Positions 1 through 64,000 of a DNA stretch of 64,000 nt are shown here, in pieces. The translations under genes and the position numbers were made by a program. The first letter of the stretch is position 1. Every line of letters starts with the position of its first letter. The stretch spans positions 704,001-768,000 of the forward strand of contig OZ240215.1 of the NCBI GenBank assembly GCA_965197585.1, read 5' to 3'. Below the pieces are notes generated by a model. It was not told the origin of the DNA and did not search any database. It saw only the letters and a list, made by a program, of their open reading frames with translations. Source of the DNA: Dehalococcoidia bacterium. Lineage in GTDB: Bacteria; Chloroflexota; Dehalococcoidia; Plut-88900.

Positions 1-1044
1 GCTCGGATGAAGATAGAGAAGGACCGGGCGTTGATCAAGTCGGGTGTGAGGCACGGGGTGACGCTGGGCAGCCCGATAGGGTTGTGGATACAGAACAGGG
101 ACTGGGAGAATTGGCAGGAAGTGATGGCTGTCGAGGCAGTAAATGGGCAGGTGAAGAAGGTGACACGGCTGAGGCCGGGCCATGCCGACATGCCGGGCAT
201 CCTGAAGTACAAACAGGACGACGTACGAAACATCCTGGAGAGGGCCAGCGCCCGGGAGACGGCGGCTCGGGTGGCGGTGGGTGCAGTATGCAGGGCTTTA
301 CTGAGCGAACTTTCGATTGAGATACATAGCAACACGCTGTCTATAGCCGGTCATGGTGTAAAGAACCCGATGCCGGAGGACTGGGGAGTGGTGGAGGAGT
401 CGGTGGTGCGGTGCCATGAGCCGAATGTTGAACAGAGGATGATAGGGGCGATAGACGCTGCAAAGGAGTCGGGGGACACGGTGGGCGGGGTGTTCCAGGT
501 GGTGGTGTCGGGGGCGCCGATAGGACTAGGGAGCCACGTGCACTGGGATAGAAAGCTGGATGCCAACCTGGCACAGGCCATGATGAGCATCAATGCGGTG
601 AAGGGCGTCGAGATTGGGCCGGGGTTCGAGCAGGCGCAGATGGTGGGGTCGCTGGTGCACGATGTCATAGAACCTTTCGACGGGACACGGGAGCGGAAGT
701 GGAAGCGGATGTCGAATCGGGCGGGGGGTATCGAGGGGGGGATGAGCAATGGTGAGGACATCGTGGTACGGGTGGCCATCAAGCCGATATCTACACTGGC
801 AAAGCCGCTTCCCTCGGTAGACCTGGCAACGGGTGAGAAGATACAGGCCCATTATGAGCGGAGTGACGTTTGTCAGACCCCGCCCGGTGGCATAGTAGGC
901 GAGGCGATGATGGCCATAGTGCTGGCGGACGCGGTAATGGAAAAGTTCGGTGGCGATCATGTCGAGGAGACGGTGCGGAACTGCAGGTCTTATTTGGAAA
1001 CCGTGGAAGCGCCGGTCGAAGCGAGAGCGCCTGCGGAGTCGTAG
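1..1044 (+). CDS. aroC: Chorismate synthase (5' end outside the window)
   Basis: RPGHAD, LERASARETAARVAVG, NRAGGIEGGMSNGE and ERSD motifs. The frame is open from base 1 (..ARMKIE), and the N-terminal TAGESHG motif is missing, so the gene is truncated by the window edge. Confidence 0.97.
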   Translation, partial: ARMKIEKDRALIKSGVRHGVTLGSPIGLWIQNRDWENWQEVMAVEAVNGQVKKVTRLRPGHADMPGILKYKQDDVRNILERASARETAARVAVGAVCRALLSELSIEIHSNTLSIAGHGVKNPMPEDWGVVEESVVRCHEPNVEQRMIGAIDAAKESGDTVGGVFQVVVSGAPIGLGSHVHWDRKLDANLAQAMMSINAVKGVEIGPGFEQAQMVGSLVHDVIEPFDGTRERKWKRMSNRAGGIEGGMSNGEDIVVRVAIKPISTLAKPLPSVDLATGEKIQAHYERSDVCQTPPGGIVGEAMMAIVLADAVMEKFGGDHVEETVRNCRSYLETVEAPVEARAPAES

Positions 1045-1110
1045 AGCCGAGTCAAAGCAAGACACGGCAAACGCAAGTATTTTCATTGAATCTTTTGATT
1101 GCGGACGCGC

Positions 1111-2859
1111 ATGAATAATCGAGGTCAAATTAAGATCGGGGACTGGAACGTATACCTGATCGGGTTTTCAGGGAGCGGGAAGTCGGCTATCGGGCGCCGG
1201 TTGGCGAGGCGGATGCGTCGGAAGCACGTGGACATGGACGACGAGATTGTCGCGAGGTCAGGGACGCCGATACCGGAGATATTCCGTCGGGAGGGGGAGC
1301 CGGGCTTCAGGTCTAGGGAGAAGGAGTTGCTGGAGGAGCTCAGCGGACGGAAGAGGCTGATAGTGTCGACGGGGGGTGGAGTGCCCCTGGCCCCGGGTAA
1401 CCGAGCGGCGATGGCAAAGAGTGGCGTGATCGTGTGCCTGGAAGCCAAGCCGGACTTCCTCTACGGGAGGCTTAAGAGGCACCTGGGGGACGAATCGAAA
1501 GGGCAGGTGCGCCCGCTGCTGGAGGGGGACGAACCGAAGAAGAGGATCGAGGCGCTGAAGGAGTACCGGCAGCGCTTCTACGCAACCGCTGACTGGACCG
1601 TACACACTGACGACCTGACGACTGATGAAGTGGTGAGGGAAGTGATCAGAGGAGTCCGATTCGCGCAGCGCAGGTTCGGGCGGCGGAAAGATGCGGGCTC
1701 GGTGTTTCCGCCGGAGGGATCACTAGGACGGGAGTCGGAGGCACCGTACTGCCGGGACATGGGAGCTTCCTTCGTTGTAGAGACGCCTGGGGGAAGATAC
1801 CCGGTGTTCGTCGGGTGGGGAACACTTTCGGAGCTGGGCCAGCGGATGAGAAACCTGGGGCTTTCAGGGAAGGCGGCTTTGATATCCGACGCCGCAGTTT
1901 ATGAGATTCACGGTGTGAAGGCGCTGGAGTCTCTGAGGTCGGCGGGATTTGAGGCGGCCAGCTATGCCGTGCCTGCCGGGGAACGGAGCAAGTCTGAGGA
2001 CGCGCTCACCAGGATATACGACTGGATGGTGGAGCAGAGGTTGGAGCGGGGAAGCACTGTGGTGGCGCTGGGGGGTGGGGTGGCGGGTGACCTGGCCGGG
2101 TACGCCGCAGCGACGTTCCTGCGAGGTGTGCCTTTAGTGCACGCACCGACTAGCCTATTAGCCATGACGGACTCGGCGATAGGTGGGAAGGTTGCGATAA
2201 ACCATCCGCGGGCGAAAAACCTGATCGGGGCGTTCTACCAGCCGCGCATGGTGCTATCGGACGTGGAGACTTTGACAACGCTGCCGGCTCGGGAGCTGGC
2301 GTCGGGGTGGGCGGAGACGATAAAGCACGGGATGATCATGGACCCGGAATTGCTGGACGCGCTTGAAAAGGACTTGGAGAAGGTGTTGGCCCTGGACCCT
2401 GAGATGACGACGGATATAGTGAAGCGGAGCTCGGGGCTGAAGGGCAAGGTGGTGAGCGGCGATGAGAAAGAAGCCGGGTGGAGGATGATACTCAACTTCG
2501 GGCACACGATAGGGCACGCCCTGGAAGCGGCGACAGAATACGGTACTTTGCTGCACGGAGAGGCGGTGTCCATCGGGGCAGTGGGGGCGGCGAGGCTGAG
2601 CAGGGAGCATGCGGGGTTGGGGGATGAAGTGGTGGATCGGCTCTTGGGCTTGCTGAACAGGTTCGGGCTGCCAACGTCGATGCCCGACTTGGACGCAGAC
2701 AGGCTGATAGAGGCGATGTTCCTGGACAAGAAGGTGCGGGGCAAGGCGATCCGCTGGGTTCTGCTGGAGGATATCGGGAAGCCGGTGATCAGAGACGACA
2801 TTCCGATGGAGTCGGTGAGGGAGGTGTTGGCAGGGCTCGCGGAAGGGGAGAAAACATAG
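1111..2859 (+). CDS. aroKB: Bifunctional shikimate kinase / 3-dehydroquinate synthase (AroK-AroB fusion)
   Basis: N-terminal GFSGSGKS P-loop, GEPGFR, STGGG, RPLL; C-terminal LGGGVAGDLAG, PTSLLAMTDSAIGGK, LNFGHTIGHALE, HGEAV. Start taken at ATG 1111. Confidence 0.95.
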   Translation: MNNRGQIKIGDWNVYLIGFSGSGKSAIGRRLARRMRRKHVDMDDEIVARSGTPIPEIFRREGEPGFRSREKELLEELSGRKRLIVSTGGGVPLAPGNRAAMAKSGVIVCLEAKPDFLYGRLKRHLGDESKGQVRPLLEGDEPKKRIEALKEYRQRFYATADWTVHTDDLTTDEVVREVIRGVRFAQRRFGRRKDAGSVFPPEGSLGRESEAPYCRDMGASFVVETPGGRYPVFVGWGTLSELGQRMRNLGLSGKAALISDAAVYEIHGVKALESLRSAGFEAASYAVPAGERSKSEDALTRIYDWMVEQRLERGSTVVALGGGVAGDLAGYAAATFLRGVPLVHAPTSLLAMTDSAIGGKVAINHPRAKNLIGAFYQPRMVLSDVETLTTLPARELASGWAETIKHGMIMDPELLDALEKDLEKVLALDPEMTTDIVKRSSGLKGKVVSGDEKEAGWRMILNFGHTIGHALEAATEYGTLLHGEAVSIGAVGAARLSREHAGLGDEVVDRLLGLLNRFGLPTSMPDLDADRLIEAMFLDKKVRGKAIRWVLLEDIGKPVIRDDIPMESVREVLAGLAEGEKT

Positions 2860-2872
2860 GAGGCCAGACCGA

Positions 2873-4606
2873 ATGTCATTGAGCAGCAGGCTTAGAGTCA
2901 GCAAGGACGAAGTTGTCGCCGAGAACGGTGTGGTCACGGCGAACCACCCGCTATCGTCGGAAGCGGGGCTGGAGATGTTGAAGAGGGGCGGCAACGCCGT
3001 CGATGCGGCGGTGGCGACGGGTTTCACGGCGTGCGTGGTGGAACCGATGATGACGACCATCGGCGGGTGCGGGTTCATGCTGGTGCATCTGGCCCAAGAG
3101 GGGAAGTCGGTGGTCATAGAGTTCAGCCCTCGGGCGCCGGGAGCGGCGGGGCCGGAGATGTACACGGTGGAGGACTCGGCAATCCTAGACATAGGACTGC
3201 AGAGCGTTGCCAACTCGGAGAACATAATCGGTCCGAAGTCGGCCAGCGTACCGGGTACCGTGGCGGGATTCTGCATGGCCCACAGCAAATACGGGTCGCT
3301 GCCGCTAGAGCAGGTAATGGAGCCAGCCATCCACCACGCGGAGCAGGGATTCGAGGTGGACTGGTACACGGCTATGTCGATAGCCGATGAGATGGAGCGG
3401 CTAGTCAGATATCCGGGGATATCGGGGCTTCTTTTGAATGGAGGATTTCCTCCTACTGTGGGATCAAGGCTGGTGCAGAAGGACCTGGCTCAAACTCTTA
3501 GGGCCGTCGCGAAGTCCGGGGCAGAAGCGTTCTACAATGGTGACATTGCGGACGCCATCGCCAGCGATGTGCAATCGAGCGGGGGAATCCTGTCCAGAGA
3601 GGACCTGGAGAACTACCGGGCGGAGGAAGTCGAGCCGGTATCGATAACTTATCGGGGGCACACGGTGCTCGCGGCGAGAGCGGTGAACGGTGGGACGACG
3701 GCACTGGAGACGTTATCGGTACTGAACAACCTAGACCTCGGGGCACGGGGGCACAATAGCGCGGAGGCGCTGCACCTGTTCATAGAGGCGACTCGGCACG
3801 CGTTTGCGGACAGGTACCGGTTCCTGGGCGATCCCGATTTCGTGTCCGTTCCAGTAAGGGGCCTGCTGTCCGCGGGATACGGGGCGGCGCTGGCAGCCGA
3901 GATGGACCGTGCGAACGCTCGGTTGGAACCCGATGGGAATACTCCGCCGTGGCTGGCCTACGCTGATACGGCGATCCACGACCCGTGGGCCTTCGACCCG
4001 GGAGAGAAGGGTGAGAAGTACGGGATGTCGGGGTCTTCGCCCAAGTCGAGCACGACGCATTTGAGCGTAGTCGACAAAGACCGGAACATGGTGTCGTGCA
4101 CGCATACGGTTGTGAACTCTTTCGGATCGATGATGGCGTGTCGGGGCACGGGGGTAGTATTGGCTGACGGGATGCTGTGGTTTAACCCGAGCCCCGGCCG
4201 GGCGAACTCGATATCAGGGTGGAAGAGGCCGCTGGTAAACATGTCGCCGGTGCTGGTGCTGAAGGACGGGCGACCCGTTATGACAGTCGGGGCCCCGGGC
4301 GGCAGGAAGATCATCAACGCGGTGACGCAGGTTGTGATGAACGTAGTGGACTTCGGGATGGGGATGCAGGACGCGATTGCCGCGCCGAGGGTGGACGCGA
4401 GCGGATTGGACACTTTGTATAGCCAGGCCCTGGACCCCGAGACGGTAGCTGGGCTTAGAGCCCGAGGACATCGGATGGCGGTGGGGCCGGAAGACTACGC
4501 CAATCACAGCTTCGCCCGGCCCGTGGGCGTGCTGATTGACGAGGAGTCGGGGAGGCTGCGGGGAGGGGTGGACATGCTGCGTCGGGCGGAGGCTCGGGGG
4601 TACTGA
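2873..4606 (+). CDS. ggt: Gamma-glutamyltransferase family protein
   Basis: GGNAVDAAVA, VPGTVAG, autoproteolysis Thr in STTHLSVVD, FGS, GAPGG motifs; SD AGGAGG upstream. Confidence 0.92.
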   Translation: MSLSSRLRVSKDEVVAENGVVTANHPLSSEAGLEMLKRGGNAVDAAVATGFTACVVEPMMTTIGGCGFMLVHLAQEGKSVVIEFSPRAPGAAGPEMYTVEDSAILDIGLQSVANSENIIGPKSASVPGTVAGFCMAHSKYGSLPLEQVMEPAIHHAEQGFEVDWYTAMSIADEMERLVRYPGISGLLLNGGFPPTVGSRLVQKDLAQTLRAVAKSGAEAFYNGDIADAIASDVQSSGGILSREDLENYRAEEVEPVSITYRGHTVLAARAVNGGTTALETLSVLNNLDLGARGHNSAEALHLFIEATRHAFADRYRFLGDPDFVSVPVRGLLSAGYGAALAAEMDRANARLEPDGNTPPWLAYADTAIHDPWAFDPGEKGEKYGMSGSSPKSSTTHLSVVDKDRNMVSCTHTVVNSFGSMMACRGTGVVLADGMLWFNPSPGRANSISGWKRPLVNMSPVLVLKDGRPVMTVGAPGGRKIINAVTQVVMNVVDFGMGMQDAIAAPRVDASGLDTLYSQALDPETVAGLRARGHRMAVGPEDYANHSFARPVGVLIDEESGRLRGGVDMLRRAEARGY

Positions 4607-4698
4607 GCCGGGGGTTGGGGTTGGGGTATAATCACTCGCGCCGCACGAAAATTACGCATTGACCATTTGACAGGTAGTTCAGCAGACCCGGAGGAGAT

Positions 4699-5892
4699 AT
4701 GCGCTTCGACAGCAACATCTATTACCACGAAGTAGAGCAGTACCCGGCGGACAAGCTGATGCAGGAGTGGAAGGAGACCGCACTGCTTTACGACCAGACG
4801 GATTTCACAGGAGTCTGGGTGGGGGAACACCACTTCTGGTACAGCGGGTGGCCGGTAGCGGCGCCGAACCCCGTGCAGGTATGCACTTTCTTCGCGGGGC
4901 TGACGGAGAGGATTCGGGTCGGGCAGACGGCTTGCATTCTGCCCGACTGGAACCCGATCAGGCTGGCGGAAGAGCTGGCGATGCTGGACAACATGACGAA
5001 GGGTCGGCTGGACGTGGGGATAGCCCGGGGGACGGACAGCACGGCTAGCATCCAGTTCAACGTGAATGCCAACAGGCGGGACAGGGAGACGAACTACGCG
5101 CTGTTCAGCGAGACGCTGGACATTCTCCTAAAGGCGTGGGGAGACGGCTCCTTCAGTCACGAGGGCCGGTTCTACACGTACCCGGTCCCGGGATGGAAGG
5201 AAAAGGACCCGGAGATATATTCCGGCGACACGAGTCACTTTGGCCCGGATGGGGAGCTGATAGGGTTGCACGTAATGCCGAAGCCTTATCAAAAGCCTCG
5301 CCCGCCGATATACCAGGCTGCGGACAGCACAAGCTCGTACACATTTGCCGGGACTCGGGGGATATGCACGACTACCGTGGGCCGGACCTTCGACGGAGTC
5401 AGGGAGGCGTGGAACGCGTATCAGGCGGCGGCGTCCAAGGCGTTCGGGCGGGATATTCCCTTTGCGAGGACGCCGGATGGCAAGAGCCTGAATGTCATGA
5501 GGCTGACGCATGTGGCTGAGACTCAGGAGCAGGCAGAGAGGGAAGCAAGGGCAGGGGTGAATGCGTTCTTCAGGGCTGCAGTGGGGATAAACGACAGATG
5601 GGGGAGGACGGGCTCGGCGGCAGTGGACGAAGAGCTAACGAACGACGAGTTGAACATGGACTGGTTCGACTTCGCGCAGGAGAAGGAAATTACGTGGATC
5701 GGGTCGCCGGACTACGTGGCGGAGAAGATCGCCAAGTTGCAGGAGGAGTTGGACTGCCAGCACGTGACGCTCTGGCCGAACCCGGGCTTTGTGCCATTCG
5801 AGACCGTGTACCACAGCCTGGAGCTATTTAATGACAAGGTCATACCGCGGTTCCAGCGGGAGTCGGCTAGGGCGCCGATAGCGGCTTCTTAG
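4699..5892 (+). CDS. LLM-class (luciferase-like) flavin-dependent monooxygenase
   Basis: WVGEHH, NPIRLAEELAMLD, GRLDVGIARG, PKPYQKPRPPI; SD GGAGG. Confidence 0.92.
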   Translation: MRFDSNIYYHEVEQYPADKLMQEWKETALLYDQTDFTGVWVGEHHFWYSGWPVAAPNPVQVCTFFAGLTERIRVGQTACILPDWNPIRLAEELAMLDNMTKGRLDVGIARGTDSTASIQFNVNANRRDRETNYALFSETLDILLKAWGDGSFSHEGRFYTYPVPGWKEKDPEIYSGDTSHFGPDGELIGLHVMPKPYQKPRPPIYQAADSTSSYTFAGTRGICTTTVGRTFDGVREAWNAYQAAASKAFGRDIPFARTPDGKSLNVMRLTHVAETQEQAEREARAGVNAFFRAAVGINDRWGRTGSAAVDEELTNDELNMDWFDFAQEKEITWIGSPDYVAEKIAKLQEELDCQHVTLWPNPGFVPFETVYHSLELFNDKVIPRFQRESARAPIAAS

Positions 5893-5932
5893 AGTGCAAG
5901 TCTCGGATTTCCAACCGACCAGGTGAAATATC

Positions 5933-5970
5933 AAGGCCGGATGCTCATTGAGCATCCGGCCTTTGCATTT
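5933..5970 (+). terminator. Intrinsic terminator after LLM gene
   Basis: AAGGCCGGATGCTCA-T-TGAGCATCCGGCCTT hairpin followed by a T-rich tail. Confidence 0.75.
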
Positions 5971-5989
5971 CTAATATGAACGGACCATT

Positions 5990-6194
5990 GCGAGCTTTGC
6001 CGATTGCTCACCATCGGATCACCCTCGCTAGCCTCGGCGAGTCTTAGCCCCTAGCCCTCCACCATCAAGGTACCTTTTTGTGACTTCAGATTGCATCTTT
6101 AGTGCTATCCAGATCACCTAACCCCCCGCTCATACTTCGAGAGCCTCAGCACGAGCGGCCCCCGCCCCTCCAACACTGGTTATGCAAATGTCTC
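5990..6194. mobile_element. Putative MITE copy containing REP-like core (6126-6158)
   Basis: Core CCGCTCATACTTCGAGAGCCTCAGCACGAGCGG; right end TTATGCAAATGTCTC; degenerate left end GCGAGCTTTGC. Same layout at 20508 and 25251. Confidence 0.55.
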
Positions 6195-6327
6195 GACCAG
6201 TAGGGGATGTAGGACGCCCGCCAAGCTCTCCGGTAGGGTTAGGCAAAGGCCTCACCCAGGAAGAACTGAGAGGGATGGATTCCTGCCCCCGCAGAGGAAT
6301 GACGGAATGGGGTCGGAGGCCGGGGGT

Positions 6328-6603
6328 CTAGCCGCCTGCGACGGCAGGGACGATGCTGACCTCGTCGCCGCTGTTGACGGCGGTGGTGATGCCGTCCTTG
6401 AAGCGAATGTCCTCGCCGTTGACGTAGACGTTGACGAATCGGTGGAGTTCCCCGCTGTCGGCGACGAGTCGGGCCTTGATCCCCGGGTGAAGTGCGTCGA
6501 GCGAGTCTATACACTCCATGATGTTCGTCCCTTCAACGGTGGCACTGCTCTCTCCGTTGGTCATACGGCGAAGGGGCGTAGGGATCTTAAGGCTGACGCT
6601 CAT
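6328..6603 (-). CDS. MoaD/ThiS/CysO-family ubiquitin-like sulfur carrier
   Basis: 91 aa, IPTPLR, FVNVYVNGEDIR, C-terminal PAVAGG; SD AGGAGG. Confidence 0.92.
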   Translation of the reverse strand: MSVSLKIPTPLRRMTNGESSATVEGTNIMECIDSLDALHPGIKARLVADSGELHRFVNVYVNGEDIRFKDGITTAVNSGDEVSIVPAVAGG

Positions 6604-6661
6604 TTAAGGGACCTCCTAAGTACTATTCCGCGAATCTAATGTCGTCAGGATAGGGGCTAAA

Positions 6662-6904
6662 TTAACCTTCTACAATATCGCCGACGATGGGGTCGACTCG
6701 GACGCCTGTCTCGGAAACCCAGGCGAGGCCGCGATTAATCTGCTCTTCCTCGCCCTCGAGTTCGAGGATAACCCAACCCTGGGTCTCGGTGACGTCAGCG
6801 CGGCGGATGTTGGTAATGACGTCGAAATTCTTGCCAAGGCCGTATATTACGGGCTCGGTGACGAGGTCCGTGGGGAAGGTGAACTTGGCTTTCATCTTTA
6901 CCAT
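6662..6904 (-). CDS. NIL domain protein
   Basis: 80 aa, EPVIYGL..F..TNIRRADV..GWVILELEG pattern; SD GAGGA. Confidence 0.85.
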   Translation of the reverse strand: MVKMKAKFTFPTDLVTEPVIYGLGKNFDVITNIRRADVTETQGWVILELEGEEEQINRGLAWVSETGVRVDPIVGDIVEG

Positions 6905-6925
6905 GTCGAGTCCTCTTGGGGTCGG

Positions 6926-8176
<1,251 letters not shown>

Positions 8177-8303
8177 GTTGGGCTGCCGTTTTCCGGGCCG
8201 GTGGCTGATGGGCGTAGGTAGGAGGGAACGCTTTCCAAGCGGGCTTTGATATATAGGTGAAATCCGTGCTAGATGCTAGCAAGGGGTAGGTGGTATGTCA
8301 AGG

Positions 8304-8341
8304 AAAAAGACTCACGGGCAGGTACTGAGCCTGCCCGTGAG
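8304..8341 (-). terminator. Intrinsic terminator of hsp20
   Basis: CTCACGGGCAGG..CCTGCCCGTGAG stem with an AAAAA run on its left (U-tract on the minus strand). Confidence 0.75.
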
Positions 8342-8367
8342 CATGAGGGACGAGATCGGTCTGGGGG

Positions 8368-8823
8368 CTAGCCGGTCTTGATCTCGATGGTCTTGGCCTT
8401 GGGCTTGACCTCGACGGTACGAGGGACGGTGAGGGTGAGTACGCCGTTTTCGAAACGGGCCTCGATATTGTCCTCTTCGAGCCCCTGGGGCAGGGTCAGG
8501 CTCCTGTGGAATGCGCCGGAGCGCCGCTCCCGGATGACGTACCTTTCGTTCTCGGACTCCTCGGTGGAATGGGCCTCGCCTTCGATGGTGAGGCGGTTGT
8601 CTTCTACCGAGACGTTGACGTTGTCGGGTTTGACACCGGGGAGGGAGGCCTGGATGACCACCTGCTTGTCATCGGCGGTAACGTCGATGGGCATAGGGTT
8701 GGCCTGATGGGTCGGGGCGGAGTACCTGTGGATTCCGAAGAACCGGTCATCGAAGAATCGGTCCATAAACCTCTTCATGCCGTTCATTCCTGCGAGCGGA
8801 TCCCGTCGTACTATAGCGTTCAT
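8368..8823 (-). CDS. Hsp20/alpha-crystallin small heat-shock protein
   Basis: LPGV, ERRSGAFHRSLTLP, ARFENGVLTLTVP; SD AGGAGG. Confidence 0.96.
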   Translation of the reverse strand: MNAIVRRDPLAGMNGMKRFMDRFFDDRFFGIHRYSAPTHQANPMPIDVTADDKQVVIQASLPGVKPDNVNVSVEDNRLTIEGEAHSTEESENERYVIRERRSGAFHRSLTLPQGLEEDNIEARFENGVLTLTVPRTVEVKPKAKTIEIKTG

Positions 8824-8896
8824 GCTTGGTCCTCCTTTTGGGTGCTACTTAGCTTTTCCTGGCTGGTGGGGGGCCACGGGCCCCCCACCGCATTTC

Positions 8897-9028
8897 CTAA
8901 AAGAATCTGATCCCGATCCCGGTGGTCTGAGCAACGGCTCCCAGAATGCCGAAGAGTGTGGAGAGAGATCCTCGGGTCCCGGGGGACTGCGCTGTGACCT
9001 GATTGCGTCCGGCTCTCTTGATGACCAT
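8897..9028 (-). CDS. Putative 43-aa small protein upstream of hsp20 (MVIKRAGRNQ...GIGIRFF)
   Basis: Perfect SD AGGAGG 6 nt before the ATG, just downstream of a TTGACA-17-TATGAT promoter. Confidence 0.6.
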   Translation of the reverse strand: MVIKRAGRNQVTAQSPGTRGSLSTLFGILGAVAQTTGIGIRFF

Positions 9029-9070
9029 TTGAAACCTCCTTCCTACAATGACGTTATCAACTATAGTGAT

Positions 9071-9099
9071 ATCATAGACATTAACTAAGGTGTTGTCAA
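9071..9099 (-). promoter_or_regulatory. Sigma-70 promoter for sORF-hsp20
   Basis: Minus strand TTGACA (9099-9094), 17 bp, TATGAT (9076-9071). Confidence 0.75.
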
Positions 9100-9128
9100 G
9101 GGTGTTTACTAAATAGTTGATAAAGACG

Positions 9129-9157
9129 TTGACAGGTAAAGTGACAGGACTTAACAT
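9129..9157 (+). promoter_or_regulatory. Sigma-70 promoter for dnaJ-hspR-clpC
   Basis: TTGACA (9129-9134), 17 bp, TAACAT (9152-9157). Confidence 0.7.
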
Positions 9158-9191
9158 ATAGTTGCACTGGAAAAGGCAAGGAACACACCAG

Positions 9192-10115
9192 ATGGCGAAA
9201 CGGAGTTATTACGATGTCCTAGGCATCAAGAAGGATGCCTCGCAAGAGGAGCTTCGGCGCGCTTTCAGGAAACTGGCCCGGAACTACCACCCGGACGTGA
9301 ACCCTGGCATGGCGGATGCGGCGGAGAAGTTCAAGGAAGTGAACGAGGCGTACCAGACGCTTTCGGACCCGGAGACGCGCCTAGACTATGATGAAGGAGG
9401 ACGGCGGCCCAAAGGTGGGGGTTGGGGTAATGGAGATGGGGTAACCCGGACGTGGTCTTTCTCTAAAGGCGGCGGCGGGCCATCGGCTTTCGGGTTCGGG
9501 GGGGAGCCGCTGGACGAGATACTCCAGAGTTTCATGGGACGCAGAGGCAGAGGACCTGCTGGAGGGGCTCCTTTCACTCGGTCACATGTTGCTCCCAGAG
9601 AACACAAGTTGGACGTGACCCTTGAGGAGGCTTACCGGGGAACTACCAGGCTTGTTGAGATGTCAGGGGCCGATGGCAGGAAACATAGGCTGGAGGTAAA
9701 GGTGCCGCCGGGGGTGTGGACCGGTTTTCGGATGTCGGTGGACCCGGACAAGGGGCGTCCCGGGGCGGGGGGTGGAGAGATTATTTTTTCGATCAACGTA
9801 TTACCGCACGACCGGTTCAATAGAGTCGGGAACGATGTTCACGTCGAGACGCCGGTCTCTCTATACGACGCGATGCTGGGCGGGGAGATCCCTGTGCAGA
9901 CCTTGAAAGGCTCGGTTGCTCTGAAACTTCCCAAAGGGACACAGAACGGACAGAGTTTCCGGTTGAAAGGCAGGGGAATGCCCATTTATGGGCAGTCGGG
10001 AGAGGGAGATGCGTACGCGACAGTGAAGGTTACGCTGCCGACGGAGTTGTCGGAGGCAGAGTCGAAACTAGTAGAGCAATTGAAAGAACTAGCAGGCGGG
10101 AAGGGGGCAGCGTGA
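9192..10115 (+). CDS. Class II J-domain protein (CbpA/DnaJ2-like, no zinc finger)
   Basis: YYDVLG, HPD motif, G/F-rich linker, DnaJ C-terminal domain, no CxxCxGxG repeats. Confidence 0.93.
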
Positions 10116-10489
10116 ACCTCCATGACGAATCGGAGCCGCGCTACGTGATAAGCATCGCGGCGCGGATGGTGGGCGTACACGTGCAGACGTTGCGCTACTA
10201 CGAAAGAGCCGGACTTATCAAGCCGTCCAGGTCGGGGGGGAACATGCGGTTTTACTCGGCTAAGGACGTGGCACACCTTCAGAGAATAAGGTCGCTGATC
10301 GAAGACCTGGGGGTGAACCTGGCGGGAGTCGATGTGATTATGAGGATGTCCAGGCGAATGCTGGACATGCAGAATGAGCTGAATGCGGTAAAGGAAGAAC
10401 TGAACCGGCTGATGACCGGATCTCGGGGCCCGGGCGACCGCTCGGCAAGAAAAACAGACGGTCGGGATTCAGGGGGTGAAGAATGGTAA
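10112..10489 (+). CDS. hspR: MerR-family heat-shock regulator HspR-like
   Basis: [32 protein letters not shown]; GTGA overlap with dnaJ. Confidence 0.85.
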
Positions 10490-12930
10490 TGAGACCGGAC
10501 CAATGCACAGAACAGGCCCAAGAGGTCTTGAGGGCTTCCGAGGCGCTTGTACGCGATATGCAGCACAACCAGTTGGATGTCGAACACCTGGTTCTGGCGA
10601 TGCTGGACCAGCACGACGGGTTAGTTCCCAAAATAATGGAGAAACTGGGCACCGACACAACTGAACTGATCAGCAAATTCCGGCAGGCTCTGACGAAGAC
10701 ACCAACGGTAGTCTACCCGAGTCAGACCATCTATATAACGCCGAGAATATCGATGCTGCGGGATAGGGCGGTGTCAGAGATGAAGCGATTAAGGGACGAG
10801 CTTGTTGGAGTAGACCACTTGCTGGTAGCGGCCGTCGAGGAAAGGGATGGAGACTCACCGGTAATCTTCAAGGAGTTCGGAATAGAAAAGGAGAAGGTGT
10901 ACCAGGCGCTGCAGGAGATCAGGGGCACACACAGGGTGACCGATCCCAGGGCGGAAAGTAGGTACCAATCTCTGCAGAAATACAGCACCGACCTGACGGA
11001 ACAGGCGGAACGGGGGAAACTGGACCCGGTGATCGGGCGGGACATGGAGATAAGGCGGGTTATTCAGATCCTGACCCGTAGGACCAAGAACAACCCGGTG
11101 ATCATAGGTGAGGCCGGTGTGGGGAAGACGGCCATAGCCGAGGGGCTGGCCCAGAGAATTATCGCGGGCGACGTACCGGACTCGGTTAAGGGACGGAAGG
11201 TGATATCCCTGGACATGGGGTCGATGGTGGCGGGGAGCAAGTTCAGGGGCGAATTCGAAGAGCGGCTGAAGGCGGTAATGGACGAAATCCGTAGGGCAGG
11301 GGGGGAGATCATCCTGTTCATAGACGAGATACACCAGGTTGTCGGGGCAGGGGCGGCGGAGGGGGCGATAGACGCGAGCACGATGCTCAAGCCGGCGCTG
11401 GCAAGGGGTGAATTGCAGTGTGTCGGGGCTACGACCCTGGATGAGTACAGGAAGTACATAGAGAAGAACGCCGCCCTGGAGCGTCGGTTCCAGCCGGTGT
11501 ACGTGGAAGAACCTTCGGTGGAGGACGCAATAGAGATCCTTCGGGGACTGAGGCCGAGGTACGAGGCACATCACAAAATCACCATCGCGGATTCGGCCCT
11601 TTCCGCTGCGGCGAAATTGAGCCAAAGGTACGTTTCCGACCGTTTCCTGCCGGACAAGGCCATCGACCTGATCGACGAAGCGTCGAGCAAACTTAGGATA
11701 GAACTGGAAGGCGCGCCGCCCGAACTAAAGGAAATGGAGAAGGAGGTGCAATACTTGGCCGACCAGGAAGACAGCGCCTCCCAGAGGGACGACTTCCAAA
11801 GGGCTGCGGAGTTGAGGGCAGAACGTCTCGCCCTGCAGGAGAAAAATGAGAAGGCGAGAGATGCATGGCTTAAGCGCGAAAAGTTGGACGGGACCGTGGA
11901 TGAGGAGGACATTGCGGAAACCGTGGCGCTGATGACAGGAATACCTGTGACCCGCATGTTGGAAGGTGAGACCGAGCGGCTGCTCAACCTGGAGAAGAGC
12001 CTCGGGGAGAGAGTGATAGGACAGAAGGAGGGGATCGCCGCTGTCTCTGAGGCGATACGCAGGGCGCGAGCTGGGCTTAAGGACCCGAAACGGCCCATAG
12101 GGAGCTTCATATTCCTCGGGCCCACGGGGGTGGGTAAAACGGAACTGGCCCGTGCTCTGACGGAATACCTGTTCGATGATGAGGATGCGATGGTGCGGAT
12201 CGACATGTCGGAGTACATGGACAAGCACACCGTGTCTCGGATGGTCGGAGCGCCTCCTGGCTACATCGGCTTCGACGAGGGAGGACAGCTGACGGAGGCC
12301 GTGCGGAGACGGCCCTACCGGGTGCTGCTATTCGACGAGATCGAGAAGGCCCACCCGGACGTGTTCAACGTGCTTCTGCAACTGCTTGAGGACGGTCGTC
12401 TGACCGACGGACAGGGCCGAACGGTGAATTTCGCCAACACGGTGGTAATAATGACCAGCAACCTGGGGACGTCCCATGTGCAGGAGGACCCGGTAGGGTT
12501 CCTAAAGACCAACACGAACGGGATGGACAACCATGAGATCAAACGGAACGTGGAACGGGCCTTGCGCCAGGAGTTCAGACCGGAGTTCCTGAACCGGATC
12601 GACGAGATTGTGATCTTCAAATCGTTGGGTCGGGAAGAGATAGTGCAGATAGTTGACCTGCTGGTGGAGGAAGTCCAGGAGCGGTTGTCGGACCGAGGGA
12701 TCAGCATAGAGCTGACTGAGAGGGCCAAGGAGTGGATTGCTGAGAAGGGGTTCGACCCGGCATTTGGGGCGCGGCCGCTGCGCAGAACCGTTCAGCGCTA
12801 CGTGGAGACTCCCCTGGCCCGCAAGGTGCTGGCAGGCGAGATCGGAGATGGAGGACGACTCACCGTCGATGCAGTCGAAGGCGAACTCATATTCGACATT
12901 GCCTCCGTACAGGCGGCGATGCCGGTCTAA
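10483..12930 (+). CDS. clpC: Clp AAA+ ATPase, ClpC-type
   Basis: Double Clp-N, two AAA modules ([16 protein letters not shown]), short UVR-like middle domain, VGF ClpP-docking loop, 815 aa. Confidence 0.85.
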
Positions 12931-12952
12931 AACCACAGTTCCAGGAAGAGAG

Positions 12953-12993
12953 AAAGGGTCCGGCGGGCAATTCAACCGCCGGACCCTTTATTT
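12953..12993 (+). terminator. Intrinsic terminator after clpC
   Basis: AAAGGGTCCGGCGG..CCGCCGGACCCTTT followed by ATTT. Confidence 0.8.
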
Positions 12994-13065
12994 GTCTGTG
13001 ATATCATCGACGAGTTGCGCATTTTCCATAGTATCCCGGCCACAGGTATAGGAGAGCTTAAAGAG

Positions 13066-14208
13066 ATGACTTCCAGCCACGATCCGTCCCAAGTGTACCG
13101 TTCACTCGGGGTTAAGCCGATCATCAACGCCGCCGGTACAACGACCCTGTTTGGGGGGACCAAAACAAGGCCGGAGGCCCTGCAGATAATGGCCCAGGCA
13201 GCACGGGTCCTGGTGAACGTAGACGAGCTGAACATGCAGGCTGGGAAGGTGATAGCGGAGCTCACGGGGGCGGAGTCGGGACTGGTAACCAACGGCGCCG
13301 CGGCGGGGCTTGTGCTTCAAGCGGCTGCGTGCATCGCAGGGTCGGACATGAAGAAGATGGCACGTCTGCCGGATACCGAAGGAATGAAAAACGAATTCAT
13401 TATCCAGCGGTGTCACCGGTTTCCTTACGACCAGGCGTACAGGTTGGCGGGGGCGAAGATGGTAGAGATAGGGGACGGGCGGCGGTGTGCACCGTGGCAG
13501 CTGGAGGCGGCGTTTACGGAAAAGACGGCAGCGGTGTCCTACCTGCACGCCAACTTCGTGTCCAGACGGGCGATTCCGTTGGACCAGGTGTGCGAGATAG
13601 CCCACGCCCGGGGCGTGCCGGTGATAGTAGACGGGGCTTCGATGCTGCCGCCGCGGGAGAACTTGAGGAAGTTCATCGCCGAAGGCGCGGACATGGTGAT
13701 ATTCAGTGGTGGCAAGGGTGTGAAGGGGCCGCAGGGGTCGGGGATATTGTGTGGTCGAGCCGATCTCATCGAGGCGGCGTTTGCCAACGCGAGTCCGCAC
13801 CAGTTTATCGGCAGGTCTATGAAGGTGGCGAAGGAAGAAGTGATCGGGTTGCTGACAGCGCTACAAATATTCGTAGAAGAAGACGAAGAAGAGGAAAACG
13901 CCCGGTACACGGCCATGATGCAGCAGGTGGTCGACGCGCTGATCGAGGTCCCGGGGCTGAAGTTGCAACTGGAGCACGACGGCTACGACTACACCGTTCC
14001 ATCGGCACGGATAAACTTCACCAGAGACTGGATGGGGCCGACTCCGAGCGAAGTCTTCGCTGAAATGGCGTCGGGAGAGGAGCCGATATACCTGAGCGAC
14101 CTGGGCAACCCCGACGACCTGACGGTTATCCCCACCAACCTGGAAGACGAAGACGTGGAGAAGGTGATAGCACGGCTGAGGGAAGTGCTTCTCGGGGGGC
14201 GGGGATGA
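13066..14208 (+). CDS. SelA-like/DgaE-family PLP-dependent enzyme
   Basis: IINAAG, VIVDGAS, FSGGKG.KGPQ.SG (PLP Lys), IGRSMKV.KEE; lacks the SelA N-terminal extension. Confidence 0.8.
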   Translation: MTSSHDPSQVYRSLGVKPIINAAGTTTLFGGTKTRPEALQIMAQAARVLVNVDELNMQAGKVIAELTGAESGLVTNGAAAGLVLQAAACIAGSDMKKMARLPDTEGMKNEFIIQRCHRFPYDQAYRLAGAKMVEIGDGRRCAPWQLEAAFTEKTAAVSYLHANFVSRRAIPLDQVCEIAHARGVPVIVDGASMLPPRENLRKFIAEGADMVIFSGGKGVKGPQGSGILCGRADLIEAAFANASPHQFIGRSMKVAKEEVIGLLTALQIFVEEDEEEENARYTAMMQQVVDALIEVPGLKLQLEHDGYDYTVPSARINFTRDWMGPTPSEVFAEMASGEEPIYLSDLGNPDDLTVIPTNLEDEDVEKVIARLREVLLGGRG

Positions 14209-14317
14209 GCGGGGGCTATGCTATAATCGGGGATAGGCGGAGACCAGTTTCTACAGGCGCGATGCTTTTCCCCTGCTTTATAACCAGTCATGTAATCCGT
14301 TCCGAGGGAGTGCCGGG

Positions 14318-15259
14318 GTGAGAGATGAACTCAAAATCTTTACCGGCAATGCTCACCCGAAACTAGCCGAGGATATCTGCAGCTATCTTGGCTTGGGACT
14401 CGGGCAGATAGAAGTATTCGAGTTCAAGAACGAGAATATCTTCGTCCGTATTCAGGAGAACATCCGAGAGAGGGACGTCTTTCTGGTACAGCCCATAGTA
14501 TCGCCGGTCAACAACAACCTTATGGAGTTGCTGATCATGATAGATGCGGCGAAGCGGGCATCGGCGGGGCGGATCACCGCGGTGTTGCCCTATTACGGGT
14601 ACGGGCGAACGGACAAGAAGGACCAGCCTCGGGTGCCAATAACGGCGCGACTGGTGGCTGACCTGATAACGGTGGCAGGCGCCGACCGTGTGCTTACGGT
14701 GGACCTCCACGCCGGCCAGATACAGGGCTTCTTCAACATCCCGGTAGACGAACTCACCGCCCTCCCGATAATCACCGGCTATTTCGAAGAGAAGGCGCTG
14801 GACGACCTGGTGGTTGTGGCGACGGATGTGGGCATTGCGAAGAAGGCGCGGGACATGGCGGAACGGCTGAATGCGCCCCTGGCAATCATCGAGAAGCGGA
14901 GGGTCGGCAACGGAGACTCTGCACAGAGCCTGAACGTCATTGGGGACGTGAGGGGTAAAACTGCCATAACATTCGACGACGAAATAGATACCGGGGGCTC
15001 GCTGGTGGCGGCAATAGAGGCACTCAGGGAGAGAGGGGCTGAGGACATATATTCAAGCTGCACGCACCCGATCTTCTCGGGCAACGCGACGAACGTGCTG
15101 TCGGACACGATAGTCCAAGAAGTGGTAGTGACGGACACGGTGCCGCTGCCCGACCAGAAGAGGAACAGCAAGGTAACGAGCCTGTCCATGGCTCCGCTGT
15201 TGGGGGAAGCGATACGAAGGATCCACGGCGGGGAGTCGGTGGGGGCGTTGTTCGGATGA
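14318..15259 (+). CDS. prs: Ribose-phosphate pyrophosphokinase
   Basis: PYYGYGRTDKK, DLHAGQIQGFF, DDEIDTGGS; extended -10 TGCTATAAT upstream (about 14219-14227). Confidence 0.97.
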   Translation: MRDELKIFTGNAHPKLAEDICSYLGLGLGQIEVFEFKNENIFVRIQENIRERDVFLVQPIVSPVNNNLMELLIMIDAAKRASAGRITAVLPYYGYGRTDKKDQPRVPITARLVADLITVAGADRVLTVDLHAGQIQGFFNIPVDELTALPIITGYFEEKALDDLVVVATDVGIAKKARDMAERLNAPLAIIEKRRVGNGDSAQSLNVIGDVRGKTAITFDDEIDTGGSLVAAIEALRERGAEDIYSSCTHPIFSGNATNVLSDTIVQEVVVTDTVPLPDQKRNSKVTSLSMAPLLGEAIRRIHGGESVGALFG

Positions 15260-15269
15260 AGGGCGCCCG

Positions 15270-17924
15270 ATGCTTAATTGGCTATCAAAACTAGCAGGGA
15301 ACAGCAACGAAGCGGAACTCCAAAGATTCCAGCCGGTAGTGGACGCTATAAACGGGCTTGAGCCCGAGTTCGAGCGTCTGCAGGACCACCAACTAAAGGC
15401 CAAGACCGACGAGTTCAGGGCCCGCCTCGGAGAGGGGGAATCCCTGGACTTTTTGCTTCCCGAGGCCTTCGCGCTGGTGAGGGAGGCGGCCAAGAGGACG
15501 CTGGGCCAGCGCCATTTCGACGTACAGCTTATGGGCGGGATGACGCTGCACGCCGGAAAGATTGCCGAGATGAAGACCGGCGAAGGGAAGACTTTGGTCT
15601 CCACCCTCGCTGCGTATCTCAACGGGCTGCCGGGTGAGGGTGTACACCTAATTACGGTTAACGACTACCTGGCGCGTCGGGACTGCCAGTGGATGGGGCC
15701 TATCTTCCACTTTCTCGGACTGACGGTATCCTGCCTTCAACATGAAGCATCCTTCCAGTTCGCACCAGGGGCCGAGGACGGGCCTTTCGAGGACCTGATA
15801 CCCCTGACCCGCAGGGACGCCTACGCCACCGACATCACTTACGGCACCAACAACGAGTTCGGGTTCGACTACCTTCGGGACAACATGGCCGGCGACCTGT
15901 CACGTACGGTGCAGGGAGATCTGAACTACGCGATAGTCGACGAAGTAGACAATATCTTGGTAGACGAGGCTCGGACGCCCCTGATCATAAGCGGACAGGC
16001 AGAAGAGTCGACGAAGCTGTACTCGACCTTCGCGCAGCTGGCGGCTCGACTTACTCGGGACACCGACTATACGATTGACGAGCAGCACAAGTCGGTGGCT
16101 CTTAACGCCGTAGGCTATGCCAAGGTGGAGAAGAGCCTGAACATCGACAACCTGTTCGCTCCGGAGCACTACGCCCTGACCCACTACATGGACAATGCTC
16201 TGAAAGCGCACGTTTTCTTCGAAAGGGACAAGGATTACGTGGTGAAGGACGGGGAAGCGACGATAGTCGATGAGTTCACGGGAAGGCTGATGCCGGGGAG
16301 GCGTTACTCGGACGGGCTGCACCAAGCCATTGAGGCGAAGGAGAAGCTGGAGATCAGGCGTGAGAGTGTGACGCTGGCGACTATCACCCTTCAGAACTAC
16401 TTCCGTCTGTACGAAAAGCTATCCGGCATGACGGGCACGGCGGTCACCGAAGCGGAGGAGTTTGACAAGATATACAAGCTGGACGTGGTGATGATCCCCA
16501 CTCATCAGGAGATGGTCCGAGAGGACAATCCCGACCTGATATTCAGATCGGAGAAGGGGAAGTTCGATGCACTGGTATCGGACCTGAAAGAACTTAGCGA
16601 ATCGGGTAGGCCGGTGCTGGTAGGGACCACGTCTGTGGAGAAATCTGAGAGGCTTAGCGAAAAGCTTATGAGGACAGGGGTTCGTCATGAGGTCCTGAAT
16701 GCCAAACACCACGAGAGGGAAGCGGGAATAATATCGCAGGCGGGCCGAATTGGGGCAGTGACGGTGGCGACAAACATGGCGGGGCGGGGCACCGACATCA
16801 TCCTCGGAGGGAACCCTGAGGGACGGGACGAGAGAGAGTGGGAGGACGAGCATCGGAAAGTGGTGGAGATGGGAGGCCTGCACATCATAGGGACGGACAG
16901 GCACGAGTCCCGAAGGATAGACAATCAGTTAAGGGGCCGGGCGGGGAGGCAGGGCGACCCGGGGAGCAGCCGGTTCTACATCTCGGTGGAAGACGATCTG
17001 ATGCGCCGGTTCGGCGGGGACAAGATAAAGACCGTGATGGAATGGGCGCGGATGGATGAGTCGACGCCGATGGAGCATTCGTGGATATCAAAGTCGGTGG
17101 AGAATGCCCAGAAGAAGGTGGAGGGAATCAACTTCGACATACGTAAACGGCTGGTGGACTACGATGACGTGGCGAACAACCACAGAGACATGATCTACGG
17201 GCAGAGGCGGAAGGTGCTGGAAGGGTCTGACGTGGATGCCAGCATACATGGCCTGGTTGAGGCTGAGATCACTGAAACGGTACACCGCTACTTACGGGAC
17301 GAGCATGGAGACGCGTGGGACCTGGAAGGGCTGCTGACCGCAATGGAGAGACTGTTCCCCCTTCCCGCGGAAGCTGATGCCGAACACCTTGGTCAGTTGC
17401 ACCGGGACGAAGTCACAGCCTTCTTTATGGAGCATTTGGACAAGCGGTACCAGAACATAGCGGAAAAGTTAGGCGAGCAAGGGGCCCGGGCGGTGGAACG
17501 GCACGTGATGCTGAGGACAATCGATACGCACTGGATGGACCACCTGACGGCGATGGAGAACTCGAGGCAGAGCAGCGGGCTGGAGGCGTTTGGGCAGAGG
17601 GACCCGCTGGTGGCCTACAAACGCCGGAGCCACGAGATGTTCGAAGACCTGACGACCAGGATTCGCAGCGGAATAGTGCGGACACTGTTCCATCTTGATA
17701 TAAAGCATCGGGACGCATTACGGGCAGCCACCGCGGCGCCGAGTGCGGCGAACGGCAACGGCCGGGCGCAGCCCAACGGGGCGACAGCGCGTCAGCCGAC
17801 GGTGGGAGGCCGGGCCCCGGTCCGGTCCCGGGACAAGGCAAGGGCGGCGGTGGGGAAGGTCGGGCGGAATAATCCGTGTCCTTGCGGGAGCGGAAGGAAG
17901 TACAAGCGCTGCCACGGCAGCTAA
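15270..17924 (+). CDS. secA: Preprotein translocase ATPase SecA
   Basis: MKTGEGKT, DEVDNIL, ATNMAGRGTDI, QLRGRAGRQGDPG, C-terminal CPCGSGRKYKRCH. Confidence 0.99.
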   Translation: MLNWLSKLAGNSNEAELQRFQPVVDAINGLEPEFERLQDHQLKAKTDEFRARLGEGESLDFLLPEAFALVREAAKRTLGQRHFDVQLMGGMTLHAGKIAEMKTGEGKTLVSTLAAYLNGLPGEGVHLITVNDYLARRDCQWMGPIFHFLGLTVSCLQHEASFQFAPGAEDGPFEDLIPLTRRDAYATDITYGTNNEFGFDYLRDNMAGDLSRTVQGDLNYAIVDEVDNILVDEARTPLIISGQAEESTKLYSTFAQLAARLTRDTDYTIDEQHKSVALNAVGYAKVEKSLNIDNLFAPEHYALTHYMDNALKAHVFFERDKDYVVKDGEATIVDEFTGRLMPGRRYSDGLHQAIEAKEKLEIRRESVTLATITLQNYFRLYEKLSGMTGTAVTEAEEFDKIYKLDVVMIPTHQEMVREDNPDLIFRSEKGKFDALVSDLKELSESGRPVLVGTTSVEKSERLSEKLMRTGVRHEVLNAKHHEREAGIISQAGRIGAVTVATNMAGRGTDIILGGNPEGRDEREWEDEHRKVVEMGGLHIIGTDRHESRRIDNQLRGRAGRQGDPGSSRFYISVEDDLMRRFGGDKIKTVMEWARMDESTPMEHSWISKSVENAQKKVEGINFDIRKRLVDYDDVANNHRDMIYGQRRKVLEGSDVDASIHGLVEAEITETVHRYLRDEHGDAWDLEGLLTAMERLFPLPAEADAEHLGQLHRDEVTAFFMEHLDKRYQNIAEKLGEQGARAVERHVMLRTIDTHWMDHLTAMENSRQSSGLEAFGQRDPLVAYKRRSHEMFEDLTTRIRSGIVRTLFHLDIKHRDALRAATAAPSAANGNGRAQPNGATARQPTVGGRAPVRSRDKARAAVGKVGRNNPCPCGSGRKYKRCHGS

Positions 17925-17930
17925 TTCGAT

Positions 17931-19679
17931 ATGGACAACGCTCAAATAGCTTCGGTATTCAACAACATCGGCGACCTGCTGGAACTGAAGGGCGAGGTGG
18001 TATTCAAGACCCGCGCTTACAAGAAAGCGGCGAGGGCGATCGAGCATCACCCGACCGAGCTTTCGCAGATTTTCCGGGAGGAGGGTGATGAGGGGCTGAG
18101 CAAGGTGCCGAGTGTCGGGCAGGCGATCAACAAGAAAGTACAGGAGCTGCTTTCGACAGGGCAACTGGAATACTACGAAAAGCTCAAGGGGGAGTTCCCG
18201 GAAGGTGTTGTGGAGTTGAAGGACGTGCCGGGTGTCGGGCCGAAAACTGCACTGAAGATCAGCCGGGACCTGGGGGTGACGAATCTGGAGGGGCTGGAGG
18301 CGGCGCTGAAAGAGGGAGCGGTGGCCGCATTACCGGGACTGGGGGAGAAGGCGGCAGCCAACATCCTGCGGCATCTGCAGACCCTGAGGACCAAGGACAG
18401 GCGAATATCGCTTGGCCGCGCGCTGTCGATGTTCGAGGACGTTGCGTCGGCGCTGAGGGGAGTACCCGGACTGCACCGGCTGGAGGCGGCGGGCAGCCTA
18501 CGGAGGCGGCGAGAGACTATCGGGGACATAGACCTGATGGGGACTGCGGACGACCCGGAGCCCGTGCTCAGGGCCCTTACCGAGCTCCCACAAGTTGCGG
18601 AGGTGCTGGTCCACGGGCCTAAGAAGGTAAGCGTGCTGCTTCAGCGAGGGATACAGGTGGACCTACGGATAGTTGAGGAGCGGGTCTACGGATCATTGAT
18701 CCAGTATTTCACGGGGAGCCAGCAGCACAACGTTCTGCTGAGAGAACGGGCGCGGCGGGCGGGGTTGAGCATCAACGAGTACGGGATCACGAATCTCGAT
18801 ACTGGGGAGGTGGAGATATTCGCTGATGAGGAGTCTCTGTATGAGCGGCTTGGATTGCAGTTCATCCCCCCGGAGCTAAGAGAAGGGCAGCACGAGATCG
18901 AGCGGGCGGCGGCGGGGGATATACCTGTGCTCATCGAGAGTAAGGACATTAGGGGAGACCTGCACGCGCATACCAACGAAAGCGACGGTCGAGACACACT
19001 GATGGAGATGGCGCTGGCGGCGAGGGCGGCGGGGCTGGAATACCTGGCGATTACCGACCATTCCTCGGGGCGGGGGATTGCCAACGGGCTGAGCAATGAG
19101 CGGCTGCGAGACCACATCGCCAACATCAGGGCGTTGAACGAGAGCCTGGACGGCATTGATCTGCTGACAGGCTCGGAGGTGGACATCAGGTCGGACGGAA
19201 GCCTCGACTATCCGGATGAGCTGCTGGAGCAGCTGGACGTGGTGGTGGCGTCGGTACACTCGGCGATGGGACAGCCGGAAGAAGTGATGACAGACCGTAT
19301 AATCAAGGCGATGCACAACCCGAACGTTCACATCATTGGCCACCCGACGTGCCGGCTGATTGGGGAGCGGGAACCGGTTCAGATGGACATAGAGGCTATA
19401 TTACAGGCGGCACGGGAGACGGGGACCGCAATGGAAATAGACGCACAGCCGGGGAGGTTAGACCTGAAGGACAAGCATATTCATCGGGCCAGGGAGTTGG
19501 GGGTTAAGCTGGTTATAGACTCGGACTCTCACACCACCGAGCAGTTCGGGAACTTGGGGTTGGGTGTGTCGATGGCCAAAAGAGGCTGGTGTGAGTCGAA
19601 AGACATTCTGAACACCATGCCAATGAGAGAATTCAGAGCCGCGCTAAAAGGCGGAGCGGTGATTGCGAGGGGAGGATGA
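17931..19679 (+). CDS. polX: DNA polymerase X / PHP phosphoesterase
   Basis: HhH GVGPKT, GSLRR..GDIDL, YFTGS, PHP DLHAHT..SDG, ITDHS, DSDSH. Confidence 0.95.
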   Translation: MDNAQIASVFNNIGDLLELKGEVVFKTRAYKKAARAIEHHPTELSQIFREEGDEGLSKVPSVGQAINKKVQELLSTGQLEYYEKLKGEFPEGVVELKDVPGVGPKTALKISRDLGVTNLEGLEAALKEGAVAALPGLGEKAAANILRHLQTLRTKDRRISLGRALSMFEDVASALRGVPGLHRLEAAGSLRRRRETIGDIDLMGTADDPEPVLRALTELPQVAEVLVHGPKKVSVLLQRGIQVDLRIVEERVYGSLIQYFTGSQQHNVLLRERARRAGLSINEYGITNLDTGEVEIFADEESLYERLGLQFIPPELREGQHEIERAAAGDIPVLIESKDIRGDLHAHTNESDGRDTLMEMALAARAAGLEYLAITDHSSGRGIANGLSNERLRDHIANIRALNESLDGIDLLTGSEVDIRSDGSLDYPDELLEQLDVVVASVHSAMGQPEEVMTDRIIKAMHNPNVHIIGHPTCRLIGEREPVQMDIEAILQAARETGTAMEIDAQPGRLDLKDKHIHRARELGVKLVIDSDSHTTEQFGNLGLGVSMAKRGWCESKDILNTMPMREFRAALKGGAVIARGG

Positions 19680-20443
19680 CTTCGAAGGAGAGTGGAGACG
19701 TGGTAACCGAAGAGCTGCATGAGGAGGTGTCCTGGGAGTCGGGGATGTCTGAGGAAGGGACGCAAGCGGCGGAGGCGGCGATAGCGCACCTTAGAGAAGC
19801 GATAGAGGAAGGGAAGCACTGGTACCCGGCTCTCCTGGAGGCCATAGGGCTATGGGCCGCGCCGGAAGAGTTGTACCAGGGTCAACCGTTGTGCTATCTG
19901 ATAGCTGGGGAGGCCTTTGACTGGATGGTCTTGGCCCGTCGTTTGTGCGACAGCGTGGACGGGTTGATACCCAAGGAGGAGTTGGCCCAGCTGTTGGAGC
20001 GGACACATCCGCCGATAGAGGTGAGCAACGACGACTTCAAGAATATGGTCGGCGGGTCCAAATACCGGGCGCTTTTGAACTACTGGTATGGGGTGGACGT
20101 AGAGGAGGCGCTGGTGAAGGCCCTGGTGGAGTCGATTAGCAAGGAGCGAATGGCGGCGGGCCTGGCTTCGAAGAGGGACGTGTCGGACATGGCTTTTCAG
20201 AGGGCTTACGGCGGCACACGGGCCGCGTTGCTGGAGGAATTCGTTAAGGGTCGTGGGCAGGCTGTGGGGAAGGTGCTTTCGGAGACAGAGGCTAAAGAGT
20301 TCACCTACTGGCTCTTCAAGTACCGATTGGAGAACCACGACAAGGCAAGGGTGGCGAGCGATACGAAGCGTGGTCTCCAGTACCTCAAACGGCTTTCGCA
20401 GAAGAAACCGCCGGTGCGGATGCCTCCGATCAACGGTCGTTAG
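19676..20443 (+). CDS. Hypothetical protein, translationally coupled to polX
   Basis: 255-aa ORF with ATGA overlap and SD GGAGG; host-like codon usage; no recognisable motif. Confidence 0.75.
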   Translation: MTSKESGDVVTEELHEEVSWESGMSEEGTQAAEAAIAHLREAIEEGKHWYPALLEAIGLWAAPEELYQGQPLCYLIAGEAFDWMVLARRLCDSVDGLIPKEELAQLLERTHPPIEVSNDDFKNMVGGSKYRALLNYWYGVDVEEALVKALVESISKERMAAGLASKRDVSDMAFQRAYGGTRAALLEEFVKGRGQAVGKVLSETEAKEFTYWLFKYRLENHDKARVASDTKRGLQYLKRLSQKKPPVRMPPINGR

Positions 20444-20507
20444 GGGTCGGGGGCTTTGGGGTCAAGCCGGTGTTGATGCCATAGCCAACCTCATCCTCTC
20501 CCCTTTA

Positions 20508-20653
20508 GCGACCCTTGCATAGCTACAAATCGCACCTGTTGTGTCACCCAGATGACCTCCCCCCCGCTCATACTTCGAGAGCCTCAAGCCTCGGCGGATT
20601 TACGACAGCACGAGCGGCCCCGGCCCCTTCATTGCACGTTGTACAAAGGTCTC
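20508..20653. mobile_element. Putative MITE copy with REP-like core carrying a 21-bp insertion
   Basis: Left end GCGACCCTTGCATA, right end TGTACAAAGGTCTC (imperfect inverted repeat); core 20564-20617. Confidence 0.6.
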
Positions 20654-20668
20654 ATCTATGGAGACGGG

Positions 20669-21373
20669 TTAAGAGGCATGTCTAATCTTCTGGGCGTTCT
20701 TTAAAGCCTCGCGGCGGCTTAGTGGGCTTATGCGGTCTCGGTTGCGGGCTATGTAATCTTCGACCGTATCAAGATCCGTCCAAGCGAGAGAGCGAAGGGC
20801 CCAGCCGATGCCCTTGCGGATGAAGAAGTCGGGGTCGGAGAGGTTGGGGTCGATGCAGTCGAAGAGGAGGGCGAGGTCGGTGTGGGACTTGCGGTTGAGT
20901 TGGCAGATTATTGAAGAGCGGCGCTTCCACATATCACGGTCACGGCTCCATGCTCTCATTTCCTGAGACATCTCGGCGGGGTACTTCTCAAGTAGCTCTC
21001 GTAGGCGGCGGGAGGCGATGGAGTCAACGTAGTCCCACCAGGCGCCTGTTACTATCATCTCCTCGAAAAGGGTCCGGGTATCGAGGGTGCGGAAAGGCTC
21101 ATAGCGTTTAGCCCCGGCGAGATCCATAGCCGCATAGCGCTCCTCGCGATAAGAGGCGTTTCTCCACAAGTCCAGGACTGCGGCCATCCAATCTTCCTTG
21201 TCCCTGAAGGGGTGCCGCCGAAATACATCTTTGCAGAGTCGGCGCAACAGGGGCGTCTGGACGCCGCGGTAGGGCATATCCGACTTCATGTAGCGTTTCA
21301 TGCCCTCAGCCTTGGCGGGGTCTGCGTGCTCGGCGAGGGCCTGGCGGATTTCAGTGACCAGATCGAGGGTCAT
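20669..21373 (-). CDS. DNA alkylation repair protein (AlkD family)
   Basis: YMKS..PYRGV, AWWDYVD, FFIRKGIGWALR, SPLSRREALK. Confidence 0.9.
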   Translation of the reverse strand: MTLDLVTEIRQALAEHADPAKAEGMKRYMKSDMPYRGVQTPLLRRLCKDVFRRHPFRDKEDWMAAVLDLWRNASYREERYAAMDLAGAKRYEPFRTLDTRTLFEEMIVTGAWWDYVDSIASRRLRELLEKYPAEMSQEMRAWSRDRDMWKRRSSIICQLNRKSHTDLALLFDCIDPNLSDPDFFIRKGIGWALRSLAWTDLDTVEDYIARNRDRISPLSRREALKNAQKIRHAS

Positions 21374-21385
21374 GGGATCTGGGAT

Positions 21386-22453
21386 CTAGTCGGCCGGACC
21401 CATACCGTACATCCGGCGGGTGTTGTCTGAAAGTATGGCCTTCTTGGCACTGTAGCTCAGGTCGTCCCGATTCCAGAACTGGCTTACGTTATCGGGGTAT
21501 TCGTTGTCCCAGTGAGGCCAGTCGGAGGCGTAGAAGAGGGAGTTTTCGCCGAGCAGCTCGACGACCTGGGGTATGAGATCCTCGGAGGGTTCGGCATGGA
21601 AGAAGACCATGTCGGACTTGATGTATTCGCTGGGCTCTTTCTTGCAACTCTTGGCTTCAAGATGCCCGCGCTTCTCCCACTCCTCATCCATCCGATTCAT
21701 GAAGAATGGGACCCAAGTGCAACCCCCCTCCAGGTATCCCACCCGGAGATTCGGGAACCTTTCGAAGATGCCTTCGTAGGTCATATGCACAAGCTGAAGC
21801 ATGTTAGACATGGGGAAAGAGGCGGTGTGCTTCTGGATGAACTTGTTGAAGCGCATGTACTCCGGGGTGTTTCCATGCACGGCAACCAGGCACCCCAAGC
21901 TCTGGGCCTCTTCATAGAAAGGATCGTACCTCCTGTCTCCCAGCCCCCCGAATCCGTGTGCGGGGAGCGTCACTCCTGAAAACCCCAACTCAGTTATGGT
22001 GCGCCGCATTTCCTTGACGCCTTCGCCGACATCTAGCAAGGGCACGAGTGATACGGCTCTCAAACGGGGACTCACCTTCAACCATTCATCGGAGACGTAG
22101 TTGTTGTAGGCGCGGGTGAGGGCAAGCATATAGTCAGGGTCGAAGATGTTGCCGTATCCGAGCAGGTTGGTCGGGAACAGGAAGGTGGTGTCCATCCCTC
22201 CCCATTCGAGGGCATCAAGCCAGTCCTTCGGAAATGGGTAACCCGGAGGCCCCACGCTTCCCATGCTTCCGCCCATAGTAGTGTCTACGAACGACGTATC
22301 GGCCAGACTGGTGGCGTGGCCGACGCGACCCTGACTATCGGGTACGCCTACCCAAAGGTTGTCGTTGTAGGGCGGTTCCAAATACTCCTTGATCCGGGAG
22401 ACGTCCTCAGCTATATGGCCATCGGCATCCATCACTTTAAACGGCAGTTCCAT
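21386..22453 (-). CDS. Amidohydrolase_2 family protein
   Basis: DADGH, RAYN, VHG, FERFPNLRVGYLEGG..W, ASDWPHWD; SD GGAGG before ATG 22453. Confidence 0.9.
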   Translation of the reverse strand: MELPFKVMDADGHIAEDVSRIKEYLEPPYNDNLWVGVPDSQGRVGHATSLADTSFVDTTMGGSMGSVGPPGYPFPKDWLDALEWGGMDTTFLFPTNLLGYGNIFDPDYMLALTRAYNNYVSDEWLKVSPRLRAVSLVPLLDVGEGVKEMRRTITELGFSGVTLPAHGFGGLGDRRYDPFYEEAQSLGCLVAVHGNTPEYMRFNKFIQKHTASFPMSNMLQLVHMTYEGIFERFPNLRVGYLEGGCTWVPFFMNRMDEEWEKRGHLEAKSCKKEPSEYIKSDMVFFHAEPSEDLIPQVVELLGENSLFYASDWPHWDNEYPDNVSQFWNRDDLSYSAKKAILSDNTRRMYGMGPAD

Positions 22454-22525
22454 GTTCAACCTCCTCCACTAAAGTCATCCAAGGCGTATTCGGACTAATG
22501 GTTGCTGTGGACCCGAACTATGAAG

Positions 22526-23974
22526 CTAGTGGGCGCCGTTTGTTCCGTTGACCCGAGCTATGGAGGTGGGGGGCGACTTGTGGAAGGAGATGGAAGCGTC
22601 CTTCCCAAGGCGGTTTTCCGCCTCAGCGATGGCGTCTTCTACTGTGTGGAAAGGCTCGAATCCCATGTGGCGGGCGACATCAAAGTCGGTGGCGCCGGCC
22701 AGGAACATGCCGGAGAGGTGTCGGGAGGGGGCGCCTCGGGTATTCCACATGAAGAAGGGGTGGGAGCCGTGGTAACCGTAGCCATAGCGGTACTTGTGGA
22801 TGAACTCGGGACGGTGGGCGAAGTCGTCGGAGAAGAGGTTCCAGAGCTCGTAGGGGTCCAGGGTCACGGGCAGAAGGCGCTCGTAGAATTCCCGGTAAGA
22901 GGGGTGGTGGATGTCGTCGAACTGGTTCTTGCAGGGGTGGGCGAGGATGATGATGCCCCCCGGTCGGATCAAGGGCTGATTCTGGAACATGCTGTAGGTG
23001 TACTCGAATCCCTGGTCGGTGACCAAGAGGGGATTGATGAAGGAGTTATGTGCGTAGCCCGTTTTGCTGGTGACGCCGTACAGGCCGATATCGCTCTGCC
23101 CATCGACATCCAGGACCTGGAGTGAGCTGAGGGCATCGAGAGTGTGGTTGTGGACGTCAGGGGTGTGGCCTGCGAATACGGCGGTTACCTCGGGGGGTTC
23201 GGTTGCGGTGACTACCGACTCGATGCTGAAGATGCGTCGGCCCTTTTTCGCCAGGTGATCTTCAATAACCTTGCCCTGCTCCCAGACGAGCTTGTGGAAG
23301 GATGAGATTTTGGGGTCCATTACGGACTTGCCGGAGGCGAAGGGGAAGGGCCTGTGGTGGTGCCTGATGCTGCGGAAGGTTCCGAGGCCGACGGCGACGG
23401 ACTTCCAGCCGCCGCCGAAGGGGATATGGGTGATGTTTAGGTAAATTAAGAGGTCGGAATCGGTGACGGCGCGGTTGACCTCGACCTCGAAACCGCGGTG
23501 GGTCTCGCCGAGGAATATCAGCTCGTCGGGGTTTTCGGCGTCGTGGCAGCGTAGGCGCTGGGCGGGCCAGAGTACGCTGATGCGCTCGCCGACGATGGGC
23601 GCCAGCTCAGAGCGGGTCCACTTGCGGTGGAGGGCGTTGGCGCAGAGGAGGAGGATGTCGGAAAGTTCGACGCCTGCCTTCTTGAGCTCTTCGAGCAAGA
23701 CGCTGATGGCTACTTGCCGGAAGTCGACGCCCTTGGTCTGGACGCCGCCGGGGTCGTCGAAGGCAATAGTGACCTTGGCGCCCTTGCCGACCAGCTTGTG
23801 GATGGGGTCATGGGCGATGGGGTTGGCGATGGCTTCCCTGATGGAGGCTTCCAAGTTCGCGACGGGCTTGGCGGAGGAGTGTCCGTTGGCCTGGAGGACC
23901 CTTGTGCGTTCCGGGAGGTCGACGTCCATCCAGTGGTCGCCGTACCAGAGCTGTTCCTTGATAGTAGATCCCAT
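22526..23974 (-). CDS. Lactate racemase (LarA/DUF2088) domain protein
   Basis: VTIAFDD, ANALHRK, CHDAE, EVNRAV, GGGWKS, HGSH; SD GAAGGAG. Confidence 0.8.
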   Translation of the reverse strand: MGSTIKEQLWYGDHWMDVDLPERTRVLQANGHSSAKPVANLEASIREAIANPIAHDPIHKLVGKGAKVTIAFDDPGGVQTKGVDFRQVAISVLLEELKKAGVELSDILLLCANALHRKWTRSELAPIVGERISVLWPAQRLRCHDAENPDELIFLGETHRGFEVEVNRAVTDSDLLIYLNITHIPFGGGWKSVAVGLGTFRSIRHHHRPFPFASGKSVMDPKISSFHKLVWEQGKVIEDHLAKKGRRIFSIESVVTATEPPEVTAVFAGHTPDVHNHTLDALSSLQVLDVDGQSDIGLYGVTSKTGYAHNSFINPLLVTDQGFEYTYSMFQNQPLIRPGGIIILAHPCKNQFDDIHHPSYREFYERLLPVTLDPYELWNLFSDDFAHRPEFIHKYRYGYGYHGSHPFFMWNTRGAPSRHLSGMFLAGATDFDVARHMGFEPFHTVEDAIAEAENRLGKDASISFHKSPPTSIARVNGTNGAH

Positions 23975-24397
23975 TGGAGGTCTCCTTCAGTGATGAGTTG
24001 TGGGTGTTGGGGAAGTATACAACACGGGGAGGGGATTCTCAGTATGCCTGGGGTTCGGGAGACGGCGTATTTAGTCCTCCTGAGGCGGATCTTCGACTGT
24101 GTGGGAATGAGTTGGAGGTGTGGGTGGTTAGGCGGGCTCCTTTCTGTGTGTGGGGGGACCGGAGACCGCACTCACATTCCGCTCTTGAGACCCTTCGATC
24201 CGCCTCAGCGGACCCGCTATAGCGGATGTTCCACTTTCAGCAAGCTGAGGGCGAGCCGGAATGCTCCACCCCAGGGCGATCGGCCGGTCGCCCCTGCGGA
24301 AGGATGACGGACACAGGGAAAGGGATGGGGACAGGGTGAGGATGAGGGTTGCCAGCGCTCCCTCTGCGGCCCGTGCCGCTGCGCGAAGAGTCGGGAC

Positions 24398-24690
24398 GCG
24401 GGAGGTCATCCGCGGCGCAATGCCGCAGGCATCCGCTTCTACGCCGAGGAGGGTGAAGCGGGAGGTCATCCGCGGCGCAATGCCGCAGGCATCCGCTTCT
24501 ACGCCAAGGAGGGTGAAGCGGGAAATCATCCGCGGCGCAATGCCGCAGGCATCCGCTTCTACGCCGAGGAGGGCAGAGCGGGAATTCATCCGCGATAAAA
24601 CGCGGGCATCCACGGTCGTTGGGCAAGCTCGCTGGGGGTATGAGCCGTGGGTTATCATCCGCGGCGAGGGTACGCGGGCATCCGCGGCGC
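24398..24690. repeat. Tandem array: three 60-bp units plus two degenerate palindromic units
   Basis: GCGGGAGGTCATCCGCGGCGCAATGCCGCAGGCATCCGCTTCTACGCCGAGGAGGGTGAA at 24398, 24458 and 24518; degenerate TCATCCGCG..CGCGGGCATCC near 24586 and 24655. Confidence 0.9.
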
Positions 24691-25117
24691 GATGGCGCTG
24701 CGGGGAATTGGGCCGAGAGGGAGCGCTGGCTATTAGGGACATCCTCAATGGGTCTAAGGGGTTGCCAAGGGACACGGGGTAGGGTTGGGGCCAAAGGAGG
24801 AGGCGCGTGCCGGTGGCCGGGCGGTCCCATACCGCTCGGTTACGACGGGCCGATTTGTGGGCCATGCGACTCATGGGACTCCTTTGGTTCCGCCAGGGGG
24901 GCGGATGTTCCACCTTTCCTTTAATAGGGCCGATGTACTAGATCGACACCTGAAGATTTAAAATAGCACGTATGTTTTATTCATGTCAAGGAGTCGGTGC
25001 TACATTTTGGGGCAAATGCCCCCATACCCCCCGGGAATAAATCGGCGCCCGCCCACCCGCTATTTTGATTTGTTCGAGGGGGAGGGTAGGGAATTGAGGG
25101 CTCAAAGTGAGGTGAGC

Positions 25118-25156
25118 GGGCAAATCCTAGATCCCTCGCAGGACCTCGGGATGACG
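25118..25156. repeat. REP-like hairpin (AGATCCCTCG..CTCGGGATGAC family), intact copy
   Basis: GGGCAAATCCTAGATCCCTCGCAGGACCTCGGGATGAC; a homolog is split by the IS5 at 29843-31038. Confidence 0.75.
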
Positions 25157-25250
25157 TGGGGTAAGGGCGTCTGGAAGTAGTCGGGGATGGCCTCCAGGGT
25201 ATATGCCTACCAGGGAGGCAATCATCCTCACTCTAGCCCTCTCCCGCTGA

Positions 25251-25378
25251 AAGAACTTTGAGTAACTACCCACGCGGTTGCTATTGCCACCCTGACCCCA
25301 ATACTCCCCCGCTCATACTTCGAGAGCCTCAGCACGAGCGGCCCCACGCCCCTCCAACACAAATTATGCGAAGGTCTC
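25251..25378. mobile_element. Putative MITE copy with REP-like core (25309-25341)
   Basis: Left end AAGAACTTTGAGTAA, right end TTATGCGAAGGTCTC; exact 33-bp core. Confidence 0.55.
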
Positions 25379-25404
25379 TTGACGAGAGATGGGATATGAA
25401 AGGA

Positions 25405-26409
25405 TTAAGCAACGAAGGGGAGGACTTCTTCGGCGAAGTAGCGAATGGTCTCGTCGACCGTGGGGCCGGGGACCTCGGGGATGTGCTGGGGTGCGAGGAT
25501 TATCTCGTCCAGGCCCTCGACCGTGGACAACTGCTTTATGCAGGATATGGCATCTTCCCGGTCACCGCCGAGGGCGAAGCGGTCGATGTACTTGTCCGGG
25601 ATGCGGAACTCGTCCGAGACGTAGGAGCGGGAGTGCTTTGACGGGTTGTAGTTGGCCTTGAGCCTAGCGATCAAGGGAAGGTCTTCTTCGTCGAAAAGGG
25701 TGGGGTTGGACATGTTGATGATGACGCCGACGGGGCCGTTGAGCTTGCGTCTGGCGAGGGTGCGGTCGGGGCCGAGGCAGGCCTGAAGCCAGCAGGACAA
25801 CTTGGTGTCGGCGGGTTTTTTGCCTGCAGCCCTTGCGGATTCCTTGAACATCTCGACGCCTGCCGACATTTGGGCAGGGTCTCGTTCTCTGAGGAGGATA
25901 GCGCCGTCGGCCATGCGACCTGCGGCTCGGGTGAGCCGGGGGCCGGTGGCGGCTACGTAAATGGGTATGTCAGTCGGGGATTGCAGCCAGGCAAGTTTGG
26001 CCTTGCCGCCTTCGTCGAACTCCACGACCTCATTTTGGAGCAGGCCCTTGACCTGGCCGATGTAGGACTCGAGGCTGGCGATAGACTCGGGGCGGCGGCC
26101 TATGGAGCGCACTCCACTATCACCGGTGCTGATGCCGGCGCGGATGCGGCCGGGGGCCAGATCGTGAAGGGAGGCGAAGGCACTGGCCGTGACGCTGGCG
26201 TGTCGGGTGGTAGGCATGGTGACGCCTATACCGAGGGTGATGCTAGAAGTGTTGAGCGCGCAGGCCGTCATCTCCACGTAGACCTCTCGGCATATGCGTT
26301 GGAGGTCTCCGAACCAGACGGCATCGAAGCCCATGGCCTCGATATTCTTGACGCGTTCGACGATCTGGGGCATGGGCTGGTTGCCGAAGACACTGACGGC
26401 GAACTTCAT
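25405..26409 (-). CDS. LLM-class oxidoreductase (Mer-like)
   Basis: GFDAVWFGD, LGIGVT.P.TRH, PGRIRAGISTGDS, PIYVAATGPR...AG..ADG. Confidence 0.9.
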   Translation of the reverse strand: MKFAVSVFGNQPMPQIVERVKNIEAMGFDAVWFGDLQRICREVYVEMTACALNTSSITLGIGVTMPTTRHASVTASAFASLHDLAPGRIRAGISTGDSGVRSIGRRPESIASLESYIGQVKGLLQNEVVEFDEGGKAKLAWLQSPTDIPIYVAATGPRLTRAAGRMADGAILLRERDPAQMSAGVEMFKESARAAGKKPADTKLSCWLQACLGPDRTLARRKLNGPVGVIINMSNPTLFDEEDLPLIARLKANYNPSKHSRSYVSDEFRIPDKYIDRFALGGDREDAISCIKQLSTVEGLDEIILAPQHIPEVPGPTVDETIRYFAEEVLPFVA

Positions 26410-26515
26410 GAGTTATGACCTATGGGGGCATTGGACAAGTCTTGATGTGTAGGCATATTGCGATGAGTAGACATACTATCCAAAGTGGCCGCTTGTCTAA
26501 TCCTTCCTCCGCCCC

Positions 26516-26657
26516 CCGCTCATACTTCGAGAGCCTCAGCACGAGCGGCCCCACCCCGGGGAGGGGATCACCCTCACCCTAGCCCTCTCCCGTCGAGGGA
26601 GAGGGGATGGGATCCCGCCCCGCGCCACCCCTGGATTCCCGACTTCTCGGGAATGAC
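26516..26657. repeat. Composite cluster of three palindromic repeat families downstream of valS
   Basis: 33-bp core 26516-26548; CCCTCACCCTAGCCCTCTCCC..GGGAGAGGG 26568-26610; TGGATTCCCGACTTCTCGGGAATGAC about 26632-26657. Confidence 0.8.
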
Positions 26658-26673
26658 GGCTGTAGAGCGTTGG

Positions 26674-29385
26674 CTATTGGCCGAGTTCGGAGAGGCGTTG
26701 GAGGAGGTTGGACTCTTCTTCTTGCCAGCCGGAGAGGCGGGTGCGTTCCTTTTCGACAACGTCGGCGGGAGCTTTGGAGAGGAATTGATTGTTCTCAAGG
26801 CGAGACTCGATCTGACCGATTCTCTTGTGAAGTTCTTCCAGGGACGACTGGAGCCGCTGGCGTTCACCAGCGAAGTCGAAGAGGCCGGCGAGGGGCAGGA
26901 AGATTCGGGTGGCCTTTTCGACGACCATGATGGAGTTTTCGGGTTGGGGGGCGTCGCCCGCCCGTGCCTCTACGGAGCATTGGGCTAGGGTTTCCAAGAA
27001 AGATCGGCCTCCGGGTCCGAGGGTATCACCGTCCAGTAATACAGCGGGGACCTTCTTGTTGGACTCGACCTTGCGCTCAGCGCGGACATTGCGTACACCG
27101 CGAACGAGGGCCATGAGAAGGCCGGCCCACTCCTCGGCTTCCGGGTCGACGGCAGTGGGGTTGGGGGTGGGGTATGCGGCGACCATTATGGAGTCGGGTC
27201 GATCACCGGATGCGGGCATTCGTTGCACGAGGGATTGCCAAATCTCCTCAGTTATGAAGGGCATGAAGGGGTGGAGGAGGCGAAGAGCGCCGTCGAGGAC
27301 ATGAGCCAGGACGGGGGCCGGGGAGGGAGAGTCGGGCAGGTCGCGTAGGCGAATCTTGGCGATCTCGATATACCAGTCGCAGAACTCGTTCCATATGAAG
27401 TCGTGGACGTACTCCTGGGCGTCGCCGAGGCGGAAGCCGTTGAGGGCACGGGTGACGTCCTCGACGGTGCGTTGGAAGCGGCTCAGGATCCAGCGGTCTT
27501 CTATGGGGAGGGGGATGGCAGGGGAGTCACCCTCACCCTGACCCTCTCCCCTCAAGGGAGAGGGGACGGAAAGAACGGAGGGGGACTGGTCGAGGATGGA
27601 GATGACATAGCGGGAGGCGTTCCAGAGCTTGTTGGTGAAGTTGCGGCTGGACCGAATCTTGGCCTCGCTGAGACGGCTGTCGTTGCCGGGGGCGGTGCCG
27701 ACGGTGAGGGCGAAGCGGAGGGCGTCGGCGCCGTGCTCGTCGATGATCTCGAGGGGATTGAGTACGTTGCCCTTAACCTTGCTCATCTTATCGCCATGTT
27801 CGTCCTGGATGAGGCCGTGGAGATAGACGGTGTGGAAGGGTATATCGCCCATGTTCTGGATGCCGAGCATGATCATGCGGGCGACCCAGAAGAAGAGGAT
27901 GTCGTAACCTGTTTCGAGGACTGCGCCGGGGTAGAAATAGCGGAGGTCGGCGGTGTTGTCGGGCCAACCGAGGGTGGAATGGGGCCAGAGTCCGGAGCTG
28001 AACCAAGTGTCCAGGACGTCGGGGTCCTGGCGAATATCGGCCGAGCCGCAACCCTCACAGGTTATCGGGTCATCCAGCGCAACGGTGAGGTGTTCGCACC
28101 GGTCGCAGTACCAGACGGGGATGCGGTGGCCCCACCAGAGCTGGCGGCTGATGCACCAGTCTCGGATGTTGTCCATCCAGTTGAGGTAGACCTTGGTGAA
28201 GCGGTCTGGGACTATGCGGATTCGGCCCTCGGTTACGGCGTTGGCGGCGGCCTCAGCCATGGGGCCGACCTTGACGAACCACTGCTTACCGGCCATAGGC
28301 TCGACGACTGTGTTGCAGCGCTGGCAGTGTCCGACGGAGTGGGTGAGGGGCTCGGCCTTATCGAGCAGGCCATCGGATTCGAGATCCTGGAGGATGCGGG
28401 CTCGGCACTCTGCGACGGTCATCCCGGTGTATTGGGGCCCAGCGGCCTCGGTCATTGAAGACCGGGGCCCGATGACGGTGATCAGGGGGAGGCTGTGGCG
28501 CTGGGCGATATCGAAGTCGTTGGGATCATGGGCTGGTGTTACTTTGACGGCGCCGGTGCCGAACTCGGTGTCGACCGCTGTGTCGGCGACGACGGGGATG
28601 GGGCGGTTTAGACGGGGGAGGATTACGTTCCGGCCGACGAAATCGGCGAAACGTTCATCGTCGGGGTTGACGGCGACGGCGGTGTCGCCGAGGAGGGTCT
28701 CGGGGCGGGTGGTTGCTACGGTGAGGCAGCGGGTCGGGTCATGGGCGTGGGGGTAGCGGATGTAGTAGAGCTTGCTTTCGACCTCCTGGTGGATGACCTC
28801 GAGGTCGGAGAGGGCGGTGGAGCAGCGGGGGCACCAGTTGATAATGCGCTCGCCGCGGTAGATGAGGCCCTTCTGGTAGAGATTGACGAATGTGGTGCGG
28901 ACGGCTCGGCTGGGGCCTTCGTCGAGGGTGAAGCGCTCTCGGGTCCAGTCGCAAGAAGCGCCGAGCCGCTTGTGCTGCTCGGCGATGGTGCGGCCGTATT
29001 GGCGTACCCATTCCCATACCCTCGCAACGAAGGCTTCTCGGCCGATTTCCTGCCGATTCTTCCCCTCTTTGGCGAGTTGTCTTTCTACGACGACTTGAGT
29101 TGCAATGCCTGCGTGGTCACTGCCCGGGAGCCAGAGGGTTGGGTCGCCCATCATGCGATGCCAGCGGATGAGTGCATCCTCGGCGGCGGCGGTCAGTGCG
29201 TGGCCGAGGTGGAGTTCACCCGTAACGTTGGGTGGGGGCATGATGATGACGAACGGCTGCTTACCCTCTTCTATGGATGGGGTGAAGTAGCCGTTGTCGA
29301 GCCAAAATTTGTAGATTCGGCCTTCGATCTCGGTGGGGTCGTAGACCTTTGGGATGCGGGCGAGGTTTTCAGTGCGGGTGGTCAT
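26674..29385 (-). CDS. valS: Valine--tRNA ligase
   Basis: PPPNVTGELHLGHA, DWCISRQLWWGH, DTWFSS, KMSK, C-terminal coiled coil. Confidence 0.99.
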   Translation of the reverse strand: MTTRTENLARIPKVYDPTEIEGRIYKFWLDNGYFTPSIEEGKQPFVIIMPPPNVTGELHLGHALTAAAEDALIRWHRMMGDPTLWLPGSDHAGIATQVVVERQLAKEGKNRQEIGREAFVARVWEWVRQYGRTIAEQHKRLGASCDWTRERFTLDEGPSRAVRTTFVNLYQKGLIYRGERIINWCPRCSTALSDLEVIHQEVESKLYYIRYPHAHDPTRCLTVATTRPETLLGDTAVAVNPDDERFADFVGRNVILPRLNRPIPVVADTAVDTEFGTGAVKVTPAHDPNDFDIAQRHSLPLITVIGPRSSMTEAAGPQYTGMTVAECRARILQDLESDGLLDKAEPLTHSVGHCQRCNTVVEPMAGKQWFVKVGPMAEAAANAVTEGRIRIVPDRFTKVYLNWMDNIRDWCISRQLWWGHRIPVWYCDRCEHLTVALDDPITCEGCGSADIRQDPDVLDTWFSSGLWPHSTLGWPDNTADLRYFYPGAVLETGYDILFFWVARMIMLGIQNMGDIPFHTVYLHGLIQDEHGDKMSKVKGNVLNPLEIIDEHGADALRFALTVGTAPGNDSRLSEAKIRSSRNFTNKLWNASRYVISILDQSPSVLSVPSPLRGEGQGEGDSPAIPLPIEDRWILSRFQRTVEDVTRALNGFRLGDAQEYVHDFIWNEFCDWYIEIAKIRLRDLPDSPSPAPVLAHVLDGALRLLHPFMPFITEEIWQSLVQRMPASGDRPDSIMVAAYPTPNPTAVDPEAEEWAGLLMALVRGVRNVRAERKVESNKKVPAVLLDGDTLGPGGRSFLETLAQCSVEARAGDAPQPENSIMVVEKATRIFLPLAGLFDFAGERQRLQSSLEELHKRIGQIESRLENNQFLSKAPADVVEKERTRLSGWQEEESNLLQRLSELGQ
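27527..27569. repeat. Palindromic repeat inserted in frame in valS
   Basis: 38/43 nt identical to the intergenic copy at 26568-26610; encodes PSPLRGEGQGEG. Confidence 0.85.
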
Positions 29386-29842
29386 GGTGAGTTACGGTAG
29401 TGAGGTTGTTGGTGAGAGGGGGGATAACGTATTCGGAACTTTCGCTAGGGATGTTGGCCGATTCTAACGTTGCGAGAATTGGGGAGTCAATTTGTGGCAC
29501 TTGTTCAGTCAATAGGCGGCAGTTGACATATAACTATGTAGACGCGTGGACTATCAAAGAAAATCGGGTTTGCGTTTGATTGTCTGCGGGGAGCAGGCAC
29601 GAAATTTGATAGTTTGTGGAAATCCCGCAATGCCGTATTAATCGTACGTCTGTATTCGCCTTGGAAGGGGTGTATTGCTCGGCTTAGGTTCGGCCGGCTT
29701 TGGTGGAAGGTATTACGTTGGGCTGATGCGGGTTTCACGTGGACAGGATATGGGTGAGGGGTGGTGAGGGGCAAGGGGGCCGGTGACACATCGGAGAAGA
29801 GGTGAGGGCGTAGCCTATGACAGGTGATGGGGCAAGTCCTAG

Positions 29843-31038
29843 GAAACCTCTGAACAAGTCTAAGGGCATAGGTAATAGGTAAGATAAGGAGAGTAAGGCC
29901 AAAGCTGAGGTGAGATTTGATGAAGCAGCCGACATTTGCAGACTTGGAATACGAGGGCAAGAAGCGAAAGACCCGCCGGGAGATATTTCTGGAGCGGATG
30001 GAGGACCTGGTTCCATGGGGAAAGTTAGAGGAGCGAATCCGGCCCTACTATTCCAGGGCAGGCCGTGGACGGAGGCCCTACGAGTTGTCGGTGATGCTGC
30101 GGATACACTGCGTGCAGTTGTTCTACAATCTGAGCGATCCGGGCATGGAGGACATGCTCTACGAGGTGGAGTCGGTGAGGCGGTTCGCAGGTCTGAGGCT
30201 GTCCGGCCCCTTGCCTGACGAGACTACGATACTGAACTTCCGCCATCTGCTGGAAGAGCAGGAGTTGGGTCGGGGGCTGTTCGAGGAGATCAACCGTCAT
30301 CTGGAGTCTCGGGGACTGAGGCTCAGGGAGGGTACGATTGTGGATGCGAGCATCATCGAGGCGCCGGCGTCTACGAAGAACCGTGCTGGAGAGCGAGACC
30401 CCGATATGCACCAGGTGAAGAAGGGGAAGGAGTGGCACTTCGGTATGAAAGTGCACATTGGTGCAGACGCTGACACGGGGGTGGTGCACAGTATGAGTAC
30501 GACACCTGCGAACGTGCATGACGTGACGGAGGCGCACCGGCTGCTGCATGGAGGGGAGAGGCGAGTGTGGGGAGATGCGGGATATCAGGGAGTGGAGAAG
30601 CGGGCGGAGAATCGGGATATGGATGTGGAGTGGCGGGTGGCGATGAGACCTGGACGGCGTCGGAAACTGAGGGCGGGGAGCTGCGAGGCCTTGGCGGAGA
30701 AGAGCAAATCATCCATCAGGGCTAAGGTGGAGCATCCGTTCCTGTACGTGAAACGGCACTTCGGCTACGCCAAGGTCCGCTACAGGGGCCTGTACAAGAA
30801 CACGCAACGGGTGGCGATGCTGCTGGGGCTGGCCAACTTGGTAAGGGCCGAGCGCCACTTAGCGGTGTGACGGAGGAGCAGTGTGGTCAAATCCGGGTTG
30901 ATGGTGACTGGATGCCCTGACAGGCCAGAACATAGGATGCAAATAAGCCACCGGGACGCAACATTACGACCCAACCTCTCCCCAAAACTCCATGCAAGAC
31001 AACCTAAGCTGGTTTACAGTGAGTTGTTCAGAGCTTCC
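29843..31038 (+). mobile_element. IS5-family insertion sequence, intact
   Basis: IRL GAAACCTCTGAACAAGTC, IRR reverse complement GGAAGCTCTGAACAACTC (15/18 match); CTAG target duplication at 29839-29842 and 31039-31042. Confidence 0.93.
29920..30870 (+). CDS. IS5-family DDE transposase
   Basis: KTRREIFL, LSDPGMED, PDETT, IVDASII, FGMKVHIG.D, GDAGY, RAKVEHPF. Confidence 0.96.
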   Translation: MKQPTFADLEYEGKKRKTRREIFLERMEDLVPWGKLEERIRPYYSRAGRGRRPYELSVMLRIHCVQLFYNLSDPGMEDMLYEVESVRRFAGLRLSGPLPDETTILNFRHLLEEQELGRGLFEEINRHLESRGLRLREGTIVDASIIEAPASTKNRAGERDPDMHQVKKGKEWHFGMKVHIGADADTGVVHSMSTTPANVHDVTEAHRLLHGGERRVWGDAGYQGVEKRAENRDMDVEWRVAMRPGRRRKLRAGSCEALAEKSKSSIRAKVEHPFLYVKRHFGYAKVRYRGLYKNTQRVAMLLGLANLVRAERHLAV

Positions 31039-31152
31039 CTAGATCCCTCGCGTGGCCTCGGGATGACACTGCAAATGGCGCCTCCGAGTCCAGGTGGTGA
31101 GGGAGGACATGGGGTACGGGACAGAAAGGAACGACGGCAGGAAAAGGGGTGA

Positions 31153-31905
31153 TTGCTGTGCTCCGGAGAATTGGCCTGTTTCTGCATTCCTTCGGTAAAT
31201 GCTCCGTTGAAGTACAATAAGTTCACCTTGAAGCAAGATCAACCGGGCTCCTGGGAGTTTTTCATCCCGCTGAATCGTGACCTGCCCAGCAACGAGCAGG
31301 AACGTGCCACGTCAGGACGAATCGCATCCAGGGTCGACATCCGACAACAGTTCTTCAGCCGGTGCAATGTTGATGGACTTGTATCGTGCCCCGGCTGTCT
31401 ACGCTCCTTCGCATGGCAATACTTGGATCTAATGGATGTGGATCATATCGTTCCGACAAGCAGAGGAGGAACGCACTCTTGGGACAACGTCCATTTGCTT
31501 TGCCGAACGTGCAACTCGAGCAAACAAAATGCTCCGCTGACATTCTTCCTTCAGAGAAAGACGATCCAAGATTGGGAAGAGGCGATCAAAGCCGCAGGAG
31601 AAGAACGGCCGAATGACCAACTGGATGGCCATTGGGCCTATTTTTTAGAATGCACCTTTTTTCTGAATGCTATCGACACCGACCCTGAATGGGGGCCTGC
31701 CTTCAATCTCATCGATCTATTCGCGCTGACGCTCGACGCCTTGCAAGGCATCATTTGGAAGCGACGCTCACAGGTCACTCAATCGACTCAAAAGAAACGG
31801 TTCACCAATGACATCGCCCAGCAGGGTGTACGGATCGCAATATCAAGAATTCGCAACTGCTGTGACAGTGGATGTAGGGTTTGTGCATCAGTGTCCCAAG
31901 ACTAG
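31153..31905 (+). CDS. HNH endonuclease domain protein
   Basis: CPGC...DVDHIVP.SRGG..SWDNVHLLCRTCNSSK; lower GC than the flanks; start codon uncertain. Confidence 0.8.
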   Translation: MLCSGELACFCIPSVNAPLKYNKFTLKQDQPGSWEFFIPLNRDLPSNEQERATSGRIASRVDIRQQFFSRCNVDGLVSCPGCLRSFAWQYLDLMDVDHIVPTSRGGTHSWDNVHLLCRTCNSSKQNAPLTFFLQRKTIQDWEEAIKAAGEERPNDQLDGHWAYFLECTFFLNAIDTDPEWGPAFNLIDLFALTLDALQGIIWKRRSQVTQSTQKKRFTNDIAQQGVRIAISRIRNCCDSGCRVCASVSQD

Positions 31906-32133
31906 CTCATGTTTGCCGTATTCGGCGCGCGATTGTGGGACAAGCGGCCTCTCACCTAGTTTGCTGCCATGAGTGTGACCAAATCGGCAGCCTTGTCTGG
32001 ACTCATGACAGCGAGCACCAATTATTTAAAAACTGGGGCCTGCGCCACGGGATGGATTTCGACACTGGGGCCGGAATGACGAAGGGGGAGTACGTAGAAG
32101 ATGGGGTGATATACTCGCGGCTACCCTTAACCC

Positions 32134-32529
32134 GTGAGAAGAGCCTTGTCGAACAGTGCATATCCAAGTGTCGGCGTAGACATAACGGAGATACCCAGGA
32201 TCAGGGCGGCTTTGGACAAGTGGGGGGAGAAGTTCCTGGATCGGGTGTATACGCCCAAGGAGATAGAGCGCTATCGGAACCGGGTGCCGGAACTCGCTGC
32301 CCGGTTTGCAGGCAAGGAGGCGGTGATGAAGGTGCTCGGGACGGGGAACAGGGGGGTCGCATGGCGGGAGATCGAGATTCTGCCTCTGCCGAGCGGGAAG
32401 CCGACGGTGAAGCTGTATCGCAGGGCCGAGGCTCGGGCCCGGAAGCTGGGGTTGGGGGAGGTGGCGATAAGCTTGTCGCATTCCGATGAGTTTGCGGTGG
32501 CGTCGGCAGTGGCGATGGTAGAGGGTTAG
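32134..32529 (+). CDS. acpS: Holo-ACP synthase
   Basis: GVDITEI, ARFAGKEAVMK, SGKP, ISLSH; start uncertain. Confidence 0.95.
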   Translation: MRRALSNSAYPSVGVDITEIPRIRAALDKWGEKFLDRVYTPKEIERYRNRVPELAARFAGKEAVMKVLGTGNRGVAWREIEILPLPSGKPTVKLYRRAEARARKLGLGEVAISLSHSDEFAVASAVAMVEG

Positions 32530-32551
32530 GTGTGAGCAAGGTCGAGCATCG

Positions 32552-34099
32552 ATGAAGATAGTGAACAGCGCCGAGATGCGCGAGATCGAAGGTCTATGCG
32601 AGTTGGAGGGGATTCCGACGTCGCAATTGATGGAGAACGCGGGTCGGGCGTTTGCGGAGGAGGTGAGGGAGTGGGTGGACGGAGTCACTGGGAAGAACGT
32701 TCTGGTGCTTGTCGGGCCTGGTAATAACGGGGGAGACGGGCTTGTGGCAGCCCGGTATCTCCATGATTGGATTGCGAATGTCTACGTCTTCCTGTGTTCC
32801 CCGCGCTCCGAGTCGGACCTGAACTTGGAGATGGTCATTGGCAGGGGATTGGACCCGATAGCCGCATATGAGGAGGAAGGGCTGGCGGCGTTGCGGGAGG
32901 GGCTCAGGTCGGCGGAGGTGGTAGCGGACGCGGTCCTTGGGACGGGAAGGTCGAGGCCGATTTCGGGGAATATCGAAGCAATAATCTCCGAAGTGCGGAA
33001 TGCGAAGGAGTCCAACCCGAGCTTAAGGGTGGCGGCGATGGACTTGCCGTCGGGCGTGGACGCAGACTCGGGACAGGGAGACCAAGCAGGGCTACCGGCA
33101 GATTTCACCGTCGCCTTAGGCTACCCGAAGATCGGGATGTTTGCGTTCCCGGGCGCCTCGATGACGGGACGGTTGGCCGTTGCGGATATTGGGATACCGG
33201 AGGATCTGTCGCGGCACATCTCTCTGGAAATGCTGACGGGCGAAAAGGTGAGGGAATTGCTGCCTCGGAGGCAAGCGGATGCACACAAAGGCACCTTTGG
33301 GCGAGTTGTGGCGCTTGCGGGTTCGGGGCAGTACGTGGGGGCGGCATATCTGGCATGTGCGGCGGCGACGAGGGTCGGGGCTGGGCTGGTGACTTTGGCA
33401 TGCTCTCCAGTGGTGCGCTCAATCGTGGCTTCTCGGGCGGCGGAGGTGACGTACATCCCCCTCGAGGAAACTGCAGGTGTGCAAGAGTGGAGAGAGGCTA
33501 TTGACGAGGGAGTAAAGGAGTCGGATGTGCTGCTGGTCGGGTGTGGATTAGGGAGAGCGGAAAGCGCCTGGGAACTGGCCAAGGGCCTGCTTCTGGATTC
33601 ACGTCTGACTGCCCCACCCGCCGTAGTGGATGCGGACGGGCTGAATGCGTTGGCTTCAGAGGACGGGTGGTGGGAGAAGCTGGGTCGGGAGGCGGTATTG
33701 ACGCCTCATCCTGGCGAGATGTCCAGGTTGATGGGCGCTTCTACGGGCGAAGTGCAGAGGGACCGCATTGGGACTGCTCGGGAGGCGGCACGGAAGTGGG
33801 GTAAGACGGTGGTCTTGAAGGGCGCGCACACGGTGGTTGCCCGAGCCGATGGCCATGCCGTAGTGAGCCCGTTTGCAAATCCGGGGCTGGCGTCGGCAGG
33901 AACGGGCGACGTGCTGGCTGGAACGATTGCGGGACTCCTGGCGCAGGGGCTCGGGGCATGGGAGGCGGCAATGGCGGGGGTGTACCTGCACGGATTGGCA
34001 GGAGAGATGGGTCGGAAGGAAATCGGGGAGGCGGGGTTGTTGGCGAGCGACTTGTTGCCTCTGTTGCCGAGGGCGATACGGGGAGTGGGGGAAGGGTGA
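32552..34099 (+). CDS. nnr: Bifunctional NAD(P)H-hydrate epimerase/dehydratase
   Basis: LMENAG, GPGNNGGDG, DLPSG, HKGTFG, DADGLN, LTPHPGE, GTGDVLAG. Confidence 0.95.
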   Translation: MKIVNSAEMREIEGLCELEGIPTSQLMENAGRAFAEEVREWVDGVTGKNVLVLVGPGNNGGDGLVAARYLHDWIANVYVFLCSPRSESDLNLEMVIGRGLDPIAAYEEEGLAALREGLRSAEVVADAVLGTGRSRPISGNIEAIISEVRNAKESNPSLRVAAMDLPSGVDADSGQGDQAGLPADFTVALGYPKIGMFAFPGASMTGRLAVADIGIPEDLSRHISLEMLTGEKVRELLPRRQADAHKGTFGRVVALAGSGQYVGAAYLACAAATRVGAGLVTLACSPVVRSIVASRAAEVTYIPLEETAGVQEWREAIDEGVKESDVLLVGCGLGRAESAWELAKGLLLDSRLTAPPAVVDADGLNALASEDGWWEKLGREAVLTPHPGEMSRLMGASTGEVQRDRIGTAREAARKWGKTVVLKGAHTVVARADGHAVVSPFANPGLASAGTGDVLAGTIAGLLAQGLGAWEAAMAGVYLHGLAGEMGRKEIGEAGLLASDLLPLLPRAIRGVGEG

Positions 34100-34182
34100 G
34101 GGGTGCCCGGAATTGCAGAGTTGATATGAGGCATTGGTTGGGTCATAATGACTCATACATTGACTCAGCAGGGTGGTGAAGT

Positions 34183-34449
34183 ATGAACCAATTGACGATT
34201 AGGGGATTCGATGATGAGCTTAATGAGACCATTCGCCAACTAGCGGAGCGAGAAGGCATTTCCCTGAATCGGGCGGCGTTGAAGCTGTTGAAGAAGGGGG
34301 CGGGGATGATGGATGGAAAGGAAGGGGGGAGTAAGGTGGGGTCTTCTCTGGATTGGTTCATTGGTTCAATGAGCCGGGAAGAGGCGGATGAACTGGAGGC
34401 TGTGATAGAAGAGGAATTCGAGAAAATCGATGAGTCGATGTGGCGATGA
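34183..34449 (+). CDS. Type II antitoxin (FitA/VapB-like, ribbon-helix-helix)
   Basis: QLTIRG.D..L....A..EG.SLN pattern, acidic tail; ATGA overlap with the PIN toxin. Confidence 0.8.
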   Translation: MNQLTIRGFDDELNETIRQLAEREGISLNRAALKLLKKGAGMMDGKEGGSKVGSSLDWFIGSMSREEADELEAVIEEEFEKIDESMWR

Positions 34450-34844
34450 AAATCTTGCTGGATACGAATGCCTATTCGAAGCTCGTACGCGGACATCAGC
34501 AAGTGGCGGACCTAGCACGCGAGGCTGAAAAAGTTCTATTTTCCCCCATTGTAGCAGGAGAGCTATTGTTTGGTTATCGGCTTGGGCGACACCTCGAGCG
34601 TAATTTGGACACTCTGCGCTCGTTTCTTAAATCGCCGAACGTCACATTACTGAGCATAAGCATGACGACGGCGGACAGATATTCCAGAATAGCTGCATCT
34701 CAAAGGGCGAAGGGTAGGCCGATTCCGACGAACGACATGTGGATAGCTGCTCACTCCTTGGAAACGGGGGCTGACCTGGTTTCTGCCGACAGACATTTTG
34801 AATACGTGGACGGGATTGCACTCGTGCCAGTAACGCCGAACTAA
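34446..34844 (+). CDS. vapC: VapC PIN-domain toxin
   Basis: LLDTN, GELLFG, PTNDMWIAA, SADRHF. Confidence 0.92.
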   Translation: MKILLDTNAYSKLVRGHQQVADLAREAEKVLFSPIVAGELLFGYRLGRHLERNLDTLRSFLKSPNVTLLSISMTTADRYSRIAASQRAKGRPIPTNDMWIAAHSLETGADLVSADRHFEYVDGIALVPVTPN

Positions 34845-34855
34845 GCTGGGTATAT

Positions 34856-35623
34856 ATGCTCCTGGCTATCGACATTGGGAATACGAACATAACTCTCGGC
34901 GTGTACGACGGGGAGTCGTTGGTCGCCACGTGGCGCATATCGACGGATGTGAACAAGCAGGCCGATGAGTATGCGGTGTTGTTCAACGGGTTGTTGCAGA
35001 ATCGTGGAATGCGGGAGTCGATTATCACGGAGATAGTAGTCTGCAGCGTAGTTCCCCCGCTGACCGGCGTGTTCGAGGAGTTTTGCCAGAGCCACTTTGG
35101 GTTGAAGCCGTTGGTTGTCGGGACGGGGGTGAAGACGGGGATGAGGATACTGTACGAAAATCCGAGGGACGTGGGCGCGGACCGGGTGGCCGATGCCGTA
35201 GCGGCCTACCAAAAATATGGGGGGCCGGTGATAGTGGTGGACCTTGGCACGGCGACGGTGTTCGACGCAGTATCCAAGGATGGTGAGTACTTAGGCGGGG
35301 CGATTGCTCCGGGAGTGGGGGTTGCGGCGGATGCCCTCGTGGCGAGGGCTTCGAAGCTTACGAGGGTGGAGCTTACAGCGCCTCAGGAGGCGATAGGACG
35401 CACTCCGGCGGCGAGCATGCAGTCGGGATTGATATTTGGGTATGTGGGTCTTATAGAGGGGCTTGTTGCACGATTCAAGAAGGAAATGGGGCCGGGTGTG
35501 AAAGTGGTGGCGACGGGAGGGCTGGCAGGGACGATTGCCAGTGAGACTGACGTTCTGGATGCGGTGGACCCGGACTTGACCATGGAAGGGCTAAAACTGA
35601 TCCACGAGATGAACCCACGATGA
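34856..35623 (+). CDS. coaX: Type III pantothenate kinase
   Basis: IDIGNT, SVVP, VGADR, VDLGTAT, GGAIAPG, ATGG. Confidence 0.96.
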   Translation: MLLAIDIGNTNITLGVYDGESLVATWRISTDVNKQADEYAVLFNGLLQNRGMRESIITEIVVCSVVPPLTGVFEEFCQSHFGLKPLVVGTGVKTGMRILYENPRDVGADRVADAVAAYQKYGGPVIVVDLGTATVFDAVSKDGEYLGGAIAPGVGVAADALVARASKLTRVELTAPQEAIGRTPAASMQSGLIFGYVGLIEGLVARFKKEMGPGVKVVATGGLAGTIASETDVLDAVDPDLTMEGLKLIHEMNPR

Positions 35624-36840
35624 GCGAAGAGAGCAAAGTCGGGGGCAGGGGGTTGAAGGGGAAGCGGATAGTGTTGGGGGTGACGGGGAGCATAGCCGCA
35701 TACAAGACGGCGGACCTGACGAGCAAACTGGTGCAGCAGGGCGCATTGGTGGACGTGGTGATGAGTGAGGGGGCGGTGAACTTTATAGCGCCGTTGACTT
35801 TTCGGAGCCTGACGCACAGGCCGGTGCTGCACCAACTTTTTGACCCGGCCTCGGACGCGGGGATAGAGCACGTAGCATTGGCGGAAGACTGCGATGCTAT
35901 AGTGGTAGCGCCGGCTACGGCTAACGTCATGGCCAAGGCAGCGAACGGGCTGGCCGACGACCTGCTTACCTGTATGCTTCTCGCAACCCGGAGGCCCGTA
36001 ATACTGGCGCCGGCGATGGACGGGTACATGTTCGAAAATCCTGCCACGCAGGAGAATGTTTCAAGGTTAGTTGGGCGAGGATGGACGGTGATCGGGCCGG
36101 GGGAGGGGAGGTTGGCATCGGGGCTGGTGGGTCGGGGTCGGTTGGCGGATGTAGAGGACATCATCGGGGGCGTAAAGCAGGCGCTGGGGAAGAAAGGGGA
36201 CCTGGCGGGCAAGTCGGTGGTAGTGACGGCGGGTGGCACCCAGGAACCGATTGACCCGGTGCGTCATATCGGGAACCGGTCATCGGGGAAGATGGGGTAC
36301 GCGATAGCGGAGGCGGCGCGAGACCGGGGAGCGAACGTGACATTGGTCTCGACGCAGACATCTCTGAGGGCGCCCTACGGCGTCGAGTTCGTTCGAGCGG
36401 ACACGGCGGAGGAGATGCGTAAGGAAGTGGTAGGCCGGGCCCCGGGGGCCGACATCCTGGTAATGGCGGCGGCGGTAGCAGACTTCCGGCCTGCAACCGA
36501 GACGGAACACAAGATAAAGAAGTCGGGTGGGGGGATGACGCTGGAACTACGGGAGACGGCGGACATACTGGCTGAGGCCTCTGGGCAGAGGCTGGTGAAG
36601 GTGGGGTTTGCGGCGGAGAGCCGGGACCTCGTGACCAACGCCCGGAAAAAGATGCGCAAAAAAGGTGTCGACCTGATGGTTGCCAACAACATCACCGACG
36701 AGGGAAGTGGGTTCGGGTCGGACACGAACCGGGTGGTGATAATTGGCAGTGACGGGGTGTCGGATGAGCTGCCACTGTTGCCGAAGGCCGAAGTGGCCCA
36801 CTTATTGCTGGACCGAGCAGCGGGGATAAAGAAGGGCTGA
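35620..36840 (+). CDS. coaBC: Phosphopantothenoylcysteine decarboxylase/ligase
   Basis: GVTGSIAAYK, APAM, TAGGTQEPIDPVR..NRSSGKMG, AAVADF, VGFAAE. Confidence 0.97.
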   Translation: MSEESKVGGRGLKGKRIVLGVTGSIAAYKTADLTSKLVQQGALVDVVMSEGAVNFIAPLTFRSLTHRPVLHQLFDPASDAGIEHVALAEDCDAIVVAPATANVMAKAANGLADDLLTCMLLATRRPVILAPAMDGYMFENPATQENVSRLVGRGWTVIGPGEGRLASGLVGRGRLADVEDIIGGVKQALGKKGDLAGKSVVVTAGGTQEPIDPVRHIGNRSSGKMGYAIAEAARDRGANVTLVSTQTSLRAPYGVEFVRADTAEEMRKEVVGRAPGADILVMAAAVADFRPATETEHKIKKSGGGMTLELRETADILAEASGQRLVKVGFAAESRDLVTNARKKMRKKGVDLMVANNITDEGSGFGSDTNRVVIIGSDGVSDELPLLPKAEVAHLLLDRAAGIKKG

Positions 36841-36844
36841 CGCG

Positions 36845-38131
36845 TCAGCCCTCGGCGGGCTCTGTGGTTGGTGGGGGGTTGGGGGACGGGGTCCGGATTC
36901 CCTTAAAGATACCGGCCATGGACGTGGCTGCCACGGCCAGAACGATTGACTCAACGAGAAAGACGCGGCGGTGGCCTATGCTCCAGGCGAGCGCGCCGCC
37001 GGTCAAGGGGCCCAGGCCCCAGGCCATTGCGGATGCGGAGTTAAGGATGCCAAAGGCCGCGCCAAGGTGTTTTCTCGGGAGCATCAAACCTACGATTGAA
37101 CTGAGTGAAGTCATCATAGCGCCATTGAACAGGCCCGACAGGGCGAAGAGCAGTACAAAGACATCAAACCGGTGGTTGAAGAACTGGGGCAGGAGGGCTA
37201 GGGAAGCGCCGAGGCAGGAGACGATTAGAACAGTACGGAGGTTTAACTTGGCGCCCATCCTTCCAATGAATATGGCACTGACTCCAGAGGTGAACCCGAG
37301 AACGCCGAATGCAAGGCCCGTGTCGAGGATGGCCCGGTTAGCGTCTGTGATCGACTGGATGAAGCCGGGGGCCACGGGTTGAAGGACCGTCGGGGCACCC
37401 TGGATGATGGGGACGAATAGGAGGGCGGGAAGCAGGCCCTTTGTGGAGAGAACCTGGCGGGTCTCGGAAAAAATGGCGAGGGGGGACCCTTTTTTGTCGG
37501 GGGACCTCTGGAAGGACTCCTTGATGAAGAACAGAATCATGAGACCGGCGGCGGCGGTGAAACCGGAGGATATGAAGTAGGTGGTCCTGAATCCGAAGGC
37601 GTCAACCAGTTGGCCGCCGATAAACGGTGAAATGGTGATCGAAAAGTAGCTAGTGAACTGGAGAAGGCCGACTACCAGGGGAAGGCGGCTGCTGGGTACG
37701 TAGGAGCCGGCCAGGGCCATTGCCGCACCAACGCTGCCGGAGACGCCTCCGTGCAGGATTCGCACACCTATGAGCTGAGGGATGTTGGTGATGAGGCCGG
37801 AGAACAAGAGTACAAGGGTGCCGGCAGTGTAGGCGCGCACCAGCATGGGCTTTCGGCCGTAGGTATCGGCCAAGTGGCCCCAGAAGGGACCGGCGATGCC
37901 CATGAAAAGAGCGAAAACGCCGGAAGAGGCGCCTGCCCAGAAAGCTGCGTCTGCTCCGGACTCGACGCCCAGCTCCTGCTCGATGAAGAGGGGATAGAAG
38001 GGCTGCATGAAGGACCAGCCTATGGAGGCGACACCCTGGGCCAAACAGACCAGGGCCACCTGTCGTTTCCAGCTCTCCAAGTTCTGCAACCTGCGGAGAG
38101 GAGCGATGGGGACTCGGGAGAGAGGTGGCAC
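36845..38131 (-). CDS. MFS transporter (DHA1/MdtG-like)
   Basis: About 12 hydrophobic segments; motif A GHLADTYGRK. Confidence 0.9.
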   Translation of the reverse strand: MPPLSRVPIAPLRRLQNLESWKRQVALVCLAQGVASIGWSFMQPFYPLFIEQELGVESGADAAFWAGASSGVFALFMGIAGPFWGHLADTYGRKPMLVRAYTAGTLVLLFSGLITNIPQLIGVRILHGGVSGSVGAAMALAGSYVPSSRLPLVVGLLQFTSYFSITISPFIGGQLVDAFGFRTTYFISSGFTAAAGLMILFFIKESFQRSPDKKGSPLAIFSETRQVLSTKGLLPALLFVPIIQGAPTVLQPVAPGFIQSITDANRAILDTGLAFGVLGFTSGVSAIFIGRMGAKLNLRTVLIVSCLGASLALLPQFFNHRFDVFVLLFALSGLFNGAMMTSLSSIVGLMLPRKHLGAAFGILNSASAMAWGLGPLTGGALAWSIGHRRVFLVESIVLAVAATSMAGIFKGIRTPSPNPPPTTEPAEG

Positions 38132-39036
38132 TATGAGGGGCCTGCGTGACCGGGAGCGGCTTCGGGTGGGGTGAGGCCGGAGAGTTGCATAAGACGGGGG
38201 ATATCGCGCTCCCAGCCCATAGGCATCAGGTGAACGCCACGAGTCAGTTGGGCGACTTCGGAAATAGTCCGGGCGGCGATTTCGATTCCTTTCTCACGCT
38301 TGTTTTCGGCGCAGTCCATTTCGTCTATCAAGGCCTGGGGCACTGCGATGCCGGGCACGTTGGCGTTGAGGTAACGGGCTGCTCGGCCCGAGTGCAGGAC
38401 TAGGATCCCGGCAAGGATAGGCACATTGAGATAGCGGGCCTTGTCCATGAAGCGGGCAAACTGCTCGGGGTCGTAGACGGCCTGAGTCTGAAAGAATCGG
38501 ACGCCGGCCTGGACCTTCTGCTCCATGCGGCCAACCTCTACATCTACGTCCGGAGCGCCCGGGTTGGCGGCTGCGCCGAGGCAAAAGGTGGGGGCGCCGT
38601 TAAGCGCGTTACCTGCCATGTCGACACCCGACTCCATTTGGGTTGCTGCACAGAGGAGCTCTATGACTGATAGGTCGAAGACGGGCTTGGCGTCGGGGTG
38701 ATCACCGGTACCTGTGGGGTCGCCGGTGAGGCACAGGATGTTTTGTATGCCGAGGACGTGAGCGCCGAGTAGGTCGGACTGGAGAGCGATCCTGTTGCGG
38801 TCCCGGCAGGTGAACTGGCAGATGGGCTCGATTCCCCGGTCGAGGATGACCTTGCCGAGGGGCAAGGGGCCGAGCCTCATTACGGAGGCGTTCTGGTCAG
38901 TGACGTTGACCGCGTCGACGGGCGCCAGGGAGTCCAGAAGAGACAGATTCTGCTCAATATTGACGCCTTTGGGGGGTGTCATCTCGGCGGTGACCAGGAA
39001 GGACTTGGATTCGATCTTGTCCCGGAAACTAGTCAA
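38131..39036 (-). CDS. metF: Methylenetetrahydrofolate reductase
   Basis: EMTPPKG, NVTD, TCRDRN, LTGD, FFQTQ, GVHLM. Confidence 0.92.
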   Translation of the reverse strand: MTSFRDKIESKSFLVTAEMTPPKGVNIEQNLSLLDSLAPVDAVNVTDQNASVMRLGPLPLGKVILDRGIEPICQFTCRDRNRIALQSDLLGAHVLGIQNILCLTGDPTGTGDHPDAKPVFDLSVIELLCAATQMESGVDMAGNALNGAPTFCLGAAANPGAPDVDVEVGRMEQKVQAGVRFFQTQAVYDPEQFARFMDKARYLNVPILAGILVLHSGRAARYLNANVPGIAVPQALIDEMDCAENKREKGIEIAARTISEVAQLTRGVHLMPMGWERDIPRLMQLSGLTPPEAAPGHAGPS

Positions 39037-39136
39037 TTGCCTGCCCTCGAAGATTATTCAGGGGCCTGCAACGGCTCCTGTGGCGCATATAGTAAACCCC
39101 TTGGGGAAATTCGTCATGCAGGGTGGTTGATAAGTA

Positions 39137-39178
39137 TTGTGAAATTTGGTACATTGCATTCTGTTCCAAATTTCACAA
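39137..39178. promoter_or_regulatory. Palindromic operator between divergent metF and folD (Rex-like half sites)
   Basis: TTGTGAAATTTGGTACA-8 nt-TGTTCCAAATTTCACAA (16/17 inverted repeat). Confidence 0.6.
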
Positions 39179-39191
39179 AGGTGCTGCCGAG

Positions 39192-40130
39192 ATGACTGCT
39201 GAGATTATAGACGGAAGAAGGATTGCCGCAATTGTCAGGGAAGAAGTCCGGCTGGACGTCGGGCATCTGCGACAGGAGACGGGTACAATCCCTAATCTGG
39301 CAGTGGTTATGGTCGGGAACGATCCGGCCTCGGACGTATATGTAAGGACAAAAGAACGTGCGGCCCGGGCCGTGGGCATCGACACTCAGACCCTGCGTCT
39401 CGGGGCGGATGCCACGCAGGATGATGTTATAGATTTGGTAAAAGGGCTGAACGAAGACGACTCGGTGCACGGTGTCCTGGTACAGTTGCCGCTGCCGGAC
39501 CACGTCGACTCTTTGATTGTGGCAAGTACCGTTGCTCCTACAAAAGACGTGGACGGCCTTCACCCTGACAACGTGGGACTTCTGCTAATAGGTGCGCCTC
39601 GTTTTGTGCCGTGCACCCCGGCCGGTATTCAACGGATGTTGCTGGAGTCGGGGATAACAACTGATGGGAAGCACGTAGTGATCTGTGGGAGGAGCATGAT
39701 AGTCGGGAGACCGTTGGCGGCTCTACTGATGCAGAAGCAGTCGGGGGCCAATGCAACGGTCACCGTGGCCCACACGGGTACGAGAGAACTGTCCGAACTT
39801 ACGAGGCAGGCAGATATCCTAGTGGCCGCCATAGACAAGCCCAAAGGAATCAGGGCCGACATGGTGAAGCCGGGCGCAGTGGTCATAGACGTCGGCATTC
39901 ACCGCATGGAGGACCCTTCGAGTGAGAAGGGGTACCGTCTGGTGGGGGATGTAGACTTCGAAGGAGTAAGGGATCTTGCTAGCGTTATCAGCCCGGCCCC
40001 CGGGGGAGTGGGTCCCATGACTGTGGCGATGCTTCTGGTCAATACTCTGAAGGCCACAACCGTGGCGGCGAGAGAGCGTAGGCAGGTCCGTCAGATGTCC
40101 ACCTTTAGCAAGGTGCCGACCGGAGCGTAG
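39192..40130 (+). CDS. folD: Methylene-THF dehydrogenase/cyclohydrolase
   Basis: IIDG, VQLPLP, KDVDG, PCTP, GRSMIVGRP, PGGVGPMT. Confidence 0.97.
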   Translation: MTAEIIDGRRIAAIVREEVRLDVGHLRQETGTIPNLAVVMVGNDPASDVYVRTKERAARAVGIDTQTLRLGADATQDDVIDLVKGLNEDDSVHGVLVQLPLPDHVDSLIVASTVAPTKDVDGLHPDNVGLLLIGAPRFVPCTPAGIQRMLLESGITTDGKHVVICGRSMIVGRPLAALLMQKQSGANATVTVAHTGTRELSELTRQADILVAAIDKPKGIRADMVKPGAVVIDVGIHRMEDPSSEKGYRLVGDVDFEGVRDLASVISPAPGGVGPMTVAMLLVNTLKATTVAARERRQVRQMSTFSKVPTGA

Positions 40131-40223
40131 CGTAAGGGAGACGGGGCCGAATTCTAATGCATCAAGTTTGCGGGCCTACGCGGGAACAGCAACATTAGGT
40201 TTTACTATTTTTATATGATTTAA

Positions 40224-40252
40224 TTGACAAATAGCCTTGATTCCCCTATTGT
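40224..40252 (+). promoter_or_regulatory. Sigma-70 promoter of the sigma factor gene
   Basis: TTGACA-17-TATTGT with an AT-rich upstream element. Confidence 0.65.
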
Positions 40253-40319
40253 AAGCAACGAAAGACACGTTAAACCGTTATAGACATTAGACAGTTATAG
40301 AAAGGAAAAGGAAAGAAGA

Positions 40320-41357
40320 TTGGTGGGGCAGAAGATGGAGACTCAAACATACAACATAGATTCGGTATTGGAGAGCCTGGACGAAGAGGAAGAGACAGTT
40401 GTTGCCATAAAGACCGCGGTTGTCGAAGAGGAGGATGACAGGTATGTCCAGCAGGAACTGGTAGACGAGCCGCTTAAAGCTTATCTGAGAGAGATAGGCG
40501 CCTCAGCCTTGTTGACCTTCGAGGAGGAGAAATCGCTGGCAAGGGCCATCGAGTTCGGCGCGGAAGCGAAGGCGAAGCTGGAGGGTGGAGGGTCAGATGT
40601 GGAGGGCCGATTGTCTTTGGAGCAGGCGGAACAGGTCGGGGCGTCGTCGCGGCGTCGAATGACCGAGTCGAATCTCCGGCTGGTGGTTAGCATCGCTAAA
40701 AAGTATCAGGGCAAAGGTTTGCCTCTACTGGACTTGATCCAGGAAGGAAACCTGGGACTGATCAGGGCCGTCGACAAATACGACTACCGACGGGGATTCC
40801 GGTTCAGCACCTATGCAACCTGGTGGATCCGCCAAGGCGTGATGAGAGCTCTGACCGACAAGGGTCACACGATCCGGCTGCCAGTGCACTTGAGCGAAAC
40901 AGCATCAAAGGTTGAGAAGGCTACTCAAGCCCTGACCCAGGAGTTGGGCAGGCGACCCCAGGGAGAAGAGGTAGCCGAGGCAACGGGGATAGACCCCAAC
41001 AAGATCAAGCGAATCATGAGGGCGTGGCAGCAGCCGGCATCTCTGGACCAGCCTCAGGGGAGCGCGGGGCTGCTTCTGGGCAGCACGTTGACAGACCATG
41101 ATGCTCCCTCGCCCGATGAAACCCTGTCCCAGACACTGCTCAGAGGACACCTGGACTTGATGCTGGACGAGCTCAACCCTCGGGAGCGGGAAGTGCTGGA
41201 GATGAGGTTCGGATTGAAGGACGGAAGAGAGCACACCCTGAAGGACATTGGGGAGGTGTTAGGCGTTACCCGAGAACGGGTGAGGCAGATTCAGAGCGGA
41301 GCAGTGGCCAAACTGAACAAGAAATCGTCGAGGGAGCTTCTGGAGGGATATCTGTAG
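40320..41357 (+). CDS. RpoD/SigA-family sigma-70 factor (probably a non-primary paralog)
   Basis: Region 1.2 (YLREIG), region 2 (NLRLVVSIAKKY, DLIQEGN, FSTYATWWIRQ), region 4 (TRERVRQI). Confidence 0.92.
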   Translation: MVGQKMETQTYNIDSVLESLDEEEETVVAIKTAVVEEEDDRYVQQELVDEPLKAYLREIGASALLTFEEEKSLARAIEFGAEAKAKLEGGGSDVEGRLSLEQAEQVGASSRRRMTESNLRLVVSIAKKYQGKGLPLLDLIQEGNLGLIRAVDKYDYRRGFRFSTYATWWIRQGVMRALTDKGHTIRLPVHLSETASKVEKATQALTQELGRRPQGEEVAEATGIDPNKIKRIMRAWQQPASLDQPQGSAGLLLGSTLTDHDAPSPDETLSQTLLRGHLDLMLDELNPREREVLEMRFGLKDGREHTLKDIGEVLGVTRERVRQIQSGAVAKLNKKSSRELLEGYL

Positions 41358-41392
41358 AGGGTTAGCCTTTCGTAAAGCTCCTGACTTGGTTG

Positions 41393-41430
41393 GGGGTGAA
41401 AGCGCCACGTGTGCTTTCACCCCTGTTTTG
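41393..41430 (+). terminator. Intrinsic terminator after sigma factor
   Basis: GGGGTGAAAGC..GCTTTCACCCC followed by TGTTTTG. Confidence 0.75.
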
Positions 41431-41532
41431 TGTAGAATTCGAGGCTATGTATTCGCTAGTGAGGCTGATGTGAGATCTAGGCAAGCGAGGTCATGCGCCC
41501 CTAGAAAAAGCTTGCAACTAAGGAGCTAGGAT

Positions 41533-42426
41533 TTGACCGTGAAGCAGACAGAAACCGTTGTTCGGCCAAGCTGGGTGTCAGACGAGATGTTCCCTTTCGA
41601 GAGTCGGTTCTTCACCACGAAAGAAGGACACTCGATGCACTACGTTGATGAAGGATCGGGGGAACCCGTCGTATTCGTGCACGGCAATCCGACCTGGTCC
41701 TTCGAGTTTCGGCACCTGATAAGCGGGCTCCGTTCCGAGTTCCGGTGTATTGCGCCGGACCATGTGGGATTCGGGCTGTCGTCACGCAGCAATCGCAAAG
41801 AGGACCACCATCCCACAGCCCATGCGGAACGGTTCGCGGAATTGATGGAAAAGCTGGACGTTCGGGACGCGACGCTCTTCATGTCGGACTGGGGAGGGCC
41901 TATAGGTCTCGACTTCGCGCGTCAGCATCCTGACAGAGTTAAGCGGATTGTGATTGCGAACACGTGGTGCTGGCCGGTGTCCCGCGACTTTCACTTCATA
42001 CAGTTCAGTTGTGCTATGCGGAGCTGGATCGGGCAGTTGCTGATCAAACAGTTCAATTTCTTTGTAACCAAGGTAATACCAAAGGCTGTCGGGAACAGGG
42101 CAATCCTTACGCCCGAAGTGATGTACCACTACCGTAACGCCCAACCGAAAGGCGCGCGCTTGGCTTGTGCGGCGCTTCCGGGTCATATAGTAGGTGCGTC
42201 TGACTTTCTCGGGTCGATTTGGGACGAACGCCGGACATTCGTGGACAAGCCTGCCCTGGTCTTTTGGGGTTTCCGGGACATCGCATTCCGGAAGAAAGAG
42301 TTTGAACGTTGGAAGTCGGAGCTTTCGGACTGCAAAGTGCACGAATTGGAAGACTGTGGGCATTTCCTCGCTGAAGAGGCGCCGGAGAGAATTTTGCCGC
42401 CGCTTCGGGAGTTCATGCTGAGATAA
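41533..42426 (+). CDS. Alpha/beta hydrolase, haloalkane dehalogenase-like
   Basis: MHYVDEG, HGNPTW, nucleophile SDWGG, GHFLAEE. Confidence 0.85.
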   Translation: MTVKQTETVVRPSWVSDEMFPFESRFFTTKEGHSMHYVDEGSGEPVVFVHGNPTWSFEFRHLISGLRSEFRCIAPDHVGFGLSSRSNRKEDHHPTAHAERFAELMEKLDVRDATLFMSDWGGPIGLDFARQHPDRVKRIVIANTWCWPVSRDFHFIQFSCAMRSWIGQLLIKQFNFFVTKVIPKAVGNRAILTPEVMYHYRNAQPKGARLACAALPGHIVGASDFLGSIWDERRTFVDKPALVFWGFRDIAFRKKEFERWKSELSDCKVHELEDCGHFLAEEAPERILPPLREFMLR

Positions 42427-42523
42427 GAGGGCGTAAGGGAGGGGGCGGGGAATCGGACGTTTGATATGACTTTGGGGGTTAACCTATAATCCCCCAGCTA
42501 ATGTTCAAGGTAGGTGAGAGACT

Positions 42524-44317
42524 TTGTTAAAGAGTGTCGGTTGTGGAGAGCTCAGGGCTACAGACACAGGTCGGGATGTAACGCTGGCGGGGTGGGTGCA
42601 TCGAAGGCGAGACCACGGTGGCCTGATATTCATCGACCTGAGAGACAGGTCGGGCATCGTGCAGGTAGTGCTCAATCCCAGGGAGTCTCCCGAGGCACAC
42701 GAAACTGGGACGCAGTTTCGCAATGAGTGGGTGGTACAGGTGAAGGGGCAGGTCGGGACTCGGCCCGCGGGCACTGAGAACCCCGATCTACCGACTGGGG
42801 AGATAGAGGTGAACGCTCGGGCGGTGCAAGTGCTCAACCCATCTTTGACTCCTCCCTTCTACGTCAATGAAGAAACGGAAGTAGAAGAAGGCCTCAGGCT
42901 CAAGCATCGATATCTGGACCTGAGAAGACAGAGACTCCAGCGCAACATCGCACTGAGGCACCGAGTCGTCAAATACATTCGGGACTACCTGGACGAAGAG
43001 GGTTTCCTCGAAATCGAGACGCCGGTATTGATAAAGAGCACGCCGGAAGGGGCACGGGACTACCTGGTGCCCAGCCGGGTACACCCTGGCACTTTCTACG
43101 CCCTGCCCCAGTCTCCCCAGCAGTTGAAACAGCTGCTTATGGTATCGGGGTTCGAGAAGTATTTTCAGATTGCCAGGTGCTTCCGAGACGAAGACCTGAG
43201 GGCCGACCGACAGCCGGAGTTCACCCAGCTGGACCTGGAGATGAGCTTTGTGGATGAGGACGACGTGCTGGGTCTCACCGAGGCCCTGTTTACGGGGCTC
43301 GCGGAGACCGTAACGCCGGAGAAGGGCCTGACAAAACCTTTCCCACGTCTGACCTATGCAGAATCTATGAGACGATACGGGACGGACAAACCAGACCTGC
43401 GCTTCGGGCTGGAGCTTGAAGAACTAACGGACGTGGTGAAGGACTCTGGGTTCAAGGTTTTTCAGTCGGTGGTTGCGAGCGGTGGGACGATAAAGGGGTT
43501 CCGGGCCCCTGGCTGCTCGGGTTACAGCCGCAGACAGCTTGATGCGCTGATAGAGTTCGCGAAGGAACGGGGGGCCAAGGGGCTGGTGACCATTGCACTG
43601 GAAGGGGCGCCGGACTCGGAGGGGAGGTGGGAGGCGGGTAACGTGAAGTCGGCTGTCACCCGATTTCTTTCAGAGGAGGAACTCAACGGGGTAATTCACG
43701 GTCTTAATGCAGAGACGGGTGACCTTGTAATGATTGTTGCGGGGGATGAAAAATCGACGAATGCGGCCCTGTCGGCGCTCAGGAATGAGATGGGGCAGAG
43801 GCTGGGACTAGCGGACCCGGAGGAGTTGGCCTTCATGTTCGTGGTGGACTTCCCATTGGTTGAATGGAACGACGACCAGGGCAGGTGGGACGCTACGCAC
43901 CATCCGTTCACCTCACCAAGGGAGGAAGACTTGGGGTTGATGGACACCGACCCCGGGTCGGTGCGGGCCCGGTGTTACGACATGGTGTGTAACGGACAAG
44001 AGGTGGCCAGCGGCAGCATCAGAATCCACGACCGAGGGCTACAACAGAAGGTATTCAAACTGCTGAACTATGACGAAGAGGAGGCCCAGGCGCGATTCGG
44101 CCACCTTTTGGAAGCGTTTGAGTACGGGGCACCGCCTCACGGAGGCATAGCCCCGGGGATCGACCGGCTTGTGGCTATACTCGCTGGAGAAGAGAGTATC
44201 CGCGAAGTCATAGCATTCCCGAAAAACCAGAGCGCGATAGATGTGATGACGGCCGCGCCGGCCCCCGTGAGCCTACAGCAACTCAAGGACTTGCATCTGC
44301 GGGTGACCGAGGATTGA
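42524..44317 (+). CDS. aspS: Aspartate--tRNA ligase (probably non-discriminating Asp/Asn)
   Basis: RRDHGG, RPAGT, STPEGARD, CFRDEDLRADRQPEF, PPHGG. Confidence 0.97.
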   Translation: MLKSVGCGELRATDTGRDVTLAGWVHRRRDHGGLIFIDLRDRSGIVQVVLNPRESPEAHETGTQFRNEWVVQVKGQVGTRPAGTENPDLPTGEIEVNARAVQVLNPSLTPPFYVNEETEVEEGLRLKHRYLDLRRQRLQRNIALRHRVVKYIRDYLDEEGFLEIETPVLIKSTPEGARDYLVPSRVHPGTFYALPQSPQQLKQLLMVSGFEKYFQIARCFRDEDLRADRQPEFTQLDLEMSFVDEDDVLGLTEALFTGLAETVTPEKGLTKPFPRLTYAESMRRYGTDKPDLRFGLELEELTDVVKDSGFKVFQSVVASGGTIKGFRAPGCSGYSRRQLDALIEFAKERGAKGLVTIALEGAPDSEGRWEAGNVKSAVTRFLSEEELNGVIHGLNAETGDLVMIVAGDEKSTNAALSALRNEMGQRLGLADPEELAFMFVVDFPLVEWNDDQGRWDATHHPFTSPREEDLGLMDTDPGSVRARCYDMVCNGQEVASGSIRIHDRGLQQKVFKLLNYDEEEAQARFGHLLEAFEYGAPPHGGIAPGIDRLVAILAGEESIREVIAFPKNQSAIDVMTAAPAPVSLQQLKDLHLRVTED

Positions 44318-44403
44318 ATAAGCGCAAGTGTGCGGGCGTGGTGTGCTATACTTTTCACGAAGTCGAATCCAAATTTTCCCATTCCTAAGAGAGTTCTCTT
44401 CCC

Positions 44404-45759
44404 TTGAAAGTCACCACTGAAAAACTACCCAAAAGCCGCATGCTTCTCACCATTGAGGTCGAAGATGTGGAGCTCGAAAATTCGCTAAAGAAGACGTACA
44501 AAAGCCTGGCCCAGCGTGTTAGGGTCCCGGGGTTCAGGCCGGGCAAAACGCCTCGGGCAGTCCTGCAGAGCTTTGTCGGGAAGGACGCTGTCGTTCACGA
44601 GGCGATGCACGACCTGGCCCCAGAACTGGTGCAGAAGGCAATCAAGGAAGAGGGGTTGGACGCAATCGACACCCCTGAGGTGGATGTGGACACCGGGGAC
44701 ACGATGGTGATCAAGGCCACGGTGCCCCTGCCCCCCACGGTGGAATTGGGTGACTACAAGTCGATCAGAGTCAGTCAAGACCCCGTGGAAGTGAAGCCCG
44801 AACAGGTGGAGGAGGCCATGGAGTCGGTGAGGACGAGGAATGCGCCCTGGGAGCAGGTGGACAGGCCGGTGGAATACGGAGACCTTTTGACTATCGACGT
44901 GGATGGAAAAGTCGACGGCAAATCCGTCATAAACGAAACAGGCGCGTCTTATAGCCCTGACCCAGAAATAGCCTTTCCGGTGCCGGGTTTCTCCCCGATG
45001 CTGGAGGGTATGGTCAAAGGCGGATCGAAGGAGTTCAACCTGACGTTGCCGGACAGCTTCAGGGAGGCTGAAATAGCGGGTAAGGAATGCAGTTTCGCCG
45101 TTACGGTGCAAGAAGTGAAGGCTAAACTGCCTGCTCCGCTGGACGACGATTTCGTGAAGAGCCTGGATGAGGAGTACGAGACCCTGGATGACTTCAGGGC
45201 GAAGATGACGGAGGCGATGGGGGAACACGCGCAGGCTTTGTCGGACCGCAAGTTTGAAGAAGACCTCATGGAGGCCCTGAAAGGCACTGCCTCAATCGAG
45301 GCTCCTCCGATTCTCACGGAGAGAGAAATAGACCACATAATAATGGACGAGGCCCGGGCCCTTACGCAAAGTGGCCTGCAGTTCGAAAGCTATCTGAAAG
45401 CCATCGGGAAGACGCCGGAAGAACTGAGAGAGGACCGGAGGGAGTCGGCGGAGAACCGGGTTACGACGTCGCTTATCTTGAATCGGCTGGCGGAGGTGGA
45501 GGAAGTGGAATCAAGCGACGAGGAGATAGACGAGGAGATCAAACAAGCGGAAGAGCAGGCCGACGCTGCTGACCCGGAGGCAATACAACGCCTGCACAGC
45601 GACGAAGTTCGCTCAAACATCGGAAATCGGATCAGGCTGAGAAAAGCACTGGACCGTATGAAAGAAATCGCTCAACAGGGCCCGGCGCTCGTGGTAGCGG
45701 GGTCGGAGTCTTCTATCGAGAACCCTAACGAAAATGAGGAGAAAGATGCGACCGGATAA
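44404..45759 (+). CDS. tig: Trigger factor
   Basis: [10 protein letters not shown] ribosome-binding loop, FKBP-like domain; upstream of clpP-clpX. Confidence 0.95.
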
Positions 45760-46363
45760 CGTGATACCGATGATAATCGAGAGCGGCGCCCGAGGTGACA
45801 GGGCGTTCGACATATATTCACTTCTGCTGAAGGAGCGGATCGTATTCCTGGGGACACCCATCACAGATCACGTGGCAAACCTGATCGTGGCGCAGCTCTT
45901 GTACCTCGAACGTGAGGATCCTGACAAAGACATCAACCTGTACATCAACTCACCCGGCGGCGTGATAAGCGCAGGCCTGGCGATCTACGACACGATGCGG
46001 CTTGTGCAGTGCGACGTATCGACGATCTGCGTCGGTATGACGGCCAGCATGGGCACGGTACTGCTGAGCGGAGGAAAAGCGGGCAAGCGGTTCGCACTGC
46101 CCAATGCCACGGTACACATGCACCAGCCGATGGGTGGAGCCCAGGGACAAGCCTCTGACATTGAGATTGCTGCCAGGGAGATACTGCGACTGCAGGACAA
46201 GCTGAGGCGCATTCTGTCCGAAAACACGGGTCAGGACATCGAGAAGATTGCCAGGGACACCGACCGGGACATTTACCTGAGTGCGGAAGAGGCGAGGGAT
46301 TACGGGTTGGTGGACAAGGTTGTGGGAGCTGTAGAGGAGAGTAAGGACAAGAAGTCCGAGTAA
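45746..46363 (+). CDS. clpP: ClpP protease proteolytic subunit
   Basis: [30 protein letters not shown]; SD GAGGAG before ATG 45746. Confidence 0.97.
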
Positions 46364-46392
46364 GCGGGGCCACGGGCCCGGACTGAGGCCAC

Positions 46393-47724
46393 ATGCCCGA
46401 CGACAGGGACGCAAGAACAAGATACGCCTGCTCCTTCTGCTCCAAGAGCCCGCCGGACGTCAAAAAACTGATAGGTGGGCAGGAGCAGACCTACATCTGC
46501 GACAACTGCGTCGCGCTTTGTCAACAGCTGATAGACGAGGACCAGGTTTCGCCAGACGATGGCTTGGGTCTCGACCAGCTTCCGACTCCAAGAGAGCTCT
46601 ACGAAAAGCTCAGCGAGTATGTAGTTGGACAGGCGCGGGCGAAGAAAGTTCTTAGCGTAGCCGTTTACAACCATTACAAACGCATCAATAACAGCAGGGG
46701 CCCGGATGGGGACGTGGAGCTGGACAAGACCAACATCCTGCTGGTGGGCCCCACGGGATGCGGCAAGACCCTTCTGGCCCAGACCCTCGCCAAGATCCTG
46801 AAGGTCCCCTTCGCCATTGCGGATGCAACTACGCTGACGGAGGCCGGTTACGTCGGGGAGGACGTGGAGAACATTCTTCTTCGCATTATCCAGGCGGCGG
46901 AGTATGACGTGAATCGGGCGCAGCGGGGCATCATATATATCGATGAGATAGACAAGATTTCGCGCAAGAGCGCCAATCCCTCGATAACAAGAGACGTGTC
47001 GGGGGAGGGGGTCCAGCAGGCGCTGCTGAAGGTCATTGAAGGGTGTGTAGCTAACGTCCCGCCTCAAGGCGGCCGCAAACACCCGCACCAGGAATATATC
47101 CAGCTGGATACGTCCAACATACTATTCATATGCGGTGGCGCCTTTGACGGGCTGGATGAGTTGATTGAGCAGCGGGTCAACAAAGATGTAGTGAGCATCG
47201 GATTCAACTCGGTTACGGGGCGCGGGCTGAAGGGCTCGGAAGAGATACTGAACCTCGTGGAGCCCGAGGACCTGCTGAAATACGGGTTGATCCCGGAACT
47301 GATAGGCAGACTGCCAGTGATGGCGGCGGTCGGGGCCCTGGATCGGGAGTCATTGATCACGGTGCTGACCCAGCCGAAGAACGCGCTGGTGAAGCAGTAT
47401 CATCGTATTTTCGAACTGGACGGGGTGGACCTGGAATTCACCGATGCGGCCCTGGAACGGGCAGCGGACATGGCCGTCAAACTGAAGACCGGGGCTCGGG
47501 GATTGCGGTCGATACTGGAAGAGGCGTTGATGGAGGCCATGTACCAGGCGCCCTCGATTGATAATGTCGAAAAGTGCTACGTTGATGAAAAGGCGATAGC
47601 CGGGGAACGACCACCCTTGCTGCTCACCTCCGACGGCAAGACTGTGGAAGTGATGCCGGACTTGGACGAGGCCCCGACCAACCTGCGCCTGGACGCGCCG
47701 CCAGAGATAGAGAAGACCGCTTAA
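46393..47724 (+). CDS. clpX: ClpX ATPase
   Basis: CSFC..CDNC zinc finger, [24 protein letters not shown] loop. Confidence 0.98.
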
Positions 47725-47743
47725 GACACCCGGGGGACGGAAT

Positions 47744-48544
47744 ATGAGCGAAGACATAAAGTCCCACTTGTTGGTTGAGAAGAAAGGGCGTATAGCCTAC
47801 GTGACCCTGAACCGGCCAGAGGTCTTGAATGCGCTGACTGAGGCGCACTGGCAACAGTTGGCCAATACATGGAGAGCCCTGGACGACGATCCCGACGTGT
47901 GGGTGATCATCATCACGGGGTCGGGGGAGCGGGCGTTCTGCACTGGGCAGGACCTAAAGGACGTGGCGAAGGAAGGGCCGGAAGCTTGGAGAGGGGCATA
48001 CTCGGTGGAGAATCCACCGGGTATGCCGAACATGTACGAGATGTACACCGGAACCCCGGCCATCGCTGCGATAAACGGTTTCTGTATAGCAGGAGGGCTG
48101 GAGATCGCGCTCAGCTGCGACATAAGGGTGGCGGCAGAGCATGCGCAGTTCGGCCTGCAGGAAGTGCGGTGGGGAATCATTCCCAGCGGTGGTGGAGTAG
48201 ACAGGCTGCCGAGGGCGATGCCCATGTGCATAGCAATGGAGTTGCTGCTCACGGGGGGAAGGATCGACGCGCAAGAGGCGCACAGGACGGGCCTGATCAA
48301 CAGGGTAGTTGCGGCGGACCAGGTGATGTCGACGGCGGAGGAGATTGCGGAAAAGATATGCCGGAACGGGCCTCTGGCTGTGCGGGCCATCAAGGAATCC
48401 GTTCAGCGAGGATACAACCTGACGCTTCCGCAGGCCTTCCAATTCGAAAAGGTGTTCAGCACTCTACTGGGCACCACGGAAGACGCAGTAGAAGGGCCTC
48501 TGGCCTTTTCCGAAAAGCGGCAGCCGGAGTTCAAGAGCAGGTAG
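47744..48544 (+). CDS. Enoyl-CoA hydratase/isomerase
   Basis: LNRPEVLNAL, AFCTGQDL, AGGLE, EVRWG, AFSEKR. Confidence 0.92.
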   Translation: MSEDIKSHLLVEKKGRIAYVTLNRPEVLNALTEAHWQQLANTWRALDDDPDVWVIIITGSGERAFCTGQDLKDVAKEGPEAWRGAYSVENPPGMPNMYEMYTGTPAIAAINGFCIAGGLEIALSCDIRVAAEHAQFGLQEVRWGIIPSGGGVDRLPRAMPMCIAMELLLTGGRIDAQEAHRTGLINRVVAADQVMSTAEEIAEKICRNGPLAVRAIKESVQRGYNLTLPQAFQFEKVFSTLLGTTEDAVEGPLAFSEKRQPEFKSR

Positions 48545-48598
48545 TCGGGGGCTCACCGGATGCCCGCAAGGAATTAGTACGTTGTCCCGGAGGGACCC

Positions 48599-49384
48599 AT
48601 GCCGCAGGTAATTTTCGAAAAAAAGGACCGGATAGCGTACCTCACCATCAACAGGCCGGAGAAGATGAATGCCCTGAACGCTGAGGTGGTGAACGGCCTG
48701 AACTCAGCCTGGCACGACATAGAGAACGATACGGATGTCTGGTGCACTATCGTGACAGGGGCGGGGGGAAGGGCGTTCTCGGCGGGCGCGGACCTGAAGG
48801 AGATGTCGGACAGGAGGAGGGGAGAGGGCAGAGGCGAGGGACTGCTGGCCGAGGTTCGGTCCATGGGGTTCTGGCGAACGAGCGACCTGACAAAACCGGT
48901 CATCGCAGCTGTGGACGGCTACTGCCTTGCCGGGGGCCTGGAACTGGCCTTGGCGTGTGACTTCATTATCGCTTCGGACAGGTCGCACTTTGGGCTTTCG
49001 GAAGTTCTCAGGGCGATCATTCCCGGGGGTGGGGGGACGCAGAGGCTGCCTCGGGCGATACCCTTTCGTAGGGCGCTGGAGGTGCTGTTGACCGGCGATC
49101 GACTCAACGCTCAGCAGGCCTACGACCTGGGTCTCGTGAACCGGGTGGTGAATCCCGAAGATGTGATGTCCACCGCCGAGGAGCTTGCAAACAAGATCAA
49201 CGCGAATGGGCCACTGGCGGTGCGGGCAATAAAGCAGCTGGCCTACCAGGGCATGGACATGCCTTTGGAGCAGGGGCTCCGGTTAGAGGAGCTGGTGTCG
49301 CAGCGGATCCACAAGACGGAGGACTCGAAGGAAGGACCTCTGGCGTTTGTGGAGAAGAGGAAGCCGAACTACAAGGGCCGGTAG
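48599..49384 (+). CDS. Enoyl-CoA hydratase/isomerase (tandem paralog)
   Basis: NRPEKMNAL, AFSAGADL, AGGLE, GGTQRLPR, AFVEKR. Confidence 0.92.
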   Translation: MPQVIFEKKDRIAYLTINRPEKMNALNAEVVNGLNSAWHDIENDTDVWCTIVTGAGGRAFSAGADLKEMSDRRRGEGRGEGLLAEVRSMGFWRTSDLTKPVIAAVDGYCLAGGLELALACDFIIASDRSHFGLSEVLRAIIPGGGGTQRLPRAIPFRRALEVLLTGDRLNAQQAYDLGLVNRVVNPEDVMSTAEELANKINANGPLAVRAIKQLAYQGMDMPLEQGLRLEELVSQRIHKTEDSKEGPLAFVEKRKPNYKGR

Positions 49385-49397
49385 GGTACACGCCGCC

Positions 49398-49631
49398 CCG
49401 CTCATACTTCGACGGGCCTATCACGAGCGAATAGTTCCGTTTGTTACTACTCTTCTGATGCCTTGACCCATTCTCACACCGCTCATACTGAGCCAAGTCG
49501 AAGGGTTGAGCGAAGCACGGCAACCCTTGTCGCTTCAATGGACCTTCCCCTCACCCCGCTCATACTTCGAGGGCCTCAGCACGAGCGGCCCCGCACCAGG
49601 ATTGGATTCTTTGGTCAAGGCCGAGAATGAC
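49398..49631. repeat. REP-like cluster between convergent genes
   Basis: Core variants at 49398-49429, about 49479-49512 and 49556-49588, plus GGATTC..GAATGAC at about 49604-49631. Confidence 0.8.
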
Positions 49632-49645
49632 GTGGAGTAGAAGCG

Positions 49646-50422
49646 CTAGGATTGCTTGATTGCAGACTCTATTTGAGGGGTGAGGTCTTGGGGTGGGGAG
49701 GGGTTGTGTGGCGTGGTTTGGATTTCGCCGCGGGAGAGGGCGGCCAGGGTCTCGACCAGAAGGGGGAGTTCCCTTTTCACGCCTTCGCTGCGTATTGCTT
49801 TGAAGAGGGGCGATTCTTCGCCGTAACGCTGGCGAATGTTGTCGAGGGAAGTTTGGGCTGCTTCTCTCCAGAGATCATCAAAGGCTGAGCCGCGGATGGG
49901 GTAGCGGCAGTAGGCGATGGTCGGGCCTTGGTCTAATTCCTCGGTGACTAGGTGAATTTTGACGCCACTGTAGTCTGTGCGCTGCTTGATTAGCTGCCAG
50001 ATGACATCCTGCCACGTTCCGTCGGGGCCGTTGGGGGCGGCGGGGTGGAGGTTGATCATTGGGAATTCTCGGCACAAGGCTGGGCTTACGATAAGCATGT
50101 AGCCGGCGAGGACGCAGAGGTCGGGTGAGAAGGGGGAGATTAGATCGGCGACTTCTCTGTCGTAGGCGGTGCGCCATTGTGTCGGGTCGCCAGTCCATTG
50201 GCGGCGAAATGCCCTCGAAGACCGGTGGATGACGGTGAGGCCGAGGGATTTAGCCAGGGCGAAGAATTGGTCGCTACCATCAGCCTCGCCCGGGGCCCGG
50301 TTGCTGAAGACGAAGCTGATTGTGGCCTGGATTCGGCCGCCGGTTATGGCTTCGTGGACGGTGGATAGGAGGGCGCGGGACCCGGGGCCGCGGCCCGTGG
50401 AGAACCAGCCGAGGTTGATCAT
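49646..50422 (-). CDS. purN: Phosphoribosylglycinamide formyltransferase
   Basis: STGRG, VFSNR, LAGYM, INLHPA, VTEELDQGP. Confidence 0.88.
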   Translation of the reverse strand: MINLGWFSTGRGPGSRALLSTVHEAITGGRIQATISFVFSNRAPGEADGSDQFFALAKSLGLTVIHRSSRAFRRQWTGDPTQWRTAYDREVADLISPFSPDLCVLAGYMLIVSPALCREFPMINLHPAAPNGPDGTWQDVIWQLIKQRTDYSGVKIHLVTEELDQGPTIAYCRYPIRGSAFDDLWREAAQTSLDNIRQRYGEESPLFKAIRSEGVKRELPLLVETLAALSRGEIQTTPHNPSPPQDLTPQIESAIKQS

Positions 50423-50441
50423 AGGGCCGAGGGGGTCGAGG

Positions 50442-50750
50442 CTAACCTAGGACTTCGCTGACTATGGCGACGGGCATGCCGGGCGAGTAGTAGTTGGGTA
50501 CGTCGCCAATGACCTTGGGAACTGTGGTGTCGTTCATGCCAGCGAGACGCTTTTCCTCGCTTTCGAAGTAGAGGTAGCCGATGCAGTGGATGGGGGAGTC
50601 GCTGCCGTCGGCGCCGCTGACAACGTTGTCCACGTCCCACTTGAATGCACCGAACTCGGCGGCGGCCATGGGCATGTGGGACTTGATGTAGTAATCGAGG
50701 TCGAAGGTGCTGTCTTCAGTCTTGTTATAGATGATCGCCATCCGGATCAT
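50442..50750 (-). CDS. EthD family protein
   Basis: FDLDYY..SHMP, YFES, DVPNY pattern. Confidence 0.8.
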   Translation of the reverse strand: MIRMAIIYNKTEDSTFDLDYYIKSHMPMAAAEFGAFKWDVDNVVSGADGSDSPIHCIGYLYFESEEKRLAGMNDTTVPKVIGDVPNYYSPGMPVAIVSEVLG

Positions 50751-50786
50751 GGTAGCCGCCTTTCCTGTATGGGTCGTTAGGAAGAG

Positions 50787-51425
50787 CTATTCCCAAATCT
50801 CGACTTTGAGGCGCTTGTTGCCCTGTTCGTCGCCGTCACCGTTGACGAAGGAGACGTCGCCGGCGGGGCAGGCGGAGAGGCCGACTAAGCAGTCCATCTC
50901 CGCGCGCATGTCGATGTAGCCGCCCTTGCCTGCGGCGGGGGCGTGGATGTGGTATCGACCTTCCTGGTCGTAGGTGACATTCATGAACATGTTGAAGACG
51001 TCGGGTACGTCCTCGGGGGTGATGCCGTGGGGCTCTAGGGCCTCCACGAGGTTGCCAAAGCAGCTACGGTGTCCGCCCTCTATGTTCCACACCTCGTATC
51101 GCTGGGGGGTGCACTTGGCCCCAATCATGGTCCAATGTAAGCCGACTGTGTCCTCGACGGTGGTGAACATAACGTTGAGGTGAGGGGGTCGGGAGTAGAA
51201 GTCCCGTACGCCATTGATTCCACCCGTGCCCTTGGCGCTGTTCATGACGAAGGTGTGGGACGAGTCGTAGTGCTCCTTGAAATTGTTGGCGTTGAAGGCC
51301 GTCCAGTCGCCGACCTGGGGGCCATCGATCATTATGACCCGCTGGATTTGACCCTTCTTCACATAGTAGGCGGCACCGTACTCTGCCGGAATCATTATCT
51401 CCTGGACCAGCTTACGTCCTTCCAT
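50787..51425 (-). CDS. DUF1989 / urea carboxylase-associated family protein
   Basis: GPQVGD, EDTVG.H, H.SC..NL, DVFN.FMN, RAEMD..VGLSACP. Confidence 0.85.
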   Translation of the reverse strand: MEGRKLVQEIMIPAEYGAAYYVKKGQIQRVIMIDGPQVGDWTAFNANNFKEHYDSSHTFVMNSAKGTGGINGVRDFYSRPPHLNVMFTTVEDTVGLHWTMIGAKCTPQRYEVWNIEGGHRSCFGNLVEALEPHGITPEDVPDVFNMFMNVTYDQEGRYHIHAPAAGKGGYIDMRAEMDCLVGLSACPAGDVSFVNGDGDEQGNKRLKVEIWE

Positions 51426-51455
51426 GTCTGCTCCTCCCCTGCCGGATTCTGTTTC

Positions 51456-52013
51456 CTAGACCCGCTCCTGATATTCGCCGGTGCGGGTGTCTACCTTAAT
51501 GGTGTCATCTTCGTTGACGAATAGCGGGACGTTGACGGTTAGGCCCGTTTCGAGGGTGGCGGGCTTGGTGCCGCCCTGGGCGGTGTCACCCTTGTAGCCG
51601 GGATCGGTCTCGGTGACGCGGAGGTCGACGGTGGTGGGCAGTTCGACGCCAATGGGAACTTCACCGTGGAGAATAAGATCGAGAGTCATTCCTTCAAGGA
51701 GGTAGCCCACGACATCCTCGACGAGCTCATGGGAGACGGGTGACTGCTCGAAGGTGTCGGTGTACATGAAATAGAAGAGGTCACCGTCACGGTATAGGAA
51801 CTGGGCCTCCTGCCGTTCGAGCCGTGCGACGGCGAAGCGTTCTCCGGCCTGGAAGGTGCGTTCGATGGTGTGGCCTTCGGTGATGTTGCGTATCTTCATC
51901 CTGACCTGGGCCGAGCCTCGGGCGATCTTGATGTGCTTGAGCATAAGAATCTTGTAGAGGCTGCCATCGAGCTCTATGGTCATGCCCTTCTTGATAGCTC
52001 CGGTCTCAATCAT
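51456..52013 (-). CDS. efp: Elongation factor P
   Basis: PG.KGDTA.GG.KPA.LETG, VPLF, KVDTR.GEY..R. Confidence 0.96.
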   Translation of the reverse strand: MIETGAIKKGMTIELDGSLYKILMLKHIKIARGSAQVRMKIRNITEGHTIERTFQAGERFAVARLERQEAQFLYRDGDLFYFMYTDTFEQSPVSHELVEDVVGYLLEGMTLDLILHGEVPIGVELPTTVDLRVTETDPGYKGDTAQGGTKPATLETGLTVNVPLFVNEDDTIKVDTRTGEYQERV

Positions 52014-52022
52014 GAACGCACC

Positions 52023-53123
52023 TCAATTGTTGGCGGAGCGGATTCCCTTGGGGGTCTTGGTAATGACCCGCACCTTGCCGTTTTCCAAGACTACCATGTC
52101 TTCGATTCTAACGCCGCCCCAGCCGGGGATGTATATGCCGGGTTCTATGGTGAATACCATGTCCTTCCCGAGTACGCTGCTGCCCCGGGGCCCGACAACG
52201 GGAACTTCATGAACCGCCAAGCCTATGCCGTGGCCGAGGGAGTGTCCGAAGCGTTCGCCGTAGCCGGCGTCATCGATAACGGCGCGGGCCAGGGCGTCGG
52301 CCTCGTGGCCGGTCATGCCGGAGCGTACGGCGTCGATGGCGTTGAGTTGGGCGTCCAGCACGGTGTTGTAAACCTTGTCCATCTGTTCATCTGCGGTACC
52401 GACAACTATTGTGCGGGTGATGTCGCTGCAGTAGCCGTTGATTCTGGCGCCCATATCGATGACCACGGGTTCGCCGGACTGGATGGCTTTATCGGAGGGG
52501 CGGTGGTGGGGGAGTGCGCCGTTGGGGCCCGAGGCGACGATGGTGTCGAAGCTGATGGAGTCGGCCCCGGCGTCACGCATGGCTTTTTCGAGCTCCCAAG
52601 CGACCTGCTTCTCGGTCATGCCGGGCTCGATGGCCGGGACCACCTGGGCTAGGGCCTGGTCTGCGAAGGATGCGGCCCTGCCGATCTCGGCGATTTCGTC
52701 GGATCCCTTTACTTCCCGCAGGGTCTCGACCAAACCGCGGGTGGACATGAGGCGGGGGCGCTCCTCGGAAGGAAGGTCGGCGATGGAGCGTTTTATGGCC
52801 GAGTAGAAGCTGAAAGATACGTCGGATGCTTCGAAACCGAGGCGTCGGGGCTTGATCTCGGCGAGGGCCTCGTGGAACCAGCCGAAGGGTTTGGGCCCTG
52901 CCATCTTGAGCAGCGTGTAGTCGGGGCACTGGCGGGCGGACTGCTCGTAGTAGCGGAAGTCGGTGGCGATAAAGGCGTGGTCCCGGGAGATGATGAGAAA
53001 GCCGGCCGAGCCGCTAAACCCCGAGAGATAGAAGCGGTTCTCGGGTTGCGATATCAGGAGGGCATCGAGACCCTCAGCTTCGAGCTTTCTTCTGAGCTTT
53101 TGCGTTCTTTCCAATGCGCTCAT
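52023..53123 (-). CDS. Xaa-Pro aminopeptidase (M24)
   Basis: YLSGFSG, TDFRY, GYCSDITRT, HSLGHGIGL.VHE, TIEPGIY, GVRIED. Confidence 0.93.
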   Translation of the reverse strand: MSALERTQKLRRKLEAEGLDALLISQPENRFYLSGFSGSAGFLIISRDHAFIATDFRYYEQSARQCPDYTLLKMAGPKPFGWFHEALAEIKPRRLGFEASDVSFSFYSAIKRSIADLPSEERPRLMSTRGLVETLREVKGSDEIAEIGRAASFADQALAQVVPAIEPGMTEKQVAWELEKAMRDAGADSISFDTIVASGPNGALPHHRPSDKAIQSGEPVVIDMGARINGYCSDITRTIVVGTADEQMDKVYNTVLDAQLNAIDAVRSGMTGHEADALARAVIDDAGYGERFGHSLGHGIGLAVHEVPVVGPRGSSVLGKDMVFTIEPGIYIPGWGGVRIEDMVVLENGKVRVITKTPKGIRSANN

Positions 53124-53135
53124 AGTGTGCCTATC

Positions 53136-53576
53136 CTAACCGCTTTTCTTAAGGGAGTCGACGAGCAAGTCGAGGGCCGAGAGATAACCCCTCCAGCCCT
53201 GACCGGCGATCTGCCCCCTGGCGATGGGAGCAATGACGGATACGGAGCGAAACTGCTCACGGGCGTGGATGTTGGATAGATGGACTTCGATAATTGGGAG
53301 GGCGGTGTCGGCGAGGGCATCCCGGAGGGAGAGGCCGTAATGGGTGAGGGCGCCGGGATTGATGACTATGCCGTCGGCGTTTTCGGACTCGGCCTGGAGG
53401 AAGTCGATAATTGTGCCTTCGTGGTTGGACTGAAAGAAAGATACGTCTGTGCCGAGTTCGGAGGCGCGGGTGGAAACGGCGGTCTCGATGTCGGCGAGGG
53501 TAGTCGTCCCGTACTGGGACGGGTCCCGCTTGCCGAGACGGTTCAGATTGGGGCCGTTTACTACCAGTATTCTCAT
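53136..53576 (-). CDS. aroQ: Type II 3-dehydroquinate dehydratase
   Basis: NGPNLN.LG.R...YG, QSNHEG, NPGALTH, EVHLSN..ARE.FR. Confidence 0.96.
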   Translation of the reverse strand: MRILVVNGPNLNRLGKRDPSQYGTTTLADIETAVSTRASELGTDVSFFQSNHEGTIIDFLQAESENADGIVINPGALTHYGLSLRDALADTALPIIEVHLSNIHAREQFRSVSVIAPIARGQIAGQGWRGYLSALDLLVDSLKKSG

Positions 53577-54535
53577 TCAGAATCTTTGGAGGCTTGGGCC
53601 CTGGGATGGGCCTTTTCGTAAGTCTTGCGGGTCTCGGCGGTGGTCATGTGGGTGTAGATCTGGGTCGTGCCGAGGCTCTCGTGGCCAAGGAGCTCCTGCA
53701 CTACACGGAGGTCGGCGCCGCCATCCAACAGGTGAGTAGCGAAGCTGTGGCGGAGAGTGTGGGGATGGGCGGGCTCGAGGAGACCCCTCTCAAGAGAGTA
53801 CTTACGGACAAGTGTCTGGACGCTTCGGACGGAGAGCCGACCGCCACTGTTGTTGAGGAAGAGGGCTCGGTTCTTGGCGTTGGTTGAAAGTTGAGGTCTG
53901 CCGTGGGAGAGGTAGCGGGCTATGGCATCAAGGGCCTGCTTCCCGACCACGACGTCCCGCTCCTTGGAACCCTTGCCCAGGACCCGGAGTTCGCGGTTGC
54001 CATCGGCCACATCATCGGTGTCCAGGCTTACTACTTCGCTGACTCGGAGGCCGGTGGCGTAGATCAACTCCAGAAGGGCGCGGTCCCGCAGCCCGAGGGG
54101 GGTGGGGTCAAGGGGGGCCTCTACGAGGGCGGAAGCATCCTGAGGAGACAGGAACTTGGGAAACTTCCTGTCGAGTTTGGGGAGGCGGAGCCGGGCCACG
54201 GGGTTGGTATCGAGCCAGCCTTCTCTTACGAGAAATCGGTAGAAGGTGCGGAGCACGCTTATCTTGCGGGCCACGCTCCGCATGTCGTGGCCGTGCTTAA
54301 CCTGGTTGTTGGTGACCTGGATGCTGCGCTCGGTGGTGAGCCATGCGACGTACTTCCTCAGGAGATTCTTGATCTCCTTGCCGCCTACTTCTGCCAGGTC
54401 ATATATCCCGGTGTCTTCCAGGAAGTCGAAATAGGAATTGAGGTCCGTCCGGTAGTTGCGCACGGTGTAGGAGGAGAGGTTGCGCTCCCCTTCCAGGTAC
54501 CGGATGAATTTGTTGAGATACTGGTAGTGTTCCAA
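53573..54535 (-). CDS. xerC: Tyrosine recombinase XerC/XerD
   Basis: YATGLRVSE, GKGSKER, HTLRHSFATH, LLGH, TTQIYTH; dprA-topA-xerC synteny. Confidence 0.9.
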   Translation of the reverse strand: MEHYQYLNKFIRYLEGERNLSSYTVRNYRTDLNSYFDFLEDTGIYDLAEVGGKEIKNLLRKYVAWLTTERSIQVTNNQVKHGHDMRSVARKISVLRTFYRFLVREGWLDTNPVARLRLPKLDRKFPKFLSPQDASALVEAPLDPTPLGLRDRALLELIYATGLRVSEVVSLDTDDVADGNRELRVLGKGSKERDVVVGKQALDAIARYLSHGRPQLSTNAKNRALFLNNSGGRLSVRSVQTLVRKYSLERGLLEPAHPHTLRHSFATHLLDGGADLRVVQELLGHESLGTTQIYTHMTTAETRKTYEKAHPRAQASKDSE

Positions 54536-54550
54536 GGTTGTGGCTCGGGG

Positions 54551-57001
54551 CTAGGCGGGTACGGGTTCCTCGGCGGCTTTAGGGGCAGCGTAGGGCTTGG
54601 CGTTCTTGCATTTCGGGTAGCCGGTGCAGGCTATGAAGCGGCCTCGTCTGCCGGATTTTATGGCCATGGGTTTGCCGCACTTATCGCAGGACTCATCGAT
54701 TATTTCCGGCGCCTGGCGAGACTGTTCGCCCGGGAGAGGTCGGGTGTTCTTGCACTTGGGATAGGCGGTACAGGCGAGGAATTTTCCCCTACGGCCCGAT
54801 CTAATGACCATGGGACTTGCACATTTTTCGCAGGCCTCATCGGTCTTTTCCGGTTGTTCTCGTTCGTCACCCGGAAGGGGTCGGGTGTTCTTGCACTTGG
54901 GGTAGGCGGTACAGGCGAGGAATTTTCCCCTACGGCCTGATCTAACGACCATAGGGCTTTCACATTTTTCACAGACCTCATCGGTCTCTTCCGGTTGCTC
55001 GCGTTCGTCGCCGGGGAGCGGCCTGGCGTTCTTGCATTCGGGATAACCCGTGCAGGACAGGAATTTTCCGTAACGCCCGACCTTGATAACCATAGGGCGT
55101 TCGCATTTTTCGCAGAAGATGTCGGTTTCCTCGGGTTCCTGGCCGGGGAGAGGCTTAGCGTTTTTGCACTTGGGGTAGCCGCTGCAAGATAGGAAACGGC
55201 CGTTTCGCCCCGCCTTGACGGTCATAGGCTCGCCGCATTTTTCGCAGACGAGGCCGGAGGCTTCGTCGGGGATGGCCTCAGATGCTTTGTCCAAGGCCTC
55301 CTGGAAGGGGTCATAGAATTCCCGGATTACGGGGACCCATTCACGCTCACCCCTGGAAATTTCATCAAATTCCTGCTCCATCTCGGCGGTAAAGCCGAGG
55401 TTCACGATATCGGGGAAGTGCTCGTTTAGGAGGGCGTTGACGCGAAGACCCAACTCCGTTGGGTGTATCCGGCCCTTCTCCTTGCTGATGTATTTACGGT
55501 CCTGGATAGTTGAGAGGGTCGGGGCGTAGGTGCTGGGCCGACCAATACCGTTCTCCTCCAGGGCCTTGATGAGAGAGGCTTCGGTGTAGCGGGGGGGAGG
55601 CTGTGTGAAATGCTGTTTCTGTTGAAGGGCCAGGAATTCCAGGGACTCGCCGGGGGAGAGTTCTGGGAGGGGTGGCTGCTTTTCGCTATCGGCTGTATCG
55701 TCGGCGTCCTCATGATAGAGGGTCAGGAAGCCGGGGAAGGCGGTGACGGAGCCCGTGGCGCGGAAGAGGTAGGTCTCGGCCGAGCCATTGGCCTCTATGT
55801 GGGCCGTAGTCTGGTCTATGAGGGCGGAGCTCATCTGGCTGGCGACCATACGCTTCCAGATCAGTTCGTAGAGCTTCGATTGGTCGTTGCTGAGATAGGA
55901 CTTCATGGCTGCCGGGTCTCGGTAGCAGGAGGTGGGTCGGATAGCCTCATGGGCTTCCTGGGCGCCCTTGGAGCGAGCTCTGTAGGCACGGGGTGAAGTG
56001 GGCACGTAGGCGGCCCCGAACTTTTCGGAGATGTACCTACGGGCCTCGTTGCGGGCCCCGTTGGAGACGGAAGGAGAGTCGGTCCGCATGTAGGTAATGA
56101 GGCCGATCTGGCCCTCGTTGCCGACGGGGAGGCCTTCGTAGAGCTGCTGGGCCACGGCCATGGTCTTCTTTGCCGTAAACCGTAGCTTTCGACCGGCCTC
56201 CTGCTGCAGGGTGCTAGTGGTGAAAGGCGGAGAAGGGTTACGCTTGGCCTGCTTTTTGTCGACCTTGGCGACGGTGTAGGAGGCCCCTTCGAGGGCGGTG
56301 GCTATGGCTGTGCTCTGATCCTCGGCGTCTATGGAAATCTTGCCGCGTTTGCCTTTCTGGTTGTGGAGCAAGGCTCGGAATGCGGTCTTCTTTGCGGCCT
56401 TTTGCTTATTGAGGTCGGCCTCGATTGTCCAGTACTCCTTCGGGACGAAGGCGGTGACCTCCTGTTCCCGGTCGGAGACCATGCGGAGGGCGGCGGACTG
56501 GACCCGGCCCGCCGACAGGCCCTTTTCGAGCTTGCGCCAGAGCAGAGGGCTGAGCCTGTACCCGACGACTCGATCCAAGACTCGGCGGGCCTGCTGGGCA
56601 TCGACGAGGTCCATATCGATTTCACGGGGATTGTCGAACGCCTCCGTAATCGCATTCTTGGTGATTTCGTGGAAGACGACCCGTTGAACGGGCATGCCTT
56701 TGATGTTGGAAGCCTCGAGGAGGTGCCAGGAGATGGCTTCGCCTTCCCTGTCGGGGTCGGTTGCCAGGTAGACGGCATCGGCGCCCTTGGCAGCCTTTGC
56801 GAGCTTCTGGACGGTGTCCTTCTTATTCTTTGGGACTTCGTAGAAAGGTGCGAAGTCTTCGGCAACGTTGACGCCGAACCGGTATTGGGGCAGGTCCCGG
56901 ACGTGGCCTAAAGAGGCCATCACGTTGAAGTCCTTGCCCAGTATCTTTTCGATGGTCCGGGCCTTGGCGGGAGATTCTACAATTACGAGTTTTTTAGCCA
57001 T
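54551..57001 (-). CDS. topA: DNA topoisomerase I with five C-terminal zinc ribbons
   Basis: VESPAK, ATDPDREGE, SAGRVQS, ITYMRTDS, GIGRPST; start set at MAKKLV (57001). Confidence 0.98.
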   Translation of the reverse strand: MAKKLVIVESPAKARTIEKILGKDFNVMASLGHVRDLPQYRFGVNVAEDFAPFYEVPKNKKDTVQKLAKAAKGADAVYLATDPDREGEAISWHLLEASNIKGMPVQRVVFHEITKNAITEAFDNPREIDMDLVDAQQARRVLDRVVGYRLSPLLWRKLEKGLSAGRVQSAALRMVSDREQEVTAFVPKEYWTIEADLNKQKAAKKTAFRALLHNQKGKRGKISIDAEDQSTAIATALEGASYTVAKVDKKQAKRNPSPPFTTSTLQQEAGRKLRFTAKKTMAVAQQLYEGLPVGNEGQIGLITYMRTDSPSVSNGARNEARRYISEKFGAAYVPTSPRAYRARSKGAQEAHEAIRPTSCYRDPAAMKSYLSNDQSKLYELIWKRMVASQMSSALIDQTTAHIEANGSAETYLFRATGSVTAFPGFLTLYHEDADDTADSEKQPPLPELSPGESLEFLALQQKQHFTQPPPRYTEASLIKALEENGIGRPSTYAPTLSTIQDRKYISKEKGRIHPTELGLRVNALLNEHFPDIVNLGFTAEMEQEFDEISRGEREWVPVIREFYDPFQEALDKASEAIPDEASGLVCEKCGEPMTVKAGRNGRFLSCSGYPKCKNAKPLPGQEPEETDIFCEKCERPMVIKVGRYGKFLSCTGYPECKNARPLPGDEREQPEETDEVCEKCESPMVVRSGRRGKFLACTAYPKCKNTRPLPGDEREQPEKTDEACEKCASPMVIRSGRRGKFLACTAYPKCKNTRPLPGEQSRQAPEIIDESCDKCGKPMAIKSGRRGRFIACTGYPKCKNAKPYAAPKAAEEPVPA

Positions 57002-57006
57002 AAGGG

Positions 57007-58119
57007 TTACACTTGTGCAGGATAGGCAGGTCGGACTTCGCGAATCTTGATATAGCTCATTGCGCCGACCTGCTTGACTATTCCTTTCAGTTCCATCATA
57101 GCCAGAGTGCTGCTCACCGTCGATACGGGCAAGTTGCACTGGCGGGTGACTTCGTCGATGTGGATGGGTTCCCGGGACAGGAGCTTGATGAGGTCGGCCT
57201 CCGGGGCGGAGACTTCAAGCAACTCTTGCATGACGAGCTGCTCTGGGACTAGTTTGAGGTTTAGCTCTTCGAGGACATCCTCTATGCGCGTGACCAGTTT
57301 GGCCCCTTCCTGTAGCAGGCGGTTGGTGCCCCGGCTCTTGGGTGAAGTGACATTGCCGGGCACGGCGAAGACCTCCCGATTGTGCTCCAGGGCGTAGCCG
57401 GCGGTTATGAGCGCGCCGCTCTTTTCATCTGCTTCTACAACGAGGGTGCCGAGGGTGAGGCCGCTCATGATGCGATTTCGCCTGGGGAAGAAGTCGGGGC
57501 GGGGGCGGGTGTCGAGGGGGTAGTCACTGATGACCGCGCCGGACTCGGCGATCTCGTCTGCGAGGCGTTGGTGTTCGGGAGGGTAGACCATGTCGAGACC
57601 GCAGGCCTGAATGGCGAGGGTACGACCACCGGCATCAAGGGCGGCGCGGTGAGCTACGGAGTCTATGCCACGGGCCAGGCCGCTGACCACGGTAATTCCG
57701 TTGCGGGCGAGCTCTGTGGACAAGGTGAGGGCCATCTCCTTCCCGTAGGCGGTGGGCTGCCGGGACCCGATCACTGCGATGCCCCAATCGTCCTGCTCGG
57801 TGATTGCGCCGCGGACGTAGATTACGGGAGGGCGGTCGTATATCTGGTTGAGCCGGTCAGGGTAACGGGGATCGTGCCAGGTCAGGGGCTCGATGTTGCG
57901 AGCCAGGAGGTCGTACAAGACCGTATCGGGGTCGATGGCAGGGCGGCGGGACTGGATTGAGGTGATGGACCGGCTGTCTAGGCCCGCTTTCCGGAGGGCG
58001 GAGGGGCCTGCCGTCCAAGCAACTTCAAGGGAACCGAAATAGGCTTCCAGAGCAGCGTAACGGGCCCTGCCGATGCCGGGTATTCTGTTGAATGCAACCC
58101 AATACTTGAGGTCTTTCAT
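57007..58119 (-). CDS. dprA: DNA-processing protein DprA
   Basis: IAVIGSR, VSGLARGID..AH, FPRRNRIMSG, SGALITA, VFAVPG, C-terminal winged helix; start set at MKDLKYW. Confidence 0.96.
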   Translation of the reverse strand: MKDLKYWVAFNRIPGIGRARYAALEAYFGSLEVAWTAGPSALRKAGLDSRSITSIQSRRPAIDPDTVLYDLLARNIEPLTWHDPRYPDRLNQIYDRPPVIYVRGAITEQDDWGIAVIGSRQPTAYGKEMALTLSTELARNGITVVSGLARGIDSVAHRAALDAGGRTLAIQACGLDMVYPPEHQRLADEIAESGAVISDYPLDTRPRPDFFPRRNRIMSGLTLGTLVVEADEKSGALITAGYALEHNREVFAVPGNVTSPKSRGTNRLLQEGAKLVTRIEDVLEELNLKLVPEQLVMQELLEVSAPEADLIKLLSREPIHIDEVTRQCNLPVSTVSSTLAMMELKGIVKQVGAMSYIKIREVRPAYPAQV

Positions 58120-58173
58120 GCGCGGCCATTCTAGCATAGGGAAATTTGGCTTCAAAATGAACGGGACGGGGAC

Positions 58174-58194
58174 TGGCGGAGAGGATGGGATTCG
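58174..58194 (-). mobile_element. att site: duplicated tRNA 3' end (tRNA-Ser-like), border of an integrative island
   Basis: Minus strand CGAATCCCATCCTCTCCGCCA = T-arm 3' half, acceptor strand, discriminator G and CCA. The rest of the tRNA is absent, and GC and gene content change to its right. Confidence 0.8.
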
Positions 58195-58630
58195 GAGTTA
58201 GCTATGATTCACCTGCAGTTGAGTGGCCGTTACCACAATCCTTACCACGTTATTGATCTAGGGCAATCACACCTACAGTTCCGCACTCGGGTATGGTATC
58301 ACGCCTTTACATTGGATAAGACCGAAGTGGCTGGGTTCGGTTTGCCCTAAGCATCGCAGTGCCAGAGTGATTGCACACCGGTCCGCTTGGAAAGTTAGAA
58401 TCTCGCTGGGCAGCGCCTAGAGCGCAGGAAAGGCCGGGATCGTCCTCGGTGACTACGAGATAGGCCGGGATGCACGACAAATCGCTAAGACCACCGGCAA
58501 GCCCTTCCGAGAGATTGAAGAGGAGACGAATAACTATGGTAACGAGGATAGAGACGCCTTCTCCGAATACAAAACTAGATAGCAAATGCATTGGGGGCGA
58601 AGTTGAGAGGCTATGAACGGCATTGGGCCA

Positions 58631-59227
58631 TCAATCGCGGAGTTGGCGACAGAGCCTTATCGACCCGTGCGTCTCTCTCCCGCGACCGGTGTAATAGTGG
58701 CCTTCAAGCCGGTCGGGAGCATCACTGACCAGGACCGCCGTACCACGGAACTGCTGCATTGTCCTGACGGATTCAGCTTTAGGCTCGTTGTCGAAAAGGT
58801 AGGTCAGTACCAAACCCTCCGGCGCGTTGGTGAGAATGGAGGCTGTCAAGCTCCAAGAGCGGGACTCGGCGGCGTAAAGACGCACTACTAATTTTGTCCA
58901 TGTTTGCTCAATCGTAACCGTAACCGGTTGAATCTTATCAAACCCCGTATAAGAACTGGCAATCGTTCCCGTCCATGTGCCCCGTAATTTCGGCACGCTG
59001 ATTAGCCGCAGCGCTCTGAGGAGCGGCCATCTCCAGAGCCAGTTGTCGAAGGCCCAATAAGAGACACCAAAAGCCAAAGCGATAGACGGGATTGGAAGCA
59101 GCCACCGCATGGGGAGGAGTTCTGAGGGTATGAGCGCGGTTGCAATCCCGGATGCTATGACGCTGGCCATAAAGAGTATTCTCACCACGAAGACGCGCTC
59201 ACGGGAGTCTATGGTGTAGTCGTGCAT
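58631..59227 (-). CDS. cap15: CBASS 2TM beta-strand-rich membrane effector (Cap15-like)
   Basis: MHDY.ID start, two hydrophobic helices, L.G.W.G, IEQTW, YLFDNEP, GHYYTGR; directly downstream of the CD-NTase. Confidence 0.85.
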   Translation of the reverse strand: MHDYTIDSRERVFVVRILFMASVIASGIATALIPSELLPMRWLLPIPSIALAFGVSYWAFDNWLWRWPLLRALRLISVPKLRGTWTGTIASSYTGFDKIQPVTVTIEQTWTKLVVRLYAAESRSWSLTASILTNAPEGLVLTYLFDNEPKAESVRTMQQFRGTAVLVSDAPDRLEGHYYTGRGRETHGSIRLCRQLRD

Positions 59228-59235
59228 CTCGATTG

Positions 59236-60129
59236 CTACCAGCCCTCATACTGCTTGACCAACGCGTTTATCATGATTCTGGCGTCACTTTCGTTCCACG
59301 AATCTGGATCGCTGTCAAACATAGGAACAGGCCTGTTTTGGCTGGAGAATCGCGATAAATCATTACCTTGCAGCCAATAGAGGGCGGATGAGTAGGCCGT
59401 TTGATACGAACCTGCCAGCAAACCGTCCGGCACGTTGTACAACAAGCACTCTATCCGATACGACTGCGCCGTGGTCGGCGCCAGGCGGCCCTCTTCCACG
59501 AGCTGGGCGCGTGCGTTCTTGAACATCCTTGTGGTCCGGCGGAACCACCAGTTTGTAGCTTTTTCCTTCTCGACGCCCTTTCGCCGGTGTAGGTGAGGGT
59601 AGCTGACGGCCCATCTGCTTTCCGTCGGCAGGTACAACCCCAAGCCTTCCATATTCTTGTAGTTGCGCAGGCCCACAAATTCCGTGTACTTGAGGTAGCG
59701 GACGGCCACCACTATGTCAACCGGAATTGCGGGCGAATCCATGACAAGTTTGAGTGTCTTCCTGCCTTCCCGAACCCGTGATTCTCCGAACACGGCAATA
59801 ACGGCTCTGAGCACGTCCCTGCGGAAACGTCTCCAGCCATAATCTTGCTTAGGAAAATTCTTGTGCAACAATTCCTTCTGAGAATCAGGTAGCCATGATC
59901 CGTCTCGTATTGGAATTGAAGTCAGTTCCGCGACGACGTCGACGTCGCTCTGGCGTCGGAGATGAGTGTTGTTCCGGTAAGAGCCTTGCAAATACGTCAT
60001 GTAGCGAACGCCTTCCGGCCATTGGTGTCGTGCCAAGGCATTGCGAATGGCGACGTGGGTATTCTTAGCCCCCTTGACCGTACCCGGTTGGGCCCAGGTC
60101 TTGAGTTGATTTTCCGGGATTGGCGTCAC
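59236..60129 (-). CDS. cGAS/DncV-like nucleotidyltransferase (CD-NTase, CdnE-like)
   Basis: QL..WA.P, YLQGSYRN.T...SDVD, third Asp in PVDIV, RMFKN, SY.IECLLYNVP; start set at GTG 60129. Confidence 0.88.
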   Translation of the reverse strand: MTPIPENQLKTWAQPGTVKGAKNTHVAIRNALARHQWPEGVRYMTYLQGSYRNNTHLRRQSDVDVVAELTSIPIRDGSWLPDSQKELLHKNFPKQDYGWRRFRRDVLRAVIAVFGESRVREGRKTLKLVMDSPAIPVDIVVAVRYLKYTEFVGLRNYKNMEGLGLYLPTESRWAVSYPHLHRRKGVEKEKATNWWFRRTTRMFKNARAQLVEEGRLAPTTAQSYRIECLLYNVPDGLLAGSYQTAYSSALYWLQGNDLSRFSSQNRPVPMFDSDPDSWNESDARIMINALVKQYEGW

Positions 60130-60449
60130 ACTAGTCCCACGCTGGCACACAACACAATAGGCTTGATTGTCTCGCGATAAGAAAGATCCCCACATATCCG
60201 AGTGGGGTTGGCCTCATGTCACTAGGTCGGACTGTACGATTTCCGGAGGTTTGTGCCCATTTAGTGATTCATTCGTTCCCGCCAAACCTCTTGCACATTC
60301 TGACCCTATTCATCGACCATGCAACAGGGCAGGACTCTATCGAGACTATCGTTCAGTTATTAGATGCGTACCTGGCCAATACATGTCTTCACGACAGTTC
60401 CCTGTCCATAAAGCAAGAATCAGATTTTGGTCCGATTTCCTGTTGGATC

Positions 60450-63029
60450 CTAAGAATTCGTAGCATATATCGAGACGATGCGCTCGGCCTCTAGATCATA
60501 TCGTTCGGCCAATTCCTTGAGTCCTGTTGCTAAACGAAAATACCCCGCATCTTCTACTTCCTCAGCCTTTCTTCTATACTGTCTCGCTAGATTGCGCTCG
60601 GGGTCACCGCTAGGGTCGATGTGGTGGGCTCCCCTAGCATTAAAGGCACCTATCACATAGCCTTCCCTCAATGATTCCGCATTCTCTTTGTTAAGGGCTG
60701 CTGCGACTGTTCGATCAATCCATAGATTGTCCGGGTCGGCGGGTGAATGGTACAGTACTTGACCCACTTGATTCAGGCCTACTTCAAGATGACCCGTCGC
60801 ATTGCATGCGGCAATTACTTGGGAAAGCCAGTCGTCGAATTGAACTGAGGATATTGAGCCATCGGGCAACATGCCCGGTGGCTTCCGCCAGCCGTTAAGA
60901 AGTTTCCATGCATTGCTAGCCAATGCTTGAGCTTCCTTGCTTGGGTTCGTACTGGGAGCAGTCTCCCCGCGAGGCCGGTACAAGAGGCGTATTATCTGGC
61001 AAAAGAACTGAGCATTGCCAGACAGTTCGCTTTCCAATGTTCTCGGCGAAGGGGACCGTCTTCCATCTAGTAGTGATACGTAAGCCCATTCAACTTTGAT
61101 CATATCCTCTCGGTTTGGTCTTTCGTCCTTTTGAAGAGCCTCTATAAGGCTTGTAATGTAGTAGAGTTCTGAAGCAGTAGGCTGTTCGTCCGAAACTGCT
61201 ATCGCGAGAAGCGTTCTGATGCTTCTGTCTACATCCAAGGTCCTCTCTCGAATGAAAGCGCCTCCGAGGCATCCTAGTGCTTCCCTGGCTCTGCCATATT
61301 GAAGGAGTTTATCCACAGCATGTCCAAAGTTTGCCTCAGCAAATCGAGTGGTCAGTGCATCATTCTGCCAGTATTCTGATTCATCGTGGCCGAGCCACTC
61401 GGTTGCACGAATCCAGGTTTCTTGGTTGAAAGGAAGACACGCTAAGAATCTGCTCAAATGCGGGACTGACCATTCGGTTCGGTTCAACTGATCCACCCAT
61501 TCCCACCCCGTTATATGCCGCCGAGTCCAGATGTAGGCTCGGATGAATTCGGACAATCCCTTGTCGTCTGTTGCCAGAAATGACGGAATCAAGAAATCGT
61601 CGATTTCGCCACCGGCCACTTCGGCTAGTGCCTTCCCTACGAAGTAAGTGGACTGCACCGCTTTTGCGAACTGCATAACCGATTCTGTCCCCCCATCAGC
61701 AAGAATCTCCCTTATCGCTTGTCTACGTTGTTCCTCTTCCACTTCATGGTCGCTTTCCCTATCCTGCAAGGCCAACACGCCACTATCAAACTTGAGCCGA
61801 TGCAACAATGTGGGGCTGGAGGGAGCAAGTTTCTCGGCTACAGTATCAACAGTCGATAACGTTTCTCGGTCCCAAACCCAGTTGGCATCTGGAAATCTTT
61901 GGTGTTTCCATACGAGCTTGGTCAACCTGTTCCAGAGCTTAAACAAGTATTCTTCATCCTCACCCGCATCCACGAGGCTTGGTAGGAAAGCTACCAAGCT
62001 CTGAAGCGGCTCCTCGGGCAAGCAGTCGAGTAGGTCAACCAACTCCAGCAGTTTACTCTTATCACCTGTTCCCACGCTGACCGCTAAATTGGCGCAAAAC
62101 AAGGTACAGTCCCAATAGTCATTGTTGGATACTCTAGGCTCCCAATCTCTTGCTACCGGATTGCGCCATTCCGGTTTGTGTGTAGGAGATCCTGTCTGTA
62201 CCTGGTCAGGCAACAGTTTGGTCAAGAGTTTCCATCCTTCGTTCGGGACTTCTTCCTGCACAGCTCTTATCGCGACCTTCCGCTTTTCTAGAGTCGCCTT
62301 AGTGTTGGGAAACCAAGGCAACAAAATACTTGTCAGAGAAGAAAGAGGCCGAGGATACCAATTGCCTCCCGAGTCCCGCTCCCCCATCTTAGCCAAGTCA
62401 ACACATACCCTGACCAAATATTCCTCATACCAACCAAGTGTTTCCATTGCCCAAAGTAAACCGTTCAAACAATACTCACCGGTGAACCCCACGGTTTCCT
62501 GAGCGAATAGCATGTCGATTGCACGGGAATCCTGATGCAGAGCCTCCTCTAGTGCCGAAAGAAACTCTTCAGGAGATGTCTCGGCCAATATGGGAAGTAG
62601 GTCCCCAAGGGTTGCCCATGAAGTCCAATCTGCCTCTGACAAGATTTCCCGTACAGCAAGGCGTGAGACATTTCCCGCTTTGTGCTGTGAGCAGTTGGTT
62701 AGCGCACTTGACTGAGTAGCCAAGAGAACTAGAGTTTCTGCTAATCCGCGTCTCAATTCGTATGAATACTTGGGTTTCTTTCCGTATGCCATTGCCGCGT
62801 ATCTTTCGGACGGGGGCAGGTCAAATTTGGGATCGGGTTCGGACAATACGTTGACGGCGAGTTCGGAAAGCATGTCGAGGTCCTCGTCAAAAATCCTCGG
62901 TCCGAGCTCCTTCCATAGGCTTATTTTGTCATTAATCTGCCAAAGCCCATTTCGAAGCGTTAGGGGCGAAGATGAGTCGTTTAGCACATCTTGTATGTCG
63001 GAGAACCAAGACGTGAGATCATTAACCAC
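60450..63029 (-). CDS. Large, predominantly helical, Trp/Leu-rich hypothetical protein (859 aa)
   Basis: Long ORF with SD AGGAGG 7 nt before GTG; 8-nt overlap with the upstream ORF; no P-loop seen. Confidence 0.85.
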   Translation of the reverse strand: MVNDLTSWFSDIQDVLNDSSSPLTLRNGLWQINDKISLWKELGPRIFDEDLDMLSELAVNVLSEPDPKFDLPPSERYAAMAYGKKPKYSYELRRGLAETLVLLATQSSALTNCSQHKAGNVSRLAVREILSEADWTSWATLGDLLPILAETSPEEFLSALEEALHQDSRAIDMLFAQETVGFTGEYCLNGLLWAMETLGWYEEYLVRVCVDLAKMGERDSGGNWYPRPLSSLTSILLPWFPNTKATLEKRKVAIRAVQEEVPNEGWKLLTKLLPDQVQTGSPTHKPEWRNPVARDWEPRVSNNDYWDCTLFCANLAVSVGTGDKSKLLELVDLLDCLPEEPLQSLVAFLPSLVDAGEDEEYLFKLWNRLTKLVWKHQRFPDANWVWDRETLSTVDTVAEKLAPSSPTLLHRLKFDSGVLALQDRESDHEVEEEQRRQAIREILADGGTESVMQFAKAVQSTYFVGKALAEVAGGEIDDFLIPSFLATDDKGLSEFIRAYIWTRRHITGWEWVDQLNRTEWSVPHLSRFLACLPFNQETWIRATEWLGHDESEYWQNDALTTRFAEANFGHAVDKLLQYGRAREALGCLGGAFIRERTLDVDRSIRTLLAIAVSDEQPTASELYYITSLIEALQKDERPNREDMIKVEWAYVSLLDGRRSPSPRTLESELSGNAQFFCQIIRLLYRPRGETAPSTNPSKEAQALASNAWKLLNGWRKPPGMLPDGSISSVQFDDWLSQVIAACNATGHLEVGLNQVGQVLYHSPADPDNLWIDRTVAAALNKENAESLREGYVIGAFNARGAHHIDPSGDPERNLARQYRRKAEEVEDAGYFRLATGLKELAERYDLEAERIVSIYATNS

Positions 63030-63984
63030 AGGTGTACCTCCTAGAGCGTAGAGCCATTGCCCGAACGACCTCTAAGTCAGCCTCGTTGTTTTCGTCCCAT
63101 GCTCCCAGGAGAAGAGCCTTCACGAGCGAAGCCGCCTTGGAATGCTGGTTCCAATCTGTAACAATTTTGAGTTGCTGTCCGGTTGATGTCGCAAAAATGC
63201 TCGTAACAGTCTTCTTAGGTCTGAAGGCATCAATCAGATGCTGTGGCAATTTTTCTCGGCTAATTGTTCCCGCATCCTGATTCCACGTCTGAACGAGTTC
63301 CACTATTGCACCCCAGACCTGCTCGGGTGAACCAACTTCATATTGGGAGAAATGGGAGAATATAAGAGGCAACGTAGTTCCGTCGTCGCTACCAAGGTCA
63401 TAGCAGAGCAGATCAAGATGTCGAAGGAATGAGTACAAATCCTCGCACCCGACACTAAGGTGTGCTTGGAAGGCTGCCAGCCTGGCACGTTTAGAATTAC
63501 TGCTAAAATTGGCTTTTCCTACGTGCCTATAAAACTCAGCGTGGTCTGCCGTGTGCCTAGCTTGTCTCAGTAACCAAACAACGTCGTGCTCATTTGTTCC
63601 CTTCAGATGACCTGTGATCAATGCAATTCGATCCTGCCCTTTCTGGAAAAGATCATGGTTGTTGAAATCCTTCCAAGCGGCTTGGATGGATTTGCCAAAG
63701 GTTTGGTCCCCTTTAGTAAAGCTCACGTCGTGTTTAATTTGAGCGATTAGCTTCCTAGTGGTCCTATCTAGAGGCTCTTCTACAACTACTAGGACGTCAT
63801 CCGTGTCGAACCCCTCTACCTTGTTTTGTAGTTTTATCTCCTTAATCGGCCAAGGCGGCAGGCTTGGTGCCACCCCGCCCGAGAGCATTAGAGCGACGAA
63901 CATGGCCTGGATGTGAGCTTCAAAGTGAGGTCCGCCTCCACCAGTGGAAAAGGGATTACTCAGTTGTGCGGCTTGCTGATTCAT
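63022..63984 (-). CDS. Putative PD-(D/E)xK restriction-endonuclease-like protein
   Basis: STGGGG.HFE helix, TDDVLV and AQIK (D..QxK) motifs as in Mrr/Cap4-type nucleases. Confidence 0.7.
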   Translation of the reverse strand: MNQQAAQLSNPFSTGGGGPHFEAHIQAMFVALMLSGGVAPSLPPWPIKEIKLQNKVEGFDTDDVLVVVEEPLDRTTRKLIAQIKHDVSFTKGDQTFGKSIQAAWKDFNNHDLFQKGQDRIALITGHLKGTNEHDVVWLLRQARHTADHAEFYRHVGKANFSSNSKRARLAAFQAHLSVGCEDLYSFLRHLDLLCYDLGSDDGTTLPLIFSHFSQYEVGSPEQVWGAIVELVQTWNQDAGTISREKLPQHLIDAFRPKKTVTSIFATSTGQQLKIVTDWNQHSKAASLVKALLLGAWDENNEADLEVVRAMALRSRRYTCG

Positions 63985-64000
63985 GCCCTTTACAGAGTGA

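Follow-up and report, generated by a model that had tools for sequence, protein, structure and literature searches.

Nucleases of the type found in Cap4, LmuA, HamA and Avs3 are switched on by oligomerisation, and the Dsr1/Avs7-sensor design is that of a single-chain pattern-recognition receptor. Avs8 (PD-lambda-4 A) is presented in PMC13581612 as a STAND receptor of antiviral defence, with the major capsid protein of the phage as the ligand that it recognises. The concept of a guard of restriction has been put forward (10.1101/2023.04.06.535777), and back-up nucleases embedded in BREX loci have been described (PMC12839542).

The locus compared with these systems here is situated at the edge of a stretch of 64,000 nt from a Dehalococcoidia bacterium (GCA_965197585.1, contig OZ240215.1, positions 704,001 to 768,000), termed the window in the following. 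It contains two overlapping genes on the minus strand, ORF1 and ORF2, which appear to encode an immune-type protein in split form. The features of the locus are as follows:

63984..63022, minus strand: ORF1 (ATG start, 320 aa; from the ORF listing and translation), the effector half, with nuclease head, linker and two helices of the conserved module
63211..63951, minus strand: Cap4/DUF4297-type PD-(D/E)xK nuclease domain, ORF1 residues 12-258, putative catalytic residues E22, D62/D63 and Q82-x-K84
63160..63201, minus strand: low-confidence linker, ORF1 residues 262-275 (pLDDT below 50 in the AlphaFold model)
63040..63159, minus strand: ORF1 tail (residues 276-315), a pair of helices with which the conserved module begins; predicted ORF2 docking element
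63027..63051, minus strand: 25 extra nt without counterpart in fused homologues, containing the Shine-Dalgarno (SD) sequence, the spacer and the GTG of ORF2
63042..63037, minus strand: SD sequence AGGAGG, followed by a 7-nt spacer and the ORF2 GTG (63029..63027)
63029..63022, minus strand: 8-nt overlap of ORF1 and ORF2, GTGGTTAA, with ORF2 start and ORF1 stop
63029..60450, minus strand: ORF2 (GTG start, 859 aa), conserved alpha-solenoid module without P-loop, putative sensor/regulator
59236..60195, minus strand: CBASS CD-NTase (PADLOC Cyclase, E 5e-84), a neighbour outside the system
58631..59227, minus strand: Cap15-type 2TM CBASS effector (Pfam Cap15_CD_rec, E 2.9e-26; PADLOC 2TM effector, E 2e-54), a neighbour outside the system

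The preliminary description, made from the letters alone, had pointed to the 8-nt overlap, to an AGGAGG element belonging to ORF2 itself and to the co-orientation of the pair with the CD-NTase and Cap15-type genes, and all three were recovered. Its placement of the genes in a tRNA-integrated island was not borne out: ARAGORN detected no tRNA in the 64-kb window or the 15 kb upstream, an Rfam scan of positions 48000-64000 gave no matches, and a tRNA or attachment site at the island was rejected on these grounds. Integrase genes are found ~12-14 kb upstream of the pair, which is flanked by a SIR2-like gene and by CBASS. A promoter and terminator scan of the locus yielded counts not above those of shuffled controls. 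In the gene call of the protein collection ORF1 starts nine codons earlier (329 aa), beyond the window edge; the ATG is the start site in close homologues as well. Another pair of 320 aa and 862 aa at 53573-57139 was considered and discarded, as it encodes a XerC-like recombinase and topoisomerase I and matches in size by coincidence.

The AlphaFold model of ORF1 (pLDDT 83.9) displays an alpha-beta-beta-beta-alpha-beta core, and structure searches agree with the earlier proposal of a Cap4-type nuclease effector. VIA returned Z scores of 14.1 for Avs3 (8dgc_A), 12.7 for LmuA, 12.7 for HerA-DUF4297, 12.6 for Cap4 and 10.7 for Hachiman HamA (8zue_A), with 172-208 residues aligned within ORF1 residues 10-258 at 9-14% sequence identity; generic restriction enzymes formed the next tier at Z about 6. 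Foldseek matched the same kind of Cap4-type defence nucleases with E values of 1e-5 to 6e-4 and probability 1.00. The extra helical subdomain of Cap4, LmuA and Avs3 is also present. The motif first noticed as STGGGGxxFE...DD...QIK occurs in ORF1 as STGGGGPHFE, TDD and QIK, with E22 in helix 18-34, D62/D63 before strand 64-69 and Q82 in strand 76-84. E22, D62, D63 and Q82 are invariant among 63 ORF1 homologues, and K84 is kept in at least 90% of them; 276 ORF1 homologues with sizes of 176-560 aa were identified in total. Since a Pfam scan at E<=0.1 returned no nuclease model (a sub-threshold Syd match, E 0.0011, was the sole result), membership of ORF1 in the Cap4/DUF4297 class is a purely structural one. 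Judged by the modelled fold and the motif, ORF1 is a Cap4/DUF4297-type PD-(D/E)xK nuclease with putative catalytic activity. Beyond residue 258 it carries only a linker and two helices (284-294 and 301-315). Neither Pfam nor the alignments with Cap4, which end at about chain residue 235, revealed a SAVED or other nucleotide-receptor domain, and the possibility that ORF1 is a CBASS Cap4 effector proper was rejected for want of a SAVED/CARF-type receptor domain.

ORF2 is modelled (pLDDT 86.5) as all helices save for a hairpin at residues 23-32, with no beta-sheet domain. Fold searches of the PDB retrieved generic HEAT/ARM solenoids only, the best at Z 10.1, which is under the tool's stated noise level for helical repeats; no Dsr1/Avs7 structure was among the matches. 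ORF2 has no match in Pfam, NCBIfam or PDB sequences, profiles of both ORFs found nothing below E 0.3 in a PDB sequence search, and in PADLOC a marginal SspE match (E 0.0093) lies below any cut-off. Its homologue P0037 retrieved nothing except “hypothetical protein” clusters from the ESM Atlas. The Walker A pattern [AG]xxxxGK[ST] is absent from ORF2, and its one occurrence in ORF1 (92-99) lacks conservation, in keeping with the initial impression of a solenoid-like protein with no visible STAND NTPase. Neither ORF significantly matched PADLOC-DB 2.0.0 (which presumably contains a Dsr1 model), Pfam-A or NCBIfam 20.0, and the pair could, as suspected, not be assigned to a named system.

The preliminary description had also mentioned fused homologues of both halves and considered a natural fission into subunits. 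Such proteins of ~1180 aa were found: ORF1 residues 1-311 and ORF2 residues 4-853 map onto residues 1-321 and 324-1177 of the fused protein P0012, and dozens of other ~1180-aa proteins show the same colinearity, with the ORF1 part at 39-54% identity. The junction is continuous in 136 of 142 complete loci (73/76 from genomes and 63/66 from metagenomes). Relative to the junction of 45 fused proteins, the 25 extra nt of the window lineage set ORF2 in the +1 frame. The fused junction reads ...EADLEVICQLA followed by NEDYATW..., compared to ...EADLEVVRAMA and a terminal LRSRRYTCG in ORF1, and M followed by VNDLTSW... in ORF2. ORF2 falls within an all-split clade of 11 rows (SH-aLRT 99) that reaches 46% identity, and ORF1 partners of 316-321 aa stem from contigs that agree in length with those of the ORF2 relatives. 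On a 119-row tree, the split state requires at least 11 changes. All five junction splits seen as DNA (the window, L059, L066, L131 and L161) are in the +1 frame, and in each of them an SD-like run of purines stands 7 nt ahead of an ATG or GTG; a split with its own SD and start recurs in other lineages. This arrangement, together with the lack of a slippery codon ahead of the stop, led to the rejection of programmed +1 frameshifting. We infer that translation of ORF2 begins at its own GTG, served by its own SD, and is coupled to that of ORF1. Searches for close split relatives as DNA found none in the same order (one distant paralogue in 11 other genomes) and none in a sample of the phylum (13 of 401 genomes with a match, G000 included), and reached 61% at best in JGI metagenomes.

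The conserved-module tail of ORF1 reaches into proteins with other heads: fused proteins headed by AlbA_2 or trypsin domains share ORF1 from ~250-276 to 311 only. The true border between variable head and conserved module is the linker at ORF1 residues 262-275, and the break sits about 45 residues inside the conserved module, not at the border between effector and sensor. Modelling of the pair as a complex, one of the checks originally suggested, docked the last helices of ORF1 onto the ORF2 N-terminus, with ipSAE values of 0.82, 0.81 and 0.82 (best of three controls 0.00) and predicted contacts of ORF1 274-313 with ORF2 5-61 and 87-99. Among reference pairs, 58 of 80 solved complexes attained the ipSAE mark, as did 2 of 110 mismatched pairs; a high predicted score is what would be expected of two halves of one domain. 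Of the original “two-gene module”, the two intact ORFs stand, and a single-gene system in split form describes the pair better than a two-gene one.

The module defines a family of 7145 clusters at 50% identity, and each member, by sequence comparison, appears to consist of a conserved helical module of ~900 aa that a short linker joins to an N-terminal killer domain, the variable part. Nine Pfam-recognisable head types occur in addition to the ORF1 type; heads on the same module include SIR2 (short-pAgo type), SLFN_AlbA_2, PNP, Trypsin_2, Metallophos, GT4-conflict, FRG and DUF4062. The SIR2-headed relative P0248 matches pAgo-type SIR2 models and not a Dsr1 model. The module is not tied to killer domains alone, since HTH-headed relatives exist at 24-28% identity. 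No paper naming the family was found. It may be listed in the Avs7/Dsr1 tables of PMC13581612; six homologue accessions are absent from other supplements of that paper, a set that does not comprise these tables.

The homologues are located in defence islands: a PADLOC match (E<=1e-30) lies within about 5.5 kb in 20 of 38 loci, an uncontrolled raw count, and some genes are found inside R-M or BREX operons. In two loci (L002, L027), the fused homologue adjoins a PD-lambda-4_A gene.

Several other explanations were weighed against that of a split immune receptor. The overlap could reflect a frameshifted, decaying copy of a fused gene or a sequencing error, given that the fused form is the norm, that the genome is a single-contig MAG and that decayed copies are known (L063 with an in-frame stop, L065 and L074 with mid-gene frame changes). 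However, both halves are intact, the 25 nt bring an SD and a start instead of a 1-nt slip, and full-length ORF2 is retained throughout the split clade. Across the junction, the public-run contigs X1 and X2, possibly the very data behind the MAG, show no gaps and no other letters, and a second sample contributes a 151-nt piece that covers it without a gap. A broken gene or assembly artefact is extremely improbable, and the pair appears to be a real, maintained fission of one protein that is fused in most genomes. The proximity of CBASS raises the question of whether the pair works with the downstream CD-NTase and Cap15 operon, for instance by providing a second effector or a sensor that acts upstream. 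The CD-NTase is on the same strand at a distance of 254 nt, in L046, L065 and L074 the fused homologue is likewise followed directly by a CD-NTase, and the nuclease shares its fold with the CBASS effector Cap4. Nevertheless, ORF1 lacks a nucleotide receptor, no cyclase adjoins the gene in 35 of 38 loci, and the cyclases differ in their PADLOC model (00788, 00786, 00793); L065 and L074 are related genomes, and homologues of the window CD-NTase and Cap15 were detected by tblastn in 0 of 153 related loci. A CBASS accessory is thus very unlikely.

The embedding in restriction operons led to a further alternative, in which the pair guards restriction systems: instead of a phage structural protein, the solenoid would sense phage anti-restriction proteins or the state of a type I R-M or BREX complex and free the nuclease when restriction is blocked (cf. 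PrrC, PARIS, Ronin). In 6 of 38 loci, the gene is placed between hsdS and hsdR (L007, L038), the position of PrrC in EcoprrI, or between PglX and PglZ (L019, L024, L034, L057), and in L013 the fused homologue follows hsdM-hsdS. Yet no R-M/BREX partner adjoins the gene in 31 of 38 loci, the window included, and the BREX cases represent few independent events because L024, L034 and L057 are related genomes. Autonomous defence genes are also commonly embedded in R-M operons, and this guard function is considered unlikely, albeit the least so of the four alternatives. A role outside immunity, as a general ligand-sensing scaffold with a nuclease for mobile-element maintenance (addiction) or DNA processing, is quite improbable. 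It would accommodate the HTH-headed relatives, which are annotated as regulators on rhizobial and other plasmids, the patchy presence of the family on plasmids (38 records) and next to integrases, and the 18 of 38 loci with no PADLOC neighbour at 1e-30, but the heads correspond to a set typical of immune effectors (SIR2 of the pAgo type, Schlafen, PNP, Cap4, trypsin), the gene occurs within R-M and BREX operons, and the module has no match in 50,697 phage records.

On balance, ORF1 and ORF2 probably constitute a split member of a large, unnamed immune-type family in which a Cap4-type nuclease is combined with a helical sensor devoid of an NTPase. Colinearity with fused proteins, a nuclease domain with matching fold and motif, a helical module free of P-loops, head diversity, defence-island context and a split that has persisted within a diverged clade are observed and support this reading, and the pair, a candidate immune protein, very probably has an anti-phage role. 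In the mechanism proposed as part of it, the last two ORF1 helices would complete the N-terminal subdomain of ORF2, giving a tightly bound heterodimer as the counterpart of the fused protein, and the solenoid would keep the nuclease inactive until a phage-derived protein is bound. A structural protein that is conserved among phages, for instance the major capsid protein, might act as the trigger, a guess from the remote likeness to Avs8/PD-lambda-4 and the analogy to Dsr1 and DSR2. Binding could then lead to oligomerisation that clusters the nuclease heads, as in Avs3, Cap4 and LmuA, with DNA degradation aborting the infection and no involvement of NTP hydrolysis. A bolder extension, possible though doubtful, is that the ORF2 module represents a very large ATP-independent branch of Avs-like receptors that arose from an Avs8-kind STAND receptor by NTPase loss, that the two polypeptides are clipped together by the split domain, and that fission at the hinge (at least 11 times) serves as a route of head exchange.

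If the family is immune, thousands of receptors of the Avs/Dsr1 design without an NTPase would be added to those known. The natural two-gene form is a ready tool, since each half, effector or sensor, can be expressed, purified and mutated on its own, which makes both the restraint and release of a Cap4-type nuclease by a helical sensor and the swapping of heads directly testable. For annotation, adjacent “hypothetical proteins” of ~320 aa and ~860 aa should be taken as belonging together and not as pseudogene fragments.

Among known systems, PrrC and RloC in type I R-M and BrxU and PARIS in BREX are comparable in position, as fused homologues occupy hsdS-hsdR and PglX-PglZ junctions; there is no sequence or fold relation, and the window copy is located outside R-M and BREX operons. 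The heads of Cap4, LmuA, HamA and Avs3 share with ORF1 residues 12-258 the fold and the E..D..QxK pattern in helix 1, strand 2 and strand 3, whereas partner domains of the SAVED, SMC, helicase or STAND kind are missing from ORF1. With Avs8, the pair shares an N-terminal nuclease head of the PD-(D/E)xK type, a long C-terminal body of TPR/HEAT-like helices (~830 aa) and a similar total length (1262-1283 aa compared to 1179 here). Avs8 differs in its STAND NTPase (GLSGVGKT in PD-lambda-4_A), which is missing from ORF1/ORF2, while the head here is of the Cap4 type and the protein is split into two genes. A strict Walker A motif was absent from 12 of 12 distant family members, and no STAND-fused longer forms were found with alignment A2 among proteins of 2229-5000 aa. 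ORF2 itself does not match the PADLOC PD-Lambda-4_A model, and three distant family members do so in HMMER (E 2.5e-6 to 4e-4). In hhalign, the broad family profile A3 matched two PD-lambda-4_A proteins with a probability of 90.7% (E 1.3e-6, 762 columns); as the narrower profile A2 reached only 9-15% in the same register, the link to Avs8 rests on intermediate sequences, and the distant members weakly suggest a connection of the module with the Avs8/PD-lambda-4 sensor. Likeness of design, and not membership, relates the family to Dsr1 and the Avs7 sensor, in which a sensor module without an NTPase is combined with many N-terminal effectors and is sometimes split into adjacent genes: the module family likewise joins an effector head to an NTPase-free sensor and swaps its heads.

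The genes under study occupy one end of the window on the minus strand. Sequence reading returned the two overlapping ORFs at the coordinates of the preliminary description, together with an AGGAGG motif ahead of the second start, and the overlap reads GTGGTTAA:

63984..63022, minus strand: ORF1, the nuclease half, 320 aa, ATG start
63029..60450, minus strand: ORF2, the helical-solenoid half, 859 aa, GTG start
63042..63037, minus strand: AGGAGG (SD) of ORF2, 7 nt ahead of the GTG

The E..D..QxK pattern that had been assigned to a nuclease effector is present in ORF1 and conserved: among 63 aligned homologues, G15, G18, F21, E22, D62, D63 and Q82 do not vary, and at least 90% keep K84. The ORF1 model (pLDDT 83.9) exhibits the alpha-beta-beta-beta-alpha-beta core of PD-(D/E)xK enzymes, with E22 in the first helix, D62/D63 ahead of strand 64-69 and Q82-x-K84 within strand 76-84. 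Structure searches (VIA Z-scores; also Foldseek) placed it among defence nucleases, as the twelve top matches are all of the Cap4 type, including Avs3 (Z 14.1; 208 residues, rmsd 3.7), LmuA (Z 12.7), the HerA-associated DUF4297 protein (Z 12.7), Cap4 (Z 12.6-11.0) and Hachiman 8zue_A (Z 10.7); ordinary restriction enzymes form the next tier at about Z 6. By fold and motif, ORF1 is therefore a putative Cap4-type PD-(D/E)xK nuclease. A SAVED or other receptor domain is absent from it. One ORF1 homologue, P0129 (466 aa, 60% identity), carries an extra region matching Pfam PF20215; its contig (788717 nt) has the same size as that of P0009, a stand-alone relative of ORF2.

ORF2 is modelled as all helical but for one hairpin (pLDDT 86.5, pTM 0.65), and no Walker A motif was found in it, in agreement with the earlier description of a solenoid-like protein lacking a STAND NTPase. 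Fold searches (Foldseek and a wide VIA search) retrieved only importins, CAND1, Sec7 and similar proteins, with TM values of at most 0.24 and a best Z of 10.1, which is under the tool's meaningful level for helical repeats. That the pair could not be assigned to a named system also held for ORF2, which matched nothing in Pfam, NCBIfam or the PDB sequences and gave a single marginal match in PADLOC (SspE, E 0.0093). Its family is nevertheless large: searching 1.84 billion representatives with a profile identified 7145 clusters at E<=1e-3, of which 4051 also reach E<=1e-30, and 22 of the best 150 clusters are of stand-alone size. A name for this family was found neither in Pfam, NCBIfam 20.0, PADLOC-DB 2.0.0 and the PDB nor by full-text searches of the literature, though supplementary tables may list it. 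The conserved helical module carries variable N-terminal heads, namely the ORF1-type nuclease, SLFN_AlbA_2, SIR2, Trypsin_2, PNP_UDP_1, Metallophos, GT4-conflict, FRG and DUF4062, and several more without a Pfam match. The SIR2 head is of the type that occurs joined to short Argonautes (PADLOC E 1e-100). Heads change frequently on the module tree, with 14 changes for the nuclease label alone. A conserved body that exchanges its putative killer heads is the hallmark of an immune sensor. Relatives headed by HTH_3 or HTH_17 (24-28% identity; L093, L095 and L096 among the related loci) are annotated as transcriptional regulators, many of them on rhizobial plasmids.

Fused homologues, which the preliminary description had mentioned, do exist. 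ORF2 as query retrieved 159 proteins, and BLASTP of both halves against the best 120 revealed many single proteins of ~1180 aa whose first ~320 residues resemble ORF1 (39-54% identity) and whose remainder resembles ORF2; in P0012, residues 1-321 align to ORF1 and 324-1177 to ORF2. Among the fused homologues are enterobacterial ones, such as those of L056 and L010. Both parts were present in 76 of the best 80 genome loci. Of these, 73 are continuous over the junction, two are split there (L059, L066) and one, L063, has an in-frame stop beyond it (~9713). Two copies counted as continuous, L065 (~9812-9878) and L074 (~9806), show a frame change in mid-gene, and these three are either decayed genes or long-read assembly errors. 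Among 73 metagenome loci, the 66 complete ones comprise 63 fused and three split genes, broken at the junction in L131 and L161 and slightly later in L152. Since 73/76 genome loci and 63/66 metagenome loci are fused, the fused gene is the rule.

The split in the window is real and maintained, and it is not a one-base slip. Fused proteins read ...EADLEVICQLA-NEDYATW... across the junction; in the window, ORF1 ends ...EADLEVVRAMA followed by LRSRRYTCG-stop and ORF2 begins M-VNDLTSW.... The codons of ORF1 A311 and ORF2 V2 are separated by 25 nt without counterpart, which include the SD and the GTG with the spacer between them. An assembly error was checked for, and contigs reassembled from public runs show no gaps at the junction: one of 10,688 nt spans 60400-64000 with 0 differences and one of 8309 nt spans 62140-64000, both possibly the assembly's own data, and a 151-nt fragment of a second sample covers 62904-63054 across the junction. 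A tree built from 119 sequences of the module places ORF2 within a clade of 11 rows, all stand-alone and reaching down to 46% identity (SH-aLRT 99), and the stand-alone state requires at least 11 changes. ORF1-like proteins of 295-326 aa come from contigs of 10957, 371172, 13785, 4941 and 4770 nt, as do ORF2 relatives of this clade; from these equal sizes we infer that they are the partner genes. The split with its own start recurs in other lineages, with overlapping starts ATGGATTATAA (L059 and L066), ATGGAATATAA (L131) and GTGGAGATTAG (L161), each a few residues from the window's break and preceded by a purine-rich run. In a further lineage ORF1 ends ...GAWNEK and the second gene begins ~19 residues earlier.

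The break lies ~45 residues within the module and not at its border with the head. AlbA_2- and trypsin-headed proteins still align to ORF1 from ~250-276 to 311, and ORF1 residues 262-275 have pLDDT <50, followed by helices 284-294 and 301-315; the border is therefore placed at ~262-275. Modelling of the pair predicted ORF1 262-320 to pack on ORF2 (ipSAE 0.82, 0.81 and 0.82, vs 0.00 for the best of three controls), which is expected anyway for halves of one domain. Residues 274-313 are placed against ORF2 5-61 and 87-99, the runs share at least 90% of contacts, and partner pLDDT is 70-72; of 80 solved complexes 58 reach the docking mark, as do 2 of 110 mismatched pairs. These predictions support, without proving, a tight heterodimer. 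From the order of elements, two ORF1 helices followed by ORF2 helix 5-16 and hairpin 23-32, one might guess at a winged helix, perhaps a remnant of a STAND.

The same-strand CBASS pair described downstream was recovered: its CD-NTase matches PADLOC Cyclase at E 5e-84, and its Cap15-type 2TM effector matches Pfam Cap15_CD_rec at E 2.9e-26. The CD-NTase (59236-60195, minus strand) also matches NCBIfam NF053871 'DS2_2_antiphage' with 214.7 bits, below the cut-off of 350; a literature text search on 'DS-2' found no paper. The tRNA of the supposed tRNA-integrated island could not be recovered, either by ARAGORN in the 64-kb window and 15 kb upstream or by Rfam across 48000-64000. On the other side of the pair lie a ~960-nt gap (86-1045 of L170, the stretch upstream of the window; contig ~767985-768944), whose only ORF of at least 90 aa is one 91-aa frame, and then, directly upstream of the window (contig ~768945-773588), a SIR2-like gene and two unassigned genes. 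In L170 coordinates:

1046-2206, minus strand: SIR2-like protein, 386 aa (Pfam SIR2_2 E 1.2e-5, PADLOC Aga_SIR2 E 6e-11)
2423-3607 and 3791-5689, minus strand: 394-aa and 632-aa proteins without family match
6096-10951 (minus) and 11656-14190 (plus), 6-14 kb upstream: SRAP (YedK-like) gene, DnaE2-type polymerase III alpha gene and two tyrosine-recombinase genes

The SIR2-like gene and the next two may form a further defence system of the same island, and the last set suggests a mobile or mutagenesis cassette at its border. Of 11 other genomes in the order, only one has a paralogue, and a distant one; across the phylum, 13 of 401 genomes sampled gave a match, the source genome included.

An ATP-independent, two-chain sensor-effector is the reading we consider probable: the solenoid would bind a phage protein, the nature of the trigger being a guess with the capsid protein as first candidate, the bound complex would oligomerise, and the Cap4-type heads would pair and then cut DNA. 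When 322 ORFs around 38 related loci with full flanks were compared with PADLOC, 20 loci had a match at E<=1e-30 inside ~5.5 kb, a raw, uncontrolled count; for scale, a preprint on Schlafen genes reports that 69.6% of them have a defence gene no farther than 10 kb away, the averages for ribosomal genes being far lower (10.1101/2025.07.24.666596). Related genes are sandwiched by hsdS and hsdR in L007 and L038, lie downstream of hsdM-hsdS in L013, and are flanked by BREX PglX and PglZ in L019, L024, L034 and L057, the last three from related genomes. A guard of restriction systems, similar to PrrC or PARIS, is an unlikely alternative. PD-lambda-4, Septu-like, Thoeris ThsB, Shedu, Zorya, type IIG R-M and AbiE genes also occur as neighbours. 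In two Paenibacillus genomes, a PD-lambda-4_A (Avs8) gene stands beside the fused homologue (L002 3957-7805, minus; L027 4074-7862, plus), possibly two remotely related receptors side by side.

That the pair is an accessory to the adjacent CBASS is very improbable. As in the window, a CD-NTase directly follows a fused homologue on the same strand in L046 (11525-12965), L065 (11660-12586) and L074 (11655-12530); the cyclases match different PADLOC models, and the window's CBASS proteins as query found 0 of 153 related loci. The recurring cyclase may be a coincidence of defence-island gene content, or the two may be loosely partnered. The HTH-headed, plasmid-borne relatives hint at a non-immune role, which is improbable, and a decaying gene or artefact is the least credible explanation.

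The sensor-effector reading has counterparts among known receptors. One study shows that the Avs7 sensor, which senses the major capsid protein, can lack a STAND NTPase, Dsr1 being an example, and that Avs8, which is PD-lambda-4, senses capsid as well (PMC13581612). Three distant members of the ORF2 family match PADLOC PD-Lambda-4_A weakly, with E-values between 2.5e-6 and 4e-4. A broad profile of the family, built from 31 sequences, aligned with two PD-lambda-4_A proteins over 762 columns (probability 90.7%, E 1.3e-6), and a narrower profile gave only 9-15% in unchanged register. PD-lambda-4_A carries GLSGVGKT, whereas a strict Walker A occurs in 0 of 12 distant family members and a conserved one is absent from ORF1 and ORF2. 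The module is thus probably, though not securely, remote kin of an Avs8-like receptor that lost its NTPase, a proposed loss that would parallel the NTPase-less design of Dsr1/Avs7. The design itself is already known from Avs, Dsr1 and DSR2; new are the ORF2 module and its recurrent fission inside a domain.
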